Shown here: positions 1 to 64,000 of the stretch, piece by piece
Layout of the letters: every line of letters starts with the position of its first letter
Position numbering within the stretch: the first letter of the stretch is position 1
Origin: Amphiscolops sp. MND2022
Lineage: Eukaryota
Length of the DNA: 64,000 bases
Reading direction: 5' to 3'
NCBI GenBank assembly: GCA_964187785.1
Contig: OZ076409.1
Coordinates: forward strand, 21,950,001 to 22,014,000
The notes under the pieces: model-generated
Databases searched by the model: none
What the model was told of the DNA's origin: nothing
What the model saw: the letters and a program-made list of their open reading frames with translations, nothing else
Position numbers and translations under genes: made by a program

Positions 1-52
1 AAGCCATGACTATAGTCGACTCTTTTCTCCAGAAAAGCGCCGACTAAAAAAA
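1..52 (-). mobile_element. Terminus of a HINE/DINE-1-like (Helentron-associated) non-autonomous element, cut by the window edge
   Basis: AAGCCATGACTATAGTCGACTCTTTTCT recurs at ~9859-9886. GCGCCGACT (37-45) is the reverse complement of AGTCGGCGC (9442-9450) and is followed by an A-run. Confidence 0.55.
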
Positions 53-2191
53 AACAAACTTTGAATCTTTACTTCAAAAACGCTTTCACTGACCACTCAC
101 ACACATTTTCCAAATTAAGTTCATAGTTTCGAATTCTCGGAATTTACGTGGTGAAAAAAATTGCGTTCAACCGGAGGAGAAATGTGTATTCAACTCACAG
201 GTAAGAGATGAGGGATCTCGGTATTGGTTGGTTCCGTCAACTGCGCCAGTCGGTACAAGTTGCGATGCAGTGCTTGGTATAGACTAAAGCAGCAAATATT
301 CAATCATTTAATTAAATTGTATCAAAAACAAAGAAATTGAAGACATTTCCAACACATTCTTCTGGTAGCTCTCTCCTGTTACTCTACGTTTTCCATCAGA
401 AGTTAAGAAAATATCTCTGCAAGTATCTTCTCTACCATTTGCCGTAAACTTCAAACTTCAACGCCACACCTTATTGTTTAGCTACGTTCTTCAAACCTCA
501 TTCTGAAGTAGTGATATTTCTAAAAGCAACAAAAGGCAAATCTCAAAATGGAATATCTCTAAAACAGCAGCGATTTTTGAAAAATGATAAAAGTGAAAGT
601 TTCTTAGATTTTTATCTAGTTTACAAATAGGTTTATTTGAAGGTTATGCGATGAAAATTGTAAAAGTTAGGATATGCCATTTTTAACCAAATTTAGGTCA
701 AAATTGAGGTTTTTCTCACTTTTAGTCAACTTTTGCTTGAAATTTTAGAGAAATTTTATGTGCAATCGACCCCCCTGATTTAACTGAAACCCTTGATATG
801 TTTTGATTCAGAAATCATCTTAAAATGGTAGAAAAAATACGCTGTAAAATTAGACTTTTTCAAAAATACATGTATTAAGATATGATTTTGAACTTTATCA
901 ACTTACAACTAGCTCATACTAATACAATTCAGAATATTTTCGAGAAAAAATTATATTGTCAGATTCGAAATGTTTGGGAGAATTTTTCTATCTAAATTAT
1001 TTTGAAATAAAAAATTGTAAGTGGGTCGAAAATTCAAAAAAATTTCCACACTTTTGAAATAATTATGCAAAGACTAATACATAAAGACTTCGAATGATTG
1101 CTGAATAAAAATTATAACTTTGATGATAATTTCGAATCCGAAATTTCTAAATACAAATAAATGTATATCATTAGTCACTGTCAAATTTCAGTTTTGCGTT
1201 CTCAGTGAGATTCTCCTTAGTAACGGAAAGCGAGACACCACAGATCCATGTACTTTTAGCCACCTTATGCCATTTACCACTATAATTTCAATCACTTGAA
1301 AGTTGGAATATCGGACAATTTTCATCATTGGATAAACATTCTAACCAAAACCGTTAAAACACTGTAAAGAAGCTCTGCAGTTTGCGTCATATTGGCACCA
1401 TGCCAAAAGTATTTAAAGACGAGTCACTCCTTCAACTCAGGCAATTTTCGCTTATTAAAAAACACGTGGTTTGAACGCACACTGTCCCTTTTTAAATAGA
1501 GGAAAATGAAGAAACGATTTCACAAAGGACCTTAGAAAACTCACTGAAAACTGTCGATGCCTTTTCCACATTGTTGGTTTTCGGTTATTGTTTTGATCAA
1601 TTCGCAGTTCTCGTCTAGAAGCTGAAACAAATGAAAAAATTGATCATTATGATAACAAAACTTTTACTTTTTACTGTAAAGAGTTTTTACAAAAGAGTTT
1701 TTACTTTTTAATGTTAAATTTTGGGGAAAATAGCTGTATAAAACTGTTTACAGAAAATGGTAACAAATTCTGTCAAATAGTAGAGACTGGTTCTAGCTGA
1801 TATCACCAATGACAATGCTATGATGTCATCAAATGATGGGAAACTGAGCTGAGGACCACGTGACTTCAAAATGTTTTTCCAATGACATCAACTTGCCAGT
1901 ATTTTTAAACCAAGTTCTGTTAGCCATCAAACAGTTTGCAAGTTGGTGCAACTAAAACTATATTCTACAGTACAATTTAAATTCTATGCATTATGGAATA
2001 TTCCTGTAAGCATTGTCTATACATGATGCAACATTCGAACTAGCGGTTAGAGCAAGACGGCGAGAGAAGGAGCGTGCAACATTTTAGCTAGATAGAATTG
2101 TCACAGCAACAGTTACACGCAATAGAAGTTATCACATTTTCACTATTATTGTTGTTGGTGAGTTGCTCTATCTAGTTCATTTTTGAAACCG

Positions 2192-3550
2192 ATGAAGGAA
2201 GCTGAAAGGCTAGCAACCGAGGATTCCGCCCAGAAAACAGAGGGAAGGTAAGCCATAGACCGCAAATAACTGACTAAATTCCAATTTTAAATTAAATAGT
2301 CAAAATTTATACTTTTCAAGTTCACATACAGATGAATCTGCCTAATTCATATCGCTATGGACCGAATAGAATAGTAGGAAAAACGAGAAATACGAATTAA
2401 CCCGATATTTCTTCGTTCGTGGCGGATTGGGGGTCTCATACATACGAATAAAACGAAGATCCGAATTATCCGGACGACTGTAATATGTATCAAATCGGTA
2501 TATATTAAACATGGGTGACCTCTTGGTCAAAACAAGACATGCTTTCAAAAGTATTGTAGAGAAACTTTCTCACTTAACAATAAATTATTTGAAGTTCAGT
2601 TCCTTTAATCGTCAAAAATCATTTGCATAATTATTTCACAGCCCAATGTGAAGTGTCGAATTCATTTTCACATCCATTGTCTAAATTGAAAAGTTGAATT
2701 CCAGTTCAAAGAGAAATTCAACCTTATAATCAAAGGAAGCCGCGTAAACGCAACTGAGAAGCAACAACCTGAAGTTTTTCATTCCTATTGAAAACGAGTA
2801 CGGCCCGATCCGAAGCGGTGAGACTGAAATATGGCCATGGCGTTTTCCTGAAATCGGCGACGTTTAGATTTGAACCCCGACCTTCCCTGATAACCTTTGT
2901 ATTTTAGGACTTTTCGCCTGAATAAAAAAAATTATGAAGTCTATCAGTTCGAGGTGTGTTGAAACAAAAAAAGCACTTCTAAGAGAACTTCCAACAAAGA
3001 GTCGACTAAAAACACGACAACCAACTTCGTGAAACCAAAAATACTATTTAATTTTTCTTCGAAGGTACCATTGAAACCTTCGATCGCCTTGTACAGGGCT
3101 CAGAAACCGCTAAAATTCTCCGGTTCTTCCACATATTCCCAATCCCGTTAATGATCACTGGTTGATTACAGACCACCAGTCAAGCTATCAGTGGACGATC
3201 TGTTTGCACGGGAAGAAGACGAGATAATAAAGCAATGGCAAATTTTCAACAAAGAATTCAGGGAAGAATTTTGTGTTCTTTTGGCTCAGACAAATGCCGA
3301 CAAAAAAGTAATCAGCCAGAAGGCGGAGGTTGTGTCCAAGGCCTACGTGGCTTGTGTCATGGACTACCGTAGCTCGGTTGTGAGACATGCCATTTTTGCC
3401 ATGGACGTCTTCACTCAGGTGCCGCGGGATGTAGTCAATAAAGAGAGGATATTTTCAGAGATATCGCGTCTTAAGGTATTTGAAAACCTTGCTCAATATA
3501 ACTTTGCAAACTTCATTTTGCGAAACTTGATATCAAGCCGTTTGAAATGA
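2192..3550 (+). CDS. Putative 2-exon gene, ~144 aa, unknown function (exons 2192-2247, 3172-3550)
   Basis: ATG at 2192 is open to GGAAG|GTAAG (phase 2). Acceptor TTACAG|A at 3172 is also phase 2 and joins in frame to the 119-aa ORF: MKEAERLATEDSAQKTEGRPPVKLSVDDLF...SSRLK*. Further upstream exons are not excluded. Confidence 0.6.
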
Positions 3551-6500
3551 GAGTATAATTTTCAATCACTCAAAAATGGTCTGAGTATTCAGTGTGACTC
3601 AAGTTTGGTGATACACAATTTAATAGGAGCTCAGACAAAGAACAGTCATAATTTGACGACTTTGTTTTGAAACGGATGTAGTTGAGAAATTTTTTCATGG
3701 TTGGAAATGTCTCCTTCAACTTAGGACGATTGGACCAAGTATAAGAAATTCTACGAAGTCATCAAACCTCTCGCATCTTCATCGTTCACGTCAAATTCAA
3801 ACTCCACCAAACTTCGCTGGCTTCGAGGTTTCCTCTGGTTCGTAACTTTTTCATAACTTTCAATTTCATATCAACTTTCCAATATAATGACAACCTTCTA
3901 TGACCTCAATGTTCGAAAATAGGAGAATGATAGGTCACTCGATAGCACTGACTTGCGTTTGGACAACGATGATATCAACGCTGTCGTGCAATGCAGTGGC
4001 TAAAGTTCTCACTCTGCAGAAAGAGAAACGTCTAGGTCAGAATGAGACACTGAATGAGAATAACAAACGCAATACACAGGCGGCTCTTACCACAGACCCA
4101 AACGGTATGATGACCGCAATTGGTAGCCAGTTCAACAAGGCACTTGTCTGGACACAGCCAGGCAGACAAACTTATCAGTACTGGGTGACTTTTATGACCC
4201 AAATGCACAGACAGAACTTGCGTCTGGCTCTCATTATCAACTTCATTTTTTACTGCACTATGTTACTGTGGTGGTTTTTCTAGATTTTACTTGACTCAAT
4301 GGGTTTCGGGGCAAAACTGATGATATAATTCAGAATCTTTTCAAAAGGTTTTTTGAGAACCAACTCTTAACTATGAAGCAATCAGACCTGTATTCCAATT
4401 TTCTACCGGCAGAAAGTTGCCAAAAAACGCACTCAACAATAGCTGGAGATGACGAAATTCGCAAGAAAAGCATGAGAGCATTTGCATCACACATGTGCTT
4501 GTTACTTGATTATTCATATTTCATCAAGGGATATATTACTCTGAAGAGATGCGTTTTAAAAAATCCTTCAATAGGATTTCCTATGAAAGAAACCCCATTA
4601 AAGGAATTTATATTTATAGGATCATGTTTAGGTTTTTATAGGATCCCATTTACTTGTCATCACAGGTCAAAGCCTACACCAAAGGACTAGGGAGCCATTT
4701 TCACATGATATGCAAATGAAATCTATCAGTCAGCTTTTAAAATTTCATTTGCCAAAACCACAGCCGGATAATCTCAATTTTCAATCAGCCAGTTTTTTCT
4801 TTGAGTCACAAACTTGAGCCTCGTAAATAGTAAGCATTCAAAAGGTCTCTCTTGGTTACCTGAGTAGGTTTTACGAAATTAAAAGCCAAAATGCCCCTTT
4901 AAATTTTTGATGTTCTAAATTACGAAAAACTCAAAAAGACTAAAGATCCCCTTCAGCTTGTTTCAATACTAGATTTTTTTAGAAAACAGCTGCTGAGCAT
5001 ATTAGAGACTTTGAGCTCAATGGTACCATTTTTTTCGAAATATCATGTATTCGATTGTGAAGATGCGGCTATGGCTCCGAACGGACAGAAACACGGTTCC
5101 ATTTGAACAACTACAGATGTCAATAAATGGCCAATACAGTAGACCGTAACGTCTTTCTAGAGCCGTTACATTCCCTCTAATGCTTAAAAATGACTGGAAC
5201 AATTGACTTTCATGAATGGTGGGTTTCTTGATGTTGAAAATAATTTGGAAACTTGAAATTTAGAGTCTATCTTAAGTTGCAACTGATCTATCTAAAAATT
5301 GGAAAACATCAAAAATGTTTGAAAGTTCTCAAAAACGAATTAACTTCAATCAATTGAATTGTATTTGGAAAATAAATTTATCATTTTAAATGTAAACAGC
5401 ACTTTGAAAATGTGAGCACTGATTGATAGCATTAATTTAGCAACCATTTATTTACACATATCTATAGTTTCGTAGGTCAGCGCTTTAAAGAATGAGAATT
5501 GCAAGCATTTACTGTCGAATAGAAAATCTAAACTGTAATTGGTATAGTATGAAACGCATAACAAATTAGAATTTTCCGTCAAGGTGCAAAATTAGGGCAG
5601 TAGAAATATGATTATCTGGAATATAGCAAGCCATGAGAACACAAAGAAGGACGTTCGGTCCAATCTAAATACGATACTAAAACTGCAAATAATTTAATTT
5701 AAGGGTCTGGAACTTTCATCATCCCGATTTTGTCTCCTTGCATAACTTCCTTATGGTTCAAAATGATGCCACTATGGTGATTCTTTTATTATAAGACATA
5801 ATCAAATGTAACTTACATTATGTAAGACACCCCTTCAATTTTCACAGCTCGCTTCCACGCAGGACAACCCCCCGAGTATGAGGCATAGATTTCTTACGAA
5901 GACAAAAGACCGCAAAATGTAGAAGAATCTTTTATTTTCGTTTCAGCAAAGAAGACGGTAATATTCGAATGTTGAATTACTTCGTTTAAAAGACGTAATT
6001 CGGCACATGCGAAATATACGGCATGTCTATATTGAGAGAAACCCAGTGAGCTTGGTGCTATTCCATTTTACAACCTCCAATAAAGTAAACGTTTAAAGGA
6101 ATTTTCGCTTCTTATCCCCTACTGTAAGAGATCTCTGTGTCTTGAGAAGAATAATTGAGTAAGTTCATTGAGGAAAGCACTGCTCATTAGTGTTTTGTAA
6201 TTGGAGAACAGCTTCCGTTTTGTTTGGACAGTTTGTTTCACTCTGATGATTACAATGCACCTTATTGGGTAAAATTGAACCCCAAAAAGGTGTTTTTTTT
6301 TTGGAAAAGCATCAAATTCAATGAATTCGAACTTTGAAAATAAAACAAAAATTCGAGTATCAAACTTTGAAAATACGAACGAAAACTACTAGAAAATAGT
6401 TTGAATTTAGTCAACTACATTCGATCAAATAGTACTTGTATTGTATTTATGATCAGGATAATGAAAGATCCACTGTAGCACGAAGCATAGTACTATTACA

Positions 6501-6851
6501 CCCGCATACAGACAAAAGCGTCCCAATTCACAGCGCCTAGCTAATGTTCGAGTTGAATTGTTCGGCCCATAATTGAACGTAATTGAAGGCGCTGACTGAA
6601 TATAATGCCTAATTTAACGTTTTTACACATATCGAATCCCAATAACAAACCAGTTGAACTGCTAATTTTGGAACTTCCGAAAAATTTTATACTCATTTCC
6701 TAATGGAGCAACCAGTCAATACATCGTGTTAAAAAACTGATTGTACTGACGAATTTCGTTGTAGCAAAGGAGCTATCACATGGTTAGTCACCTTTAATTG
6801 GGGCGCTTTTGGCCTTTTAATATAGGCGCTTTTGTCTGGTAATCACTACAA

Positions 6852-8898
6852 CTATTCGTTGTCGTAGATTTCGCCCTGCGATTCCTTGTGTTCACTGGTG
6901 GATGACGAGCAAGCAGATAAAGCTATGGGACTATCTCGAGTAGCGCTGTACTTGTGCGAGGTCTCTGACGAACTCATACTGCTGGAGCCGAAGTGTCTCC
7001 TCGTGATCGACGGGGTGTCGTCGCCTCCCGGCTGAATACAGTCGTTGTCGTCATCATCGACCTCGACGCGAATAACATTCGAGACAGGGTTGCTTTTGTT
7101 TTTAGCATTTTTTAAACTAGAAGGGCGTTTAAGACTAGATTGACTAGTCGAAGGTGATTTGGTAGCCGGTGTAAACTTGTATTCAGAATCGTCTTCGTCG
7201 CAAATACTGCTGGAATGATTGTCGTTGTCTAATGGGTCATCTGTAAAGTAGCACCTATCACTTTCTATCTCACTGTTTTCGCCTTCAGTCTCGTTGTCGA
7301 AGGCCAATTCAGGAGCGGTAGATGTGATTGTATGTATGGCACCAAACTGTTCGTACCTATAACTTTCCGCTTGTTCTAAAAACTTGCGTTTCGCTTTGCT
7401 ATCGATTTTGAATTTGGTCAGTCGTTCGATAAATTTTTCAGTTTTGAACCACTTGGCATCTGGATGTTGTAGCGCGTGGAGAAAGTCTTCAATGTTGTCT
7501 TCCTTGATCATGTCTTTGCACTTATGACAAACGATATACAAAATCAATATAGCTGTTTTGAACATGATGAACTTGCCTTCACATATGTAAATGTCCCATA
7601 TTCTTACACACAACTCCTGCGGCAAAGTTCGTACAAAAAGACAAAAAAACCACGCCTGCGCATACAAAGTAGGTTCGAATCCAAAGTTTGCAAGAATTTT
7701 GCTCTGTTTGGGTAAATACTTTTTCACCATTTGACCGAAAAGCCACAAATCGACAATGACTCCTTTCAAGCCAGGGGTGTTATAATCTCGCATGTAACGA
7801 TTGTCACTGTTGAGATAGTGCACGATCCAAAAGACCTTTTCCCACTCCCAATGATCTGCGTCTTTGCCTTCGTTGAAGACATTGAGGATAAAAGCAACGA
7901 GAGGACCCAGTCCTGAAAAGTCATATCAACCATTTTTTGCTTTATCCCGTTGAAATTTGTTGCAACTTTGACTATTCCAGTTTCTAACAATGAGGAATTA
8001 ATTTCTTTAATTCAGAAAGGAGTTTTTGGGCACAACGCTAAAGAAATTGCATAAAAATTGCATTAGATTCAGGATAAAAAGATAGTACACTTGACTTCAA
8101 CCCGGTTACGTTGCTTCTATGACATCGTCAAATCTTCAAATTTCAACTTATGGTTTCCGAAAACCAAACCTAAGTGTCTCGTTACTTTAACAGGAATTAA
8201 GAATAAAGCCAACCTTGGCAATAGCCGACGTCCGAGTTATGTACAGAGAAAGCAAAGAGTACTTTATTTAACGCCTTATATCCAATTCCATCTGCATTGT
8301 TGAATTTGTCATCTTCTGGGATACAGCGCCTGAGGTCTTTGAGAATGAGATCAGACCACTTGGGGTTAGGGTACACACCTGAGTAACTCCTGCATAAGTG
8401 CACCAGATGGTCATCGAAAGAGCCACTAAAGTTCAAGGACCCACGACGGGTATTTTGAGTAACGATAGGCGCAGTCGATAAACGGCTAGCCAATAAATAC
8501 CACAGGAAAGATCTGTCATTGCTCGGTAATCCTTTCAAACAGAACTTGCGGAGTTTTTTGTAATGCTTTTCCTTCACTTTGACTGGGTACTGACTGAAGT
8601 GCTTGAGAACCCATTGCGTACAACGCTGCTTTTTATTTGACTTTTTGAACTTTGAAGAAAGACTGTCGGGACTGAAATTAGAGCCAGACTCCCAGGCTTT
8701 AATAGTTGCGTCACGCTCATTTTTTGATAACGGCTGACTGGCAACTGATATAGACTCTGAATCACTACAGTCGGATGACACAATACTGTAACCGTCTCCG
8801 TCGTCCTCAGGGGAGTCTACGAAAGAAAACTTCGAAAGATCCTCGACACCTGCATCGTCAGAAGTATCAGCACTAGAAGGAACTACTGATTCGGCCAT
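6852..8898 (-). CDS. TBC-domain Rab GTPase-activating protein, 2 exons (8898-8214, 7912-6852)
   Basis: TBC motifs ILKDLRRC (IxxDxxR arginine finger) and VGYCQG (YxQ glutamine finger). Phase-1 intron CAAG|GTTGG...TTTTCAG|GA gives YCQGLGPLVAFIL. Later WFFCLF..LP..LCVRIWD motif and a Ser/acidic tail. Confidence 0.92.
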
Positions 8899-9418
8899 TC
8901 CAAAGGGAACGCAACAGGTCTCAAACGCTAGGGTAGGGTAGCATTATCAGACAAGGACGAGTTCCATCAAAGACTAGTACCATGCATGTGATAAACTTTT
9001 TGTTTTTATCTAACAAGTCCAATCCATTTAGCTCTAGTTAGATAAAATCTGAAATGCAAATTACTCAAATATTCAAAGAAGCAAACACGAGTGTGCGGCT
9101 AGTGAAAGACTGCCGTCGTTATCATTGTAAAGTAAATTTGAATTCTTTCATGTGGCATTCACAATGAACTCCACGTCTAACCATTCGGACGTTTCAAATC
9201 GAATGCTTGTCAGTGTAATTCTGCATTCTACAATTCTAACTTTGGAAATGTGAATTTGCAGAATTTTCAGGTCAACCAAACACAGATTTCGATTAAAGCA
9301 ATGCTCGAAGGTATAATTTACAGGGTACAATAGTACTAAAAATGTATCATTAACACAGTCTCACAACACCTTTTCAGGCGAAGCGAGGCGCCATTACATG
9401 ATGCAATCTGTTTGAGTT

Positions 9419-9886
9419 TAAAACAAGCCGGGACCGGCCCAAGTCGGCGCCATATCTAAGGCTCAAAAATAGCAAAAGGACTTCAATATGTCAAAGTATT
9501 GGTGAGTTGGGGACCCTTTTATGAATTTTTTTTTTGAAAAGTCTCACAATGCCGAAAAAAACTGAAAGGGTGGACCCTTTGGGGGTTTTCAACATCCATT
9601 TTGTCGCAAAACATCAAAAAACTGAAGGGGGGACCCTTTGGGGAAAAAAAATTCCGGAAAAAGTCTCACAATGCCGAAAAAAAATTGGAAGAGGGGACCC
9701 TTTGGTCTCGCCCGGTATGGTATGTTACGCGGGAAAATAGGAAAAACCTTTTTGGTTCAGTTCGCTAGGCCAAATAGTGCAATTTGGTGCAATAATATTT
9801 TGAACTTTTGTAGAACTATTTTGGTCAGTTCAGGTGGTCTTAAAAAAACACTAACGAAAAGCCATGACTATAGTCGACTCTTTTCT
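9419..9886 (-). mobile_element. HINE/DINE-1-like non-autonomous element (one end truncated)
   Basis: AAACAA end, GCCGG-GA-CCGGC hairpin (9427-9438), subterminal AGTCGGCGC (9442-9450), internal ~120-bp duplication (AAAAGTCTCACAATGCCGAAAAAAA at ~9537 and ~9659). Related copies at 1-52 and 27975-28383. Confidence 0.6.
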
Positions 9887-10501
9887 AAAAATACCTTCAG
9901 CCAAAAAAAGTTTGCGCTGCAAAGCTAATAAAAAGGAGTCGCTGTGAAAACGAATAGCACTAATTTACAAAGAATAATTTCTGGCTAGAAGTAAAGATTC
10001 AAAGCGCAGCACTTCAAGATTTAGATGATTTTCTAGATTAATAATTCGGTAGGCGAGTGAGTTTGAAAGACTACAACTTAAAACTTGATTTAATATTTAT
10101 TACACGGAGGATGAAGAATCACGAAGTTCTTTGTTTTCACAATAAAAAAGATGAGATAATTTTTATATTTTCGATAAAGTTTTGACGTTTTATAAACTTG
10201 GCATTTGATGTGCCGTAGATTCCAAAAACAGCTGAGACTGAATGAATTTAATTTCATTTCTATCGCAAGATCCTAAAATTAAAGTTTTTCATTACGATAA
10301 TTAAAAAATTCATTCAGGGACAGTTGTTGACATTGTAAGGAGACTATACAACAACGAACCAAAACCATACCATACCATATCAAAACCATTTGTTTCGATG
10401 CTGCCACTCTGACGCACAGAGCGCTTAGTTTCAGAAAAGATAGAGAAATGCAAGTAGAAAGTTAAAGACACTAAACAACCACTATCTAATGAAAAACTCA
10501 C

Positions 10502-10723
10502 TCGTTGTGCGCTTTCTTCTCCCGAAGCAACTCCGTTTTCCTCAATGGGTGCGGTTTCCTGTGGTTGGACAGAGGCCATGTTCGGAAGAGTTTCAATCGT
10601 ACCCTGATGCGCATTATACCCATGGGCAACATGAGGTCCGTCGCCATTCATTTGCCCATGTTGAGACGCTTCTGCAACTGAGGATCCACCGACAGTCATC
10701 AAAAAGCTGACAACTTTACGAAT
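10502..10723 (-). CDS. Possible isolated coding exon (74 codons), parent gene not determined
   Basis: Acceptor TTCTTTCAG|ATT and donor CGA|GTGAGT flank an open, GC-richer frame IRKVVSFLMTVGGSS...EESAQR. I could not join it confidently to another exon. Confidence 0.35.
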
Positions 10724-10768
10724 CTGAAAGAATTCATGAAAAGTCATGAAACATATGATCATGGTGAG

Positions 10769-12032
10769 CAGGGCCTGGCAATTAAAAATTGGAAAATAAC
10801 TGGAGACAAAAAACGTTTCAATTAATAATTGATGAAAATACTTGCCAATCAAAAATTGATACCAATAATTGCAATAATTGAGTCACATGAAACAGTAAAA
10901 AATGAAAACAAAAATCAATCGGAAAAAACAATTATGAAACGATATTAATCAGAAAGAACAGAATTGGCCGTTTTAACGGTCCAGTACCTTTTGTTCGCCC
11001 GAAGGAACAGCTGTTGTTCCAAATGTTCGGGGTTATATTCTGTCTCAAATCAATCAGAGCATAGTCTGCAGCACTAAAAAACCTCTCCAAAATATTGGAT
11101 GTCGGGAACAAGAAGCGATAGTTAAGGTATTTCGATTCATCCCCCTTTTTCTGCCTCTTTTGCAGAATTACTTCAGCGAAATCACTCGCTACTATTACCC
11201 GAGTTTGGTTTTCTTCGTCATCTTTGTTTTTTCAATCTTTTACATTGTGTTCGCAGTTATCAGCCACGCCACTTATTCGCAGGCGTTTTCTTAAAGATTT
11301 CGAGAACTTTTTCTAGAAAGGTCACATGCTCAGTCGCATTCATGACGATTTCATCCATCAGAGGCGAAAAAGACAGTAAAACTGAATTTGGTTCAGAGTT
11401 CTCCATGAAAGAAGCAAATACTTCCAGAAAATGAGTGCTATGATGAGTCCAACCATCAAATAGGAGTGCAAATCGATCGGGCAAACTCTTGGTGATAGCC
11501 TTCTCGACTTCTAATGTCAAGTGCATGTATTTCATCAGTTTTTCGACAAATTGGTTTCAAGTTGGTATATTTTCTTGTAAGATCACTCTCGACGAACACG
11601 AACTCGAATGGCTTGAGTTCCATACACACCCAATCCAACCAACCATACAAATTTTGAGCTTTTTTGCTTACGATGCCAAAGATTGGGTGACTCAATGTTG
11701 GCTGATCAGGTAGATTATTTACAACTTTCACTTTTCTGCTGATGTTACACTTTTATATGAGCACACAAATTGCTCCAACCTGTACCTTTTCGCTGCTTCA
11801 ATTTTTGGCCACATTTGCAAAGCCAAGTATCACGTTCATTTTCGAGTAATTTAAAGAATGTTTTACAGATCTCAGCTTGATTTTTCGACATGCTGACCTG
11901 AAATATACTGAAGAACATATATTGCATATATTGAAAGCACGCAATCAATTATTGATAATTGCAAAGAATAGTAATTAAATGATTGTTTATCAATTATTGC
12001 AAAAATTAACCATTTTTAATTCCCAGCCCCTG
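10769..12032 (-). mobile_element. hAT DNA transposon, internally deleted
   Basis: 21-bp TIRs (CAGGGCCTGGCAATTAAAAAT / CAGGGGCTGGGAATTAAAAAT) and a perfect 8-bp TSD ATGGTGAG (10761-10768, 12033-12040). Confidence 0.95.
10980..11891 (-). pseudogene. Fragmented hAT transposase
   Basis: BED-like WLCKCGQ...GWSNLCAHI, first catalytic Asp in LLFDGWT, C-terminal dimerisation motif FLFPTSNILERFFS (~11070-11115). Frameshifts, stops and missing middle. Confidence 0.88.
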
Positions 12033-12111
12033 ATGGTGAGTAACCCTCCGAAGGCTTGAAAGTGAGATCCTTTGTATCATGATTGCCTAATTGTTGTGAT
12101 AAACTTATTAA

Positions 12112-12804
12112 ATAGTTTCAGACGCGAAGCCGACTACTAGAACTGACTCTCAATCAGACGAAGAGGGGTCCACCCACCTAATCGAATGTACTGGCAAGGG
12201 TCCCGACAGGGGAAAGGGATGCCAATCCTGGGTCCCCACATGGCTCCCGAAAAAGATCCACAAGGGTTTCATGGACCGCCCCTTCCTATGTGGCTTCTGT
12301 GCAGCAGCTGAGGTGGCCGACTTGCAGTCCAAATTTTCCAAAATTACAGAAAAGCCTCAAATCAGCGGAGAGCTGTCCAGTCTTTTCAATGCCGATTCAA
12401 ACCAGCAATATGGAAGGCGGGACAATGTCCGCATATTTAGGGTGGAGGAGGCACCAAATGAGGACGCGTATCAGGCTGTGATCGATGTGGCAGAAAAGGG
12501 GGGATGTCAGGTATCCAGAGCGGACATCAGCATCTGCCATAGGGTTCCCAGCAGAAATGTGAAGCCTGGCCAAGGGCGCCCTATCATTGCAAAATTTGTA
12601 AGGAGACAGAACAAAATCGGGCTGATGACCAACAAAAAGAAGCTCAAGGATAGTGAAAATAAAGTTTATATCAACTATGATCTCACGCTACTACAAGCAA
12701 GGTTGGCTAAGGCATTGAGGCAAAGACAAGATGTAACTTCTGTTAACATGATTAACGAAAAAATTGTGGTGTATCAACAAAATGATAAAAAAAACTGTCT
12801 TTGA
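12112..12804 (+). CDS. LINE ORF1 (partial PHD-like finger plus L1/Tnp22-type RRM region)
   Basis: The frame is open from 12112 (first ATG 12271): LIECTG..CQSWVP..FLCGFC, then QYGRRDNVRIF, DISICHRV and RPIIAKF, typical of LINE ORF1. Confidence 0.8.
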   Translation: MVSDAKPTTRTDSQSDEEGSTHLIECTGKGPDRGKGCQSWVPTWLPKKIHKGFMDRPFLCGFCAAAEVADLQSKFSKITEKPQISGELSSLFNADSNQQYGRRDNVRIFRVEEAPNEDAYQAVIDVAEKGGCQVSRADISICHRVPSRNVKPGQGRPIIAKFVRRQNKIGLMTNKKKLKDSENKVYINYDLTLLQARLAKALRQRQDVTSVNMINEKIVVYQQNDKKNCL

Positions 12805-15800
12805 TAGCCTCTTCAAATTATATGAATGGGATCCTGATTTTGTCTACTCTGTATGCAAAAGTAGTCTACATTTTTGTTAGGGGGTTTCTAGCTTACAAAT
12901 TGAAACGTAAAAAATCAAAGCCTAAACATAAAAACAACTTAAAAGAACAAAGTGTTGAGAACGAATGGATTTTTCATTTGAACATAAGGTCTATCGACTA
13001 CAATTTTGAAGAACTAGAAACGCATATAGATACCTTTCGTGAAAACAAACCGTGTTTTATTTGCTTGTCCGAAACATGGATGACTGAATCCTCAGACAAA
13101 AATGCCTACGCACTAGAATCCTATGCACCTATGGAATTTGATCCTGGTTCAACAAGAATAGAAGGTGTTGCAATATATGTCCATGAATCGCTGGCATTTG
13201 AACTTTTGGAGCTTAACATACAGAAAGATTCTATTCCTGATCTAAACTATACTGGAGTCAATTGTACCGCTAGGAATAAGGAAAAATTTACCGTTGTATG
13301 CTTATACAATTCGCCTTCCGTAAATAAACATGATTTCTTGGATCAGTTTGAGTTACTTCTTGAGTCTCTTAGTCAAATTAAGAACTACTATCTAATAGGC
13401 GATATTAATATTGACCTCTTGGAATGCAACCCTGTTGCAGATAGGTATCTGAAATTGTTGGAAATTCATGGTTGCGCCCAAGGAATCGAAGAACCAACCC
13501 GTGTAACGCTTGACTCAGAATCGTTAATCGATCATATAATCCATAATGACTACCAAAGACCTCTGGAATTTGGAGTTATCAAGACGTATATTACAGACCA
13601 TTTTGCAACCTACGTTGATTTGAATATAAGTAAATCTAAATCCATTCGTTCTCAACATTTTATTAAGGATAGACCATTTCTCCGGGATGGTAATGCAACA
13701 AGTCTCTACCTAAATTACTTAAAACATTGCCTGGAACTTGTAGACTTAGGACAGGACATCAATGCATCTACTGAATTGTTTGCCAATGCAATATCGGAAG
13801 CAGTAAATGCTTTCACAGTTGAAAAACAATCAGAACACCAAGATGCCGTAAGACCTTGGTTCACAAAGGAAGTAAAAAAGGCCTTAATTCGAAGAAATTG
13901 TAGTTTCCACAGATACAAGCGCTGTAAAACCTATCAGAACAAGCTACGCTACACAAGAGCTAGAAATAATGTGCACCAGCAGCTTCGTAAAAGCAAGTGC
14001 GAATACTACGATTCACGTCTGAATGGGCTTATCAATAATCCTAAATGTTTCTACAAAGAACTAAACAAAATCACTGGTAAAGCAACAAAAAATTCCAACT
14101 TTGTTATCAAGAATGATAAAAATGAATTGATTACGGATGATATTGATGTGGCCGAATCGTTCAATGAAAAATTTGTTTCCATCAGTAAAACCTTAGCTTC
14201 TTCAATTGATAATGTCCCATTCACGACTCATGGTATAAAAACTAATGAAAAATCACTATTTTTTTATCCAGCTGATGGCACTGAGATTTCGAGGATTATA
14301 AAAAATCTTAAGAACCATAAATCACCTGGTCTAGATGGACTGACTGCAGAAATACTAAAAGTGAGTCACGATGTAATAGTTGAAAAATTAACTCATCTTG
14401 TGAATGACTCGCTAAAAAGTGGAACATTTCCTCAGGTTTTGAAAGCTGCGAGAGTGGTACCGATATACAAATCCGGCAAAAAATCTATACGTGAAAATTA
14501 CAGACCCATATCTGTTTTATCAGTATTGAGCAAAATATTTGAACGTGTTGTGCATGAACGATTATATAATTTCATGGATAAAAATAAGCTATTATACCCA
14601 AAACAATTTGGATACAGGTCAAAACTGAGCCCCATCCACGCTCTTTCCGATATTACAGAAATGATTAGGGATAATTCTAACCTCGATATTTCTTGTATTT
14701 TGCTTGATTTACAAAAAGCCTTCGATACAATAAACCATGAATTTCTCTTGTATAAACTCGAAGCATACGGTGTCAGAGGAGTTTGCTTGGATTGGTTCCA
14801 ATCATATCTAAGTAAACGAAGTCAATGTGTTTCATTTAACGGTAAAGTCTCAAAACCATTACTTATTGACTGCGGCGTTCCTCAAGGATCTATTCTTGGC
14901 CCACTGCTCTTTATAATTTATGTAAATGATTTCCCGAACTCGTGTAAAAACATTATTCCGTTTCTCTTTGCGGATGATGCTAATTGCGTTTACGCGAGAC
15001 CCAAAAATGAGACATCTACATTACAAGATGAAGTTGAACACAATCCTGGATGGATGGCTATGAATAAACTTAGTCAAAATATTTTTTTGAAAAATTTTTT
15101 AAACTGCAAAGATGAAAGCATAGTATTGAAAAATACTGAAATAACATGTACTGAATATGTTAAATATCTGGGTATCTTACTTGATAAAAATTTAACCTGT
15201 GGTTTCCACGTCAAACGAGTACTGAATAAATTAGCTAAACATGTATCCATTATTAACCGTCTAAGGCCTTTCACCAGTAGTTCGGTAGTGATACGATATT
15301 ATAAAACATACATGAAACCAATTATCCAATACGGACTCTTGATATATGGGTGCACGAGGAAGAGTGCACTGAATGATATATTTCTTGTTCAGAAAAAAAT
15401 CCTCCGTATTACATATTTTAAAAACAGACGATATCCATCGGATGAATTGTTCAAAAGAAGCGAAATTATGAATGTTTTTGATCTACACGTATTTGAACTA
15501 TTAAAATTCGCCGTGCGTTCTAGTAGAGAAAGTCAACTGCCTAATATCAAGAGCGTATTTATCCACAAAAATTCACTTGTTTTTACTCGGAGTGTTTCTT
15601 CCAATATGTTTTATGTACCTGAAGCACAAACGCAAGTTAGCCGACAATCACTAAAATATCGTGGAACTGTCTTACTGAATCATCTACTAAAAACGAAGCT
15701 ATTACCTCGCAATTACGAATCTATCGGTGAAAATGAGACTAAAAGATTGATATTAAAATTTAAAAACAAAATAAGTAGCGAACGTCTGGCAGACATAGTT

Positions 15801-15809
15801 TTTTGTTGA
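12801..15809 (+). CDS. LINE ORF2: AP endonuclease plus reverse transcriptase
   Basis: EN motifs HLNIRS, LSETW, IGDINID, SLIDHI, TDH. RT motifs KSPGLDG, NYRPISVL, LDLQKAFD, GVPQGSILGP, FADD, KYLG. Confidence 0.95.
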   Translation: MIASSNYMNGILILSTLYAKVVYIFVRGFLAYKLKRKKSKPKHKNNLKEQSVENEWIFHLNIRSIDYNFEELETHIDTFRENKPCFICLSETWMTESSDKNAYALESYAPMEFDPGSTRIEGVAIYVHESLAFELLELNIQKDSIPDLNYTGVNCTARNKEKFTVVCLYNSPSVNKHDFLDQFELLLESLSQIKNYYLIGDINIDLLECNPVADRYLKLLEIHGCAQGIEEPTRVTLDSESLIDHIIHNDYQRPLEFGVIKTYITDHFATYVDLNISKSKSIRSQHFIKDRPFLRDGNATSLYLNYLKHCLELVDLGQDINASTELFANAISEAVNAFTVEKQSEHQDAVRPWFTKEVKKALIRRNCSFHRYKRCKTYQNKLRYTRARNNVHQQLRKSKCEYYDSRLNGLINNPKCFYKELNKITGKATKNSNFVIKNDKNELITDDIDVAESFNEKFVSISKTLASSIDNVPFTTHGIKTNEKSLFFYPADGTEISRIIKNLKNHKSPGLDGLTAEILKVSHDVIVEKLTHLVNDSLKSGTFPQVLKAARVVPIYKSGKKSIRENYRPISVLSVLSKIFERVVHERLYNFMDKNKLLYPKQFGYRSKLSPIHALSDITEMIRDNSNLDISCILLDLQKAFDTINHEFLLYKLEAYGVRGVCLDWFQSYLSKRSQCVSFNGKVSKPLLIDCGVPQGSILGPLLFIIYVNDFPNSCKNIIPFLFADDANCVYARPKNETSTLQDEVEHNPGWMAMNKLSQNIFLKNFLNCKDESIVLKNTEITCTEYVKYLGILLDKNLTCGFHVKRVLNKLAKHVSIINRLRPFTSSSVVIRYYKTYMKPIIQYGLLIYGCTRKSALNDIFLVQKKILRITYFKNRRYPSDELFKRSEIMNVFDLHVFELLKFAVRSSRESQLPNIKSVFIHKNSLVFTRSVSSNMFYVPEAQTQVSRQSLKYRGTVLLNHLLKTKLLPRNYESIGENETKRLILKFKNKISSERLADIVFC

Positions 15810-15968
15810 TGCCCTTGTGTTTGGAGGGTCCTCCCCCGTTTAGGAATGATAACCTTTGGAGGGTCCCCTCTGGTGCTATATTTTAAATTGAACTGACTGC
15901 ATTGTACTTAACTTCTGTACTGGTACTATTGTTCAATTTTTTAAACATAGCATCAGAGAAAATTTAAT

Positions 15969-16000
<32 letters not shown>

Positions 16001-16100
16001 TGTATCAAGGCTTCATCAAATCAAAATGCGATATTTTGAACGCTTTCCTTCTTCCGGTGGAAAAGATCAAAAAAGTTCTAACAATATACAAAGTTCTGTA

Positions 16101-16256
16101 GAGTTGGCGCAGTGGTTAGACCACTTGCTCTCCGTTTGATTGCTAGCATTCTTGATGAAAAAAAGTTAATCAATTGGGTGGTGTAATTTTTTCTTAATAT
16201 TCAAAATATTAAACTCCTACTTCTAAACAGGGGGCTGTGTTCGATTCCACAGCACG
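16101..16256 (+). repeat. tRNA-derived (SINE head-like) relic
   Basis: A-box-like TGGCGCAGTGG at ~16104 and B-box GTTCGATTCC in a GCTGTG/CACAGC stem at ~16235-16254. The spacing is too long and there is no cloverleaf. Confidence 0.35.
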
Positions 16257-16429
16257 TGCTATATTTGGCAAATCTTTATGACACAAAAGTGTCATCTTTG
16301 AGTTTCTGATACTAAGTGACTTTCAGACAATTTATCGTTGTTCTGAAAGATTTTCCGAGGTTTCTTAATGTTTTCGTTGTTAAAGTTTCAAATGAGATTC
16401 AGACAATTTATCGTTGTTCGGAAAGATTT

Positions 16430-19400
16430 TCCGAGGTTTCTCAATGTTTTCGTTGTTGAAGTTTCAAATGAGATACAAACCTTCGTCTAAAGCTAAAAAA
16501 ATCTACTATCGAGTGTTTGCTTCGAGAATCTCTGTCGCAATTGGGTGAATATAAAAAGCAACTCGGAGGAGTGTTGTCTGAAACAGCACAAACAGTAAAG
16601 TTCATCGAACAAAAACTGGTCACTTCTGGAACCGATGGATAGATTCCAAATTCAAATCAACCTCTATTGTATGCAGACGCTGATAAGAAAACCCTCGATG
16701 AACATGACTACGATAGCAAAGCTCAAGAAACCAATGTTCTGTACAACATTCCAGAATCTTCTACCCCCCATGAAGACCCAAATTTGCTTACTTTTTGTGA
16801 GAAACTGAAAATCGCCCCTTCCAGAAAAAAATCTCTCAAGACTCGGAGAAGTCAAGCCAGAATCAACCGCTGGACCGCTGGTACCGTTCAGATCCAGGTA
16901 ACTTCCAGCTATGATCACCGCAAACCTTTGAGCAACCTTTTTCCTTCTGAAAGGTACTAAGATCTTCGGTAAACCAAAACTCTGCTGTAAGTCTTGGATA
17001 AAAAGAAAGATCTGCTAAGTAAACCACATGAGCTGATTCAGCTTGGTAAAATCGAGATTCTTTGAGAATAAGAGAACTGAAATTATTCCACAACTAATAA
17101 CACATTGACCCTGTAGAAATGGATAACTTGTCCATACTAAATGAAAAACTAGAAAACAAAACAACGATCCAAAATACTACCCATTGACAATCAAAAACTG
17201 AAATCTGCACCTTAACCTTCAATCCAGTAATCCAATCAGCAAGCAACTTATGACACTACTTAACTACCTTATGCTTAATGAAGTTGAAATAGCGATCCTG
17301 TAATCCAATCAGCAAGCAACTGATGACTCTACTTAACTACCTTGTGTTTAATGAAATTGAAATAGTTATATTAACCGAAACCTGGCTAAACACCAAATCT
17401 CTTTCTCTTTGAACAATTTGAGGTAATAACAAGGGTTGACAGGCCTGACGGTCAACACCGTTGGGTAGTAGTTCTTCGGAGAAAACAGAGAAAAATAAGC
17501 AACGTGATTTCAAAAAGAATAATTTTCAATTTTACGGCGTCTGCTTCGTCGTGGAGAATTCATCTGATACCCTCGCTTTCATCTGTGTTTATCTGCCACA
17601 CAGAACAAGCGATTACAGGGTCATACCAGAGCAACTTGAAAGTTTAATTCAAATTTGTCAACTCAGGACTATCCAAATTTACTCCAACGTTACTTACTTC
17701 CTTGTAGGTGATCTCAATCTGCCATCTTGTAACTGGCACGCAATGACTTGTTTTGTTCAAACAGAACAGAAAGTTGTAAATGTCTTTCGCGATTTTTCCT
17801 TTGAACCACTTATTCATGATACCCCTACGCATAAACTGGGAAACACTCTTGGTAACATCCTGACAACCTCAGAAGGTGCTTTTGTCTACTGGCAGGTGCG
17901 CAGAGAACTTTAGTAAGGCTATCATTTTCTAATTATATTAAAAACTGACTTCAGAGTGTTACCCATCAACACTAAGCAACCGATCCAATACTGTTTCAAT
18001 CAAGCTCAACATCTGGAAAAATGTATTGATTCTTAGAAATTTTTTGCTTTTGAAGACTCACCTAACGACGATACTATGTTTTTTTGAATTCCTTTGGTCT
18101 AGTGTTAAAACGAACTTTAAACAGAAACGAATGAAACGTACAGCTAACCCTGTTTTCTACAGCTCACTAACGATACATACTTTGAATAGGTTGAACACAA
18201 TGAGACGAAAAATAGTCCGAAACCCATCTAAAACAAATCTTTGTAGACTTTCTGAATTGGAAATTGAGTTTCGAGAGTTTTCCGAAATGGACAAAATCTG
18301 TTTCATTAATCGGTCAATGACTTCTAATCTCCCAAATTGTTTCGCCCCGCTGAGAAGTTTAAAGTCATCTGAATTTCCAAAGATTATGTTCATTGATCAA
18401 GAACGCTTTAAAAATCCTGTCGATATTGCCAACGGTTTCAATATAATTTTTCAACAAATTTCAACACCGAATTTTTTAAGGGCGTTGCATACTCATTTTC
18501 GGAGGCCATAAGTCTCAAGGAGTTCAAATTTTTTGTTCGACCTGATCTTATCCTAATTGAAATAATGAGAACCAAAATGTCAACTTATCCCACCAATGAA
18601 TATTTTCCCTGTCAGATTTTGAAAAGAGGTCCACAAATGTTTGCTGATCTTCTTGCGTATCTTTTTTACTCTATTACTCACTGCAAAATCTTTCCCGCAA
18701 TATGGAAAGTTGCCTTCATCAGACCCTTGCACAAAAGCTTATCCAAGGCCAGCATTGCAAACTACTGTCCCATCAGTTTATTATCGAAAATCTCCGTTAT
18801 TATCGAAAATTTTTGAACAGCTGCTTTTCGTTTATCTTTTTGGATTGTGCAAAGCTCAACTTCACCCCAAAAAATTTAGCTTTCAATCTCGGAAAAATGC
18901 TTTACTTCAATTAAAAGACTATCTGGAAACACTATCGCAAAAAATCTAGCACCATTCTCTCCGTTTAATAGGATTACGAAAAAGCGTTGGATAAAGTCCC
19001 TCACATAATTTTATTATCAAGATTGAAGCTCTTTGGATTTGATTCAGAGCTCCTTCTGCTTTTTGAATCTTATCTTAATGGGAGACCCCAAGTTGTCAAT
19101 GTGAACGGATATGTTTACATACATACATATTTACATATATACATATTTTTCGAACATCTGTCAGGACCTAGTGGAGTCCCTCAGGGGTCAGTTCTAGGAC
19201 CATTTTAATTCTTATATTTATTATTGACATTCCGAGTATTTTTCTTGACACTATGATCTGGTTGTTTGCCGATGATCTTAGGCTCCTTTTATCTTCACTG
19301 AATTTCCACAGTGACTTGACACGTCTCTAAAATTGGAACTCATCACATGGAATGATTGGCAATCACGGGAAAACGAATTGTTTAAATTTCAACGGGTTAA

Positions 19401-20147
19401 CCTATGTTACTATGAATGACTGTCTGTTAAAAAACGTTGATTATACAAAGGATCTGGGAATCATTGTAAGTCATAACCTTAAATGGACGGACAATGTGCA
19501 GATGAAACTTACAAAAGCCTTAAGAAGTTTTTTCATTGAAGCAAAAGATTCCATGGCAAACCCCATCAGAGAAAACATTCAATCTATATTTCTCACAAGT
19601 GTTAACTGTTATTTTATATGGGATCCATCTTGGTCACCCGATATGACTCGTTTGAAAATAATGGAAAATTATCAAAAACAGTGCTTCAAATGAGTTTTTG
19701 GTACAAAAACAACTTATCACCAGCTACTGAAAAATCACTTCTTTCTTCCCATTTGTCACCTTATTAAGCTAAGAGCTTTCATCTTTTTATCTCAACTGAT
19801 GAACAACAACTACTAATATGATTACCGGAAATTTCTTGTAGTTGATGATTCAATCAACCAGCGACGAATATGCTCATTCAATTTTTTCAAGACCAATACC
19901 CTTTCGACCAATTTTAACTCTTTTTTCACGAGGAGCGCGATTATGGCCATTTTTTTTCTGACACAAAATAATAAGTGGAGTTCAAAAGAGCAATGAAACA
20001 GCTGTTAACAAATTTCTGTTGAATAAAACATTTTCTATTGACGTTGTTTGTACCTAATATATTGTATGTACTTGTTCGAATTGTGTTTTGTTTGAAGTAT
20101 TAGCCAAATCTTTTGGTTTCTCTATGAGAATAAAGTCTCTCTCTCTC
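16430..20147 (+). pseudogene. Degraded LINE (EN and RT fragments)
   Basis: LTETWL (~17371), VGDLNLP, NYCPISLL, SGVPQGSVLGP, LFADDL (~19262) and KDLGIIV are spread over several frames with stops. AATAAA plus (TC)n tail at 20129-20147. Confidence 0.88.
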
Positions 20148-20509
20148 AGCGGAAGTCCCTTTCGTGTTCAGAGAGATCCTTTCCTGTGTGACTTAGTATT
20201 AGAAAGGCTGTTTTCGCACCGAAAATTTGGCAAGCTATTCATCGTGCCGAGAAATAATTATCAAACGCTTGATTAGCTGAAAATTGTATTGTAAGATATG
20301 CAATTAACAAGATCAGTGTTAAATTTCTATTGAACGCGTTTCGCGAATAAACTCATCACCAGCAACTGAAAAATATATGAAATGAATCAAATGGAAGTTA
20401 GAACATTATTTGTCTGAGATTTTTTTCTGTTCTTGCGACGAGTTTTCCGCCCGAGTCATTTCGGCGAGTTGCTTTTCGACAAGTTTTCCACCTAGTAGTT
20501 TTCCACCCA

Positions 20510-22617
20510 GAAAATTAACTCTAACATGGAACCACAGTCGTTAATTTACCAACAAATTCAAAATAACCTAATAGAAAATATTAACTCTAATCGTTCAGAT
20601 TTTCAAATTGAATATTTCAATAATCTGAAATCTGAACGTGACAGATGGAATTTCATCAACGAGACCAGGAATAGTAAGCGAATGAAAACAGAAATATTCA
20701 GCCTGAAAAACAGTTTCGGAGACATAGTGACTGATCAAAAACGAATTGCAAACTTACTGAACTACCGGTTCTCAAAATTAGGAGAGTATTTCGGACAGGC
20801 CAGACAATATATGAATACTACCTCGAAAGAAATAAAAAACAATAATAGAAAATTCAGCCTTCAGCCCATCTCCATATTTCAATGCAAAAAACATTTGAAA
20901 CGTTTAAATAAGAACAAACCGTTAGGCCCATCTGACATCCCAGCTTGGGCGCTGAAAGATTGTTTAAATTTACTAGCTGAACCGCTTTGCTTCATGATAA
21001 ATGCCTTTATTGAAGAAGGTAAATTTCCAGAGCACCTAAAACAAGCCCATGTTATACCGATCTATAAAAAGGGTGATAATGAAGATCCTGATAATTACAG
21101 ACCAATATCAATCACATCTTCTCTAGCAAAAGTTTTTGAACAAATCCTAAGAGAACAAATGAACGAATACCTTGAAAGGAACAAATTACTGGGCCCATTG
21201 CAATTTGGGTTCCGAGCAAAATATTCAACTACGGATGCATTACTATTCGCTACGGAAAATATAAGAAAGGATCTAGATGACAACCGAAGCACAGCAGCTG
21301 CTTTCTTAGACCTATCTAAAGCATTCAATTCGATGTCTCATGAAATCCTTTTAGAAAAATTGCATCATCTTAATTTCGATGAAAAGGCAATCAAAATGAT
21401 AAAGAGTTTTTTAACTGAAAGATGTCAAATGGTTAAATTATCCACATGTAACTCAGATTGGATTCAACTATACCAAGGTGTTCCACAAGGGACAGTTCTC
21501 GGACCACTTCTTTTCAACATCTATGTTAATGACATGCAACAATCTGTCATGGAAAATTGTAACTTAATCCAATATGCTGATGATACTATGATCTTTAGTT
21601 CACATAACGATCTAACGGAAGCTCGTAATAATTTACAACAAACAATAGAAAGCCTTGTCAATTTCTTCGAGAGTCACCAGTTAACAATCAATGCAGACAA
21701 AACGGAGTTTATCTGTTTTTGTAAACCATCTAAAAACGATATTGCCAGAAATCATACCGTGAAGGTTAAAAATCAAATTATCAATACATCAACAACTGTG
21801 AAATACTTAGGCGTTTATCTAGACCAGAATTTGAAATTTCAAGATGAAGTGAAAAACATCCTCCGGAAAATGGCTACCGGCATCAAAACACTTTATGCGA
21901 TACGTGATATTTTTCCAATTGCGACACGTTTATTATTACTCAATGCCTTAGTTCTTAGTCACCTACATTATTCTGCTATCTTACTAACTGGCATCAGTGA
22001 AAACTTGATTACAACTCTCGAAAAACAGTTGAATTGGGGAATCAAAGCCTGTTTCAACAGATCTAAGTTTGACCATTCAACAAATCTCAAAATGCGACAT
22101 AAAATCCTTCCTGTCCGATATTTTTTAGATTACAAATGCCTTTCATACCTTTGGAAATATAAAAATAACCTGATTCCAGCTTTTAATAATAAACTACAGT
22201 TACCGACTGCAAAGATAATGATACATAAAAGAACACAAACTGAATACTCAGATATGACAATAAGATCTGAATTTCTACGCAACTGTTTCTTTAAAAGAAC
22301 ATTACCCTTGTGGAACACTCTACCGAAAAATATGATAAAGGAGAAAATCTCATACGAAACCATGAAAAAAAGAATCAAATCTTTTCTTTTCAAAAGATAC
22401 GAAAATGATATAGACCGACCACAATATGGAATAAAATGTTGGAGTGTTTACCGTTTTACATAATTTGTCCCCATAATCACCCCCTTTTACATACCTTCAA
22501 TTACGCTTTTTAACACTTATATTGTACATATACACTGCCTCTTGAAATGGAATGGCATTTTTTAATACTATTTCAAGTTGGAAATACAGTGTTTTTTTTT
22601 TTTTTTTTTTTTTTTTT
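20510..22617 (+). mobile_element. 5'-truncated CR1/L2-group LINE
   Basis: RT ORF without EN, 3' UTR hairpin (22541-22577) and T26 tail (22592-22617). Flanked on both sides by GAC(G/A)AGTTTTCC-type repeats of an interrupted older element. Confidence 0.88.
20526..22463 (+). CDS. LINE reverse transcriptase (5'-truncated ORF2, frame intact)
   Basis: NYRPISIT, QFGFR, LDLSKAF, GVPQGTVLGP, YADD, KYLGV. Confidence 0.93.
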   Translation: MEPQSLIYQQIQNNLIENINSNRSDFQIEYFNNLKSERDRWNFINETRNSKRMKTEIFSLKNSFGDIVTDQKRIANLLNYRFSKLGEYFGQARQYMNTTSKEIKNNNRKFSLQPISIFQCKKHLKRLNKNKPLGPSDIPAWALKDCLNLLAEPLCFMINAFIEEGKFPEHLKQAHVIPIYKKGDNEDPDNYRPISITSSLAKVFEQILREQMNEYLERNKLLGPLQFGFRAKYSTTDALLFATENIRKDLDDNRSTAAAFLDLSKAFNSMSHEILLEKLHHLNFDEKAIKMIKSFLTERCQMVKLSTCNSDWIQLYQGVPQGTVLGPLLFNIYVNDMQQSVMENCNLIQYADDTMIFSSHNDLTEARNNLQQTIESLVNFFESHQLTINADKTEFICFCKPSKNDIARNHTVKVKNQIINTSTTVKYLGVYLDQNLKFQDEVKNILRKMATGIKTLYAIRDIFPIATRLLLLNALVLSHLHYSAILLTGISENLITTLEKQLNWGIKACFNRSKFDHSTNLKMRHKILPVRYFLDYKCLSYLWKYKNNLIPAFNNKLQLPTAKIMIHKRTQTEYSDMTIRSEFLRNCFFKRTLPLWNTLPKNMIKEKISYETMKKRIKSFLFKRYENDIDRPQYGIKCWSVYRFT

Positions 22618-24119
22618 AGTTTCGACCAAGTTGTTTTCGACGAGTTTTCCTAGATTCCTCTTCCAACAGTTACCATTTACATCAGGACTAACTATTTGAA
22701 CAGTCAGGCCATCTGGACATGGGGATTTGAAATTCCCCAAGTACATTATCAGCTTTGAAACTCCATTAAATGAAGTTGATAGACAGAACTTTGAACGTTG
22801 GAACAACTGTCTTCCACTCAAGACTTATTAAGAAGATCCGCTCTCAATGTTTGACGACAACATTTTACAAGCTGAGGCGGAGTCTTTATTGGATCATCGC
22901 TAAGTTATTCCAATTTTTTTGAGAGTCTCCCACAAGCATTGTCTAGTTTTTCTTGTTTGATTTTTTCCTGTCATTTTCTACAGTTCTCAGAGGAATGTTT
23001 TCTAGTTACTGAGCAATCAACTTGTGCAATGGCAATGACTGCCAGATGATTCCAAACGATGCCCAATTCGTTTCCTTGCAGAAACATTTGCGGTAGGACA
23101 AAGATTATGTTTAAAAATTGAGTCGATGTTGATTTGTACGTCAGCTGTGGCAACTGGCTGTTTTACTTGTGCTTTTGCCCAAGTGATTGTGAACGATGGT
23201 CGTAGCGTTTTGCCTAAAACAGTTTTCAATACCTGCTTGTGCCTCAGAGCCAATGGCCTCTTTTGCAGTTTTCCGGAGATTGTCCAGAAAGAAGTTCACA
23301 GAGTTTCTGTTTCGTGGTTTGCAACTTGAGAGCGTCTCACTCACGTCTGGTTTTCCCAATTGACAGAAGGTCTACAAGTCTCCGGTTGAATGCCGTTACA
23401 GTTTTGGATTGAAAATTTTTTTCCAGTGACGACGTGTCATTCGAGGCAGCGAGATTTATACTTTTGCTATATTTGCCCTTTTTGTTGAAAAGAAAGCAGA
23501 GAAGCACATCAGGATTAGCAGCGGAACGGAAGTTTTTGACACTGAAAGTGGCAATCTTCGAATTGTCTGGTCAAATGGGGAAAAACAATTTGTGACGTAG
23601 AATCTCCATAGAACAACGGAGAGAGCTGCCAACTATTTTGAACTGAGACTGTTCCTCGCCAAACCTCAGAGCGGTTGGGTTTGATGTTGTTACTTTCTGT
23701 TCATACATGTCATAATGTGCATATTATGTTACACCTGTACAGTTTAGACTGTGTTCCTGCTGCTATTTAGCTTTGGTGTGGTAAGTATGAAGTTTTTAGA
23801 CGTACTTTCCTGTGATCAGAGTACGATAGCTAAACTGTTTTCAAAGATATAGTTTTCAAAGGTTAATCAGACAACCGTTTTTTGTCCCAGTGCCCGTCAC
23901 CTCTAGCAGTAACAGATTGGAATGAGACGGAGGATGGTACCTCTCAAAAACGGGGCACTTTGAAGAAAAAGTGTTTTGTTTGGTAGATACAGCCCGTTCC
24001 GTAGATCCTTTCATGTCCGCTAGGACTGCTCGACCGTTCGCAACCTCGGTGCTTGGCGTTGTATTTGTGGAGATTTCTGGACTTTTTTAGTTGACCCCAA
24101 GGACCCCAGAATGACTCAA

Positions 24120-26700
24120 AAACGACCCCAAAAATAGTAAACACTGCAAAAATTTCCACTTTTTTAACGTTTTATTGCAATTTTCGTCAAGTTTTCGAGA
24201 AATTTCGTGGATTAGAACGTTGAAAAGGTTCAAACGCAAGCAAGTGTTGTCCAGTAGTCGTTTATGAAGAGATTAATGCGGTTTTTTGGAATAAAAAGAC
24301 CCAAAAATGACAAAATCCAAAAAATTTTCCGATTTTTAACGTTTTAATGCAATTTTCGTCAAATTTTCGATAGACTTCGTGGATCGATCAGAATGTTGGA
24401 AATGCTCAACATGACACTAATTCGTTGTCCAGTAGGCTTTTCCGAAGAGATAATTGCTGTTTTCCATATGAAAAAATCTCAGATTGACACCGAAAATGAC
24501 AAAATTCCCAAAATTTTCAATTTTCAAAAAGTTTATGCATTTTCCCCCAAATTTTCTACGGACTTTGTGGATTGGAACGTTAAAAAGGGTCAACAAGGAA
24601 AGAGTGTGTTGTCCAGTAGGGGCTTTTCCCATAAGTTTTTTTTTTTCTTAATGAAAATGTCTCAAATTGAGACCGAAAATGAGAAAAAAATCAAAAAAAT
24701 TTTCCAATTATCAATGTTTATTTGCTTTTTTCCCCAAATTTTCGACAGACTTTGTGGATTGGAACGTTGCAAAGGGTCATCAAAGAAGGAATGTGTTGTC
24801 CAGTAGACTTTTCCGAAGAGTTTTTTGTAATTTTTTAAGTGAAAAAGTCTCAAATTGTCATCGCAAAAACAAAAAACACAAAATTTTCCAAATGGCAAAG
24901 ATTTTATGCTTTTTGTGTTACAGTTTTGACAGAATTAGTGGATTCGAATGTTTTAAAGTGTCAACAAGGAAAAAGTTGGTAGTCCAGTATTCTTCGATGA
25001 CGGGTGAATTGCAATGTTCTGAATGAAATTATCTCAAATTGGCACAGAAAATGATAAAAATCCTAAAAGTTTCCAATTTTCAAAGATTTTATGCATTTTT
25101 TCCAAATTTTTGACAGACTTCGTCAAATGGAACTTCGAAAAAAGTCAACAAGGAGAAAAGTAAGTTTAGAAAAGAGATAATTGCAGTTTTTCAAACGAAA
25201 ATGTTACGGAATCAACATCGAAAAAGACAAAATTTCGTTTTTTTCTGATTTTCACTATTTTTGTTCAATTTTTGTCGATAGAGTTCGTGGACTAAAGAAT
25301 AAAACGCCTATGGCATGGGCAAATTTGTTGCATTGGTGGCTTTTGTCATGAGATAAGTTCAATTTGTAAAAGATGTAAAACGCCGCAAATTGACCATGAA
25401 CTGTCAAAAAACTTGAAGTTTTTGTCGTTTTTGATGCAATTTCTGGCCATTTTCCGAGAGGTTTTGTTCTAAGTTCCAACACAAGCAACTCAACAACGAA
25501 CGTACGAGGTTTGTATTACACTTTTAGGAAGAGAACATTAGAGCGTTTTGTTTCAAAGACACTTCAGAATGACTCCGAAGGAGTCGAATTACTTCAACAT
25601 CTTCGTTTTTCTGCATCCTGTGTACTTTTTGTCACAATGTTGGCAAACGTTCAACAAAGACTAAACTTATAAGCCAGTAGGCGTTCAAAGAAAAATTTGC
25701 AGACTTCGGTTGGAGAATGGCTCAAAATTGACCGCAAAAAGTCAAAAATGTCAAAATTTTTGTCGATTGCCGACATTTTCAGGGAATTTTTGTTCGAGAT
25801 TGGAAAGTTTCGGTAAAATAAAAGCATTGAAAACCTCCAGATGATAAAAGTAGGTGCGAAGCACGTTTTTGAAAAAAGAGCCCAATTTATGGTCGAAGGT
25901 TTCCTCAGAAACCCAAATATTGTAAAAGCTGATAGTTTTGAAGTTTTTTTTACACTTTTAGGCAGTTTTTGTACAAGTTTCTTCCTTGCAGAAAATGGTT
26001 TAATACAATGAATAATCCGAGTATCTCAAGAAGGCAATTTTGAAAAGACAACTGCATTGTTTTGTTAAAATTGGCTCAAAAACAACCAAAAATCCTTGAA
26101 ACAACAAAAAAGTACGTCGTTTGACAAACTAACTACAATTTTTGTTCAAACCACGAACGTTTTTGAAGAAAAGAACTTCCAATGACCTGAGCGTTGAAAC
26201 AATAGGTTTTTCAAAACGCAAGTGTGGAAAAAGTGGTATCAAGTTCATCTAGTTTACACCGTAGGTGTGAAAGTTTCCGAACCTTCTTTATTTTCAACAA
26301 CATAGTCTCAATTTTGGACCTTTCCGAAACTTTACTTCAATCAGAAAAACCATAGGCTCATGATTGAAACATGTAGCCACGTGTAGTCTTTGGAAAAGAT
26401 ATCAGACAAGTTTGTTTGCCCAAATTTCAAAACCTTTACTTGAAAACGTAAATTATGACCTCATTTACCCTGTTTTCCATTCAAAAACCTCCTAGCAAAA
26501 TCACTAGATGTGGAGTACACCTTCCAAAGGAAGCTGTTTGGAATTACTTGGTGAGTTAGAATGGCGTAAACATTCAACAACAGCTAAACTCGGTGTCCAG
26601 TAGGCTTTATTTTGAAGAGACTTCTGTAGATTCATGTTAGAAAAGTTCCTCAAATTGACCCCAAGCTTGTCAAAACTATTTCCAGTTTTTGACACTTCCG
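24120..26700. repeat. Degenerate tandem array, ~184-bp unit
   Basis: Anchor TGTCCAGTAG at 24248, 24426, 24610, 24797 and ~24981 (spacing 178-187), with increasingly diverged copies to ~26700. Confidence 0.75.
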
Positions 26701-27535
26701 GTGAAACTATTGGCAATAATTTAATACACCGGTGTTGCTCGACTTTCCTAAATTTGCAAAGGACCCAGTTTCAAGCGTTTACCATTTTCTCAGTGCCAAA
26801 AATTATCTCAAGACATACGCCCGAGACTACGAAACCATTTTTTGCCCAACAGGAATCACAAAAAATCCAACTTTTTGATTTTTTCCGGTAAAGTTCTATG
26901 ATGGCTAAACGAGTTTCAGTTGGCAAAACTACTTTTTCAAGCCGAAATCAGCCATCAAATCAAGGGGGTACTCTCTGAACAAATAAATCAAAGCTTTTCT
27001 TGCTTCGAACTTCGTTGCGATTTTTTATTGAATTGGCTATTCTTGAGCCTCAAGTTTGTTTAGTTGTAGATCATTTTGGGGCGGAAAATATCTCGCTGCT
27101 CAGCGGGCGTCTTGTATTGATAAATGTTTTTCAATGATTTCCATTGATTCCATATTGAACCCGCTGGGTGAACATTATTTTTCCGCCTAATTCTCACTGT
27201 AGACATTTTGCTCGTTTTTCTTCGAAATGTGGGCATAATAACCTATTAATTTAAGCAGCAGAACGAGAGGTTTCGTTGTAATGTCTTAGATTTTTGTTTC
27301 TCGTTTATAATTATGTGATCAGTTCTTTTGTATTGCACTTTCTTTGTATCTTGGTGTTTGACTGAAACATTGCTAAGAGTTGGGATAAACTTTTGGGTTC
27401 GTGAAAATAAATTAAATAATCAACAAACTACTACAAAAAACTGCTTTACATTTCAAATAATAAAATTTCAATCATCTATTTTTTGGAAATAATTATCATA
27501 AAAATTAACAATTTTCTGTTTTTTTTTGTGATGAC

Positions 27536-30500
27536 CTAAAATTTTTTGAGCATGTTTCGATTGTTGTTGAAACTTTCAGCGGGATTGGAGTAAGACTGGG
27601 TGTACGTATAAGAGGGCTCTTCGCTGTAGTTTTCCATGGGATTAATTGGTTGACTGAAATCAACCAGGTGTTCTTTCTGTCGACCCGCATCTTGGTCCAG
27701 CCCCACATAAGTTTCAGGTACTTCTCGGTAGTTGTTGCCATGTTCAAAGTTGCTGCCGTATTCTGGTACCCCTGCAAGGATATTGAGAATAGATTATGCA
27801 ACAATGCTTTGATGAAAAAATAATTCAGTGACCGAAAATGAGCTATTAATGCTTTAAAAATATAGTTCCAGCAGTTCGGCTTTTTGTCTCATGAATAACG
27901 GATAAACGTCAAAGGGAGCCATCAAACTGTTAATCAAACTGTTGCCATCAATCACGTTTGCTAGTTTCGATGATCAACAAGCTGGGAACGGGGTCAAGTC
28001 GGGACACCTTATGGAACAAAAAGCCCAAGTACTGCTTCAAAACGTTGAGAAAGTGTTTTTTACATCTTGTCTATCTCGTAGTGCCAAAACCCAAAAGGGG
28101 GATCCTTCGAGCTTATAAAGTCTTTTTTTTTCTGAATGAAAACATCGAAAAAACCAGAAGGATGACCTTTTTGTGGATTGAAAAATTTGAAAAAAGTTAC
28201 TGGGTGCTGAAAATCAATTAATTTTTAATCCTAATAAAAGTGTTGAATTCTTTGAGTCATCTTGCCAATCTGTAGAATTTTTATTGTCACTTCTACAGGA
28301 TTCGGAGAAAAAATGAAAAAAAAGACTCGATGAAAAGCAACTATAATAGCCGCGTTTCGTTTTTCAAAGCGTCGTCTAAAAATCAATGACTTTATTTGAA
28401 CTCGATTTTTTTGCGATAAACAATCAGTCAAAGAAATACAATTGACAAAAAAATTAATATCCCTGGTCGCATGTCACCATAAATGTAGTTTTCATCAGCT
28501 GGACTGGAATTCAAACTGAGTTTGGGCAGATCCGGGTTGGGGCTCAAATTGATTGACTGGTTGGGCCTGAAAACTCCCTCGTTTTCACCAGGCTGGAAAT
28601 GGAGAGACGGTCGTCCGTAGGGGCTGGGAGAAACAGACTGAGCCGCACTGGATCGGTTTCCAGAGAAAGATCCAGATGCAGAGGCGTTGTCTATGGGCAC
28701 GTACTCGTTTGGCAAGGTCAGCACTTTCTGTAAATTAGTTTTTTTTTACATTGAACCCCAATTATAGGGCAGTGGATTACCGTAACTATAAACTTAAGCA
28801 TGGTGTCGCACGAATTCTTTTGATCAAGACATGAGCAGTCAAAGTATACTAATGACTTTTATATTATCCCAGTGAGAAATGTCGTGAAATTGTTGAGAAG
28901 AATCTTACATTTTCGCGAAAACCTTGATAAAAATCTTAACAGGATTCAAAAGCGTCAAGGATATGTATGATTTTTCACCGGGATATAACTGTTTCTGAAA
29001 CAACAGATTTGGGATTCTTCTCAAATTTTTAATTTTGATATTGCTACTTTAAAGACAACGTATTTTTTAATTGAGTGAGACTTGATTCCAAATTGGAGTT
29101 ATCAAAATTTTGAAGTAAAAGTTTGGATATTTGAGTGTATTGGTTATTCTCGTCGGATCAATATATTCATATCATATAGATTATTACTATAGTAATAGTA
29201 GATGGAATATATTTTCTACCAACTTGGTTGTTCACGTTCTTCTTCCCATTTGGCATCTGTACAAATCCAGGTCCTTTTTTGTCCAGAGTTGCTTTTCTGA
29301 AAGTAGGATGGTTTTCTCAACAAATTTCTCTCAGAAGCTTTGATGTTTTTCGAATATTAAAATCCGGCAATGTTTTCATAACTCATGTACTCGGCCAAAT
29401 GTAGCTGTCGGCAGAAGTTTAATTTTCTTTCAAATTTCGAGAACAACGATTTAAGCATCACATTCCCTTTTCATGTTCTTGCTCGCTTGTGTCAAATATT
29501 TCTCAGTAGCTGGTAGCATGGTAACTTTTTGGCCAATTCAAGTGTTAATAATTTGTCAGAGTAACCAGAGAGCAAAGGAGTAAAAGCTTAGAAAAAATTA
29601 TTGTTTTTGTTCAAATTCATGAATGCAGAAACATTAAATCAGAACCTTGGAAAGTTATTCAGAGCTATTTTCTTCTCAACGTGACACGAATTTTTTCCAT
29701 GACACAAATTTTGAACAAAAATCTGAGTTTCTTGAAAACGGTCAGATTCAACCATTGCTCAGTTTTGACATTTCTCTGGAAAAATTGAAGGTATTATACC
29801 ATTGTGATAGTATTGTGATACATATTTGTGAGTTCTAATAGGGGAACCGTACAAGACGAAACTAGATAACGTCCTCAAGAATATCCCGGGTTACCCGACA
29901 ATGAAAGACTTGAAAGTTATCCTCGAGAATCGTAAGCCTGATATGGAAAGCGGTGTGAATATTTTGTTGGCGCCCATCTACAAGATTCGCCAATCAGTTC
30001 TGCTGACATCGAGCGAGTTTTGGCAACTCTGGACAATGTGATAATCCCACAAAGATCCTCACTCACTATTGAACGTTTGAAGTATCTTATCACATGATTA
30101 TTCATTGGAAAAATTTTGACGAATAAAATGCTCGACAAGCTACCGATTTTAAGCCAACCACTTTTTTAAGCTACCGATTTTTACCACATTTTAAGCCAAC
30201 GTTTGGTGTTTTTAAAGTGCATTTTTCCACACTTTTCGCTCACCTTTCACGCACTAAAATCCGACCACTGATAAGCGTGACTCCGTTGGAATCTCTGGGA
30301 AACAACAAAATGCGAACGACGCGTGTTTTTTCCCCAAGAGGATATGGACTAGTAATGTTCAATGCCAAAGCTTGGTTCTTTGGCATTAAAACTTAGGTCT
30401 TCACATTCCGTTGCACCAAACTTTGATGTCGAACATTGTGAGTTGCATACACTTCGATTAAAACAATTACTTCAATTGGACCTCACCCAGGATTGTTAGT

Positions 30501-33500
30501 GTTGAAATTTTTCTGCATCTGGTCGTGAAGGTTGGGTGCGTTTCTGTTGTACAGACTTTTGGGCTGGGTAGCGTAGGGGTCAGCGTACCCGGACTGGTCA
30601 AACGGTCCATTTACTGACCCTGGTCGCCCAAACAAAGTCGCCACCAGTGCTTCAGGATCTTCCTTCTTGAACCGCGGCTGATATGGCAAAAAAAAAACAA
30701 ACTATTCACCAGGGTTCATTGACCGATTTCAATATTTCCAAAGCTCCGTAGAAACACAAAAAGTTACATGATGACAGAAATTATGTATGGTACGGTACTC
30801 AAAATTTGGTCACTTGAAGGCGTTACTTAGAGAATCTCATATAGTTCCATTCTATACAATTTCAAACTTGTGATTTAAAATGGTTTACTGAGTTTTGATA
30901 AACGCTTTTAGTTTCCAAATAGTAACAAAAGTTGAAAAGGTCCAAACTCCTTAACTTCGATAATGCTCAGAAAATTTTGAGCTCAAGGCGTTGGATCAGG
31001 GAATTTAGATTCATAACGAACCTGATGCGTCAAGATTGAATCATGGACTCGACAAAAAGTTAACTCAAGCTATTCTGAAGTTCCAAAATCTTATTGTTTT
31101 CCCTATAAATTGCGGTCCGGATCCAAAGTTCATTACTCTGAAGATGTTTTGTTCTTCAAGAAACTTACGTTTTTGACGCTGACAAATATGACGTCATCCT
31201 TGACTTTGTATCTGATCTCCCCTTCACCGCTAGGGGGCTTGAGGTATTTGCCTGTCCGGCAACACAGCTTGTAACAGCCAATCAGAGACACGCCCATGAC
31301 CATGCCTGCAGCTAGCACTATTGCCATCACTATCCACTCCCAGTGGTTGTCGGGGTCGTGACCACCATACATGTCACTGCCAGGGGTCGAGATTGAAATG
31401 GGACTCACTGTGGTCTCTATAACATTGATTCACTTGTTGGGAGACTTAGTTTTGAGTTAAGCAGCTTGACAGTGTTATGAATGACATCCGAATGGTTCCA
31501 GAAGTCATCTAGAATTTGAGCACACGATGAAGTCGAAGAAGAGTCTTAAAGCGCCGAGAAACACTGAAGGGGGATTCTTCAGGGTGACAAAGGCTTTTGC
31601 AAATTAGCAAACTGAAAACATTGAAAATCTATATACTGTACTTGTCGGGTTCTTCGTAAATACAAAAAGCGCCCGTTAAGAATAACGTCACATACATCAA
31701 AGCACCATTTCTTTGCCCTTTCAAAAGACTTACAAAATGGGGGGCGTGGTTTAGTGGTAAGAGCATTCGGTCTGTACTGGGGCCGGAATCATCTCGAATT
31801 TCTTTCAACTCAACATCGTTGGGTTTTGAGCAAGTCCTTCAACCTTAGCCCGTGGTATGGTCAAGTGAAAAAATGAAAGCGGAGAAAAGCAAATTAAAAA
31901 GGGCAGCGGTTAGAAGTCAGGGCTTTGTGGCCTTGAGCAAGTTACTTTGAAACCACAGCTTCCAGCCAATTATTGCTTGACCATTTGACTGCAAATACGG
32001 TACCATAGCTTGCTATGGGGAGATAGTACCCGAAAGGGCGCGAACTTAACAGCAGAATTGCTTTTTTGGCTTCCTCCTCCGGAAAATGGGGATTTTTTTT
32101 CGTCTTGTTGAACAACTGAAAGCAAAGAAAAAAATACAAAACAGTAGATTGAACTCACTTCGAGCCCGGCAGTTTTCGTCTATGAGCTCATTGGGGGTGC
32201 ACCTGCACACAAGTCCCTTGTCGTTCTCACTCCGAGTGCAGTTGAAGGGTATGTTGCACTTGCACTCCTGGTCACAATTGGGACCCCACATGCGGGCAGG
32301 ACACTCCCCCGCTAACTGCTTCTCACAGTAGTCACCTGCCAGATACTGGCCACACCTGCCAAAGACACGCACCTTGAAAAACTAGCCACGAACCTTGATG
32401 CATTCAACTAAAACAATCTCACATCAAGGGGCAATGCTGGAAATCTTATGAAGAAACGTGAAATATATCTCAAAAACTTGAAGAAAATCTGAAAGAAGAT
32501 TCGAATTGAATTTATTTATGAAATTCAAATTCGACATTGTCACTTTCCGCCCACATACACTATTGTTCACTAAAGCGATTGACAAATGCAATCTCAAGCA
32601 AAATTAACAACCAGTCAGTTGTTACTTCATTCGTTTGAAACTTCATGTGAGAGTTCACAGATTCACACATTGTTGCTCAAGTTAAAATTCTCAGAGATGA
32701 AGGGCTTACCTTCCAAGTCTTAGAAATCGGCAAGCAGCGTTTAGCGCCTATTCCCGGTACCTCAGAAATTCGTCCCATGAACCAAGAAAGCCTCCCGGAA
32801 GACCATCAAAGCTAACTGACAGAGAGAAAAGGCAACTTGTATCAATTGCTCGGGGTCAACCATTCCTCTCAATCAGCAAAGTAAAGAACATTTACAACAG
32901 TTTTTCTCCCCGTACAACAATTGGAAGGTACTTGGTGAGAAAAATTTTGAAAAAATACAATTTACGGAGACGAAGTGCTGCAAAAACGCTCCAATTGGCA
33001 AGAATACAGCGACAAAATAGAGTTGACTGGCGCAAACGTCGTTATTCATGGTCTGTGGAGCAGTGGCAGAGCGTCATTTTTTAGATGAAGTCCGTTTTTG
33101 TCTGAAAAGTGACGGAATTGTCAAAGTTTGGAGAACCCAGCACAGACGGTTCGACCCCCGATACACGGTAAAAAAAATCAAAAGATCGAAGATCCATCAT
33201 TTTCTGGGGGTTCATTCCATCATTCCGGGTACCGGCATCTTCTGAGATGTGCCGAACCATTCACTAGTAGTGATTATCTATTTTTTTTGGAAATCGCTAA
33301 AACCGCTATGATTGGGGGAAATTTCATTTTTCAAGACGATAACTGCCCTGTACATAGAAGTCATGCCGTCCAAGATTGGTTCCAGAACTCCAATGTACCA
33401 AGAATCACTTGGCCCCCTTACACCCCGGACCTAAACCCAATCGAAAATGTATGGGCCTTTATGAAAAAGAGACTGTCTCAGGGAGTGAGAACCTGGGAAA

Positions 33501-36500
33501 CCTTGGAAGAAGATGTATGGGAGACATGGAATTCAATCCCTCAAACCCTTATAGACTCACTTTTTTGTTCTATGCCCCGTAAAATTAGAAAATGCCTCCA
33601 AAATCGTGCCTAAATTATTGATCCCTATTTTTTTTAAATCCCGGACTTGTCAACAGCTTTAGTGAACAATAGTGTATAATGGGGGAGGAAAATCATAATC
33701 TGTGTTGCGTTTTTTTCCATATTCTGCCAACTCTCCACGATCTCCATCACTTAGTTATTTGACTATTTTAGTTACTTGACTACTTTAGTTACTAGTATTT
33801 AATATTGCGTTGTACTAAAGAGGAGGCAGAGGTTCGGAAACAAGCGCTCCCATTTGTCCCAGCACGCTATATCCGAATTTTGACGTTATACCCGGAGTAA
33901 ATTGCGTTTTACCAAGGAGCAGGTAAATTATTGATTAAGTGTATATTGTTAACCAATTGAAGGTGGAAAATATCCACGGTGCAAAACGGGCGTCTTGTTT
34001 GTTATAACTTCTACAAACCCCATAAATAAGAGTATGGAAAACACAGGGACGTCAATCTTTGCTGTCAAAAAATTTGGAAAGCGCAATACTTTTAGATGCA
34101 TTTACAAGAAAATGTTCAAAACAAACGTGTCTCAATGTTTTTGTATAAAGTGTTGCGTTGAATGAGTTGAGAATTACTGTTTCATTCCTATATTAAATTA
34201 AATAAACTTTCATCTCAAGTATGAATTCCAATACAATATTTTCTTTTTCTTTAACGGTCTGAGTGAAGGGGAAGTTTTTCCAAAAAATCTAATTCTAACT
34301 CGCATTTTCCTGTGGCTGAATCGCATGGTCTGCCGTACTTGCACCCACATGACTGGCACTTCTGGACTCCATCTGGACTGAATGTGCCAAAGGCACACTC
34401 CTGCTCGCAGTCCTCCTCTGGGTCCCTTCCCGGCTTGCACAGACAATGGCCGTCAACGGGGTCGCAATAGGGAGGTTCGCCGAACAGAGGAGACCCGTAT
34501 GAGCATCTGTCTTTGCACGTTTCTTTGCAATCTTTTCCGTATTGCCCAACTTCACACGTTTTGCAGACGCCGTTCTAAATTTAATTGAAGCAATTTGAAT
34601 CAGGAATCATTAGTCACCAGCCGGGATGAATAACTTGATTTTCGTCTTGAAAAAAAGTGATGTATTGGGTTCAAAGAATTGATCATTGAGTTTTGAAACG
34701 AAATATTTCATGATATAATTGTGGCGATTCACCAAAAATGTTGACTACCCACGATGAAAGAAATCAGTTTATTGTTGTTCTGTTACAAGGATTAAGCAAG
34801 GATCTGTAATGATCTGTTTTAAACGACGTGTTACATAACGGCATTTTAAAATGAGATTAAAACCTATCTGGAAAGCATAAAGTTCACGGCTATTTAAAGT
34901 TTGTCGGTCAACAACTTTCTATCTTGAGAGTTCGTTCGGTCACGACCATAGGAAATGGGCTCTAAAATATGTATCAATCTAGGAATGAGCGAAAAGCGTA
35001 ATCATTTTTGCGGAGGGTGCTTCAATTCTCTAGTTTGCTTCTTTCTACGTGTGAACAATGTTTGAACAAACCTCCAGCTTGGAGCCAGCGTAGCAGATGC
35101 ATTGACCTTGAAAGCAAGTGGCATTCTTATGTTCACATACGCGATTGCAATCTCTTTCGCAATTATGACCTGCTTTGTCAGCCGGACATGCCTCTGTACA
35201 CCTAAATACCCAAAAAACAATTAATTTGAGTGAGCTTGTTCAATAAACTTAAACTAGGAAAGAGTTTTATTTATCAAAACCTACAGTCCGAATGACTTTT
35301 ATTATAAAATTCACACAAATTATCCTTTCGAGAAAATATCGGGTGTTCTGAACAGGGTGGTTGAAAAATTATTTACGCCAAAAAATTAACTACCAATTAA
35401 TTGCACTATATTCAATCAATTATCAAATAATTGCCAAGAATACAATTATAATTGCAATTAATTGCAATTAATTCGCTTTCAGCTTCCAGATGCAATAACT
35501 ATAGTTTCAACAATCAGCTCATTCCAGAAACTTATTCAAGACACTGATTGATTAATGCATTGTCACTCGATATTGCAACAAAATTGTCAGTGGTTTTGTT
35601 GTATATTGATAGCAAATGATTTCTTGCCGCATTTGCAGATCCAGTCATTATCATTATTCTGTGATTGAGTAAAGTATTCACGCACAAGGCGTTCATTGTT
35701 TTCAGGAGACATGTCCGAAATAAGGTGCTCTATGATAACCGTTTTCTCAGAAATTGTTTTCTCAGAATCGGATTTCTAAGAAATGCGTTAGCTTTTCTGA
35801 GAAAACAGGTCAATTTAGTTGCAATTGAACCGATTCTAAATAGCTCCAATTAATTGCAATTAATTGCAATTAACTGGGTTTGTCTCAATTATAATTGAAT
35901 TGAACCAAATACGATTAAAAAACCGGCAACTAACCACCCTCGGTCTATTTCAGAACATCCGGAATTTAGCCTCACGGAACAAGATTTTGAATCCGGACAA
36001 GACTCAGCTATCCTAGTGCGCGAACACACTAAAGGCTCAAAGCATGAAGGAGCGTACAAGAAGAGAAAAGTAATATTGCTCGAACAGAGTGATCACACAA
36101 AAACCTTTCTTCCAGCGAGACGATCCCAAACAACGGTAATCTCAAAACGAGACGTGGGACATCAAGAGGCACCATACTGCTCAAAATGGAAACAATCGAC
36201 TAAAAGATCAGAACACAACAAAATGGCAGAACACGGTGAAACGGCAACAAGCGATAATGAGTTACAAACAATAACCACACAACGTACGCTGAATGAAGAA
36301 AATCAAAGGGAGACAACCAATCACAAAAAATTGGCGGGAAAACAGGAAGAGGCTAAGAAGAAACAAAAAACAACACTGGCCGCATTAAAACAAAGGATGC
36401 GAAAAGGACAACTATAAGAACATAACAGAAGGATAAAACAAATACAAAAACAATGGATACAACAAAATACAATCCCATGCGAATTAGAGAACGAAGAAGT

Positions 36501-38462
36501 TGAGGGGGAAAGAGAAGAGGACGAAGAATGACAAACCAAAAGCCAACAGGCAGAACTAGAAAAACCCAAAACCTCAGAAGAAAATAAAACTGCACGAGAA
36601 ACCCACAAAAAATAACGCCGAGGTCAAAGGAGCCGAAACAAACCCTACTATTTTGGGAACAACATAATGGTGACGCAGGTGTCCCCATCCAAAGAGGCAA
36701 AAGGTGACTCACCAGAATACTAAACAAGGAAAACCTAACCCAAACTTCAAAAACTTTACCTTCAGTAAAACCAGGGCAATTGAGCACTTCGAAGCTTTCT
36801 GTTGCTATATGTACATTATTTATACTTACGTTTTTGTTGATGCAAAAATAGATACGGGGTACTGTAAATTTTTCGACAAGATTGCTTCTCCATTTATTGT
36901 GGGGGATGTGGCAAGCAAGTGCCGCCATTATTAGGTAACTCCTTTAAAGAAACTCTTGAACTAACAGGTTGTTTACTGACACAACCTTACTGAAAAAAGA
37001 AATCAAAAGAATCATTGCCGCAAGGTCTAAATTCAAAATACAGTTACTCCAAATTCAATCGGTTTTATTTGGGAAAGAGACAGCTGTAACATAATTGGAA
37101 ACCCTGCAATCAATTAAAAATTAAATTAATTGCAATTGATTTTTATTCAATCAATTTTTGAACATCCCTGGTTTTAAATGCTGACTATAATGAATATAGT
37201 CGTTTTTGAATATTTTAATTGTTTTCGAAAAAGTAGATGCATTAAATGCATTTTTTGGAAGTCTGTATCCAAACTCGTATGATGTGAGTATGTTCACTAG
37301 GTGAAACAAATACACGGGCATTTTGGAATTTTTTCAATCAAAAACTTCACTTGACTGATACTGATTGAATGGTGTTATAGTGTTTCCGATACTCTTTGTA
37401 TGCCCGAGAAGTATTTGTAGTTATAGACGACATTTTAATTGACGACGACGGAAATCCGGTCCTTCTTGTGCAAAAACAGGCTGAGCATAACCTGCCATGA
37501 TGAACAATTTATGACTTCACGTTAATCACAGTACGATCATACATGGGTATTATCAACAGACTGAACATAGGCTGGACATACATGTTTATGGTAGACGAAA
37601 CAACAGTAGACTGGATCATGCACGGTTCAGATCATATAAGCAAAAAACAATCAACGCAGACAATGATGAAGTTTTTCAGTGTTTTTAACTAATGTACCCG
37701 TGTTCACAACAAAACTGGAAGAAATCTTGAAAACATCAAGTTTGGCATTATATACTGATTCATCAATATTTGATCACGAATGAAGCGAAAATTTCCTGGA
37801 AACCTGGGGATTATTCTAACAAATTGCCAGCTGTGCGTTTTGTAAGCTGGACCGGCAACACAAAATTGCTTCGGATTGGATATTCTCAAATAATTGTTTC
37901 GAAATTCTAATTCAAAAGCTACACGAGGAGGGGTCTTATTCAGAAGTGTTTTTGTGGATCCACACGATGCTTATGTATAAGATACGATAGGAACTAGCAG
38001 CCCGTTCCTGATGGCGGGGTCTACAATTTTAACGGTCAAAACGTTAGTTGGTCCATTCCCAGTTTATAAGGACACGTTTCCTTTGCGAATAGAGAATATA
38101 ATTACTACAGTACTGTAGTGATTATATTCTCTATTCGCGAATGACAGTGAAATTGGATTCTTACAGGCTCTTGTCGTAAAATCCATCTTTACATTTACAC
38201 TTCTTTGTTCTGACGTCACACCACAAATTGATATCTTTTACATTGTTCATGTCACACTCGTTGCACACTTCAGTGCGTAGTAACATGCAACTTTTCTCTG
38301 GGTTTGAAGGAGCGCAATTGTCGTGACAGAATACACCCGCTTTTCTTGACTCCTCTCCTGTGTAATAACCGATGCTGCAGTGGAACTCGTTCGTTTCAGG
38401 GTTGCAGAACTCAATTCCGGCGGAGTATTCATCCACATAGTCAAGGTTCACTCCTACTTCCC
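27536..38462 (-). CDS. Multiple EGF-like-domain type I membrane protein (MEGF10/11-Draper-like). Exons 38462-38165, 35201-35072, 34574-34300, 32355-32159, 31416-31169, 30677-30487, 29296-29224, 28727-28478, 27771-27536; 5' exon(s) not found
   Basis: All introns are GT-AG with matching phases. Laminin/EGF-type repeats (CKCKDGFY..LCTEACPADKAGHNC; CDPVDGHCLCKPG; CPARMWGPNCDQECKC), TM helix WIVMAIVLAAGMVMGVSLIGCY and a Tyr-rich cytoplasmic tail. The 28478 donor is the weakest site. Confidence 0.85.
27975..28383 (-). mobile_element. Diverged HINE/DINE-like copy (intronic)
   Basis: AACAAGCTGGGAACGGGGTCAAGTCGG resembles 9422-9447. End AAAGCGTCGTCTAAAAA resembles positions 34-50. Confidence 0.5.
31739..32010 (+). 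mobile_element. tRNA-derived SINE with CORE-like segment
   Basis: tRNA-like head GGGGCGTGGTTTAGTGGTAAGAGC. TGTGGCCTTGAGCAAGTTACTT (~31926) resembles the CORE-SINE motif. A homologous body lies at ~40990-41145. Confidence 0.55.
32558..33674 (+). mobile_element. Tc1-type (DD34E) transposon with frameshifted transposase, intronic
   Basis: 28-bp TIRs CACTATTGTTCACTAAAGC..TTGACAA and TA TSDs (32556-57, 33675-76). Motifs FLDEVRF, FQDDNCPVH and WPPYTPDLNPIENVW, with 34 residues between D and E. Confidence 0.95.
33678..34000 (+). repeat. Interspersed non-autonomous repeat (second HINE-like family); inverted copy at ~40548-40950
   Basis: GGGGAGGAAAATCATAATCTGTG...TTCTGCCAA and GGAAAATATCCACGGTGC..CGGGCGTCTTGTTT match the reverse complement of ~40895-40946 and ~40548-40582. 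Confidence 0.55.
35353..35941 (-). mobile_element. hAT deletion derivative (may extend to a second TIR-like end at 37170)
   Basis: Ends CAGGGTGGTT / AACCACCCT with CAATTAATTG-rich subtermini. The minus-strand peptide MSPENNERLVREYF...WICKCGK parallels MSKNQAEICKTFF...WLCKCGQ of the 10769 element. Confidence 0.6.
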
Positions 38463-40619
38463 CTGGAATGAAGGAATCAAGGGAATGGGAGAAATGAACA
38501 TATCATATGCTAAGAGCAAGAATTTTGACAGGCACAAAGGAATTAGTTAGATTGAAAAAAATCACAATTTTTCAATAATTTTCTTTCCAATATTTTTTTC
38601 CTGAAATTATCAATAAAAGTTCCGCTCACGATTTTTCACTCAGTAGATTCTATAAACTATGCTGTGGTAGTTATTGGGCTTTTGCAAATTTCCGATTGAA
38701 TGCATTCAAAACCGAGGAAAGAAACATTGGAAAAGACGCAAAGAATCCCCGTTGACCGTTTTTTTGGAAATCCAACCAAGATTGTTGTAAACTAAAAAGT
38801 GCCAATTTTTTAGCGAAACATGCTAATATTGCCAATGAAGAAATTGCCATGCAATACAGATACGCATTCAGGGTAAAGATTGTTAACAGTGGTTTCTAAT
38901 TTTTAGTGCAATTACAACCAATGCTGTTTCGAAGCCCCTCGGAAGGAAGAAAGCCGAGTCATAAAACAAATTTCTCAATCGGTTTGTACTTTTCACATAA
39001 AGACACCGATGTCTCTAGCATCGTTTACTGATGAATGCGTGTCGAAAAATTTTAACCATACTGCCTATTAGTCCAAAACATCCGTTCAAGAAGTTAAAAA
39101 ACTCCACATTGCTTCAAACGTTCCTCTTTCATCCCCTCATGTCGGTCACCTTTCAGTCTTTTTCAAATTGTCTAGTATCTATCGCACGTAATGAAGGCTC
39201 TTCTGTTCTTTTTGTGATAAATCTTCAAAAAGCTCCCGTCGGAGAAGCAAGTATATGTCCATTTATTTCTTTGAAAAAGTCGAAGTTTACGACAAACTCT
39301 TGTGGAACAGTAGGTATTTAGTTTTTAGGCCTGTTTCTGGATTTTCATTATGCGTAGTTTTTCGCCGCATCTTCCAGATTTTCTTTCGGTGCAGTAATCT
39401 CGCTCGGTATGATTTCCGAAACTGAAATTTCATTAACCCGGAATGGAGGTGGAAATTTCTTGATACATTCAAAAAATTGGTGCTAAAACTTTAAACCGCA
39501 ATATCTCCAAAACTATTCAAGTCCGACAAACGATTTTCAGCGCGTTCGAAAGCAGACAATCAGGGCTTTCTTTTTGATATTTAAACTGCTGGGATGTGTG
39601 CCCGCTACCGCGCAAATTCCTCCGCTGGCGTGCGGCTTCGGCGCACTGGCTCCGGATTTTCGCCAAAACGTTTGCACGCGTGGTGTCTCTGGCTGCAGTT
39701 GAGCTTGTTTCAAAACATGTTTGAGCCCCTTTGACCTAATCTTGTCCCCAGTATTATGAAGCGGCCACACAAGAAAACAGGAAAAACAGAAATTTTGCTA
39801 ATTTTATTTTTTTGGTCCCGTTTACTTGATTTTGGAGACATCAAGTCAACAATCAAAGAAATTGCGTGCAATGCTCTGTAATTTTGTCTAAAAATCTTAT
39901 TCAAGAGTTTTTTTTTACCATACGGTGGGCTGGTGCCTTTAGAAGTTTGCAGATCTTAAGTCTTAAGTGGTGCAGCTATGTACCGCGATGGTAATTAGGG
40001 TTAAAACCTTCTCTTGAAAAACAGCTCATTTTGCTGCATTATTAACATGTCTCCTTTGGTTTCCTTTACGGACTGTTTTCTATACGTATGTTTCAACTAA
40101 CAGTCTGACAAAACACAAGGGTGTATGCAGGCTTTCGAAGTCGAAAGAATCTTGCTACTGTTTGCGCAAAATGTTTTTTTTGTCTAAGAATTGTTAAAAA
40201 CTAGCTTTTGTCTAGAAAATCCATAATATTGGTTGTCAGCTCTGGAATCGATCACCATGATCGGAACTGTTAATTTCTCAAAATTTAATAAAATTTAATT
40301 CCGTTGGTCTTGTGGTTAGTGAGTCTACGTTCGAGCAAAGAAGCTTCCACGGGCGAGTTTTCAATTTCAAGTTAAACCTTTCAAGTATGTTTTCTGATGT
40401 ATTTAACAATTTTTCTGAACGCAGCGAAAACGTAAAAATTTCAGGCAAAAATTTTTCCTAAATACTTTTTGTCTGTCCTGGTAAAAATGGCGGGATGGGT
40501 GTTCCAAATAAAAGGCAGGACAATCTGATTGCTTTTGAGAAAAAAAAAACAAGACGCCCGCTAAGCACCGGGATATTTTCCGCCATTTTCACCTTCACCA
40601 ACTGAGCCATAGCTATTTT

Positions 40620-40780
40620 GGAAGAGGGGAATAGGATCTAAAGAATAAGATCTAAAGATATGATTTTAGTAATTTTAGATCTTATTCCCTTAAGATCTTA
40701 TTCCCGTCCTGAAATTTTAGATCTTATTCCCTTTAGATCTTATTCCCTTTTTTGACTTTAGATATTATCCCCCTCTAAGC
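40620..40780. mobile_element. Mutator-derived MITE
   Basis: A ~160-bp inverted structure built from GAATAAGATCTAAA units shared with the TIRs of the 43319-45284 element. Flanks TAGCTATTTT / TAGCAATTTT are a likely TSD. Confidence 0.75.
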
Positions 40781-40822
40781 TAGCAATTTTAGTTACTTGA
40801 CTAGTAACGAATAAATAGTCAA

Positions 40823-40888
40823 GTGGATGGAGATAGTCAGGCATGTGGATGGAGATAGTCAGGCAAGTGGATGGAGATAGTCAGGCAA
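40823..40888. repeat. 22-bp tandem repeat x3
   Basis: GTGGATGGAGATAGTCAGGCA(T/A) three times. Confidence 0.95.
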
Positions 40889-40989
40889 GTGAAGGTTTGG
40901 CAGAATTTGGAAAAAAACGCATCACAGATCATGATTGTCCTCCCCCATTGAAAATTGGGGTCGCAAAATAATTATAAACCTCTTACCAT

Positions 40990-41145
40990 TTGAGTGGTAT
41001 GGTCAATGACAAAAAATAACGCATTTGGCAGAGAAAAAGCAAAACAAAAAGAGCAACGGTGAGCAGTCAGACCTTTGTGACCTCGAGCAAGCCACAGCTC
41101 AAGCCCACCATTGCTTGACAACTTGGCTGCAAATATGGGTACCGA
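40990..41145 (+). mobile_element. 5'-truncated copy of the CORE-like SINE
   Basis: GTGGTATGGTCAA...GTCAG..CTTTGTGACCTCGAGCAAG..CCACAGCT...ATTGCTTGAC...CTGCAAATA is collinear with 31852-32003. Confidence 0.55.
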
Positions 41146-43318
41146 CTCAAAAAAGCAGAACTTATTCGGCGTCTACCCCGCGGTAAAGAGGAAATTAACT
41201 CTAACTACTCTGCAATCTTTCTTTGCTCGACTGAATCGATGTTGGAAGAACTCAAATGTGAGGCTTTTCAGACTTCGAGGCAAACAACAATTTCCGACTG
41301 ATGTGCATATCTCTCTTTTGATATCGAGAAATTGTTCGAACATAGTTTGGCAGGATGGCCTGATACTCCTCTTCTCATGGCTCATTGTTTAGAATACCAG
41401 TTTTTTCCACAATTAGATCTCTGGTACTTTCAGGATGTGCCGGTGTTCTCAGATCAATTGTATTTGAAGGCATAGAAGGATCAACCTGTGTCACCATTGC
41501 ATTTTCCTAAATGTCAGATGCGTTAATTTTACCAATTGTGGTGATAATAAGCACTCTCAGGGATTCCACAAAAGCTCGTGGTGACTCAAGCTCCATAGGA
41601 GAGGAACAGTATTCCAAAGGTACAACTGATATACATGAAAAGAGACATAGATCAAGTACTGATTAAAACAACCCCTTGCCTGAAAATCAAACAGAAGACT
41701 CTCTAGAGCATGGGCAGAGTCATGACAACAATACAATGGGCCAGGACAAAAATCATTGTCGAGTTACTAAGTTTGGCATTGTCGAGTTACAATAAGGCGA
41801 GTTACTAGTTTGTTTGAATATATTAAAAGATAATTGTTTGAATAAACAATGAAATAGGTTAAGTCTCAATAGTTTTGAGGTTCGTTGAATGAATTTTTGA
41901 AAAATGGGTGTCTGGTTCCATTATTTTTCTGGTGAATGGCAGTTGTGATGTGATTTAGTGTTGCTTTTCAGACCCGACATAGGAGTTAGGCTGCAACAGA
42001 TGGCGTTTTACAACGAAATACTTTGCTGTATGTGAATTTTTTTCGAACTGTTTGGATGTTTAGGTGAGAGTTTCTTTGTTTGGACTAAAGATTAGGTTTT
42101 AAACTGGCAGAGGCACCTATTTTGGTTTGTGGCTACAAAATATTAGCAGTATCAATGCGCCTGTGTTTTCTGGTTTTTTTTTCAAAATTTCAACCCAGTA
42201 TGAAGTTTTTTGAATGTCTTTCAATGCCTTCCTACATGGAAGGAATAAATGAGTAATGGAAAACGCTTAATACCTGCTGCATCCCAGCATGCGGAGTAGG
42301 CGTCACATCTAGCTGCATCTTTGTCACATCCTAAAACAAAGGAAAACAAAGATTGTGTCAATAAACTTGTGAGCATGCAGCAGCGCTACAGCTGTCAGCT
42401 GATTCAATCAGGGCTGAGACACCTTAGAGTGACGTGTCATTTTGGTCGCGAGACAGAAGTTAGCAAAGTTCAACTCGGAGTGATCCGAAAGGATGCGGGA
42501 TGATCATACAACCAATATGAAAACAAAGACTTATAAAAGAATCAAAATATCGAAATATATTTTTGACTTCGTTGCGTTTTTAGGAGTCACACAAAATTTT
42601 CGAATACTGAGGCAATCGTACCTTTTTTCTCACGACTTTTGAATGAAAATTTCAAATTCTCAAACACTGTCTGTAACGGCAAGCTGTTATCGGTCGCTTA
42701 ACGCGTTAACAGAGGTGGAGGAACCTGCAGAAATGGGTGAATCGCTCGGGACAGGCGCCGATCGCCACAGATCCATTTTGCCTCCAGGGGTGAAATACGT
42801 CCCGGGGCCGCGGGTGCTTCGACGAATACTGTCCAACCGGTCCTAGTCTTTAATTGCTAATAGTAACGGGCATCTTTCTGACTCTCTAAAGACCACCGCT
42901 TAACTAGCATATAAAAACAATGCCAAGAATAAGGTAAATTTCCAGTTCCAGAGTGACATGTGAATAGGATCTAAAACTGGGGAATAAGGTCTAAACTAGC
43001 GCTAGCGCTACTGAATACAGCCAAAATCACTGAAAATACATGAAAACAGGCACGAATATGGCAAACCACACAGCTACAAGCTGGGGCGCAGGGACTCCAA
43101 GCACCAAACAAGGATCTTTAGGCGAAAAGACTCATTTTTACGGTTTCCGCTACATAGGGTAGCATAATGCTGAAAATCAATAAAACCGGTGTTAGCACCT
43201 CAAAAAGAGTCTATTTTCAGTCGTTCTTGCCGTCTCTGGCTTCTGTCATGGCGGCGCGCCCGTGTTTTTGCTCGTTCTTGCTCTTTGTTGTCGAAGTACC
43301 TGCCAATTTCGTAGAAAC

Positions 43319-45284
43319 GGGAGGGGGGAATAAGATCTAAAGAATAAGATCTAAAATCAAAAAAGGGAATAAGATCTAAAGGGAATAAGATCTAAAATTT
43401 CAGAAGGGGAATAAGATCTAAAATTTGAAAAAAAGAGCCAGCAAAATTGTGAATTGTGAAATTATCACGAATTAGCTGCATCATCGAAAGCCACAAAAAC
43501 ACTTCCATTTATTTTTTGCCCACACATTTTACAGCAAGAAAGCTTTCCGCAATAAAAACATAGCATATGCCCACAGGGTTGAACAAGGAAACAAATGTTA
43601 TTTTGGTCGCATCCGACACACATGTCATAATTTTCTTCATCATCCTCGGAGCATTCAAGATTATCATCTCCGGATTCAGTCGGGTCTTCATTCTCATCTT
43701 GGTCCTCGCCACCAAATGTTTCAAGTTTATGAAAGGATTTTTCGTTGGCTCTGCTAACACGCTTCAAAAACTCGGGGAGGGTCAAACGACCATCCCTGAG
43801 GCGTTCTTCTGCATCTTTTATTGCAGCGTCAACAGTTTTAGAGAATTTTGAGCGGCGCTTTCGCGTTTCAGAACCAGTTGCCAGATCGTTCATCTCAAGA
43901 AAGTAGCTTTTAGCAATTATTTTGATTCTTAGTAAAAATACCCAGAAATTCGGATGGCGAACTTGAATTTTTCGCAATAATCCCCAATGAAAACATTCGA
44001 CCTCCGAGTTCGTTCTTCGGACACATCCATGCACAGAAAGGAGTTGATGGGGAATTTTCCCCATCCAAAACGACTCAATATAATTGTAAAATTTGAACAC
44101 GTTGTCGTCTGTATTCTGAAACTTTGAAGGTGACAAATATTGAAAACCTTCAGGGATTTTCTCAGCAGGTAGAAGGGGCAGAGACATCAGCTGCTGAAGC
44201 CAAAAAAGAAGCGTTTCATTTCTTCTGAGCCCGAAATGAACCCACTTTCTCCAAAGCGCTTGTCTATAATGAAAGTAGCAGCCTTGCATTTCACATTCAA
44301 ATGTGAATTGAATCGAAGAATATAGAGCTGTTTCAAAGTCAACAACGCATTTTTCGGTTTGAACCCCGGATAGTTGTTACGTATTTGGATGAATGCAGCG
44401 TCATAGAGTGTTCGACATTTTGCTGTCATTAAAACATAGAAAACTGGCACCAAATCGTCAGAAACTACGCAGTGGATTGTTAAGAGCTGGTAGAAACATT
44501 TCGGAACAACCTTGAATGTTGCGTCAGCATGGATAGTGGAAACGCTTTCGATGATATCACAGGGTGTTTGTGTGAAGAATAGGAGAGCATACTCCTTTCC
44601 AGCTATGATGACGTTACGGAAAAAATGATTATCATCAATTTTCCCCAAGTCAGTGCTGAGCGCGACCTTAAATTCTTCAGAATTACTTGGAACTGCTGGC
44701 AAAGTTGTGGAACGTCTTTTCTTTAATGTTGAGACAATTTTTGGAAATGGTCTTAGATTTTCGTTGGCGTTTTCGTCATATATTTGCCTTAATGAAGTAC
44801 ATGTTGTCTCAGCTGTATCCTTTATCACTGACTCTGTTTTATGGCGCTTCACTGCATTATGTTCTGGGGGATGATCACACTTTTTAACGATACTCAAAAA
44901 ACCACAGTTTAATTCTGCTGTACCTTTGCATTGATCACGCCATCTATGGCATCGCAGATAAATTTTGTCTTTGACTGCCGAATTCTTGACAAAAATAAAA
45001 CCCTCACTGACGTAGTTCACTGATCCTTTCCGTTTGCCCTCAATTTTTTCATAGTTATTCATCTCAACTGAAAAGTAAAAAACCTGACTTTGAACCACGA
45101 ACATTCGAAAAAAGTACATTCCTAAGTACATTCCGAACGAATAAGATCTAAAGGGAATAAGATCTAAAATTAGATCTTATTCCACTCAATTTTAGATCTT
45201 ATTCCCTTTTTCAAAGTTGAGCATGTCACAATTTTAGATCTTATTCCTTTAGATCTTATTCTTTAGATCTTATTCCCTCCTCTA
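43319..45284 (-). mobile_element. Mutator/MULE DNA transposon
   Basis: 9-bp TSD CGTAGAAAC (43310-43318, 45285-45293). TIRs are built from repeated GAATAAGATCTAAA units. Confidence 0.93.
43465..45062 (-). CDS. FLYWCH-MULE transposase with C-terminal RING finger (~532 aa; one 1-nt frameshift at ~44350)
   Basis: FLYWCH-like YLRCHRWRDQCKG...CDHPP, HADATF (D1), VVDFE (D2, after the shift), GCYFH (CxxH), RTNSEVE (E). RING: CVGC...PCGHMLCFYC...CKMC. Confidence 0.9.
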
Positions 45285-46301
45285 CGTAGAAACAGCGAAA
45301 AGAGCAATCACATGCTCCGTGCCACGTCACACATCGAATTCGAATTTTTGACAAAATTTCTGAACATGTCAAAGTTGCAAAATCGTTTGATATTGCTGTA
45401 CCAGAGCTTGCCGTTACAGTCCATACGATTTTTATGCAATTTTGAACACTCATTCTACTCCCAAGGTGCTCCTGCGTGCGTCAAAAGTGTAGCCGTCAAA
45501 CCTGAGAAACAGCCAAAATTAGCCCAAAAATGGCCAAAGAACCGCTACTTCTGGATTTTCTCAAAAACTTCTACGATTTGAACGAACTTTTATGAAGTCT
45601 TTTTACACCATATATAGGCTTCACATGTGCAGTTTATCAAAATGGCATGACTGGGATTCGAACGAGAGAGAAATAAAAAGTGAACAGTAAAATCCGACTC
45701 CTTTATCGCACATGCGGCTCTGGTTACATGTACTTTTTATCAATGATTTGAAGAGCCTACAAAACTTTGTGAGGTGGATTATTTACTTCAGAATGGAACA
45801 GAAAAATAAAACAGCGAAGAACTTTGAATTTTTAAAAATGTTGTGTTATTCATAGATACAGCGAAAGCTCAAATGCGGGTCATTGAATAACGTCATGTAA
45901 GTTACACTAATATTCCTTATTTCTAACACAGCATACAAAATCTTTTCAAACAACCCGTTCGAGATAATTTTGAAAATGAAACAGCTTTTTGAATTCGTTG
46001 ACTACTTCTTCTCGCTTCGCTAATTCGCTGTTCCGCGAATTAGTGACGCCAAAGCCCCAGATACTTTTGATTAGGTTCGTGGAAAAACGAAACGAGTAAA
46101 ATTCATTCTTCACAAGTTCGTCCTATTTGAATAAAATCTATGAGGAACTGTCTCAAATTTTTGAATCTTCAATTTAGATTTTTGAAAGATATCAGTTGCG
46201 GTGTCCCATTGTTAAGAATTCAATTTTATGTTATACCCACACAATACCTACGCAATTCCTGGCACCACGACAATTCGTACAAACGACATTTCGTACAATA
46301 C

Positions 46302-47855
46302 TGTCGTAAGCACGATTGTCCGAGAATGTGAATCCGTCCTTCTGACGATCACTAAGTGTCTTACTCTTCAAATTGTTTCTAGAGTCTGCATTACGCAGAA
46401 CTTCGGAATATTCTTCCGGTCTCTCAGACGGAACGTTCCATCTCTCTTTGGCCATATGTCCAGAATCGGCCATTAGGGCATTTTGGATTTGGGGAAGTAC
46501 CTGATTACTTATAGCCTCACTTATAGCTCTTTGGATTTGAACACTGACACTATTCATCATCTCATCCATCTCCCGAGATATACGGGAATTCAACTCACTC
46601 GACAATCTGTTGATCTCAGCGTTAGAACTACCTCTAACTGAATTCTGTCCTAATTCGGCATTTGGACCAGGCTCGTCAGTTCTAGAGTTGGGCGATCTAT
46701 TTTCATCCTCATTTTCAAATTCATCACCAAAAAGACTATTAGGTCTTCTGGCCTGATTACTATTTAAACTTTCACTTCTTTCATTCCTGTTGAAATGATT
46801 TCCTCCGAGCATTATGTCTAAGTTCTCGATGTCGGATAACATTTCTGCTTCTCTTGATTTTCTTGCTTTCTTTTGCTTCCTTGTGGTAGGCATTTAGATA
46901 GAAAGTCCGAGGTAAATATTGAATTATTATTTTCGGAAAATAAGAATCAACTGTTTGGTACAAACGTATTACACTTGTGTGTCCCTCAGGAGTGAAACTC
47001 GTATATATACTCTCTGAGGTATGACTTTTACAAAAGGAATTCACAAATAGTATTCAAACATTCCAATCGGGGCACGGGACTAAGGATTTTAGCGGGAAAT
47101 ACACTGCAATCTCCAGTTTTCCGACTCGATTGGGAATTCCTAGCATTCTAGAATTACAATTGTTTATCTATCAAAGGCGGCATCAAAATATTTACTAGTG
47201 CATCAAATGGATCTTCTGTCCATCAAAGGACCTAGCACTCATCAGGAATGTAATATGGCCTTGAAGGCCTAGCAAAAGGTTGAGTATTAAGACAAAGCAT
47301 CGGTTATAGGAAAAGATCTGGCTATTATGAAAGTACAAATACAACAAACATAACTCGTCTCATGTTAAATTACCAGCTTATTTCAGCTTTGAACAGAGGG
47401 GACGAAACCGGCCATTTGACCAGTGTATCAAAAGAGAATATTAAAAGCACGGCAACTGGCCTTATTCGGCCATTAATTAAATAGCATCAATAAACGAGAT
47501 TACATACTGCGATTTGATTGGCTGAGATAACGTGCTCAAGTGACGCTACCGGTACAGTGCCGTACATCACTTGAACACGTTTCCTATACTGCCTTACAGT
47601 CGCTATTGCTTTCAATTATCGCATCAATTCTAACCATACAGTAATTTGATTTGGATTACTCCAATTGTATTATTTTTAACAGACTAATCAATGTAACTGA
47701 ATTTACAAAAATACAAAAGCGTGTTTTGTTACAAAACGTTAGCATAACAGTTTAAAAGTTTCAGTTTCAGAAAATTGGTAGAGTACCTGGTGCCGTTTCC
47801 TGATCTGCGGATGTCGTTGTAATCCTTGTGCCGTCACAGGCGGCAGCCTGCGACA
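46302..47855 (-). repeat. 3' LTR (1554 bp)
   Basis: Direct repeat of 60488-62278 with about 9 substitutions seen and a 237-bp deletion. Minus-strand ends TGTCGCA...TACGACA. Confidence 0.95.
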
Positions 47856-48555
47856 CTGCAGGAGCGACGAAAAGCAGACTGCCCGCGTTCAGCCCGTTGA
47901 TATAAGCTTCGCGCCTTAATCTCGTAATGTACTCCGGTTCGTCCCGCGGCGTTGACCTCTCCATATACCAGTTGACTTTCTCGTCCTTTATGTCATCTAC
48001 GGACCTGCCACATACCAGACATCCTGTATAGCGCACTCTGCTGATATCTTCGTAGGGTTGCGTATTTTGCACATGATAAGAGGCATGAAACCCGCTTGCA
48101 AAGGATTGTACTAAGGGAGTGTGATTGCTTGGTCCTTTCTCGTGTTCCGGCGGCGACATTGGAGACTCCGGTACCGGCAGCAGCGTCTTGCATAGCTCAA
48201 TTCGCGTCTTCTCCACTCTCTTGGGTGGAGCGTAGCATCTCTCATGGTCGAAGTATCTTTGGTCCATTTTGGGGGTAGTGTCCTTGTGCGGCTGTGAGCT
48301 GCTTGGACCGGCTACCATGTGTTCCTCTTCGAAGTCCTCCGTGGTCATGATTCTGCCTCCTATCAGCATAGGGCTCGAAGTCACTTCTTTCTCTATTCTC
48401 GCGATGAGCTGCTCCGTGTCCGTGGAACAGTCCGTTTCCCATACTTCTGACAGTTCGTCGTCGCTACTTGATATGTAAATCACTGAAGCTTCAGACTCAT
48501 CCGAGCTATCTCCGTCGAAGTCAAATAATTTTCTTGCCAAGTTGTATTTGGACAT
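47767..48555 (-). CDS. Retroelement accessory ORF3 (262 aa from ATG 48555), unknown function, not env-like
   Basis: Intact ORF in the env position with an acidic N-terminus (ARKLFDFDGDSSDESE) and CLVC. No signal peptide or clear TM segment. The last 89 nt lie inside the 3' LTR. Confidence 0.75.
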   Translation of the reverse strand: MSKYNLARKLFDFDGDSSDESEASVIYISSSDDELSEVWETDCSTDTEQLIARIEKEVTSSPMLIGGRIMTTEDFEEEHMVAGPSSSQPHKDTTPKMDQRYFDHERCYAPPKRVEKTRIELCKTLLPVPESPMSPPEHEKGPSNHTPLVQSFASGFHASYHVQNTQPYEDISRVRYTGCLVCGRSVDDIKDEKVNWYMERSTPRDEPEYITRLRREAYINGLNAGSLLFVAPAVSQAAACDGTRITTTSADQETAPGTLPIF

Positions 48556-48649
48556 TATGACTTTCTTTGCAATTTTTGAAACTTGTGAGTCGACTGAACG
48601 GTGAGGAGATTCAAATTCAAATAAGTTTACCAACTCCCACCTCAAGACG

Positions 48650-49460
48650 AGTCTGGTAATTTCCCGGGAGACTCGTTTCGGCGGTAGAATCTTAGGTTAT
48701 TCAACCTTATCTGTCGTAAACTTTCATGAATGGAATTTCCAGCGGCGGTTAATCCTTTGAAACTTAGGTAGGAACCCTCCATCTTCGTCTTCTCAAGTGG
48801 GTAGTCAGAGAGGTGTTAAGTTGACAACAACAAATAATTCCGCTTTCAAGTGGGTAATTAACATCGAGCTTGATAGTAATCAACGGCATGCGTCAGGTGA
48901 AGTCTACTAAAATGGCTTCAGCCAATCAAATTTGGGCTTCGATAAATTTGAAAAATGAATAGTAAAGATGGCGGAAAATAATAATTTTGAATAACTAAAA
49001 TGGCGAAAATAATAAATCGAAATAATTCAAAATGGCGGAAATAACAATTTGAGTAACTATAATAACGGAAATCCCAATTAGGATAACAAACGAAATGGAA
49101 CAAGATGATAAACCGAAATGGGGTAAACGGCCGTAATCGGCCAATAATTCCATAAGTTGTAAATAATGAAGTAATTTTTGTACATTTCGCTGGCAGACTC
49201 CATGTACAGAATAAATATGTAAATAATCCCGTAATATTAGTCTGGTAATTTCTTCAGCCACGAACTCCAACTTTCTCTCTTTTAATTGTTACATTATTTG
49301 ATTCATCTACTATTCACTCCTTACTCTTTCCATTATTCTCCTTTGTCTACAACCCCAGTTTCTGCATTTATTGGGCTCGCTCATAATTCCATTGCCAGCG
49401 TCACCTCTACGCAGGTCCCCGATTTCTTCTTCTTCTTTGGTCCGAATCCAGCTGTTCAAT
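48650..49460. promoter_or_regulatory. Putative bidirectional internal promoter
   Basis: Non-coding gap between divergent ORFs. Three ~31-33-bp repeats with AA(G/A)ATGGCG (48964-49058) and CCAAT boxes at ~48922 and ~49141. Confidence 0.45.
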
Positions 49461-49466
49461 CCGGTC

Positions 49467-52400
49467 ATGTCGGACCGACAAGGACTTTCCCCGGAAGAGC
49501 AAAAACTTCAGTGCCAAGAGATCGTTAACACAGGTTGGTTTGAGTAATCATATTTTGAACTAATTAACGTGATCAAGGTTAACTTTGTTCATAAACTGCT
49601 TCCTGTTTCCATCAAAAGACACGTGATAACATGTCTATTTAAAATTTCAAACACTTCCGGAAGATTTCTAAAGCGGTCAAAATGGACTTTTTCCAAGGAA
49701 GCACACCGCCAAATTTCATTTCTTTCTGTTTAGTTGGCCAGAATGAAGATGAACCACAAACTTCTTCCAACACTGTTCCGGATCCCTCCGTTGCACTAAT
49801 TCAAGTGGTTAGCCCACCTTCTAATACTGATCCAGTTCGGCCCCCTGTTCCTTCTCCTCCACCTTTTCCGCCACTAGTTTCTACAACTTCCCGGATTCGA
49901 ACTGGGGAAATGACTCCCCTTTATAGTCCCGACAGTAACACAGACGTTACTTCTTATGCTGATGAGATGGTCCAACGGCTAGAGGATGCACAGGCTAGGC
50001 GCATAGCTGAAGCAGACGACACAATCGAAACAGCTTTCAATACGGCCCCCAACTCGCAAGTTCCGGAGAGTAATTTGAATCCCCTCCTCCCAAGGTCAAG
50101 CACTCCAACACTTGATGCTGAAACAGTTGGGCTGTCCGCCAACCTGTCACAACTTGAGACTGCCTTTGGCGTTGTCATCGGTACACAGTCTGACTTGCCA
50201 GTTCTTGTTCCAGTTCCCTTACAAACAGAATTGCGGGAGCGAAGTGATGGGGATAACGCGTCCTCCACTTGTGACTTTCCTGGACTGCCAAAAGATAACC
50301 CGAAAGTCCACTTCTTGACGGATGACCCTACTGAGAGTTAGAAGGCTAGTGACGACACAAGTCATGTAGAAGGACCAGCCCTTTACAGCTCTGTCCCTTT
50401 TGGATCTGAATCCGGAACTGAAGCCGGGGATGAGTCAGGACCAGGACATGACACTGTGGGACTTGGTATGCCTTCCAGCTCTCGGGGACCTGATGACCAT
50501 CTTCCAGAATTAACCGGTCGAAGCTGAGCCATCTTGAAGACGTACTTTGCTGACACCAAGCCATTCAACCTACCGCTAGGACACCCCACTGTGGCTTTTA
50601 CTGAGGCTCAGATGTATCATTTGCTACGAGTCCTGAGTGATGAAACTCTTCGAATGTCCTACTCTACCATGGAGAAGATGGTCGTCGATGCCGTCAGAGG
50701 CAAACCTACTGTTTCACCTTCTAAGACGTCTCACTTCCTCATCAGGAACAGAGCACAAACTCCAGGCAGATGGGATCAGAACGACCAGAGTTCTTCAGAA
50801 GCTGAGTACGACTCGAGCGCGGATTCTAGGGCCTTAACTCCTACCAGTGCAGGAGATACAGGAGATTCTTCCTTCGAAGGGGAATCGGACAGTGCCACTG
50901 AAATGGCTCTGATTTCAGCTACCTTGGGGGGCGAATCCCAACTTGCTCAATCTTCGCAAGAAAAGGACAGATTCGTTGCCACATGTACCACAGGTGATGA
51001 TGAGACCACGGGCCCCAGTAGTCAGGAAACTACTCTCCTAGAGCTCCAACAGCAAGCCCGAGGGACAAAGGCGAAAGGTTCTTCTGGGCGCAAACTCCCC
51101 ACTAAACCAAGAAGACTTGCCAGTCGAGGGGTCCCAATGCGGGAAGAATTTTTCGCCAAGATTGGGTGGACCCGATCTTTTATCTCTGGACCCGCTGATC
51201 CGGTACACAATCCACATATGGTTTGGTGCCATATGTGCAAAAAGAATTTTTCAATTCGGTCCAAGGGCGCTTTCGAAATCTTACGCCACCATCGTACAGA
51301 GAGACACCTGCGACGAGACCAACGTTGGAGGTACGAACACCTCAAGAGTGTGGACCCAGCCAGTGGGAAAATACGGCATCGAGTCCGAGGTCGGAATGGG
51401 AAAGTGTTGACCGCAATCGAGCTAGCCAAGGAGTTGCCGAAGTTCATTCACACTGAACTTGTAGACGTAGGAGAAAGATTTCCCTTCTACGACGACTTCA
51501 TGCAAGGGCGACCTACTGCCTTAGTCACCTCTGAGTCGCGGGCAAAACTACAGCTGTCCATCATAGGAGACTTCCTACAGACCCAAGGCGGCTTCTTGCT
51601 GCTGAAGAGTCTGTGGTCGAGAATCAGTGCCCACACCGACTACCAGGCTAACTTGTGCGATTTCGATTGGTCAGAAGAGCGCATTACGGTAGGTTCTTTT
51701 CTGTAAGTTGACCAATCACTTTCGCGTTATCGACTAGATTACTAAATGTACTTGTCCATTTCAGGCCATCTTCCAACATTTCTTTAACTGCGCTATGAAC
51801 CACTTGGCAGAACAGATTACGGCTGAGCAGTGCTTTGCTATAGAGTTCGAGGACAGGGGCCCTAACTGGTACATGACAGTACGATACTGGGAAGGCCAAA
51901 ATCTCCACCGGGTCCTCATCTGCAGGAGCCAACTACCAGCTACTGACCTGACCGGGGAACTGGGATCATTGTCCCGCCTGTTGTCTGTTGTTTCCACCAA
52001 GGCTGACATAGTGGCGTGCTCCGGAAGCTCTGTCGATCTTCTTCGCACAATTGATTATTCTCCCCTCTTCTCCCGAGCTGTGCAGAGTTGTTTTCGGTTC
52101 GACCAGTTGAATCTACCCAAGATGATGCATAAGACCAGTTACAGTGTCTTTGGCCACATAGATTTTTTATCAGTCCTACGTGGTCTAGTTATCTCTCTTG
52201 GTGGAGCGCATTCTGAAGACTGGTACCAACGCAGCCCAGAGCTAGCTCAGGTAAATAACGTTCACCTTTCTAGTGTTGCATTCGTAATCAATCAGGTGTT
52301 AACTGAGGGGGGGGGAGGAGCGAATTTCCTTAGTTGTTCGAGTTTAAGTTGCGATTTCCTTTCCCAGGCCATATCCAGCTGCAAATTGGAGCTCTCCACT

Positions 52401-53936
52401 TTACCGACCCTTTGCCAGGAACTGATTGAGGAGTGGAAGCCGATAACAAGCTACTTGACGACGCACGTGCCACAGCAACAAGGTCAAGGAGTCCGTACTC
52501 GGGTAAGTAACCAGATCCTTACAGCCTTTAAATATATGCTGATTAGGAGTTGCTTGAGATATATAGAAGGATGAGTTCCCATTTCCGTTCAGTGTCTATT
52601 GTACTAATATAGGGTCTTATTACAGGTGCAAAGTTTTGAGTGGGGGCTAATTTGTGACGAATTCATTCTTGTCAAGCTGGAATTCTTTTGCCGGATCGTC
52701 AGTGACTGTTAGTGTGCCTTTATTATCTTTAGTCAGGTTTTCTGCTTTAAACTGTACCAATTCCTTTCCTTAGATAACACTAGCTTCATTGTCAACACTC
52801 ATCATAGACGAGATGCCTCATTCTTCCTCTGTGGGGAGGTTTCCAAATTCGTCTACCAGCTGTGCTTCAGATGTTTCACTAGCGATTCGGTTCCTTTGCC
52901 AAGTGCCTGGTTTCTCCTTCTGGGATTCCAAGTGGGTGACGGGACCCTCATGACTGCTGGGGAATTTCTTGTCCGGCTCAATATGACCAACAAGGTTGCC
53001 TCTGCTTGCAAACGAAAGGCCGAAGGGGTCCATTCTGGAAAACGGTCGGATCGGGCCTTAGTCCAAAAAACAGCCGAGACCATCAAGACTGAGTTCGTCC
53101 AGGATGCCATGGCTTATTTAAAGTACCTAATTAGTGAAGTACTGCGACAAGCTGGGCTCAGTTCCAATATCATCAAGGGGCTGGCCGCATTCGACCCTCA
53201 CATTATGGTCAAACGTCCCACGGAGGTGGCGCTCCGGCATTTCGACATCCTTTTTAGCACGTTTCAGCGCCGTTCTTGGATCAGTGCCTCAGTCGAAGCA
53301 GCCTGCAGAGATCAATATGTTGAACTGATTGACTACCTTCGCGCTAAGTACTCTGGTGGGCTCGAAGTTACAGAAGAGGCTAAGGACCTCTTAGATTTCC
53401 TGATGAACCTTGATTTCCTGCAAGCACGAGAGCATCTCCTCCACTTATTCAAGTTGTGCTGCCTTTGCATCACTACAGTGGGTCCTGAATTTCCAGTTGT
53501 AAAAGTGGGCAGAGTTGATACTTCCGGACAACGGGGTCGCTTCATTGACGTCGTTCTCCCCATCCAGAGCTATTTGATCGGGGTTCCTGGCTCTGTAGCG
53601 AGGTGTGCGAGCGAGTCTAACCTCACCAATTTCTCCCTTCTTTCTGCCTCTTTTGGGTCATCTGCTTTTTCGCCTACTTATGACCCTTGGGAGACGGTTG
53701 ATGTCTTTGGGCGGACGAAGATATACAAGTCGCTTCTATCCTCTTATCGTTCCGCAGTCTCAGAGCCTTCAGTTGGGTCTGCTCAAGTGGAAGCCAATGA
53801 TACGTCTTCGGTCCTGGATGATGCGGCATTGAAAGTGCCCAGTAGCAGTAAACGCAAACGGACTGAGAAGAGAGCTGCTCGTTCCCGTTCCTCATCCGTC
53901 TTCAGCGAGTCTTTGTCCAGTTCTTCTATTGTTTAA
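49467..53936 (+). CDS. Antisense spliced cargo gene, ~1295 aa, zinc finger plus hAT-transposase-like. Exons 49467-49533, 49734-51688, 51765-52250, 52368-52502, 52626-52707, 52774-53936; two nonsense codons in this copy
   Basis: Five GT-AG introns with matching phases (1,0,0,0,1); the exons sum to 3888 nt = 1296 codons. Zinc finger WCHMCKKNFSIRSKGAFEILRHHRTERH. In-frame TAG at 50339 and TGA at 50525. Confidence 0.8.
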
Positions 53937-54153
53937 GTGTACATATGTATTTATGTACAATTTGAAACTGTATTCTTTGTTGATTTTCTGATTCTGTATT
54001 TGTTTGTTATGATTTCATTTCTGTGCCCCTATATTATTCATTTGCTAAGGGGTCTGCTTTGTGTCCCATTATTTATTCAAAAAATTTGCTTCTATGGGAC
54101 AAAAGAAAACGTTAAAGAAAAGAAAATAGGTTCAGGGCTTATTTCAGTCTTTC

Positions 54154-57100
54154 TTAGTATCTGAAGTCTTCTGAGTAGTTCGGATTAGGGTTAGGCCTGA
54201 GATTATATTTCCCTCCTCTAGGGCTCAGACTTTCATTTCTAGCATCGTTTTCGGATATTTCGGGCACGATAATATCATCCCCCCTTCTGGAAGATTTTTG
54301 TGCATCGTTTTCATTCATTGGATTTCTTTCTGAAAAAATTTCATCCTTTTCCGGTCCATCTGCCGTATTCGGCAAAAAATTTTCTTGGTTTTTCGGGAAA
54401 ACGGCCGGATTCGGCCAATCAGATTTGTTATTTTCTGTCACTGCAGTAGCTTCATTTCTTTCAGTGACGTCATCATTTAATCGTTCATCTCGGCTGTGCG
54501 ACGCACGATCGGCAAGATTTGATTCGTCACTCGTGATTACATAATCCACTTCATTCTCGCTTGCGTCACTTGCATTCGCTTCTGCCGCACTCGGCTGTGC
54601 GTCATTCGTCAAGCTGGCTGGAATAGGCTCGCTGCCTCGTGTATCTAGCTGTCCGCCAAAGTTTGTTTCCCACGTTGTTACATACAAGTCGTCTTGCGGA
54701 ATGATTATTTCGTCATCCGGCTGTAGACGCTGTTCTCGGAAATTGTCCTCAAGTGGCTGATTTGGAACAAACTTTTTAAGACGAATTCGATGCAAGATCT
54801 GCGTTTTATTTGTATTAAGCCTGCGGACAATGTAATTCTCATTAGGTAAGGTCTTCTGGACTATAAATGGTCCAACCCAGCGATAATCCCTGAATGGAAT
54901 TTTTGATCCTTGATGATCCGCTTTCGGCTGTAATACAAAACAGTAATCGCCCTCTTTGAGTGGGGCGGCTTTTGCTTTTCGGTCGTAATACTCCTTATAT
55001 TTGATATATGACTGCATGATGTTCTGTTTTGTTTTGTCAATAAGGAGTTTGGTCCGGTTCTGGATTTCTTCTGCGAATTCAGTAGTCGGGTGGATTGGTT
55101 CATTTGGATTCATTCCAAGTTTGTGATCCAAGATGTTGTATGGGATTCTCCCATGGAACACTCTTGTGGGTTCGCATCCGATACTGGCATGATAACTAGT
55201 GTTATGATTGAGAACTGCTAAAGGCAAATATTTATGCCATTGTCGGCGATATTCCCCACATGCCATTTTCAGGTTCGTTTTCAATGAGGCATGAGTTCGC
55301 TCTAATTTTCCGATAATTTGCGGGTGTTTCGTCGTTGCACATTTTAGGGTAATGCCTAAAATCTGTGTAATTTCCGCAATGATCGTGGAAGTAAAGGCAG
55401 TTCCTTTGTCCGTAATTAGCGTCGTCGGTAGGTAAGAATGTTTGGTCATAATATCTATGATTGCTTTAGCTACATTGATCGTTGATGCGTCCGTAAGAGG
55501 ATAAGCAAACAAGTATCGGGAGAAGACATCAATTGCGGTTAAAATGTTTTCGTATCCTCCACTTGGGGGAAGATTCGGCAATAAGTCGATTTGCATGGCG
55601 TCTTCGGGTCCAAGGTCCCATTCCGGCAAGTTAAGTAGTTCAGGCGTGATTGTTGCGTTTGGGACTCGTTTGTCCTTTGCACATTGTTCACACCCTTCTA
55701 CCCACTTTTTGACATATTTTGCCATGTTAGGGTAATAATACCTTTGTCTGATTTCCTGCAACATTTTTGAAATCCCGGGATGTTTATGCGCTGTCCCGTG
55801 AAGGGAGTGGAGCAATTCCCGAAGTAGGTGTTGCGGGAGCAAAATTTGATGGTATTTAACATTCCCTGTTTCATCAAAATATTGCCTTGTCAGGATTTCG
55901 TCCTTTAGTACAATTCGTTCCAGATTATTTGCATAATGTCTAAATCGGGCATCCTGTTGCAGTATGTTTTCTGAATAGTCTTCATGAAGGAGCTTTGCCT
56001 TCAATTGTTGCAATACTGCATCTTTGGACTGCTCGATGATTATCTGGTTTGTTTTCTTTAATCGGACTTGAATGTCTGGTTGTTGTTTGACCAGATTGGT
56101 TGACAGAGTTTCTATGGTAACAGTGGGCTCGTCAATTGCTGGATTTTTCCTGATTGCTTCTTTTCTTGCCCAAAACTGTTCTTCTGTTTCGTTGTCGTCA
56201 TTCGTATAGAATATTTGTTCTTCCTGTGATACCCCCGCAGATTGAACATTTATCTCAATGGGTAAAGTTTGTACGTCCTCGCGGATTTTCATGACTAATT
56301 TATCCTTCGGATCTGCCTCCAATCGGGACAAATAGTCAGCTGCTGTGTTCTGTGCCCCCGGGATATGTGCTATGACAAAATTGAACTGAATTACATAATC
56401 ACATGCATTCCACAGGGCTGGGGGTATTATTTTTGTTTGAAAAAATCTCGTCACAGCTTTGTTGTCTGTGAGAATAATGACCGGTTTGGGTGCACCCCAG
56501 AATATATGTCCAAATTCTTTGAATGCAAAATAAATTGCAAGGAACTCTTTGGCATATATCGACATCTTTATCTGGGCTGGGGTGAAGGTTTTAGAGCCAT
56601 ATGCCACCGGTGCATAGGATTTTCGAAAGGAAGTAAATTTCTGGTTCGGATCATCTTCTATCAGTACTGCGTATCCTGCTGCACCAAAACTTGCATCTGT
56701 CATTAATGCAATTTGCTTATTCGGGATGGGTTGTTGTAGGGCCAAGTCGCAACATTTGTCTAGTGCTTTATTGATTTCTTCGAATTGTTGGACTAATTCT
56801 TTCGATACTAGGACTTTTTCGTCACTTTTTAGCATCTTGTAGAATGGAGCAAGGCGTTCAGAGAGTCTTGGGATATAATTCCTGTAGTAGTTTAGGAATC
56901 CCAAATATCGTTGTAAAGCCTTTTTCGACTTCGGGAATTTGGTCTTTTCCAGAAAGTTTTGCACGTTCTGTTTCTGGGGTTTGACGCCTTGCGGGGTAAT
57001 AGTCCTTCCGAGAAAATCAATTTCTTTGGCACCAAAGTGACATTTGTGCATTGTCAATTTAAGGCCTGCTTCCTGAATGCATTTGAATGTAGCTCTCAGG

Positions 57101-59360
57101 TTAGCTATGAGGTGGTCAGCGTCGTTTGCTGCAATGCCTATATCGTCCACGTACTGGGCACACTGATCCGCTTTGATGACTTTGTCGAGGTATTCTCTCA
57201 TAAAACTCGAGAATGCAGATAGTGACCGGCTAAGGCCTTGTGCCAAACGTCTGTAGGCGAATGTGCGACTGGCAAAATTGAAAGCCAACAATTCTATTGA
57301 ACGTTGGTCGGCCATTGGTAGGCAATGGTATGCCTGCGAACAGTCTAATTTACAGAATAGTTTTTTGCCTGCCAAGTGTTGGGCAGCATCAACCAAGGTG
57401 CTAACAAGGTGATTATTGTTTATATAATCAACCGAGATGAGGTTGTTGATTTTCCTCAAGTCAACCAAAAGTTGTAGCTTCCCGTTTGGTTTCTTTTGGG
57501 CGAATATTGGGCTTGCATACTTTGAGAACGGTAGAGTGGTGATGATGCCATATTTGTGTAACATGGCTAATTCGACTAGGATGTCCTCCTTCAAGTTGAT
57601 AGGAGCTGGAAGACTTTGATTATAGGCTGGGGAATCGTCTTTAGGTGTCAGTTTCACCTTGAAGTCCTCGTTCATGCCTATATCGAATCGGTGTCGTGCA
57701 AAGATGTCGTGGAATTCCACTAACAATTCTTCTATTTTCTCCTTCTCTTCAGGAGTAAGGGTGGAATCTTTCCAATCAAAGTTTTCTAAGAATTTCGCAC
57801 GTGATTCTTCGTCTTTGGTGGGGTCAAGTGTCTCTAGGTCCTGTAAGGCCTGTAATTCTTGAAGGATTCGTTTTTGTATGGGCGTATGTTCGTCGGGGTT
57901 TCCAGGATTTTCTGGAGTTGGGAACCAGTAGTTTTCGGTGTTTTGTGGATTTCTGTTCGTCTTGATCAGGCTACTGACGTAATGGGCTGCTTGCTCTTGG
58001 TCGTTTTGCAACAAATGCCAGGTCGATGCCGGGTCTACCGGTTTGACGTATTTCATTTGTTCTGGTGTCATGACTGAGAAACTAGCAATGTGGAGTCCCT
58101 TTTTAAGTTTATAAGGGTGATCTGTGAAGTTATTCACTGGTATCATTATATTGCCGTCGTTCAAGGTGACCAAGGCTGGGCAGAATGTGATGTCGCCTTC
58201 TTCATGCAGAAGGTCACTTGGCTGTAAGATCCCTGTGACCGTGTTTTCAGGGTATAATAGGGAATTAGTCCTAATTAGGACTCTGTCATTTGGCGGGATT
58301 GTGATTTCGGTAGGGTTCAAAATTGGTTCTAGTACATTTGAGTATTTATGGTCAGCTGTTTTGAGCTGCATCGAAAAAAACGGAAAGTTCAGTATTCCTT
58401 GCCTCATGTCCAGAACTGTATGATTTCGCTGGAGGAACATTAGTCCTATGATTGGTCCTGTCAGATGTTCTATTACTATGAAGATTTCATGGAACTCAAT
58501 GTCACCAACTTCGAATTTGAGCTCTATTGTACTTTTAGGAGTTTCCAGTTGCCCATTAGCGACCATGATTTGGAAGTTCGGAGGCGGACCCTCTCGGATA
58601 ACTGATTGTGGTGAAAGGAGTCTAATTTTCCGGAGGTCCATTTCGGGGATTGCACTGGATAAGGCGCCAGTGTCGATAAGTCCATCAATGGTCAATTCCC
58701 CAAAGTCCATAGGGAAATATAGCATGCGTTTCTTGCATTTCAAGTTTATGTTGGTAGACAGGGGTATACAGTCTGGTTCACCTTCTCTGGTAATAAGGAT
58801 GTTTTGGAACTGACTTTCGTCAAGTAGTGACTGTGGTATTGTTTCTTCTGGTTTGTCTGAGGTCTCGGTCCCTAAGGGGTTTGGGAACACCGGATGGCTT
58901 GTACCATCGTTCATCTGCCATGTTTCAATCAATGCTCTGGTTTTCTTGTTATGGGTGATTGGTGGATTGTCATGGACTGATCTGTTATAGAGTTCTATAT
59001 CATCAATAACGTATTGGAATTGTTACAAATCCTGGTTGTAAAGTTCGGCATCCCAATAGGGATCTCGTCCATAGTCAGGATCTATGTAGGTAGGGTTGTA
59101 GTTGTCTACCAAGGGAATGGGCCTGAATCGGCTATTGAAAGCGGATGTGTAATCAGGGTCCCAAGCAGGAATTGGTTTTTGGAACAAATGGGTATTATTA
59201 TAAGTAATAATGGTAGCTTTTTCCATCTGTTGCTGCCAGACAACAGAAGGATAGCCCATCAATTGTTGATTGTATTGGTGAAAAATTTGCGTTGGAGGGT
59301 CCGATCTGATGTATTGTCGGACAGATATTAGTTGGTTGTATTGGAGTCGTGGCGAAGTTA
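54154..59360 (-). CDS. pol: Gypsy Pol (protease, dUTPase-like spacer, RT, RNase H, integrase); one in-frame TAA at 59023-59025
   Basis: LIDTGA; YVDD; TDAS/EFLAI/TDNK/ADYLSR; HHCC plus D,D,E (IDLL, TDKG, LERTH); WVGPF module. The pol frame runs from the slippery site with that single stop. Confidence 0.95.
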
Positions 59361-61079
59361 GTTTTTTGACTCATCATTGGAAGATGAGGTCTGTGAGTTG
59401 GAAGGTGTTGATTTGTTTTGTGGTTTCTGCGCCTTTGAGTTGGGTTTACCGTCATTGGTGTCATCTGGTCTGGTGCGTTTGGGTTTGAGATGTGCACCAG
59501 CACCTTGCCAACATCTTTCTTCCGGGTGGTTCTTTTTACCACAAGTGCCACACTCCGGGTACGTCTTTTTCTGAGTCTGTTTGCCTTGTTCGGCATCTTT
59601 TTGTTTTTTCTTCTTCAATTTCTCGCAATCTTTGACCATATGGCCCTTTTCTTTGCAATAATTGCACGTTATATCACTCATCTGTACATTGGAAGGAACA
59701 GTTTTTGTCTTGCCAATCGAAGATGTCATTGATGCTATGGGCAGGTCGTCAGACTCTTCGAGTGCATTCAGTTCCAGTTCTCGTTCTAGATGAGCGACAA
59801 TTTCATCGTAAGAGCCATTCTCTAGTCTAGCCATGTTGACTGATCTTTTGAGCTTTGGTGGCAGTTTTGCATATAGGAGACTGTCGATCATTTTTTGGGC
59901 ATTGTCTCCGAAGGCTTTTTCTGCTCCTTGGTTAAGCTCTTCAAGAAAGTCTGGCAATTTGGTCGTGTTAGGGTCAAAGACTAGGCGATGCCATTTGTGT
60001 TTTGCAGTTGCCTGAGATTCAGGTTTGACGTACTTTCGTCTGAAAATGACAAGTACATCCTCAAGAGTTTGTCTGTTGGCGTTGCTTATGTTTCTGAATG
60101 TTTGTAGTGCATTCTTTCGCAGCAAGGAATGGAAGTGATTGATTTTCATTTGTTCGGTCATCTCAGGCTGCATCTTGATCATCGTATGGAATAAATCCTC
60201 AAACAGCTCGAACTTCTCACTTTTTCCGTCGAATGTCATTGTGTTGGAGTTGACTGGGCGGATAGTGAGTTGTTGGGCCGTTGTACGGTTCTGCATACTA
60301 GTCAAAACATCTGCTAGCCTGTTGATGGGGTCCTGTTCTGATGCCAGAGCGGGTCGTTCTCGTGCTGGGATCGTCGTGTCGAGCAGCGGAAGGTCATCAC
60401 AGGATCTGTTGAGATGACTAGTGGATGGCATTCGTCCTGTGAGAAACTCAGGAACTTCAATTGGAGATTCGTTTTCTCCTGTCACCATGTCGTAAGCACG
60501 ATTGTCCGAGAATGTGAATCCGTCCTTCTGACGATCACTAAGTGTCTTACTCTTCAAATTGTTTCTAGAGTCTGCATTACGCAGAACTTCGGAATATTCT
60601 TCCGGTCTCTCAGACGGAACGTTCCATCTCTCTTTGGCCATATGTCCAGAATCGGCCATTAGGGCATTTTGGATCTGGGGAAGTACCTGATTACTTATAG
60701 CCTCACTTATAGCTCTTTGGATTTGAACACTGACACTATTCATCATCTCATCCATCTCCCGAGATATACGGGAATTCAACTCACTCGACAATCTGTTGAT
60801 CTCAGCGTTAGAACTACCTCTAAATGAATTCTGTCCTAATTCGGCATTTGGACCAGGCTCGTCAGTTCTAGAGTTGGGCGATCTATTTTCATCCTCATTT
60901 TCAAATTCATCACCAAAAAGACTATTAGGTCTTCTGGCCTGATTACTATTTAAACTTTCACTTCTTTCATTCCTGTTGAAATGATTTCCTCCGAGCATTA
61001 TGTCTAAGTTCTCGATGTCGGATAACATTTCTGCTTCTCTTGATTTTCTTGCTTTCTTTTGCTTCCTTGTGGTAGGCAT
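59358..61079 (-). CDS. gag: Gag, 573 aa, two CCHC zinc knuckles
   Basis: Capsid-like FDGKSEKFELFEDLF...; knuckles CNYCKEKGHMVKDC and CGTCGKKNHPEERC. Confidence 0.93.
   Translation of the reverse strand: MPTTRKQKKARKSREAEMLSDIENLDIMLGGNHFNRNERSESLNSNQARRPNSLFGDEFENEDENRSPNSRTDEPGPNAELGQNSFRGSSNAEINRLSSELNSRISREMDEMMNSVSVQIQRAISEAISNQVLPQIQNALMADSGHMAKERWNVPSERPEEYSEVLRNADSRNNLKSKTLSDRQKDGFTFSDNRAYDMVTGENESPIEVPEFLTGRMPSTSHLNRSCDDLPLLDTTIPARERPALASEQDPINRLADVLTSMQNRTTAQQLTIRPVNSNTMTFDGKSEKFELFEDLFHTMIKMQPEMTEQMKINHFHSLLRKNALQTFRNISNANRQTLEDVLVIFRRKYVKPESQATAKHKWHRLVFDPNTTKLPDFLEELNQGAEKAFGDNAQKMIDSLLYAKLPPKLKRSVNMARLENGSYDEIVAHLERELELNALEESDDLPIASMTSSIGKTKTVPSNVQMSDITCNYCKEKGHMVKDCEKLKKKKQKDAEQGKQTQKKTYPECGTCGKKNHPEERCWQGAGAHLKPKRTRPDDTNDGKPNSKAQKPQNKSTPSNSQTSSSNDESKN
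59361..59367 (-). promoter_or_regulatory. -1 ribosomal frameshift slippery heptamer A_AAA_AAC
   Basis: Lies immediately before the gag TAA. The -1 frame is the pol frame and is open (LTSPRLQYNQ...). Confidence 0.8.
60476..60487 (-). promoter_or_regulatory. Primer-binding site (TGGTGACAGGAG; tRNA-Leu-like, tentative)
   Basis: TGG directly follows the LTR-terminal CA, exactly where LTR-LTR identity ends. Confidence 0.75.
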
Positions 61080-62278
61080 TTAGATAGAAAGTCCGAGGTA
61101 AATATTGAAATATTATTTTCGGAAAATAAGAATCAACTGTTTGGTACAAACGTATTACACTTGTGTGTCCCTCTGGAGTGAAACTCGTATATATACTCTC
61201 TGAGGTATGACTTTTACAAAAGGAATTCACAAATAGTATTCAAACATTCCAATCGGGGCACGGGACTAAGGATTTTAGCGGGAAATACACTGCAATCTCC
61301 AGTTTTCCGACTCGATTGGGAATTCCTAGCATTCTAGAATTACAATTGTTTATCTATCAAAGGCGGCATCAAAATATTTACTAGTGCATCAAATGGATCT
61401 TCTGTCCATCAAAGGACCTAGCACTCATCAGGAATGTAAACAACATTACACACATTCCTTTCAGGCACGTGCCACCGCGTGGCCTGAAATAAGTTCTGCA
61501 ACAATATGTAGTACATCATGTTATTAGGCCTAATACGGCCAATTATCATGTTAGCAATTATATATGTTAATCAACCGATTAGCCCCAAATGTATGTACCA
61601 CTTTACTTTTCAAAAGAACGCAACGACTTCAGTGGCCGGAAATAGCCGGCTAATTAATAGGCAAGCACTAATGAAATATGGCCTTGAAGGCCTAGCAAAA
61701 GGTTGAGTATTAAGACAAAGCATCGGTTATAGGAAAAGATCTGGCTATTCTGAAAGTACAAATACAACAAACATAACTCGTCTCATGTTAAATTACCACC
61801 TTATTTCAGCTTTGAACAGAGGGGACGAAACCGGCCATTTGACCAGTGTATCAAAAGAGAATATTAAAAGCACGGCAACTGGCCTTATTCGGCCATTAAT
61901 TAAATAGCATCAATAAACGAGATTACATACTGCGATTTGATTGGCTGAGATAACGTGCTCAAGTGACGCTACCGGTACAGTGCCGTACATCACTTGAACA
62001 CGTTTCCTATACTGCCTTACAGTCGCTATTGCTTTCAATTATCGCATCAATTCTAACCATACAGTAATTTGATTTGGATTACTCCAATTGTACTATTTTT
62101 AACAGACTAATCAATGTAACTGAATTAACAAAAATACAAAAGCGTGTTTTGTTACAAAACGTTAGCATAACAGTTTAAAAGTTTCAGTTTCAGAAAATTG
62201 GTAGAGTACCTGGTGCCGTTTCCTGATCTGCGGATGTCGTTGTAATCCTTGTGCCGTCACAGGCGGCAGCTTGCGACA
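60488..62278 (-). repeat. 5' LTR (1791 bp)
   Basis: Direct repeat of 46302-47855; contains the first 592 nt of gag. Confidence 0.95.
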
Positions 62279-62875
62279 AATACCCTTGTTGAACATGCTT
62301 GAACTTTTTACATGTACTTTAATGTTGCCATCAACTTTTATTATGATTTCCTAAATATCTTACGGAAGCTTTAATGCGTTGATATTTCCCTGTTGTCGCC
62401 TACATTTATCAAGCTGCTTTAACGAATCATCAAAGTTTTGGAGGCAATTTTAAGCCTTGAAGTTTTGCAGGTTTCAATATGCATCAGTTCTAATTTTAAA
62501 TGCAACTGAGACGTCAACAATTTTGCCGCCATTTTAATGCAAATTAACTTCATTCACAATGTAAACAGCAAACTAGCGTCCTCTTCAGCGTCCTATTTGA
62601 GAAGCGGTGATTAAATCAGATGAGTATTTGAGAAATCAATGTGTGAAGACAACGTGATCGTGCCGTGCCGTAAAAGATGTGTGAAATATTTTCAAATCTA
62701 ATTGCAGTAGTGGCAAATGCAGTGTAATTCTACACGATTTACCACCGGAACCTTACTGAATTTTCTAGGTTTTATAAAAAAAATTACCCTGCATGCAGCA
62801 TGTACGAAGTTCCAGCAGTCTCAATTAGGGTAGCCAAAAACCCGACATTTCGTACACGGACAATTTTTACAAAAC

Positions 62876-63592
62876 TGTAACGTCCACCTAGCAGCGTACA
62901 TCATAGAAGTGGGATAATGCCTAGGGTGCTTAAACAGGAGACTGTTGTCGTACTACAGCCCTAGACATTAGTTCTTAATCCCGAAATGGTCTCCTAAAAA
63001 AGGAGAGACCTTCAAACCTCAGTTAGAGCTCCGTGGTGACGTGCAGGCGCACTCAAAGTCCGGACACGTCCCACAAGCCTGTAAAAACGTATCCTAAGGT
63101 TGCTAACGTTCCTGCGACTCTACATACCTCCGAGGTCCGAAAGCAGGAGTTTAGCTAAAGTACATTTTAATTAGGTGAATAACGTCTAAAATAACGAAAA
63201 TAGGGGTCAAACATCACCAAATATCTGCAAAAACCACAAATAGGGTACAACAGACCGAGGAAACATAAGGCGTCAGTGTCAGCTAGTCTTCGACCTGGTA
63301 GGTGGCACATGCAAAATATGCAAATTTCTGAGTTTCTTTGTCTCTTGGGCCATTCTTCGGGTTCCGCTGGTACCTTGGGACGTCGTCCGAGGGAGATGGC
63401 ACCACACGGTCATTTCGGGCATAGTTCTATTGCGGGGTGTTCTCTCTCTGGCTGGGTGAGGGTGTCTTTTTTGCGTTTTTTCACTTCTTCTACGGTTTCC
63501 GTACCTGCCGGGTCGGCCATCTCGCACATTTTGATACCGCACATTTCGAATTTTTGATCGAAATTTTGTAAAATCGACTGCCTGACGTTACA
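62876..63592 (-). mobile_element. 3' LTR (717 bp) of a second LTR retrotransposon that continues off the right edge
   Basis: 9-bp terminal inverted repeats TGTAACGTC / GACGTTACA. A minus-strand purine tract GGGGAGGA abuts the TGT at 63592 (PPT). Confidence 0.75.
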
Positions 63593-64000
63593 TCCTCCCC
63601 GGGCCGTAGTTTGTTGTCCTCGACAAACGAGAGTGGACGTTCATGTCTTGGTTGTCATCATCCAGGGGTACTGTTTCAGCAAAATGCCATTTCAGGAACC
63701 CGAACAAAAGTTGCTGCACAAAAGCATATTACTGCACAAAACCATGAGTTTTGCCAGCCTAGCAGGCTTCCTTGGATTCCACACCGACAATGGGTCTTGC
63801 ACTGGAAACGTATTAGCAATTTTAGACACCTAGCATTGTATTCAAAACGTTTTCAAACTTTCAATATCGCACCGTAATTACTAGCAGTTCGTGTTACCGA
63901 ATCAGAACAAATATAAAAAGCACTCATCACAACAGGTTTGGCATTGGCTGGGGGCGCACCTGATAGGTTAGGTTTTACAAAGTGCACAATAGCACTTGAA

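Follow-up and report, generated by a model that had tools for sequence, protein, structure and literature searches.

What is a spliced gene facing the other way doing between pol and the 3' LTR of a Ty3/Gypsy-type retrotransposon, and where did it come from? The question is raised by a 16-kb element on the minus strand of the window (the whole stretch of 64,000 nucleotides from Amphiscolops sp. MND2022 analysed here), at positions 46302-62278. Its ends are mapped exactly, with a single 5-bp target site duplication, AATAC, read directly on the left (46297..46301) and the right (62279..62283), as the sequence-only reading of this DNA had stated, and with LTR termini TGTCG..CGACA. The 5' LTR (60488..62278, minus strand, TG..CA) is 1791 bp long and the 3' LTR (46302..47855, minus strand) 1554 bp, and they differ at nine of the 1554 aligned bases (99.4% identity); the earlier figure of about 99% thus holds, although that reading left unmentioned a 237-bp segment that is present in the 5' LTR and gone from the 3' LTR. 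The 3' LTR contains the final 89 nt of a third sense gene, ORF3, and repeats the 5' end of gag, and neither AATAAA nor ATTAAA occurs in the 5' LTR or in the 2.5 kb past the antisense stop. The 6.3-kb region between pol and the 3' LTR consists of the five-exon antisense gene, a 1.1-kb divergent spacer and ORF3. The window copy is itself defective, with three premature stops in addition to the 237-bp LTR deletion.

The proposed order of coding LTR, PBS, gag, -1 shift and pol is borne out in each of its parts. The gag gene (59358..61079, minus strand; 573 aa with a zinc knuckle) starts 592 nt within the 5' LTR, codons 1-197 lie inside that LTR, and the frame continues across the PBS; its best Pfam match, below the cut-off at E 3e-5, is DUF1759, which we take to be a BEL-associated domain. 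A slippery heptamer, A AAA AAC (59361..59367, minus strand), lies directly upstream of the gag stop and is found in 20 of 21 loci, with A AAA AAT in the other, and pol begins in the -1 frame relative to gag. We also considered a hairpin 3' of the slippery site (z -2.7) as a stimulator, but at about 40 nt downstream it is too distant for a clear case. The pol frame (54154..59370, minus strand) encodes protease, RT, RNase H and integrase in the order PR-RT-RH-IN, and carries one premature stop at 59023-59025, present in the window copy and in none of 21 other loci. Among solved structures, the RT and RNase H are closest to Ty3 Gag-Pol (E 3.8e-46) and then to foamy virus (2.2e-31).

Priming of the two strands presents different pictures. 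The 12-nt primer binding site TGGTGACAGGAG (60476..60487, minus strand) is complementary to the 3' end of a genomic tRNA plus the added CCA; we read this tRNA by eye as an intron-bearing Leu(CAA), and Rfam detects it in locus L151 and not in L149 or L150, while ARAGORN misses it. At the expected site of the polypurine tract (47856..47915, minus strand) there are instead ORF3 codons rich in pyrimidines and ending in CAG. No polypurine tract was found at the 3' LTR: the last 15 nt hold five to eight purines at all 53 junctions scored, and the longest purine run in the last 60 nt is four in 34 of the 53, with a maximum of nine. The polypurine tract is the usual cis element and not a classifying criterion for Ty3/Gypsy elements, and we file the element as an atypical Ty3/Gypsy variant because it lacks one. 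Its lack is hard to square with the standard model of how the second strand is primed, and annotation pipelines that depend on the tract would miss or down-rank such elements.

The antisense gene lies on the plus strand, opposite to gag and pol, and has 1293 codons in five exons with a CCHH zinc finger. Exon 1 (49673..51688) encodes an acidic, Ser/Pro-rich region of about 480 aa followed by the zinc finger, CxxC-x16-H-x5-H, and in the window copy has premature stops at codons 223 and 285. Exon 2 (51765..52250, 162 aa) is predicted with low confidence to fold as helix-b1-b2-b3-a-(b4)-a-b5, an RNase-H-like order; exon 3 (52368..52502, 45 aa) and exon 4 (52626..52707) follow, and exon 5 (52774..53936, about 387 aa) is predicted to be helical. 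The antisense and pol stops are convergent and 217 nt apart. The four introns (76, 117, 123 and 66 nt) are all GT-AG, and GT-AG is found at the matching positions of introns 1 to 4 in 51, 52, 35 and 54 of 54 copies, respectively. Intron 3 (52503..52625) is cleanly gone in 17 of the 54, exact to the base. An 847-aa frame in one subfamily that suggested loss of intron 1 is actually a stop-free, in-frame 75-nt intron. The convergent spliced gene proposed earlier therefore stands as to its introns, conserved in position among 54 copies, with the evidence for splicing itself being comparative; on the pattern of its sequence, this is almost certainly a real, spliced and functional gene.

ORF3 (47767..48555, minus strand) encodes 262 aa from its ATG, with an acidic N-terminus and a CxxC motif, and terminates 89 nt into the 3' LTR, in agreement with the divergent spacer and LTR-entering sense gene first described. 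The best genome matches are stop-free in 140 of 146 cases. ORF3 gave no family match and no env match in Pfam or the PDB, and neither it (maximum Kyte-Doolittle 19-mer 1.33) nor the antisense exons (1.54) contain a transmembrane-like stretch, so that the element is, as claimed, without env and is set apart from env-bearing errantiviruses and retrovirus-like elements by a third ORF with neither a transmembrane-like segment nor fusion-protein homology. The spacer (48556..49672; 1035-1111 nt in 15 other copies) has conserved non-coding blocks, among them a CCAAT block near 48917, a repeated AAAATGGC, presumably YY1-like, and CTTCCGGAAG, which we assume to be ETS-like, immediately upstream of the antisense ATG. 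From these sequence features the spacer is likely to be a two-way promoter. The suggestion of two accessory genes under their own promoter thus holds for the genes, which are family-wide, while for the promoter it comes down to the conserved non-coding blocks.

The host genome holds more than a thousand members of the family to which the element belongs. Exact matches to two 19-mers number 1188 and 1040, the former from a near-invariant block (49235..49270) at the left edge of the exchanged cassette discussed below. Both extra genes are present in 54 of 54 other copies examined, and carriage of the cargo by other copies, on which the sequence-only reading had staked its case beforehand, was found under three selections: in copies chosen by the cargo (20/20, with both LTRs and the same gene order), by RT alone (19/19), and by a diverged exon 2 (15/15). 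LTR pairs are at least 99.3% identical in 15 of 20 copies and exact 5-bp TSDs flank 18 of 20, and the element is a recently spread Ty3/Gypsy-type LTR retrotransposon, its family recently active as had been supposed. Sequence comparison indicates that both extra genes are under purifying selection. With 19 loci each compared with the window copy, so that the values are not independent, median dN/dS is 0.03-0.11 for the zinc finger, exon 2, exon 5 and middle of exon 1 of the antisense gene, 0.29 for its N-terminus, and 0.04 for integrase; exon 2 is stop-free in 142 of 150 matches.

These figures bear directly on the notion of the cargo as a passively carried nested insertion, or as an artefact peculiar to the window copy, which could draw on the three premature stops and the LTR deletion of that copy. 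Presence in 54/54 copies, 1188 exact spacer matches, dN/dS far under 1 and the lack, in the window copy, of terminal inverted repeats above 12 nt at the two cassette borders refute it.

The antisense gene has a history of its own. In 18 of 19 copies chosen by RT, ORF3 is 95-99% and the integrase core 97-99% identical to the window copy, whereas the antisense exons are only 58-71% identical; two loci (L017 and L019) have the opposite pattern, with 96-98% identity in the antisense gene and 66% in ORF3. With groups taken from this same identity comparison, exon 5 is incompatible with the ORF3 clade (AU test, p 6.7e-7), and ORF3 with the exon-5 clade (p 1.1e-5). Saturation of synonymous sites affects 14 of the 19 pairs for exon 2 and none of them for integrase. 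Taken at the level of sequence, the antisense gene comprises deeply diverged alleles swapped onto near-identical pol/ORF3 backbones, giving the elements a mosaic ancestry in which lineages have exchanged their extra genes, and these alleles are much older than pol. They reassort freely with LTR and ORF3 types, which makes a lock-and-key fit between each allele and its own target in the LTR less likely. Accessory alleles older than their pol suggest long-running selection in a conflict, whether with the host or sister lineages.

As to origin, we consider that the antisense gene probably descends from a hAT transposase, a view that draws on weak sequence and model similarities. The zinc finger CxxC/HxxxxxH is near-invariant across alleles, with sub-threshold Zn_ribbon_19 matches only in Pfam, and the model of the zinc finger plus exon 2 (pLDDT 41, low confidence) has an RNase-H-like strand order. 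With this model as query, Foldseek places Hermes first of 350,542 chains (E 0.03), a rank that is fragile because both antisense-protein models are of low confidence (pLDDT 55 and 41), and Hermes is absent from the best 50 matches of both VIA runs with the pLDDT-41 model. In the ESM Atlas, FAM200/GTF2IRD2 and Dimer_Tnp_hAT clusters rank second and third at 0.89, which we treat as leads, the Dimer_Tnp_hAT family being present on 47% of its cluster; the zinc finger plus exon 2 region gave no usable Atlas match. The best local profile matches, non-significant, fall in hAT order, with exon 2 on the strand of the first catalytic Asp and exon 5 on the C-terminal helices. Forward hATs outscore reversed ones with the exon 2 and exon 5 profiles (p 0.002 for each, against 0.99 for the ORF3 profile), these p values being inflated by the relatedness of the sequences.

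Formal searches for this homology were negative. Profile-profile tests with hhalign against two hAT sets were all non-significant (probability at most 2%), the best hmmsearch E among 108 sequences was 0.021, and 42 genomic hAT loci gave no scoring match. No member of alignments A1 or A3 matched the Pfam hAT families, no Pfam match to the C-terminal dimerisation domain PF05699 was found in 66 members, PDB sequence searches with alignments A1, A4 and A7 gave no match, and the exon 5 model (pLDDT 55) had no Foldseek match at E<=0.001 and a best VIA Z of 6.1 to generic helices. Searches of the genome itself with PF14291 and PF18658 were also blank, and carry no information because the controls were equally silent, though locus L135 looks DUF4371-like. 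Many copies of genes distantly related to the antisense gene exist in the genome. In the weakly aligned hAT register for DDE/CxxH/ERxFS, the first Asp falls in a gap, the conserved Cys is not followed by His, and the last helix has no conserved Glu after it. A precedent for a regulatory role is given in the available text of a recent preprint, where transposases work as activators with sequence specificity and the DDE residues are lost from those that become domesticated (bioRxiv 10.64898/2026.08.24.746577).

Our best explanation overall, to which we give slightly less than an even chance, is that the antisense protein is a dead hAT-type transposase turned nuclear DNA-binding regulator that keeps the family transcribed; we are similarly tentative in suggesting that it may have a transcriptional or anti-silencing role. 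A DNA transposon would have inserted in reverse downstream of pol, ahead of the 3' LTR, and been retained after losing both its ends and its catalytic activity. Reverse orientation would shield the introns, because the spliceosome does not see antisense introns on the genomic RNA, and intron 3 was likely lost when the element's own RT copied a spliced antisense mRNA. The protein would contact element DNA by its zinc finger and work through the long acidic region, its mRNA likely being driven by its own promoter in the spacer, with ORF3 perhaps a second small regulator made from the opposite side of the same promoter. RT template switching at the near-invariant flanks could put old alleles on young pol backbones. 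The complete scenario, in which a retrotransposon domesticated an intron-bearing dead hAT as an exchangeable counter-silencing or transactivating cassette, with ancient alleles redistributed among young pol backbones in thousands of copies and with second-strand priming that needs no polypurine tract, is doubtful when taken as a whole.

Several other readings must be weighed against this one. The antisense gene could be a captured host or viral gene that is not transposase-derived, a regulatory role still being possible; every formal homology test is non-significant, and among the 972 relatives found, no member has a name in the 10 clusters that were checked. We regard this as a real possibility that we nonetheless lean against, since several partly independent weak hints favour hAT and no other family does so consistently. 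Alternatively, and in our view improbably, the protein, of whatever origin, might act on the element's RNA (about 14 kb as genomic RNA) in export, protection or packaging, like Rev or the Cer1 CERV protein. VIA aligns the zinc finger model with RNA-binding U1/TUT-type fingers (TUT4, TUT1 and U11 snRNP proteins) at Z 4.0-5.3, a shared RNA target would fit the free reassortment with LTR types, and the accessible part of PMC10309623 describes an accessory export protein, made from a spliced mRNA, in an animal LTR retrotransposon; however, the Z scores are within noise and the remainder of the protein gives the hAT-like hints.

Two further proposals seem to us very improbable. The antisense unit might restrain the element, as antisense RNA or repressor protein, or immunise it against sister lineages, with conflict keeping the allele diversity; the convergent layout, with stops 217 nt apart, and the greater age of the antisense alleles relative to pol suit this, as does an antisense-RNA role discussed for plant elements (PMC7264820, in its available text), but RNA alone is insufficient because selection on the protein matches that on integrase in strength, and the family is very successful. 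The protein might also be a targeting factor, tethering the integration complex to selected sites in DNA or chromatin. The architecture resembles a DNA-binding transposase, and hAT proteins oligomerise on DNA; against targeting, the 18 exact TSDs have no sequence in common and the first 100 copies listed are scattered along C1.

The dead-transposase regulator that we favour, and the family that carries it, can be set beside several known systems. Foamy viruses have an internal promoter, and their nef/sag genes overlap U3. Complex retroviruses are similar in having an antisense gene, an internal promoter and an accessory ORF entering the 3' LTR, but the window family lacks env and, of the solved structures, Ty3 is the nearest to its RT. 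The available text of PMC11963269 names the HTLV antisense gene HBZ, and as far as that paper and PMC7264820 go, antisense accessory genes are also known in the plant Gypsy elements Retand, Grande and RIRE2. Like the window family, these have a long region between pol and the 3' LTR (2.9-6.6 kb versus 6.3 kb) with a family-wide antisense ORF and no env; in Grande this ORF, gene 23, has an internal promoter, as proposed here, and for the Retand/Grande antisense ORF a DNA-binding regulatory role has likewise been proposed. As described in those parts, they differ in their flowering-plant hosts, in a TRP28 domain (PF04195, not matched by the window family in Pfam searches) and in having a polypurine tract, whereas the window family has an animal host, a divergent sense gene ending in the LTR, a gag starting in the LTR, and allele swapping. 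The Retand paper (PMC11963269) never uses the word 'intron', compared with the five-exon, 1293-codon gene here.

Among animal elements, as characterised in the accessible portions of the sources, Cer1 of C. elegans also makes its accessory protein, CERV, from a spliced mRNA, although, compared by description, that protein is an RNA-export factor and the abstract states no antisense orientation (PMC10309623). Captured third ORFs are common to several lineages of invertebrate elements in bdelloid rotifers (PMC5408684) and Oikopleura (Tor, PMC4402516), and the Tor internal promoter resembles the one we propose; these ORFs are, however, of env, esterase, exonuclease, coiled-coil or transmembrane types, and neither 'transposase' nor 'intron' appears in the rotifer paper. 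Spm TnpA and VANC are transposon-encoded sequence-specific regulators (bioRxiv 10.64898/2026.08.24.746577; PMC13547354, both as far as available), TnpA being transposase-derived as we suggest for the antisense protein, but both act for plant DNA transposons of their own type, whereas we propose a retrotransposon using the protein of another class; the term 'LTR' does not occur in the preprint. If hAT descent is true, one transposon class has domesticated the enzyme of another.

We found no description of the same layout in the literature, with Repbase, subscription journals and supplements such as the repeat table of PMC9911081 lying outside the scope of the search; the antisense allele swapping and the lack of a polypurine tract before the 3' LTR are new here. 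The plant antisense ORF precedent, the allele swapping, the missing tract and the broken window copy all lie beyond what the sequence-only reading had noticed. For plants, the available text of PMC7264820 and PMC11963269 treats what antisense accessory genes of LTR retrotransposons do, and where they come from, as an open question. The present family extends it to an animal, in more than a thousand copies, and its naturally swapped alleles and naturally lost intron, which serves as a marker, make function testable by knock-down and binding and history by phylogeny. Size alone, which had been put forward as an oddity, was overstated: the large, high-copy planarian Gypsy elements Burro/GYPSM1, as the accessible part of PMC6431247 describes them, exceed 30 kb and also carry extra domains, in their case fused in one sense polyprotein that includes env homology.

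The Gypsy element on the minus strand at 46302-62278, with a copy of AATAC on either side, has an architecture that is real, and it is a variant form of an already known kind of element. The sequence-only reading had described a coding LTR, primer site, gag, -1 shift and pol within a single 5-bp target duplication and between LTRs about 99% identical, and this description stands. The LTRs have TG..CA termini and show 9 mismatches over 1554 aligned bases. A further 237 bp are missing from the 3' LTR of the window copy; in the 14 other copies that share its LTR type and have two LTRs, each LTR measures 1792-1797 bp, which suggests a deletion specific to the window copy. The 573-aa gag starts 592 nt within the 5' LTR and its frame runs on across the primer site TGGTGACAGGAG, which offers 12 nt complementary to the 3' end of a genomic tRNA with CCA added; read by eye, the primer would be an intron-bearing Leu(CAA) tRNA. 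The tRNA genes matching this site form a tandem array (unit ~296 bp; locus L151, on contig G000:C8 from ~35.59 Mb), and the tRNA 3'-end pattern has 873 genome matches, with most of the first 100 listed falling in that array. Of 21 other loci, 20 have A AAA AAC ahead of the stop codon of gag, consistent with a -1 shift into pol, which has the domain order PR-RT-RH-IN and among solved structures is nearest to Ty3 (E 3.8e-46). The presence of introns, the 1.07-Gb size of the genome and its repeat content are consistent with an animal host, possibly an acoel worm. The pol frame of the window copy has a premature stop (59023-59025) shared by none of 21 other loci, and its antisense exon 1 has two stops.

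The cargo of antisense gene and ORF3, for which the earlier reading had proposed a search elsewhere in the genome, is present with gene order unchanged in all 54 copies examined, of which 20 were chosen by cargo DNA, 15 by diverged exon 2 and 19 by RT alone, these last being 19 of the 27 that remain when the 13 overlapping cargo matches (window counted) are taken from the best 40 RT matches. In 20 copies read across their full length, LTR pair identity is at least 99.3% in 15, and 18 have exact 5-bp duplications, with one mismatched and one that could not be located. A spacer 19-mer and an ORF3/LTR junction 19-mer have 1188 and 1040 exact genome matches (reversed controls, 0 each), and the family would occupy at least about 19 Mb if these mark near full-length copies; the 6372 to 8790 protein-probe candidates are an unscored first look, distinct from copy numbers. 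A strict motif test scores exon 1 as open in 28 of the 54 other copies, and gives 36 for exon 5 and 43 for ORF3. Matches recur every 14.2-14.4 kb at G000:C12:39.85-39.89 Mb, C1:34.57-34.59 Mb and C10:59.37-59.39 Mb, as expected for tandem elements with a shared LTR, hinting that the C10 pair, of a distant antisense clade, likewise lies inside an element of comparable size. Five ORF3/LTR junctions with a 1545-bp period at G000:C1:47790868-47797066 form a tandem array from the element's 3' end.

The antisense gene has five plus-strand exons defined by conserved-block alignment (49673-51688, 51765-52250, 52368-52502, 52626-52707 and 52774-53936; 1293 codons together), and in the window and nine other copies the exons are conserved, the introns divergent and the borders fixed. 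GT-AG is found in 51, 52, 35 and 54 of the 54 copies for introns 1 to 4, and the keeping of these borders at shared positions argues that the antisense unit is a real, convergent spliced gene, as had been proposed. Intron 3 is missing to the exact base in 17 of 54 copies, probably through a single event, because the four of them included in the exon-5 tree group together (support 100/100). A loss would explain this more simply than a gain, though the tree is unrooted. In one subfamily (loci L091:3522-6062 and L093:3509-6049), with many copies of identical score, the 75-nt intron 1 contains no stop and preserves the reading frame, so that the open frame extends to 847 aa. Across 19 loci, each compared with the window and with pairs of dS <0.1 or saturated excluded, median dN/dS is 0.05 for the CCHH finger (6 pairs), 0.03 for exon 2 (5), 0.07 for exon 5 (6), 0.29 for the antisense N-terminus (15), 0.09 for the part of gag inside the LTR (9) and 0.04 for integrase (16). 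ORF3 gave one usable pair (0.11), with 15 further pairs saturated for dS and having dN of 0.20-0.36.

ORF3 has no matches in domain and structure-database sequence searches and no transmembrane stretch, so the claim that the element has no env is upheld. It runs into the 3' LTR, before which there is no polypurine tract at any of 53 junctions scored (5-8 purines in the final 15 nt); these 15 nt are usually a pyrimidine run with a CAG end, within ORF3 codons. The first base of the LTR is nonetheless identical in all 51 loci shown. The spacer between ORF3 and the antisense ATG (48556-49672) retains the non-coding blocks CAGCCAATCA and CTTCCGGAAG in 46 and 52 of 54 loci, the 19-mer in 51, and AA[AG]ATGGC in all 54, this last being a short motif counted without a chance control. 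These blocks include putative CCAAT, YY1 and ETS sites, and the spacer is a putative promoter. A conserved donor-like GGTAA in the invariant block and a conserved CAGGTTGG ~290 nt further (window 49240-49540) bracket the spacer's most divergent part, which may be an intron in the 5' UTR of the antisense gene.

Comparison of the copies indicates that the antisense cassette has been swapped between element lineages. In 18 of the 19 RT-picked copies, ORF3 is 95-99% and the integrase core 97-99% identical to the window but the antisense exons only 58-71%, whereas loci L017 and L019 have the reverse pattern (ORF3 66%, antisense allele 96-98%). The left border of the cassette is at ~49272, directly past the near-invariant block, and the right border is near the exon 5 end. 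The ORF3 and exon-5 trees of 22 copies disagree: the exon-5 data reject an eight-member clade of the ORF3 tree with 100/100 support (p 6.7e-7), and the ORF3 data reject a five-member exon-5 group (p 1.1e-5), both groups having been picked after the pairwise identity pattern was known. Synonymous sites between alleles are saturated for exon 2 in 14 of 19 pairs and for integrase in none, which makes the accessory alleles far more ancient than the divergence in pol. The swaps may have come from recombination in the course of reverse transcription, a route already documented (PMC6894440). The alleles also differ in the residues immediately N-terminal to the finger helix (10 variants).

We consider it somewhat probable that the antisense gene descends from a hAT transposase, a hypothesis named from known motifs ahead of the fold searches. 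The N-terminal ~480 residues are 46% D/E/S/T/P, the finger pattern C-x2-C-x16-H-x5-H is near-invariant, and poor models predict b1-b2-b3-a-b4-a-b5 and then helices for exon 2 and a helical exon 5. With a poor model as query, the Foldseek top match is Hermes (E 0.03); for exon 5, hAT-derived clusters are second and third in the ESM Atlas (0.89, lead level). The best local profile matches follow hAT order, and forward hATs score above reversed ones for exons 2 and 5, not for ORF3. Pfam finds no hAT domain, and every hhalign run against hAT sets was non-significant, with templates that lacked the probably closest hAT subtype. In the weak hAT register the catalytic motifs appear to be lost, and the window copy has no inverted repeat above 12 nt between the cassette borders, so the gene is unlikely to be a nested transposon that is still live. 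With a profile as query, 972 relatives were recovered, reaching much more distant clades, and two distant relatives used as probes each have many copies in this genome.

In the favoured mechanism, a transposase gene would have inserted backwards and then been retained as an accessory regulator, its introns persisting because splicing is strand-specific and they oppose the genomic RNA. The gene and ORF3 would likely be expressed from one two-way internal promoter, and the protein would likely boost element transcription by binding element DNA; in plants, a transposase is able to switch on its own copies, and dead transposases turn into regulators (bioRxiv 10.64898/2026.08.24.746577). Free reassortment with LTR types speaks for any target being common to all lineages or carried along with the gene. 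Roles of the protein in RNA export or integration targeting, or of the antisense unit in self-restraint of the element, are live rivals to transcriptional activation, and we regard the bolder reading of cross-class domestication, in which a retrotransposon adopts a transposase of another class, as less likely than not.

Plant Retand/Grande elements typically carry antisense accessory ORFs whose origin is unknown (PMC11963269, PMC7264820) and resemble this element in that respect, and spliced or captured accessory genes are reported for Cer1 (PMC10309623), Tor (PMC4402516), rotifer (PMC5408684) and planarian (PMC6431247) elements. Among the papers that literature searches listed, Repbase aside, we found no animal Gypsy element combining a multi-exon antisense gene, an LTR-ending divergent sense gene, a gag that starts within the LTR, swapped alleles and the lack of a polypurine tract; the available text of one acoel genome paper (PMC9911081) gives LTR totals only.

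Elsewhere in the window, by-eye reading finds host gene exons on the minus strand (6852-10882), presumably of a TBC/Rab-GAP domain protein, and endonuclease/RT-like non-LTR retrotransposon ORFs at 12112-15809, 17449-18816 and 20499-22463, one frame being open over 1006 aa. A degenerate tandem array (unit ~184 bp) occupies 24140-25470, and the sequence beyond the element (62860-64000) is GC-richer with short frames. Adjoining the element is a MULE-like DNA transposon (40620-45282) with FLYWCH and weak MULE matches (44187-45176) and a RING finger (43465-44376), all on the minus strand; it also holds GAATAAGATCTAAA units repeated in both direct and inverted orientation.

Follow-up and report, generated by a model that had tools for sequence, protein, structure and literature searches.

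The antisense gene and its carrier element

The window, that is, the whole stretch of DNA analyzed (64,000 nucleotides), contains a 16-kb Gypsy LTR element on the minus strand. Its parts are:

46302–47855, minus strand: 3' LTR with TG..CA ends, located by self-blastn
47767–48696, minus strand: sense third ORF (ORF3), 309 codons, extending into the 3' LTR
54154–59022, minus strand: pol ORF, 1622 codons in the window copy, with Pfam matches
59358–61079, minus strand: gag ORF, 573 codons, with two CCHC knuckles
60488–62278, minus strand: 5' LTR with TG..CA ends, located by self-blastn, flanked by GTATT

The two LTRs are 99.0–99.6% identical by self-blastn, the element is flanked by a 5-bp target duplication (GTATT), and TGG.. 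follows directly after the 5' LTR at the position of a primer-binding site. Pfam matches along pol occur in the order protease, RT, RNase H and integrase. As judged by the LTRs, the target duplication, the gag knuckles and the order of the pol domains, the carrier is a true Ty3/Gypsy LTR retrotransposon. The 5' LTR has about 230 additional bases (61440–61669) relative to the 3' LTR, and gag starts about 590 nt within the 5' LTR. Other copies conserve the sense ORF3, for the most part with an open frame. An Rfam search of the whole window returned 0 matches.

A six-exon gene of about 1295 codons occupies the plus strand between pol and the 3' LTR, where open frames are present at 49643–50341, 50528–51706, 51738–52574 and 52713–53936. 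It is laid out as follows:

49467–49533, plus strand: exon 1, 67 nt with the ATG, phase 1
49534–49733, plus strand: intron 1, the sole part of the 5' region that can be aligned between diverged families
49734–51688, plus strand: exon 2, whose Pro/Ser/acidic N-terminal part is variable and is followed by a conserved block, the zinc finger and further conserved sequence
50339–50341 and 50525–50527, plus strand: the stops of the window copy, inside exon 2
51227–51308, plus strand: zinc finger, C-x2-C ... H-x4/5-H, with BED-like spacing
51689–51764, plus strand: intron 2, 76 nt
51765–52250, plus strand: exon 3, 162 codons, beginning with a strand-like FAIEFED..MTVRYWE motif; 318 database relatives
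52251–52367, plus strand: intron 3, 117 nt, open in frame in the window
52368–52502, plus strand: exon 4, 45 codons
52503–52625, plus strand: intron 4
52626–52707, plus strand: exon 5, with the donor set at 52708 (GTTAGT)
52708–52773, plus strand: intron 5
52774–53936, plus strand: exon 6, 386 codons plus stop, with an all-helical domain, a conserved C-terminal block and a disordered tail
53850–53873, plus strand: basic cluster KRKRTEKR, within the exon 6 tail
53937–54153, plus strand: spacer between the antisense gene and pol, whose stop codons converge

An earlier, sequence-only reading had proposed a six-exon antisense gene in the Gypsy element, with five GT-AG introns. The exons do join in phase, and the plan needed a single correction: the intron-5 donor, placed at 52702 in that reading (which would end exon 5 at 52701), was shifted by 6 nt to 52708, because the GT at 52708 is kept in three diverged families in which the 52702 site reads GC. 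The finger, the FAIEFED..VRYWE stretch and the KRKRTEKR tail named in the same reading are all present, and the basic tail is conserved throughout the family.

The 5' end of the gene is less clear. In diverged families the ATG stands instead 16 nt ahead of the intron-1 donor, which is conserved, and the phase is unchanged. The intron 1 block contains a CACGTG and the palindrome CTTCCGGAAG, together with a second ATG at 49682. As this ATG is in frame and is kept and open in 33/33 copies, it is doubtful from the reading frames whether translation starts at the exon-1 ATG or at 49682; the latter could be an alternative start or the marker of an internal promoter. Intron 2 is missing from the distant relatives P0278 and P0367, whose sequence is contiguous over the exon 2/3 junction, and intron 3 measures 109 nt in the copies at 84% identity and 95–146 nt in diverged families. 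At the 3' end, the spacer holds islands conserved between the versions of the gene described below (for example 53938–53960), and no canonical poly(A) signal (AATAAA or ATTAAA) occurs in 53937–54500.

Conservation and selection

First, we compared genomic copies of the gene. With the originally placed donor the spliced frame is uninterrupted in 21 of 30 copies (1293 or 1298 codons), and with the revised donor it is open in 22 of 33 (1295 or 1300 codons). The donor GT of introns 1–5 is kept in 33, 32, 33, 33 and 32 of 33 copies, respectively, and the acceptor AG in all 33 at every intron. The stops at 50339 and 50525, suspected earlier to be specific to this copy, each occur in one of 30 copies, the window copy alone. 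Intron lengths vary by 1, 6 and 8 nt (not all multiples of three) and exon lengths are constant; indel runs number 49 per 582 intron bases versus 31 per 3888 exon bases, and a single shared in-frame 15-nt indel accounts for 16 of the 31 exon runs.

Second, the substitutions carry the mark of a translated frame, with variable sites common to at least two copies falling on codon positions 1:2:3 in the ratio 68:49:265. Between subfamilies, dN/dS (NG86) of the antisense gene is 0.093–0.107, or about 0.09–0.11, far from the value near 1 that the sequence-only reading had named as counting against it; at the adjacent end of pol the ratio is 0.096–0.116 (two deeper pairs). For the pair L002 and L032, the NG86 dS of 0.75 is above the intron divergence of 0.22, so that dS may be inflated and dN/dS understated; scaled to intron divergence, the ratio becomes about 0.3, which is well under 1.

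Finally, the gene extends beyond its closest copies. Exon 6, pol and ORF3 each yield thousands of first-look candidates in the 1.07-Gb genome. The search of the genome scored 45 near-identical DNA matches to the antisense gene and, from 8309 first-look candidates, 108 exon-6 matches at 56–100% identity. Loci L035 and L036 carry the same exon blocks, antisense and adjoining the end of pol, and in diverged families exon 6 is 57–63% identical in protein within the same exon plan, again adjoining pol. Presence in sibling elements, a point on which the earlier proposal depended, is thereby confirmed: most copies in the lineage carry the gene antisense in the interval from pol to the 3' LTR, and the diverged families carry it as well. 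Among 907 database candidates there is no longer form, spliced or fused. At the level of sequence, the genomic comparisons establish that a large Gypsy clade has a true accessory gene that codes for protein and is preserved by the replication of the element.

Exchange of the gene between element backbones

Comparison with the sister element L045 delimits a further feature:

49273–54153, plus strand: antisense-gene cassette, bounded by a drop in identity to L045

L045 and the window are 94–99% identical on both flanks and 42–79% identical inside the cassette, whose most conserved stretch is the finger (79% nucleotide identity over 51200–51399). The right edge coincides exactly with the pol stop codon. 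When pol and exon-6 matches were paired by their coordinates (n=23), six pairs of neighbors combined a pol identity of 91–96% with an exon-6 identity of 61–62%. These alignments demonstrate that deeply diverged versions of the gene occur in near-identical gag-pol-ORF3-LTR backbones, and that the gene, its predicted promoter and its 3' spacer behave as one recombination unit, a discrete cassette that is new here. Joint transfer of the cassette and the LTR promoter (U3) was rejected, since the element with the diverged cassette is 92–98% identical in ORF3 and at the start of the LTR. The G+C content of the cassette (0.47–0.51) is above that of its surroundings. The sequence-only reading had asked whether the region is bounded by its own TIR or target duplication, as a nested insertion would be; the cassette edges showed neither a matching 8-mer nor a convincing inverted pair.

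Possible relationship to hAT transposases

The same reading had likened the protein to ZNF862 and hAT transposases. Pfam searches gave no relevant family, either with the exon pieces (E cutoff 10) or with 76 exon-6 relatives (E cutoff 5), and nothing better than Zn_ribbon_19 (E 0.014). In particular, at these cutoffs zf-BED did not match the exon pieces, and the hAT dimerization domain PF05699, for which the same model scores 150 sites elsewhere in the genome, matched 0 of the 76 exon-6 relatives. Searches of the PDB, by sequence and by profile, returned nothing beyond chance-level matches, and Foldseek with the folded portion of the protein gave no match at E ≤ 0.001. Alignment by hhalign to a diverse set of five hAT transposases from this genome, whose ORFs are readily recognized by Pfam, reached probabilities of 0.6% and 0.08%, which are not significant; the 0.08% value belongs to the C-terminal dimerization region, for which another comparison gave 0.1%.

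The leads that do point to hAT transposases are of three kinds: (i) in hhalign the finger aligns in register to BED fingers from hAT ORFs (E 0.076 and 0.09, probability below 1%, not significant), and relaxed local alignment recovers the motif pairings of the sequence-only reading at E 0.12–0.15; (ii) Hermes, a weak match, is alone among 48,161 chains in giving a long structural alignment; and (iii) the neighbors in the language-model Atlas are DUF4371, FAM200-ZBED5_RNase-like, ZBED1_RNase-like and DUF659 clusters for the middle part (0.87–0.92) and Dimer_Tnp_hAT and FAM200-GTF2IRD2-like clusters for exon 6 (0.88–0.89). The hAT families are therefore matched in the correct order along the protein, with the Atlas scores taken as leads only, at 157 and 132 shared features, under the 170 typical of family members. 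The weak Atlas and Hermes leads point to the proposed resemblance, which did not reach significance in Pfam, PDB, Foldseek or hhalign.

It is possible, if somewhat doubtful, that the same accessory gene is not transposase-derived, and stems instead from capture of a host zinc finger or from an untraceable source, with the introns taken in by read-through or recombination in antisense orientation. Every hAT search that carries a significance is negative, DUF4371 has no match in the genome, and the database relatives (213, 208 and 318 proteins) are unnamed ENA ORFs without a Pfam domain. A non-transposase origin does not account, however, for two non-overlapping parts of the protein having, independently, hAT N-terminal and C-terminal families as their nearest named clusters in the right order, nor for Hermes as the only long structural alignment. 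Nor did a free-standing host paralogue turn up incidentally in the present searches. We consider descent from a hAT-type transposase probable, if unproven, with catalytic residues that appear no longer to be kept.

The last point concerns the putative active site. The two E residues of the EFE motif, near the beginning of exon 3, are kept in 50/60 and 46/59 sequences, and the D ahead of the SGC motif in 32/84; no invariant acidic triad can be placed among the aligned relatives. The candidate acidic catalytic positions are thus not invariant, which suggests loss of catalysis. A protein with surviving nuclease or transposase activity, serving integration or excision of the element, would fit the fairly well-kept EFE motif, but is very improbable given the lack of a placeable invariant triad, the absence of TIRs and 8-bp duplications at the ends of cassette and element, and the element's possession of its own integrase and of the 5-bp duplication typical of integrase.

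Proposed role of the antisense protein

Two further explanations would deprive the protein of a role. A DNA transposon that once inserted in a Gypsy element and has hitch-hiked since could explain the sharp cassette edges and the raised G+C content, but we give it little credence: the edges lack a TIR or target duplication, the gene occupies the same place in diverged families, and the copies spread solely by retrotransposition, yet are under purifying selection equal to that on pol. It is likewise highly unlikely that the antisense transcript itself is the functional product, for example through dsRNA or small-RNA regulation, a possibility raised in passages of a review of plant elements (PMC7264820), as this leaves unexplained a 1295-codon frame open in 22/33 copies, the third-position excess and a dN/dS of 0.1. 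A role of the antisense RNA could coexist with a role of the protein.

Based on these observations, we propose, with a probability of about one half, that the gene encodes an accessory protein of the element that works in trans as a DNA-binding factor in the nucleus and is probably a transposase relative without catalytic activity. The gene would have a promoter of its own, situated in the conserved intron 1 block or shortly before it, and splicing of the transcript would yield an mRNA for a protein of about 1295 residues. This is predicted to comprise a variable acidic/Pro/Ser N-terminus, a BED-like finger, a strand-rich middle part, a helical domain and a basic nuclear-import tail. A nuclear, DNA-binding role is suggested because the finger is the most conserved stretch and the basic tail is kept across the family. 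Having entered the nucleus, the protein would regulate the element in trans, acting on transcription or chromatin state through binding and not through catalysis. Every new copy of the element would inherit the introns, which, in line with established retroelement biology, presumably persist because they are antisense to the genomic RNA and cannot be spliced there. A point against a trans role is that selection on each copy is stronger than expected, unless the protein acts preferentially in cis.

A more far-reaching and tentative reading is that one mobile element has domesticated another, a dead hAT-type transposase now serving as a spliced antisense regulator in several swapped cassette types. 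If true, this would amount to a specificity or immunity-like module of a retrotransposon, comparable to retroviral env swapping, and transposase descent by itself would mean that one class of mobile element has recruited a protein of another.

Comparison with known systems

Accessory genes distinguish complex retroviruses from simple retrotransposons, and we know of almost nothing about them outside plants and vertebrate retroviruses. The present example is a large, multi-exon gene clearly under selection in a very abundant element family. Its cassettes, placed in one backbone, constitute natural swap experiments and raise the question whether retrotransposons carry type-specific regulators; its introns are a built-in marker that tells antisense mRNA from genomic RNA. 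Plant elements and a few retroviruses are known to carry accessory antisense genes, whereas the spliced, multi-exon cassette form appears not to have been described: in a search of open-access full texts we found neither an intron-containing antisense gene nor a hAT-like gene inside an animal-type LTR retrotransposon.

The HTLV-1 gene HBZ is antisense with its own promoter, its nuclear product modulates transcription of the element, and a spliced form exists. The bZIP protein HBZ is, however, small and is started from the 3' LTR, while the gene described here is five times larger, wholly internal, interrupted by five introns and of another protein class. Host-domesticated hAT transposases (the ZBED family, GTF2IRD2/FAM200, DAYSLEEPER) may share with our protein a zinc finger, an RNase H-like domain, a helical C-terminal region, loss of catalysis and use in DNA binding. 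They were recruited by the host genome, whereas here the recruiter would be a mobile element, and membership lacks a significant score. In retroviral env swapping and in the mosaic immunity regions of phages, one module likewise exists in deeply diverged versions within near-identical backbones; the module swapped here is an antisense accessory gene.

The closest parallel in arrangement is found in the plant Ty3/Gypsy lineages Retand, Grande and RIRE2, which carry additional antisense ORFs according to sections of PMC11963269 and PMC7264820, the former also mentioning HBZ and other retroviral antisense genes. As described in those sections, the plant ORFs resemble the present gene in lying antisense between pol and the 3' LTR, in occurring in most copies of a lineage with a long pol-to-LTR region, and in having a suspected nuclear DNA-binding regulatory role and an origin that has not been traced. 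Most of them are reported there to have a Transposase_28 domain, in contrast to our gene, in which PF04195 was absent from the exon pieces (E cutoff 10) and the 76 exon-6 relatives (E cutoff 5). The word "intron" occurs 0 times in the review (PMC7264820), as against five introns here, and a product of about 1295 residues, a BED-like finger and exchange as a cassette also set our gene apart from the plant ORFs as outlined in these sources.

Finally, LTR retrotransposons of bdelloid rotifers have captured extra ORFs, termed ORF3s (PMC5408684), and in the pertinent parts of that paper these are, as here, conserved additional genes downstream of pol in animal-type LTR elements. The same parts describe them as annotated ORFs alongside gag and pol, and the paper, in which "intron" occurs 0 times and "antisense" once, with reference to small RNAs, makes no mention of introns or of coding on the antisense strand. 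The gene reported here differs from the bdelloid ORF3s in being both antisense and spliced, in an element that carries a sense ORF3 as well.

The carrier element

The minus strand of the window contains a complete LTR retrotransposon, whose repeats both start with TG and end with CA, which is flanked on both sides by a 5-bp duplication (GTATT), and which carries a TGG.. primer-binding-like site directly after the 5′ LTR. About 6.3 kb separate the pol stop codon (54154) from the 3′ LTR, and this stretch is the site of the antisense gene.

Features of the element and its surroundings
46302-47855 and 60488-62278, minus: direct repeats (LTRs), 99.0-99.6% identical by self-comparison
61079..59358, minus: gag, 573 codons, two CCHC knuckles
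59022..54154, minus: pol, Pfam matches to protease, reverse transcriptase, RNase H and integrase in Gypsy order
49467-53936, plus: antisense gene, six exons
47767-48696, minus: ORF3, third sense ORF, 309 codons, just before the 3′ LTR and running into it
43465-45176, minus: two adjoining ORFs, FLYWCH zinc finger and C3HC4 RING finger
24118-25161: internal tandem-like repeat, ~72% identical at offsets of ~175-550 nt

ORF3 is without a Pfam match; a genome search returned 128 scored matches of 8108 first-look candidates, at 65-100% identity and mostly open, and ORF3 is a second conserved accessory gene of the element. The ORF pair at 43465-45176 probably represents a different mobile element, immediately next to the Gypsy element but not part of it.

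The gag ORF starts ~590 nt within the 5′ LTR, its frame crossing the LTR end and the primer-binding site; because it begins inside the LTR and reads through its end, the 3′ LTR also holds the first ~197 gag codons (ORF 46893..46231). The 5′ LTR has ~230 bases (61440-61669) without counterpart in the 3′ LTR, the remainder being 99-99.6% identical, and these represent either a post-insertion indel or a small nested insertion. The pol frame spans 1622 codons in the window copy versus 1738 in most other copies; the window copy is probably interrupted near the pol start, in addition to two stops in the antisense gene.

Exon structure and copies

Four long plus-strand open frames, in two reading frames, occupy the stretch between pol and the 3′ LTR, and the GT-AG introns proposed in the sequence-only reading join them in phase. 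Copies were sought in the element's own genome (1.07 Gb), where a DNA search gave 45 scored matches (84-100% identity) of 1640 first-look candidates; the copy alignment comprises 30 of the 45 together with three 84% copies. With the exon model as first drawn, the spliced frame is fully open in 21 of 30 copies (1293 or 1298 codons). The two in-frame stops, already suspected to be copy-specific, each occur in a single copy of the 30, the window's own, and are replaced by a sense codon in the others.

Searched at the protein level with exon 6 (52774-53936), the genome yielded 108 scored matches of 8309 first-look candidates, most with open frames, and their identities cluster at 88-100% and 56-64%. 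Three diverged loci, with exon 6 57-63% identical to that of the window, show the same five exon blocks and GT-AG introns, the introns differing in length (72-222, 95-146 and 88-112 nt). Two of the three have the gene antisense and directly adjoining the end of pol, and the third has a truncated pol. At locus L034 (G000:C12:36627417-36637365), a diverged copy of the gene has beside it no more of pol than the final ~140 codons, and then an ORF3-like fragment; this locus is a derivative that arose by deletion or nesting.

One splice site of the original model was revised. A GT at 52708 is present in all three diverged families, where the originally chosen intron-5 donor reads GC, and we therefore shifted the donor to 52708 with the phase unchanged. 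The spliced frame is then open in 22 of 33 copies (1295 or 1300 codons), and every intron has a donor GT in 32-33 and an acceptor AG in all 33 copies.

Support for the introns and the frame is comparative, across genomic copies and database relatives. In a copy of ~84% nucleotide identity, the frame is intact throughout and no GT-AG pair is lost; exon 1 and exons 3-6 match those of the window exactly in length, whereas introns 1, 3, 4 and 5 differ by 6, 8, 1 and 1 nt. Since intron lengths have shifted around fixed exon lengths, the frame in this lineage works only with the introns removed, and this holds likewise for intron 3, which is open in frame in the window. Introns have ~10 times the density of indel runs seen in exons (49 in 582 bases against 31 in 3888), and a single in-frame 15-nt indel shared between copies accounts for 16 of the exon runs. 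P0278 and P0367, two distant protein-database relatives, are uninterrupted across the predicted exon 2/3 junction, which is thus independently confirmed; other relatives read the intron through as an insertion. Cluster representatives in public protein collections include 213 proteins related to the finger region, 208 related to exon 6 and 318 related to exon 3, all of them unnamed ORF calls without Pfam domains, with no longer spliced form among them.

Purifying selection

Variable sites common to at least two copies are distributed over codon positions 1:2:3 as 68:49:265, and singleton sites as 87:54:135. Nei-Gojobori dN/dS is not near 1, in keeping with the earlier view of a gene in use: three subfamily pairs gave 0.096, 0.093 and 0.107. 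Along the protein, the first 250 residues have a value of 0.23 and the rest 0.03-0.10. For the neighbouring last 426 codons of pol, the values are 0.096 and 0.116 in the two deeper of these pairs and 0.46 in the shallow one. Judged by these substitution patterns, the antisense gene is under purifying selection as strong as that on pol. The dS values may be inflated, because between loci L002 and L032 the antisense-gene dS of 0.75 far exceeds the intron divergence (0.22), as well as the upstream non-coding divergence; when dN is set against intron divergence instead, the ratio is still ~0.3. The high dS reflects either faster-mutating synonymous sites (the cassette has 47-51% G+C, perhaps with CpG decay) or constrained short introns.

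Possible exchange of the cassette

To compare the gene with its backbone, exon-6 match coordinates were crossed with matches of the last 400 pol codons (104 scored of 17,207 candidates), giving 23 neighbouring pairs. In 6 of the 23, pol is 91-96% identical to that of the window, and exon 6 only 61-62%. One such mismatched element, the sister element L045, was aligned with window positions 47600-55600. The two are 94-99% identical over 47800-49199 and 54200-55600 (92% over 47600-47799), and only 42-79% between those flanks, with breakpoints at ~49272 on the left and exactly at the pol stop codon on the right. ORF3 of L045 is 96% identical to that of the window, and all exon blocks are still there in its cassette. 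From these sharp breaks, it follows that the gene, ~195 bp upstream of it and a 217-bp downstream spacer form a discrete unit, of which deeply diverged versions occur on nearly identical backbones.

A nested insertion bounded by its own terminal repeats had been named among the findings that would refute the sequence-only reading; the cassette edges have no 8-bp duplication and no convincing inverted repeat, which speaks against a DNA transposon nested there recently and leads us to reject that reading. The pattern fits exchange by template switching between co-packaged RNAs, and it also fits backbone homogenisation around an old polymorphism.

Conserved blocks at the cassette ends

The sole part of the 5′ region that blastn aligns between the window family and the three diverged families is “intron 1” (49534-49733; 75-78% identity). 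Compared with L045, it is 75.6% identical, with 46-49% on each side. This block is better conserved between diverged cassette types than the adjoining exons. Within the block lie the donor AG/GTTGGTTT, the palindrome CTTCCGGAAG, a CACGTG box and, at 49682, an ATG in frame. This ATG has an A-rich context, is retained with an open frame in all 33 copies, and is followed by codon differences between families that are mostly synonymous. All three diverged families have an ATG 16 nt upstream of the same donor, in the phase of the window's 67-nt exon 1. “Intron 1” could serve as an internal promoter or as a first exon used alternatively; the gene might have an upstream exon followed by an intron with a conserved promoter, a pair of alternative starts, or both of these.

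Islands at 53938-53960 and 54066-54084, in the spacer that separates the convergent stop codons, are conserved between cassette types; among them is a TGTACA..TGTACA stretch with abundant TGTA and ATTTA. They may act as signals for 3′-end formation or RNA stability, and neither AATAAA nor ATTAAA is found near them.

Relation to hAT transposases

In one open copy, the first third of the protein is variable and Pro/Ser/acidic; then come a conserved block, a linker of acidic residues and Ser, a C-x2-C..H-x4/5-H finger (51227-51308), ~130 conserved residues, the exon-3 domain (51765-52250), two small exons and exon 6, which ends in a basic cluster. The exon-3 domain starts with a strand-like FAIEFED..MTVRYWE motif. 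An AlphaFold2 model of exon 6, built from 76 sequences, has a mean pLDDT of 64, with a confident all-helical domain at residues ~15-232 and a disordered tail.

The proposal that the protein derives from a hAT transposase was examined by sequence, profile, structure and language-model comparison. At accepted thresholds, no hAT match was found by Pfam, by PDB sequence and profile searches or by Foldseek, and hhalign against two profiles built from this genome's own hAT transposases, ORFs which Pfam easily recognises, gave nothing significant. In the language-model Atlas, the nearest named clusters are DUF4371, FAM200-ZBED5_RNase-like, ZBED1_RNase-like and DUF659 (0.87-0.92) for the middle part, and Dimer_Tnp_hAT and FAM200-GTF2IRD2-like (0.88-0.89) for exon 6, that is, N-terminal and C-terminal families of one superfamily in the right order along the protein. 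The best hhalign paths, none of them significant, pair the finger with hAT BED fingers, match the EFE motif to the block of the first catalytic aspartate, and align the window's LFKLCCLCITTVGPEF stretch with the C-terminal signature of hAT transposases. All of these count only as leads under the criteria of the tools themselves; because separate leads agree with a hypothesis stated beforehand, we regard descent from hAT as somewhat favoured. The candidate catalytic positions are not invariant, with one E in 50 of 60 sequences, the other E in 46 of 59 and the D in 32 of 84, a variability that would fit a non-enzymatic protein.

Proposed role and comparison with known systems

Taken together, the antisense gene is a modular part of the element and is copied with its introns by retrotransposition. 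As expected from established retroelement biology, antisense introns would survive this process since the genomic RNA is the other strand. Judging from its anatomy, the gene would be transcribed from its own promoter near the conserved intron-1 block, and its product would be nuclear and DNA-binding, with an acidic, fast-evolving N-terminus resembling activation domains. We propose, with a probability of roughly 0.5, that this product may be a transposase-derived protein that acts in trans to regulate transcription or the chromatin state of the element itself. The same role without transposase descent, for which the negative hAT searches speak and against which the Atlas and alignment-path leads stand, appears less likely.

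A trans-acting regulator of this kind would have analogues. The relevant sections of two papers establish, for the plant elements Retand, Grande and RIRE2, accessory ORFs that lie antisense in the interval from pol to the 3′ LTR (PMC11963269, PMC7264820), and a section of one establishes antisense genes in some retroviruses (PMC11963269). Both the regulatory role proposed for the plant ORFs and the role of retroviral antisense proteins would be analogous to that guessed here (PMC11963269, PMC7264820). The excerpts returned by a full-text search of open-access literature contained no multi-exon antisense gene in an LTR retrotransposon, no such antisense gene in a non-plant LTR retrotransposon, no transposase-like gene recruited by a retrotransposon and no cassette-like exchange of an antisense accessory gene. 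Antisense accessory genes are known from plant elements and some retroviruses; the form described here is multi-exon, cassette-like and, as a candidate, transposase-like.

Follow-up and report, generated by a model that had tools for sequence, protein, structure and literature searches.

In the LTR retrotransposon described here, the long terminal repeat (LTR) encodes about one third of the 573-aa Gag protein, and the start of gag within the LTR is, judged from the sequences compared, a trait of the whole family. It is very likely that this is a Ty3/gypsy-type family whose LTR took in the first third of gag, and that the gene is translated as one Gag from the ATG at position 61079 of the window, the 64-kb stretch of DNA analysed. 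The gag ORF (59358..61079, minus strand) begins 592 nt inside the 5' LTR, whose end is at 60488. The LTR-coded part (60488..61079, minus strand) consists of 197 codons plus 1 nt, and the frame crosses the LTR end and the primer-binding site (PBS) into the internal region without a break. The limits of the LTR and the coordinates of the ORF thus confirm an earlier note on this DNA, which had claimed a gag start 592 nt and 197 codons inside the 5' LTR and a read-through of the PBS. The in-frame ATG that the same note had seen in the LTR-terminal A and the TG of the PBS is also present, as codon 198 (60486..60488, minus strand), made of the last LTR base and the first two PBS bases.

The element is full-length, ~16 kb, and lies on the minus strand from 62278 to 46302. 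Self-comparison of the window gave two pairs of direct repeats (60488-61439 with 46302-47253, 99.6% identity; 61670-62278 with 47247-47855, 99.0% identity), which make up a 5' LTR of 1791 bp (60488..62278) and a 3' LTR of 1554 bp (46302..47855), both on the minus strand. Both copies start with TGTCG and end with CGACA, giving the TG...CA ends an imperfect terminal inverted repeat, and the element is flanked by the target-site duplication GTATT on the 5' side (62279..62283, minus strand) and on the 3' side (46297..46301, minus strand). Between the two LTRs there are 10 substitutions and a 237-bp segment confined to the 5' copy, and such a small number of differences indicates that the insertion is young. 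The segment (61433-61669) is located upstream of a TATA-like box and is not a local duplication; probably the 3' LTR lost it after insertion, or the copy is a recombinant.

The class assignment comes from pol. The pol ORF (54154..58914, minus strand, 1586 aa from the first Met) has Pfam matches in the order protease, RT, RNase H and integrase (69-163, 475-639, 708-829 and 1027-1198), and its closest match among PDB sequences is Ty3 of Saccharomyces cerevisiae (Metaviridae; 7q5b, E 3.5e-46), with which it shares the domain order. A Peptidase_A17 region in pol is the Pfam mark of BEL/Pao elements (Belpaoviridae); this group was rejected, since pol had no Peptidase_A17 match at E<=0.1 and a sub-threshold DUF1759 match occurred in Gag only. 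Ty3/gypsy elements are described, in the accessible text of PMC12440569, as having direct LTRs with TG...CA ends and a target duplication of 4-6 bp. Correspondingly, the present element has direct TG...CA LTRs, a 5-bp duplication, the pol order and a pol closest to Ty3, and a TGG-starting 12-mer beside the 5' LTR as the tRNA primer-binding site. Two zinc knuckles of the CX2CX4HX4C type were found in the gag translation (codons 472-485 and 510-523; 59511..59666, minus strand), the zf-CCHC and MLV NC matches being weak. Troyka elements, which according to the same partial source have CG...CG ends, a 3-bp target duplication and a CX2CX8-10HX4C knuckle, are excluded by the ends, the duplication and the knuckle found here. 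A polypurine tract, a general feature of LTR elements on which the classification does not rest, is lacking next to the 3' LTR (5/15 adjacent bases are purines), and for this reason the label Ty3/gypsy-type is used by pol only, with plus-strand priming possibly atypical. The bases before the 3' LTR can pair with the PBS (47848-47869 and 60476-60495), giving an imperfect inverted repeat made up of the two LTR/internal junctions. At -17.6 kcal/mol the repeat is among the 11 strongest of 14153 windows, and for the PBS alone 1.6% of windows were equally strong; genome cyclisation or an unusual plus-strand priming are possible roles.

Several other reading frames are found in and around the element. 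Antisense ORFs with a G+C content of 47-51% lie inside it (49682..53936, plus strand). The first of them, a 674-aa ORF in 13/15 listed members of its cluster, is interrupted in the window copy; leads to BED-type zinc fingers (Atlas 0.83-0.84, weak) suggest that it is perhaps a captured DNA-transposase gene. Elsewhere in the window there are two ORFs of a MULE-like DNA transposon with FLYWCH and RING-finger matches (43465-45131, minus strand), LINE-like elements with endonuclease/RT-like ORFs, named from motifs (12271-15809 and 20526-22463, plus strand), and a degenerate tandem array with a unit of ~184-188 bp (24118-25990). Of these, the LINE-like and the FLYWCH/MULE-like ORFs would suit an animal genome.

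Within the LTR-coded part of Gag, two blocks stand out. Codons 1-30 (60990..61079, minus strand) hold a basic stretch and a short helix (14-28, low confidence), with 70-97% identity across clades, and codons 85-143 (60651..60827, minus strand) form a single long amphipathic helix. In the internal part, the most conserved block is codons 276-445 (59745..60254, minus strand), the presumed capsid, with a weak DUF1759 match; its model, of low confidence (mean pLDDT 49), had no Foldseek match to PDB at E<=0.001. AlphaFold, run on 81 aligned sequences, gave a mean pLDDT of only 45 and mostly below 50 in the rest of residues 1-249, and predicted one 59-residue helix (85-143) with pLDDT 80-86 over residues 91-140, the weak helix 14-28, and disorder elsewhere in the LTR-coded part. 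When residues 80-150 were modelled in three copies, the result was an in-register parallel bundle with a score of 0.77 against 0.01 for the best control, at least 89% contact agreement between runs and pLDDT of at least 82. The score mark was reached by 21/30 solved one-chain pairs and 0/23 single chains from microbes, and by 17/29 such pairs (7/16 from animals) and 0/30 single chains from eukaryotes, a calibration made on two copies while the modelling was on three only, and one that a coiled coil may pass through likeness to solved ones. Self-association of the helix is therefore supported, the trimer being the copy number that was modelled. Along the helix, hydrophobicity has its peak period at 3.83-3.87 in four clades instead of 3.5, which might hint at a non-heptad coil.

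The earlier note had described a basic, NLS-like start (RKQKKARKSR) and a helical or coiled-coil-like stretch, and both were found, the latter as the modelled long helix. Its term "matrix-like" did not hold as a statement about the fold, since one long helix between disordered linkers takes the place of a compact helical bundle, and no match appeared among PDB sequences, in Pfam or in the Atlas. An N-terminal Gly myristoylation signal is present in many, not all, retroviral matrix domains; here residue 2 is Pro, nearly invariant in the family, and such a signal was rejected. Searches of Pfam, PDB sequences and viral models returned no relatives, the Atlas gave no usable hit with residues 1-197, and Foldseek with the low-confidence whole-Gag model returned nothing among viral models at E<=0.001.

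The LTR-coded part is probably translated. A TATA-like box (61188..61195, minus strand), a putative promoter, lies 116 nt upstream of the gag ATG with no other ATG between, and of nine relatives with a called frame reaching further upstream, several carry traces of these boxes in translation, about equally far away, a faint hint in favour of the promoter. Transcription would start ~30 nt past the box, near 61165, giving a leader of ~85 nt, and scanning ribosomes would begin at 61079 and make a single Gag composed of a basic tip, an oligomerising helix, flexible linkers, the capsid and both zinc knuckles. R-U5 would then span ~680 nt, mostly coding, and would also serve as the template of minus-strand strong-stop DNA; because R-U5 is copied first in reverse transcription, we propose, the start of gag comes to stand in both LTRs. 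The 3' LTR copy of it (46231..46893, minus strand) comprises the 197 LTR codons followed by 23 codons of flanking DNA. No AATAAA, ATTAAA or TATAAA that could place R occurs on the LTR coding strand, and there is no purine tract beside the 3' LTR either. The helix would most likely bundle Gag, for assembly or for targeting as proposed for Cer1 Gag, and would not bind membrane like retroviral matrix. A -1 shift probably produces Pol, as a slippery-type heptamer A AAA AAC (59361..59367, minus strand) stands just before the gag stop and pol is in the -1 frame; in the window copy the pol frame has a stop at 59025-59023 (minus strand), 115 codons past the slippery site and before the first pol Met.

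A second protein might share the LTR module with Gag. In Cer1 of Caenorhabditis elegans the protein CERV shares N-terminal exons with Gag, and by the same logic the module here could serve a spliced or separate protein, for example together with a 262-aa sense ORF (47767..48555, minus strand), in RNA export or regulation. The ORF, which belongs to a cluster of 93 members and has no Pfam match and no similarity to Gag, is family-wide near the 3' LTR, and its last 28 codons and stop lie inside the LTR start, the same ending being found in 14/15 listed members; the LTR is thus coding at both ends. Yet the ORF has a Met of its own and 12/14 of the other listed members are also 262 aa long, and the frame running unbroken into capsid is explained by Gag alone. 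We regard this second-protein explanation as unlikely.

The preferred reading, a single Gag begun in the LTR, is supported by the layout in full-length relatives. A whole-Gag search matched 2669 proteins among 8000 scored candidates, and in the best 120 of these the alignment started at residue 1 in 111, at residue 18 (the second Met) in 8 and at residue 43 in 1. Mean identity in this first clade (best 120 of 2669) was 85% over residues 1-30, 49% over 31-90, 82% over 91-145, 39% over 146-197 and 97% over 276-445. A search started from a distant fragment yielded a second clade (170 matches) with the same layout, in which the corresponding identities among the best 120 were 70%, 25%, 47%, 19% and 87%, and the LTR-coded parts of the two clades are only 30-38% alike. 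The number of codons before the junction was 181-198 in the 210 relatives, out of 240 listed proteins, that could be measured by a start at the first Met and a junction motif; these fall into 10 groups at 70% identity, which are 30-70% alike between groups. The claim of a conserved N-terminal Gag extension encoded by the LTR is upheld by these lengths together with the frame integrity reported below. Outside the protein collection, 12 pattern matches in viral contigs included no relative, and among 11 loci on metagenome contigs one real relative (L001, 53%, 1162 bp) covers residues 252-571 only and has no LTR, the other ten matching in the zinc knuckle only.

The Met at the LTR/PBS junction is kept as well, in 119/120 of the best 2669-search relatives and, as M-V/L-T-G, in at least 114/120 of the best second-clade matches. 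It had been suggested earlier as an alternative or ancestral start. Either there would be two Gag isoforms, the long one begun at 61079 and a short one, capsid-nucleocapsid, begun at the junction ATG, or gag would originally have started at the junction and later been extended into the LTR. The junction ATG has a better context (G at both -3 and +4) than the first ATG (T at -3, C at +4), which fits this explanation, and Ty1 makes p22, a shorter in-frame Gag product from an internal transcript, according to the accessible part of PMC4599808. The three bases are, on the other hand, fixed by the LTR end and the PBS. One of the three phases across the junction meets a TGA inside the PBS, which leaves two choices for a read-through frame, and descent alone keeps the phase. 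Moreover, 17 ATGs (8 in frame) lie upstream of the junction ATG, RNA beginning just before it would need to start right at the LTR terminus, and 0/196 sampled family members begin at the junction Met, a count that reflects gene calling, not translation. We consider a start at the junction distinctly unlikely, and the earlier suggestion was not sustained. The junction Met can be seen as arising incidentally where the integrase end adjoins the PBS; it requires no function, some use being possible.

The PBS itself (60476..60487, minus strand) is read in frame within M-V-T-G-x. A G-initial codon follows M-V-T-G in 379/382 proteins, the residue being variable, which sets its length at 12 nt. Its primer is, we assume, tRNA-Leu; no tRNA gene was found in the 64-kb window. 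Three LTR-only proteins (P0424, P0576 and P0325) have M-V-T-G-V-G followed by Y, Y or S and then diverge, and these rows presumably fit LTR ends that were integrated together with 18 nt copied from the 3' end of the primer tRNA, its modified base 58 having been misread.

Lone and 3' LTRs offered a view of the same junction from the other side. If the LTR of the relatives ends one base past the (Y/H)D codons, the next residue in such copies has to come from an A-initial codon, and later residues are free. A short-match search gave 1131 proteins, and among the best 120 of them (56-95% identity to the window) 94 departed from the family sequence right after (Y/H)D, with a residue of an A-initial codon next in 94/94, or 93/93 after removal of one row that is a gag read-through, where about 47% would be expected. 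At the next three positions such residues were found in 45/91, 40/85 and 38/81. Of the remaining rows, 8 read through, 15 had no motif in range and 3 lacked an anchor. The 147 more distant representatives included 47 with the motif, and 40/42 of the diverging rows kept the rule. Throughout the family, therefore, the end of the LTR falls at one and the same codon phase.

In a census of 196 members listed from 14 clusters, where short fragments may cluster elsewhere and bias the counts, 134 run from the N-terminus across the junction, 34 consist of an LTR-only frame that stays intact as far as the LTR end, 8 start inside the LTR part, 14 start downstream and 1 is unclassed. Free breakage of the LTR part among family members, which would have spoken against the earlier claim, was not seen: 5/196 were classed as broken inside it, of which 2 reach the LTR end and only miss the motif, in a protein collection that shows open frames only and under-counts broken lineages. 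Of the 134 read-through members 24 stop prematurely in internal gag, and the LTR part is accordingly no more damaged than the rest. Under simulated neutral drift, 591 nt remained free of stops in 8/2000 runs at 43% linker identity, 1/2000 at 36% and 0/2000 at 23%. The gap between helix and linker identity never exceeded 0.33 under drift, as against 0.33-0.54 in 8/15 representatives and 0.19-0.28 in the other 7, in a simulation that had no indels and with conserved and variable blocks picked after the alignment was seen. In the window copy, the coding part of the two LTRs differs by one synonymous and one non-synonymous change, and substitutions (2/592 in the coding part against 8/962 elsewhere, p=0.33) are too few to inform. 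In one clade the capsid is 96-98% identical and the LTR-coded linkers 31-47%; fast divergence of the linkers may mean fast LTR turnover or LTR swapping between lineages.

As far as the alignments go, constraint of a protein-like kind acts on the LTR-coded part, in which the basic start and the helix are conserved and the linkers change fast; the conservation of codons 1-30 could have an RNA-level origin. That the open frame is incidental, or kept by cis-acting RNA or DNA signals only with Gag starting downstream, would agree with the selection of protein databases for open frames and with the rapid divergence of the linkers (21-47% identity in 13/15 representatives), but it is very improbable, as frame, phase and the 181-198-codon length are kept over the 10 groups, the conserved block coincides with an independently predicted helix, and changes in the helix are more conservative than those in the linkers in 13/15 representatives. 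An assembly artefact or a chance ORF is ruled out by the family tests.

Coding sequence inside an LTR is known from HIV-1 nef and MMTV sag, which lie in U3 and encode separate proteins. The 262-aa ORF ends inside the LTR start in the same manner as nef, whereas the LTR-coded part of gag lies at the downstream LTR end and continues into capsid. The closest known arrangement is that of Ty1, in which GAG also starts inside the 5' LTR with the PBS in the coding sequence, as far as the accessible text of PMC10512236 and PMC3522557 goes. There the start lies 40 bp before the LTR end (PMC10512236, in part), in line with the earlier note, which had called the Ty1 overlap much shorter, and the 5' UTR is 53 nt in the available text of PMC3592414. 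The overlap here, 592 bp against 40 bp or ~13 codons, is about fifteen times longer and contains a whole predicted oligomerisation helix. In addition, Ty1 belongs to Ty1/copia (Pseudoviridae), whereas the pol order protease-RT-RNase H-integrase places the present element in the other superfamily. The N-terminus of Cer1 Gag, also from a Ty3/gypsy element, is described in the accessible part of PMC10309623 as a predicted long coiled coil with a basic NLS and a proposed role in particle targeting, a likeness in kind that we compared by description and model. Cer1 differs in that its LTRs measure 491-492 bp and that 957 and 1175 are positions assigned to its 5' UTR; the N-terminal domain is therefore encoded outside the LTR. 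Ty3 Gag has ~280 aa, and in most Ty3/gypsy elements Gag starts with capsid (PMC10309623, in part), and the present element differs further from Ty3 in its 16 kb, its LTRs of 1.6-1.8 kb and its extra ORFs. LTRs have been described as non-coding (ICTV profile, PMC8515867; likewise the accessible text of PMC3601003), and the available portions of PMC4402516, PMC4974528 and PMC5408684 contain no precedent for an overlap of gag and LTR. In the literature covered, gag starting inside an LTR was found for Ty1 only; older, subscription and Repbase reports were mostly outside this scope, and an earlier description is possible. The layout is thus a real but extreme variant of the known Ty1 arrangement, set apart by the length of the overlap and by the predicted oligomerisation module.

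These results mean that annotation tools which split an element into LTR and internal part would miss a third of Gag or mis-start it at the junction Met. Protein code can be carried at the same time by the integrase end, by the PBS and by several hundred bases of strong-stop template, and with linkers diverging so differently from capsid the family is a natural test of how LTR turnover is reconciled with protein constraint. Recombination between LTRs leaves behind a promoter with an oligomerisation domain, not a promoter alone. A further reading, tentative and rather unlikely, is that the LTR is a self-contained cassette of promoter, start codon, basic tip and trimerising helix, from which 3' and lone LTRs would make capsid-less Gag fragments fused to flanking sequence. 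Ty1 restrains itself by a shorter Gag product, according to the accessible part of PMC4599808. Here the fragments might enter assemblies of full Gag by way of the helix, hold the family in check as its copies accumulate, and seed chimeric host genes. If this cassette reading were true, copy-number control would be built into the LTR itself, with hundreds to thousands of open copies in the host genome.
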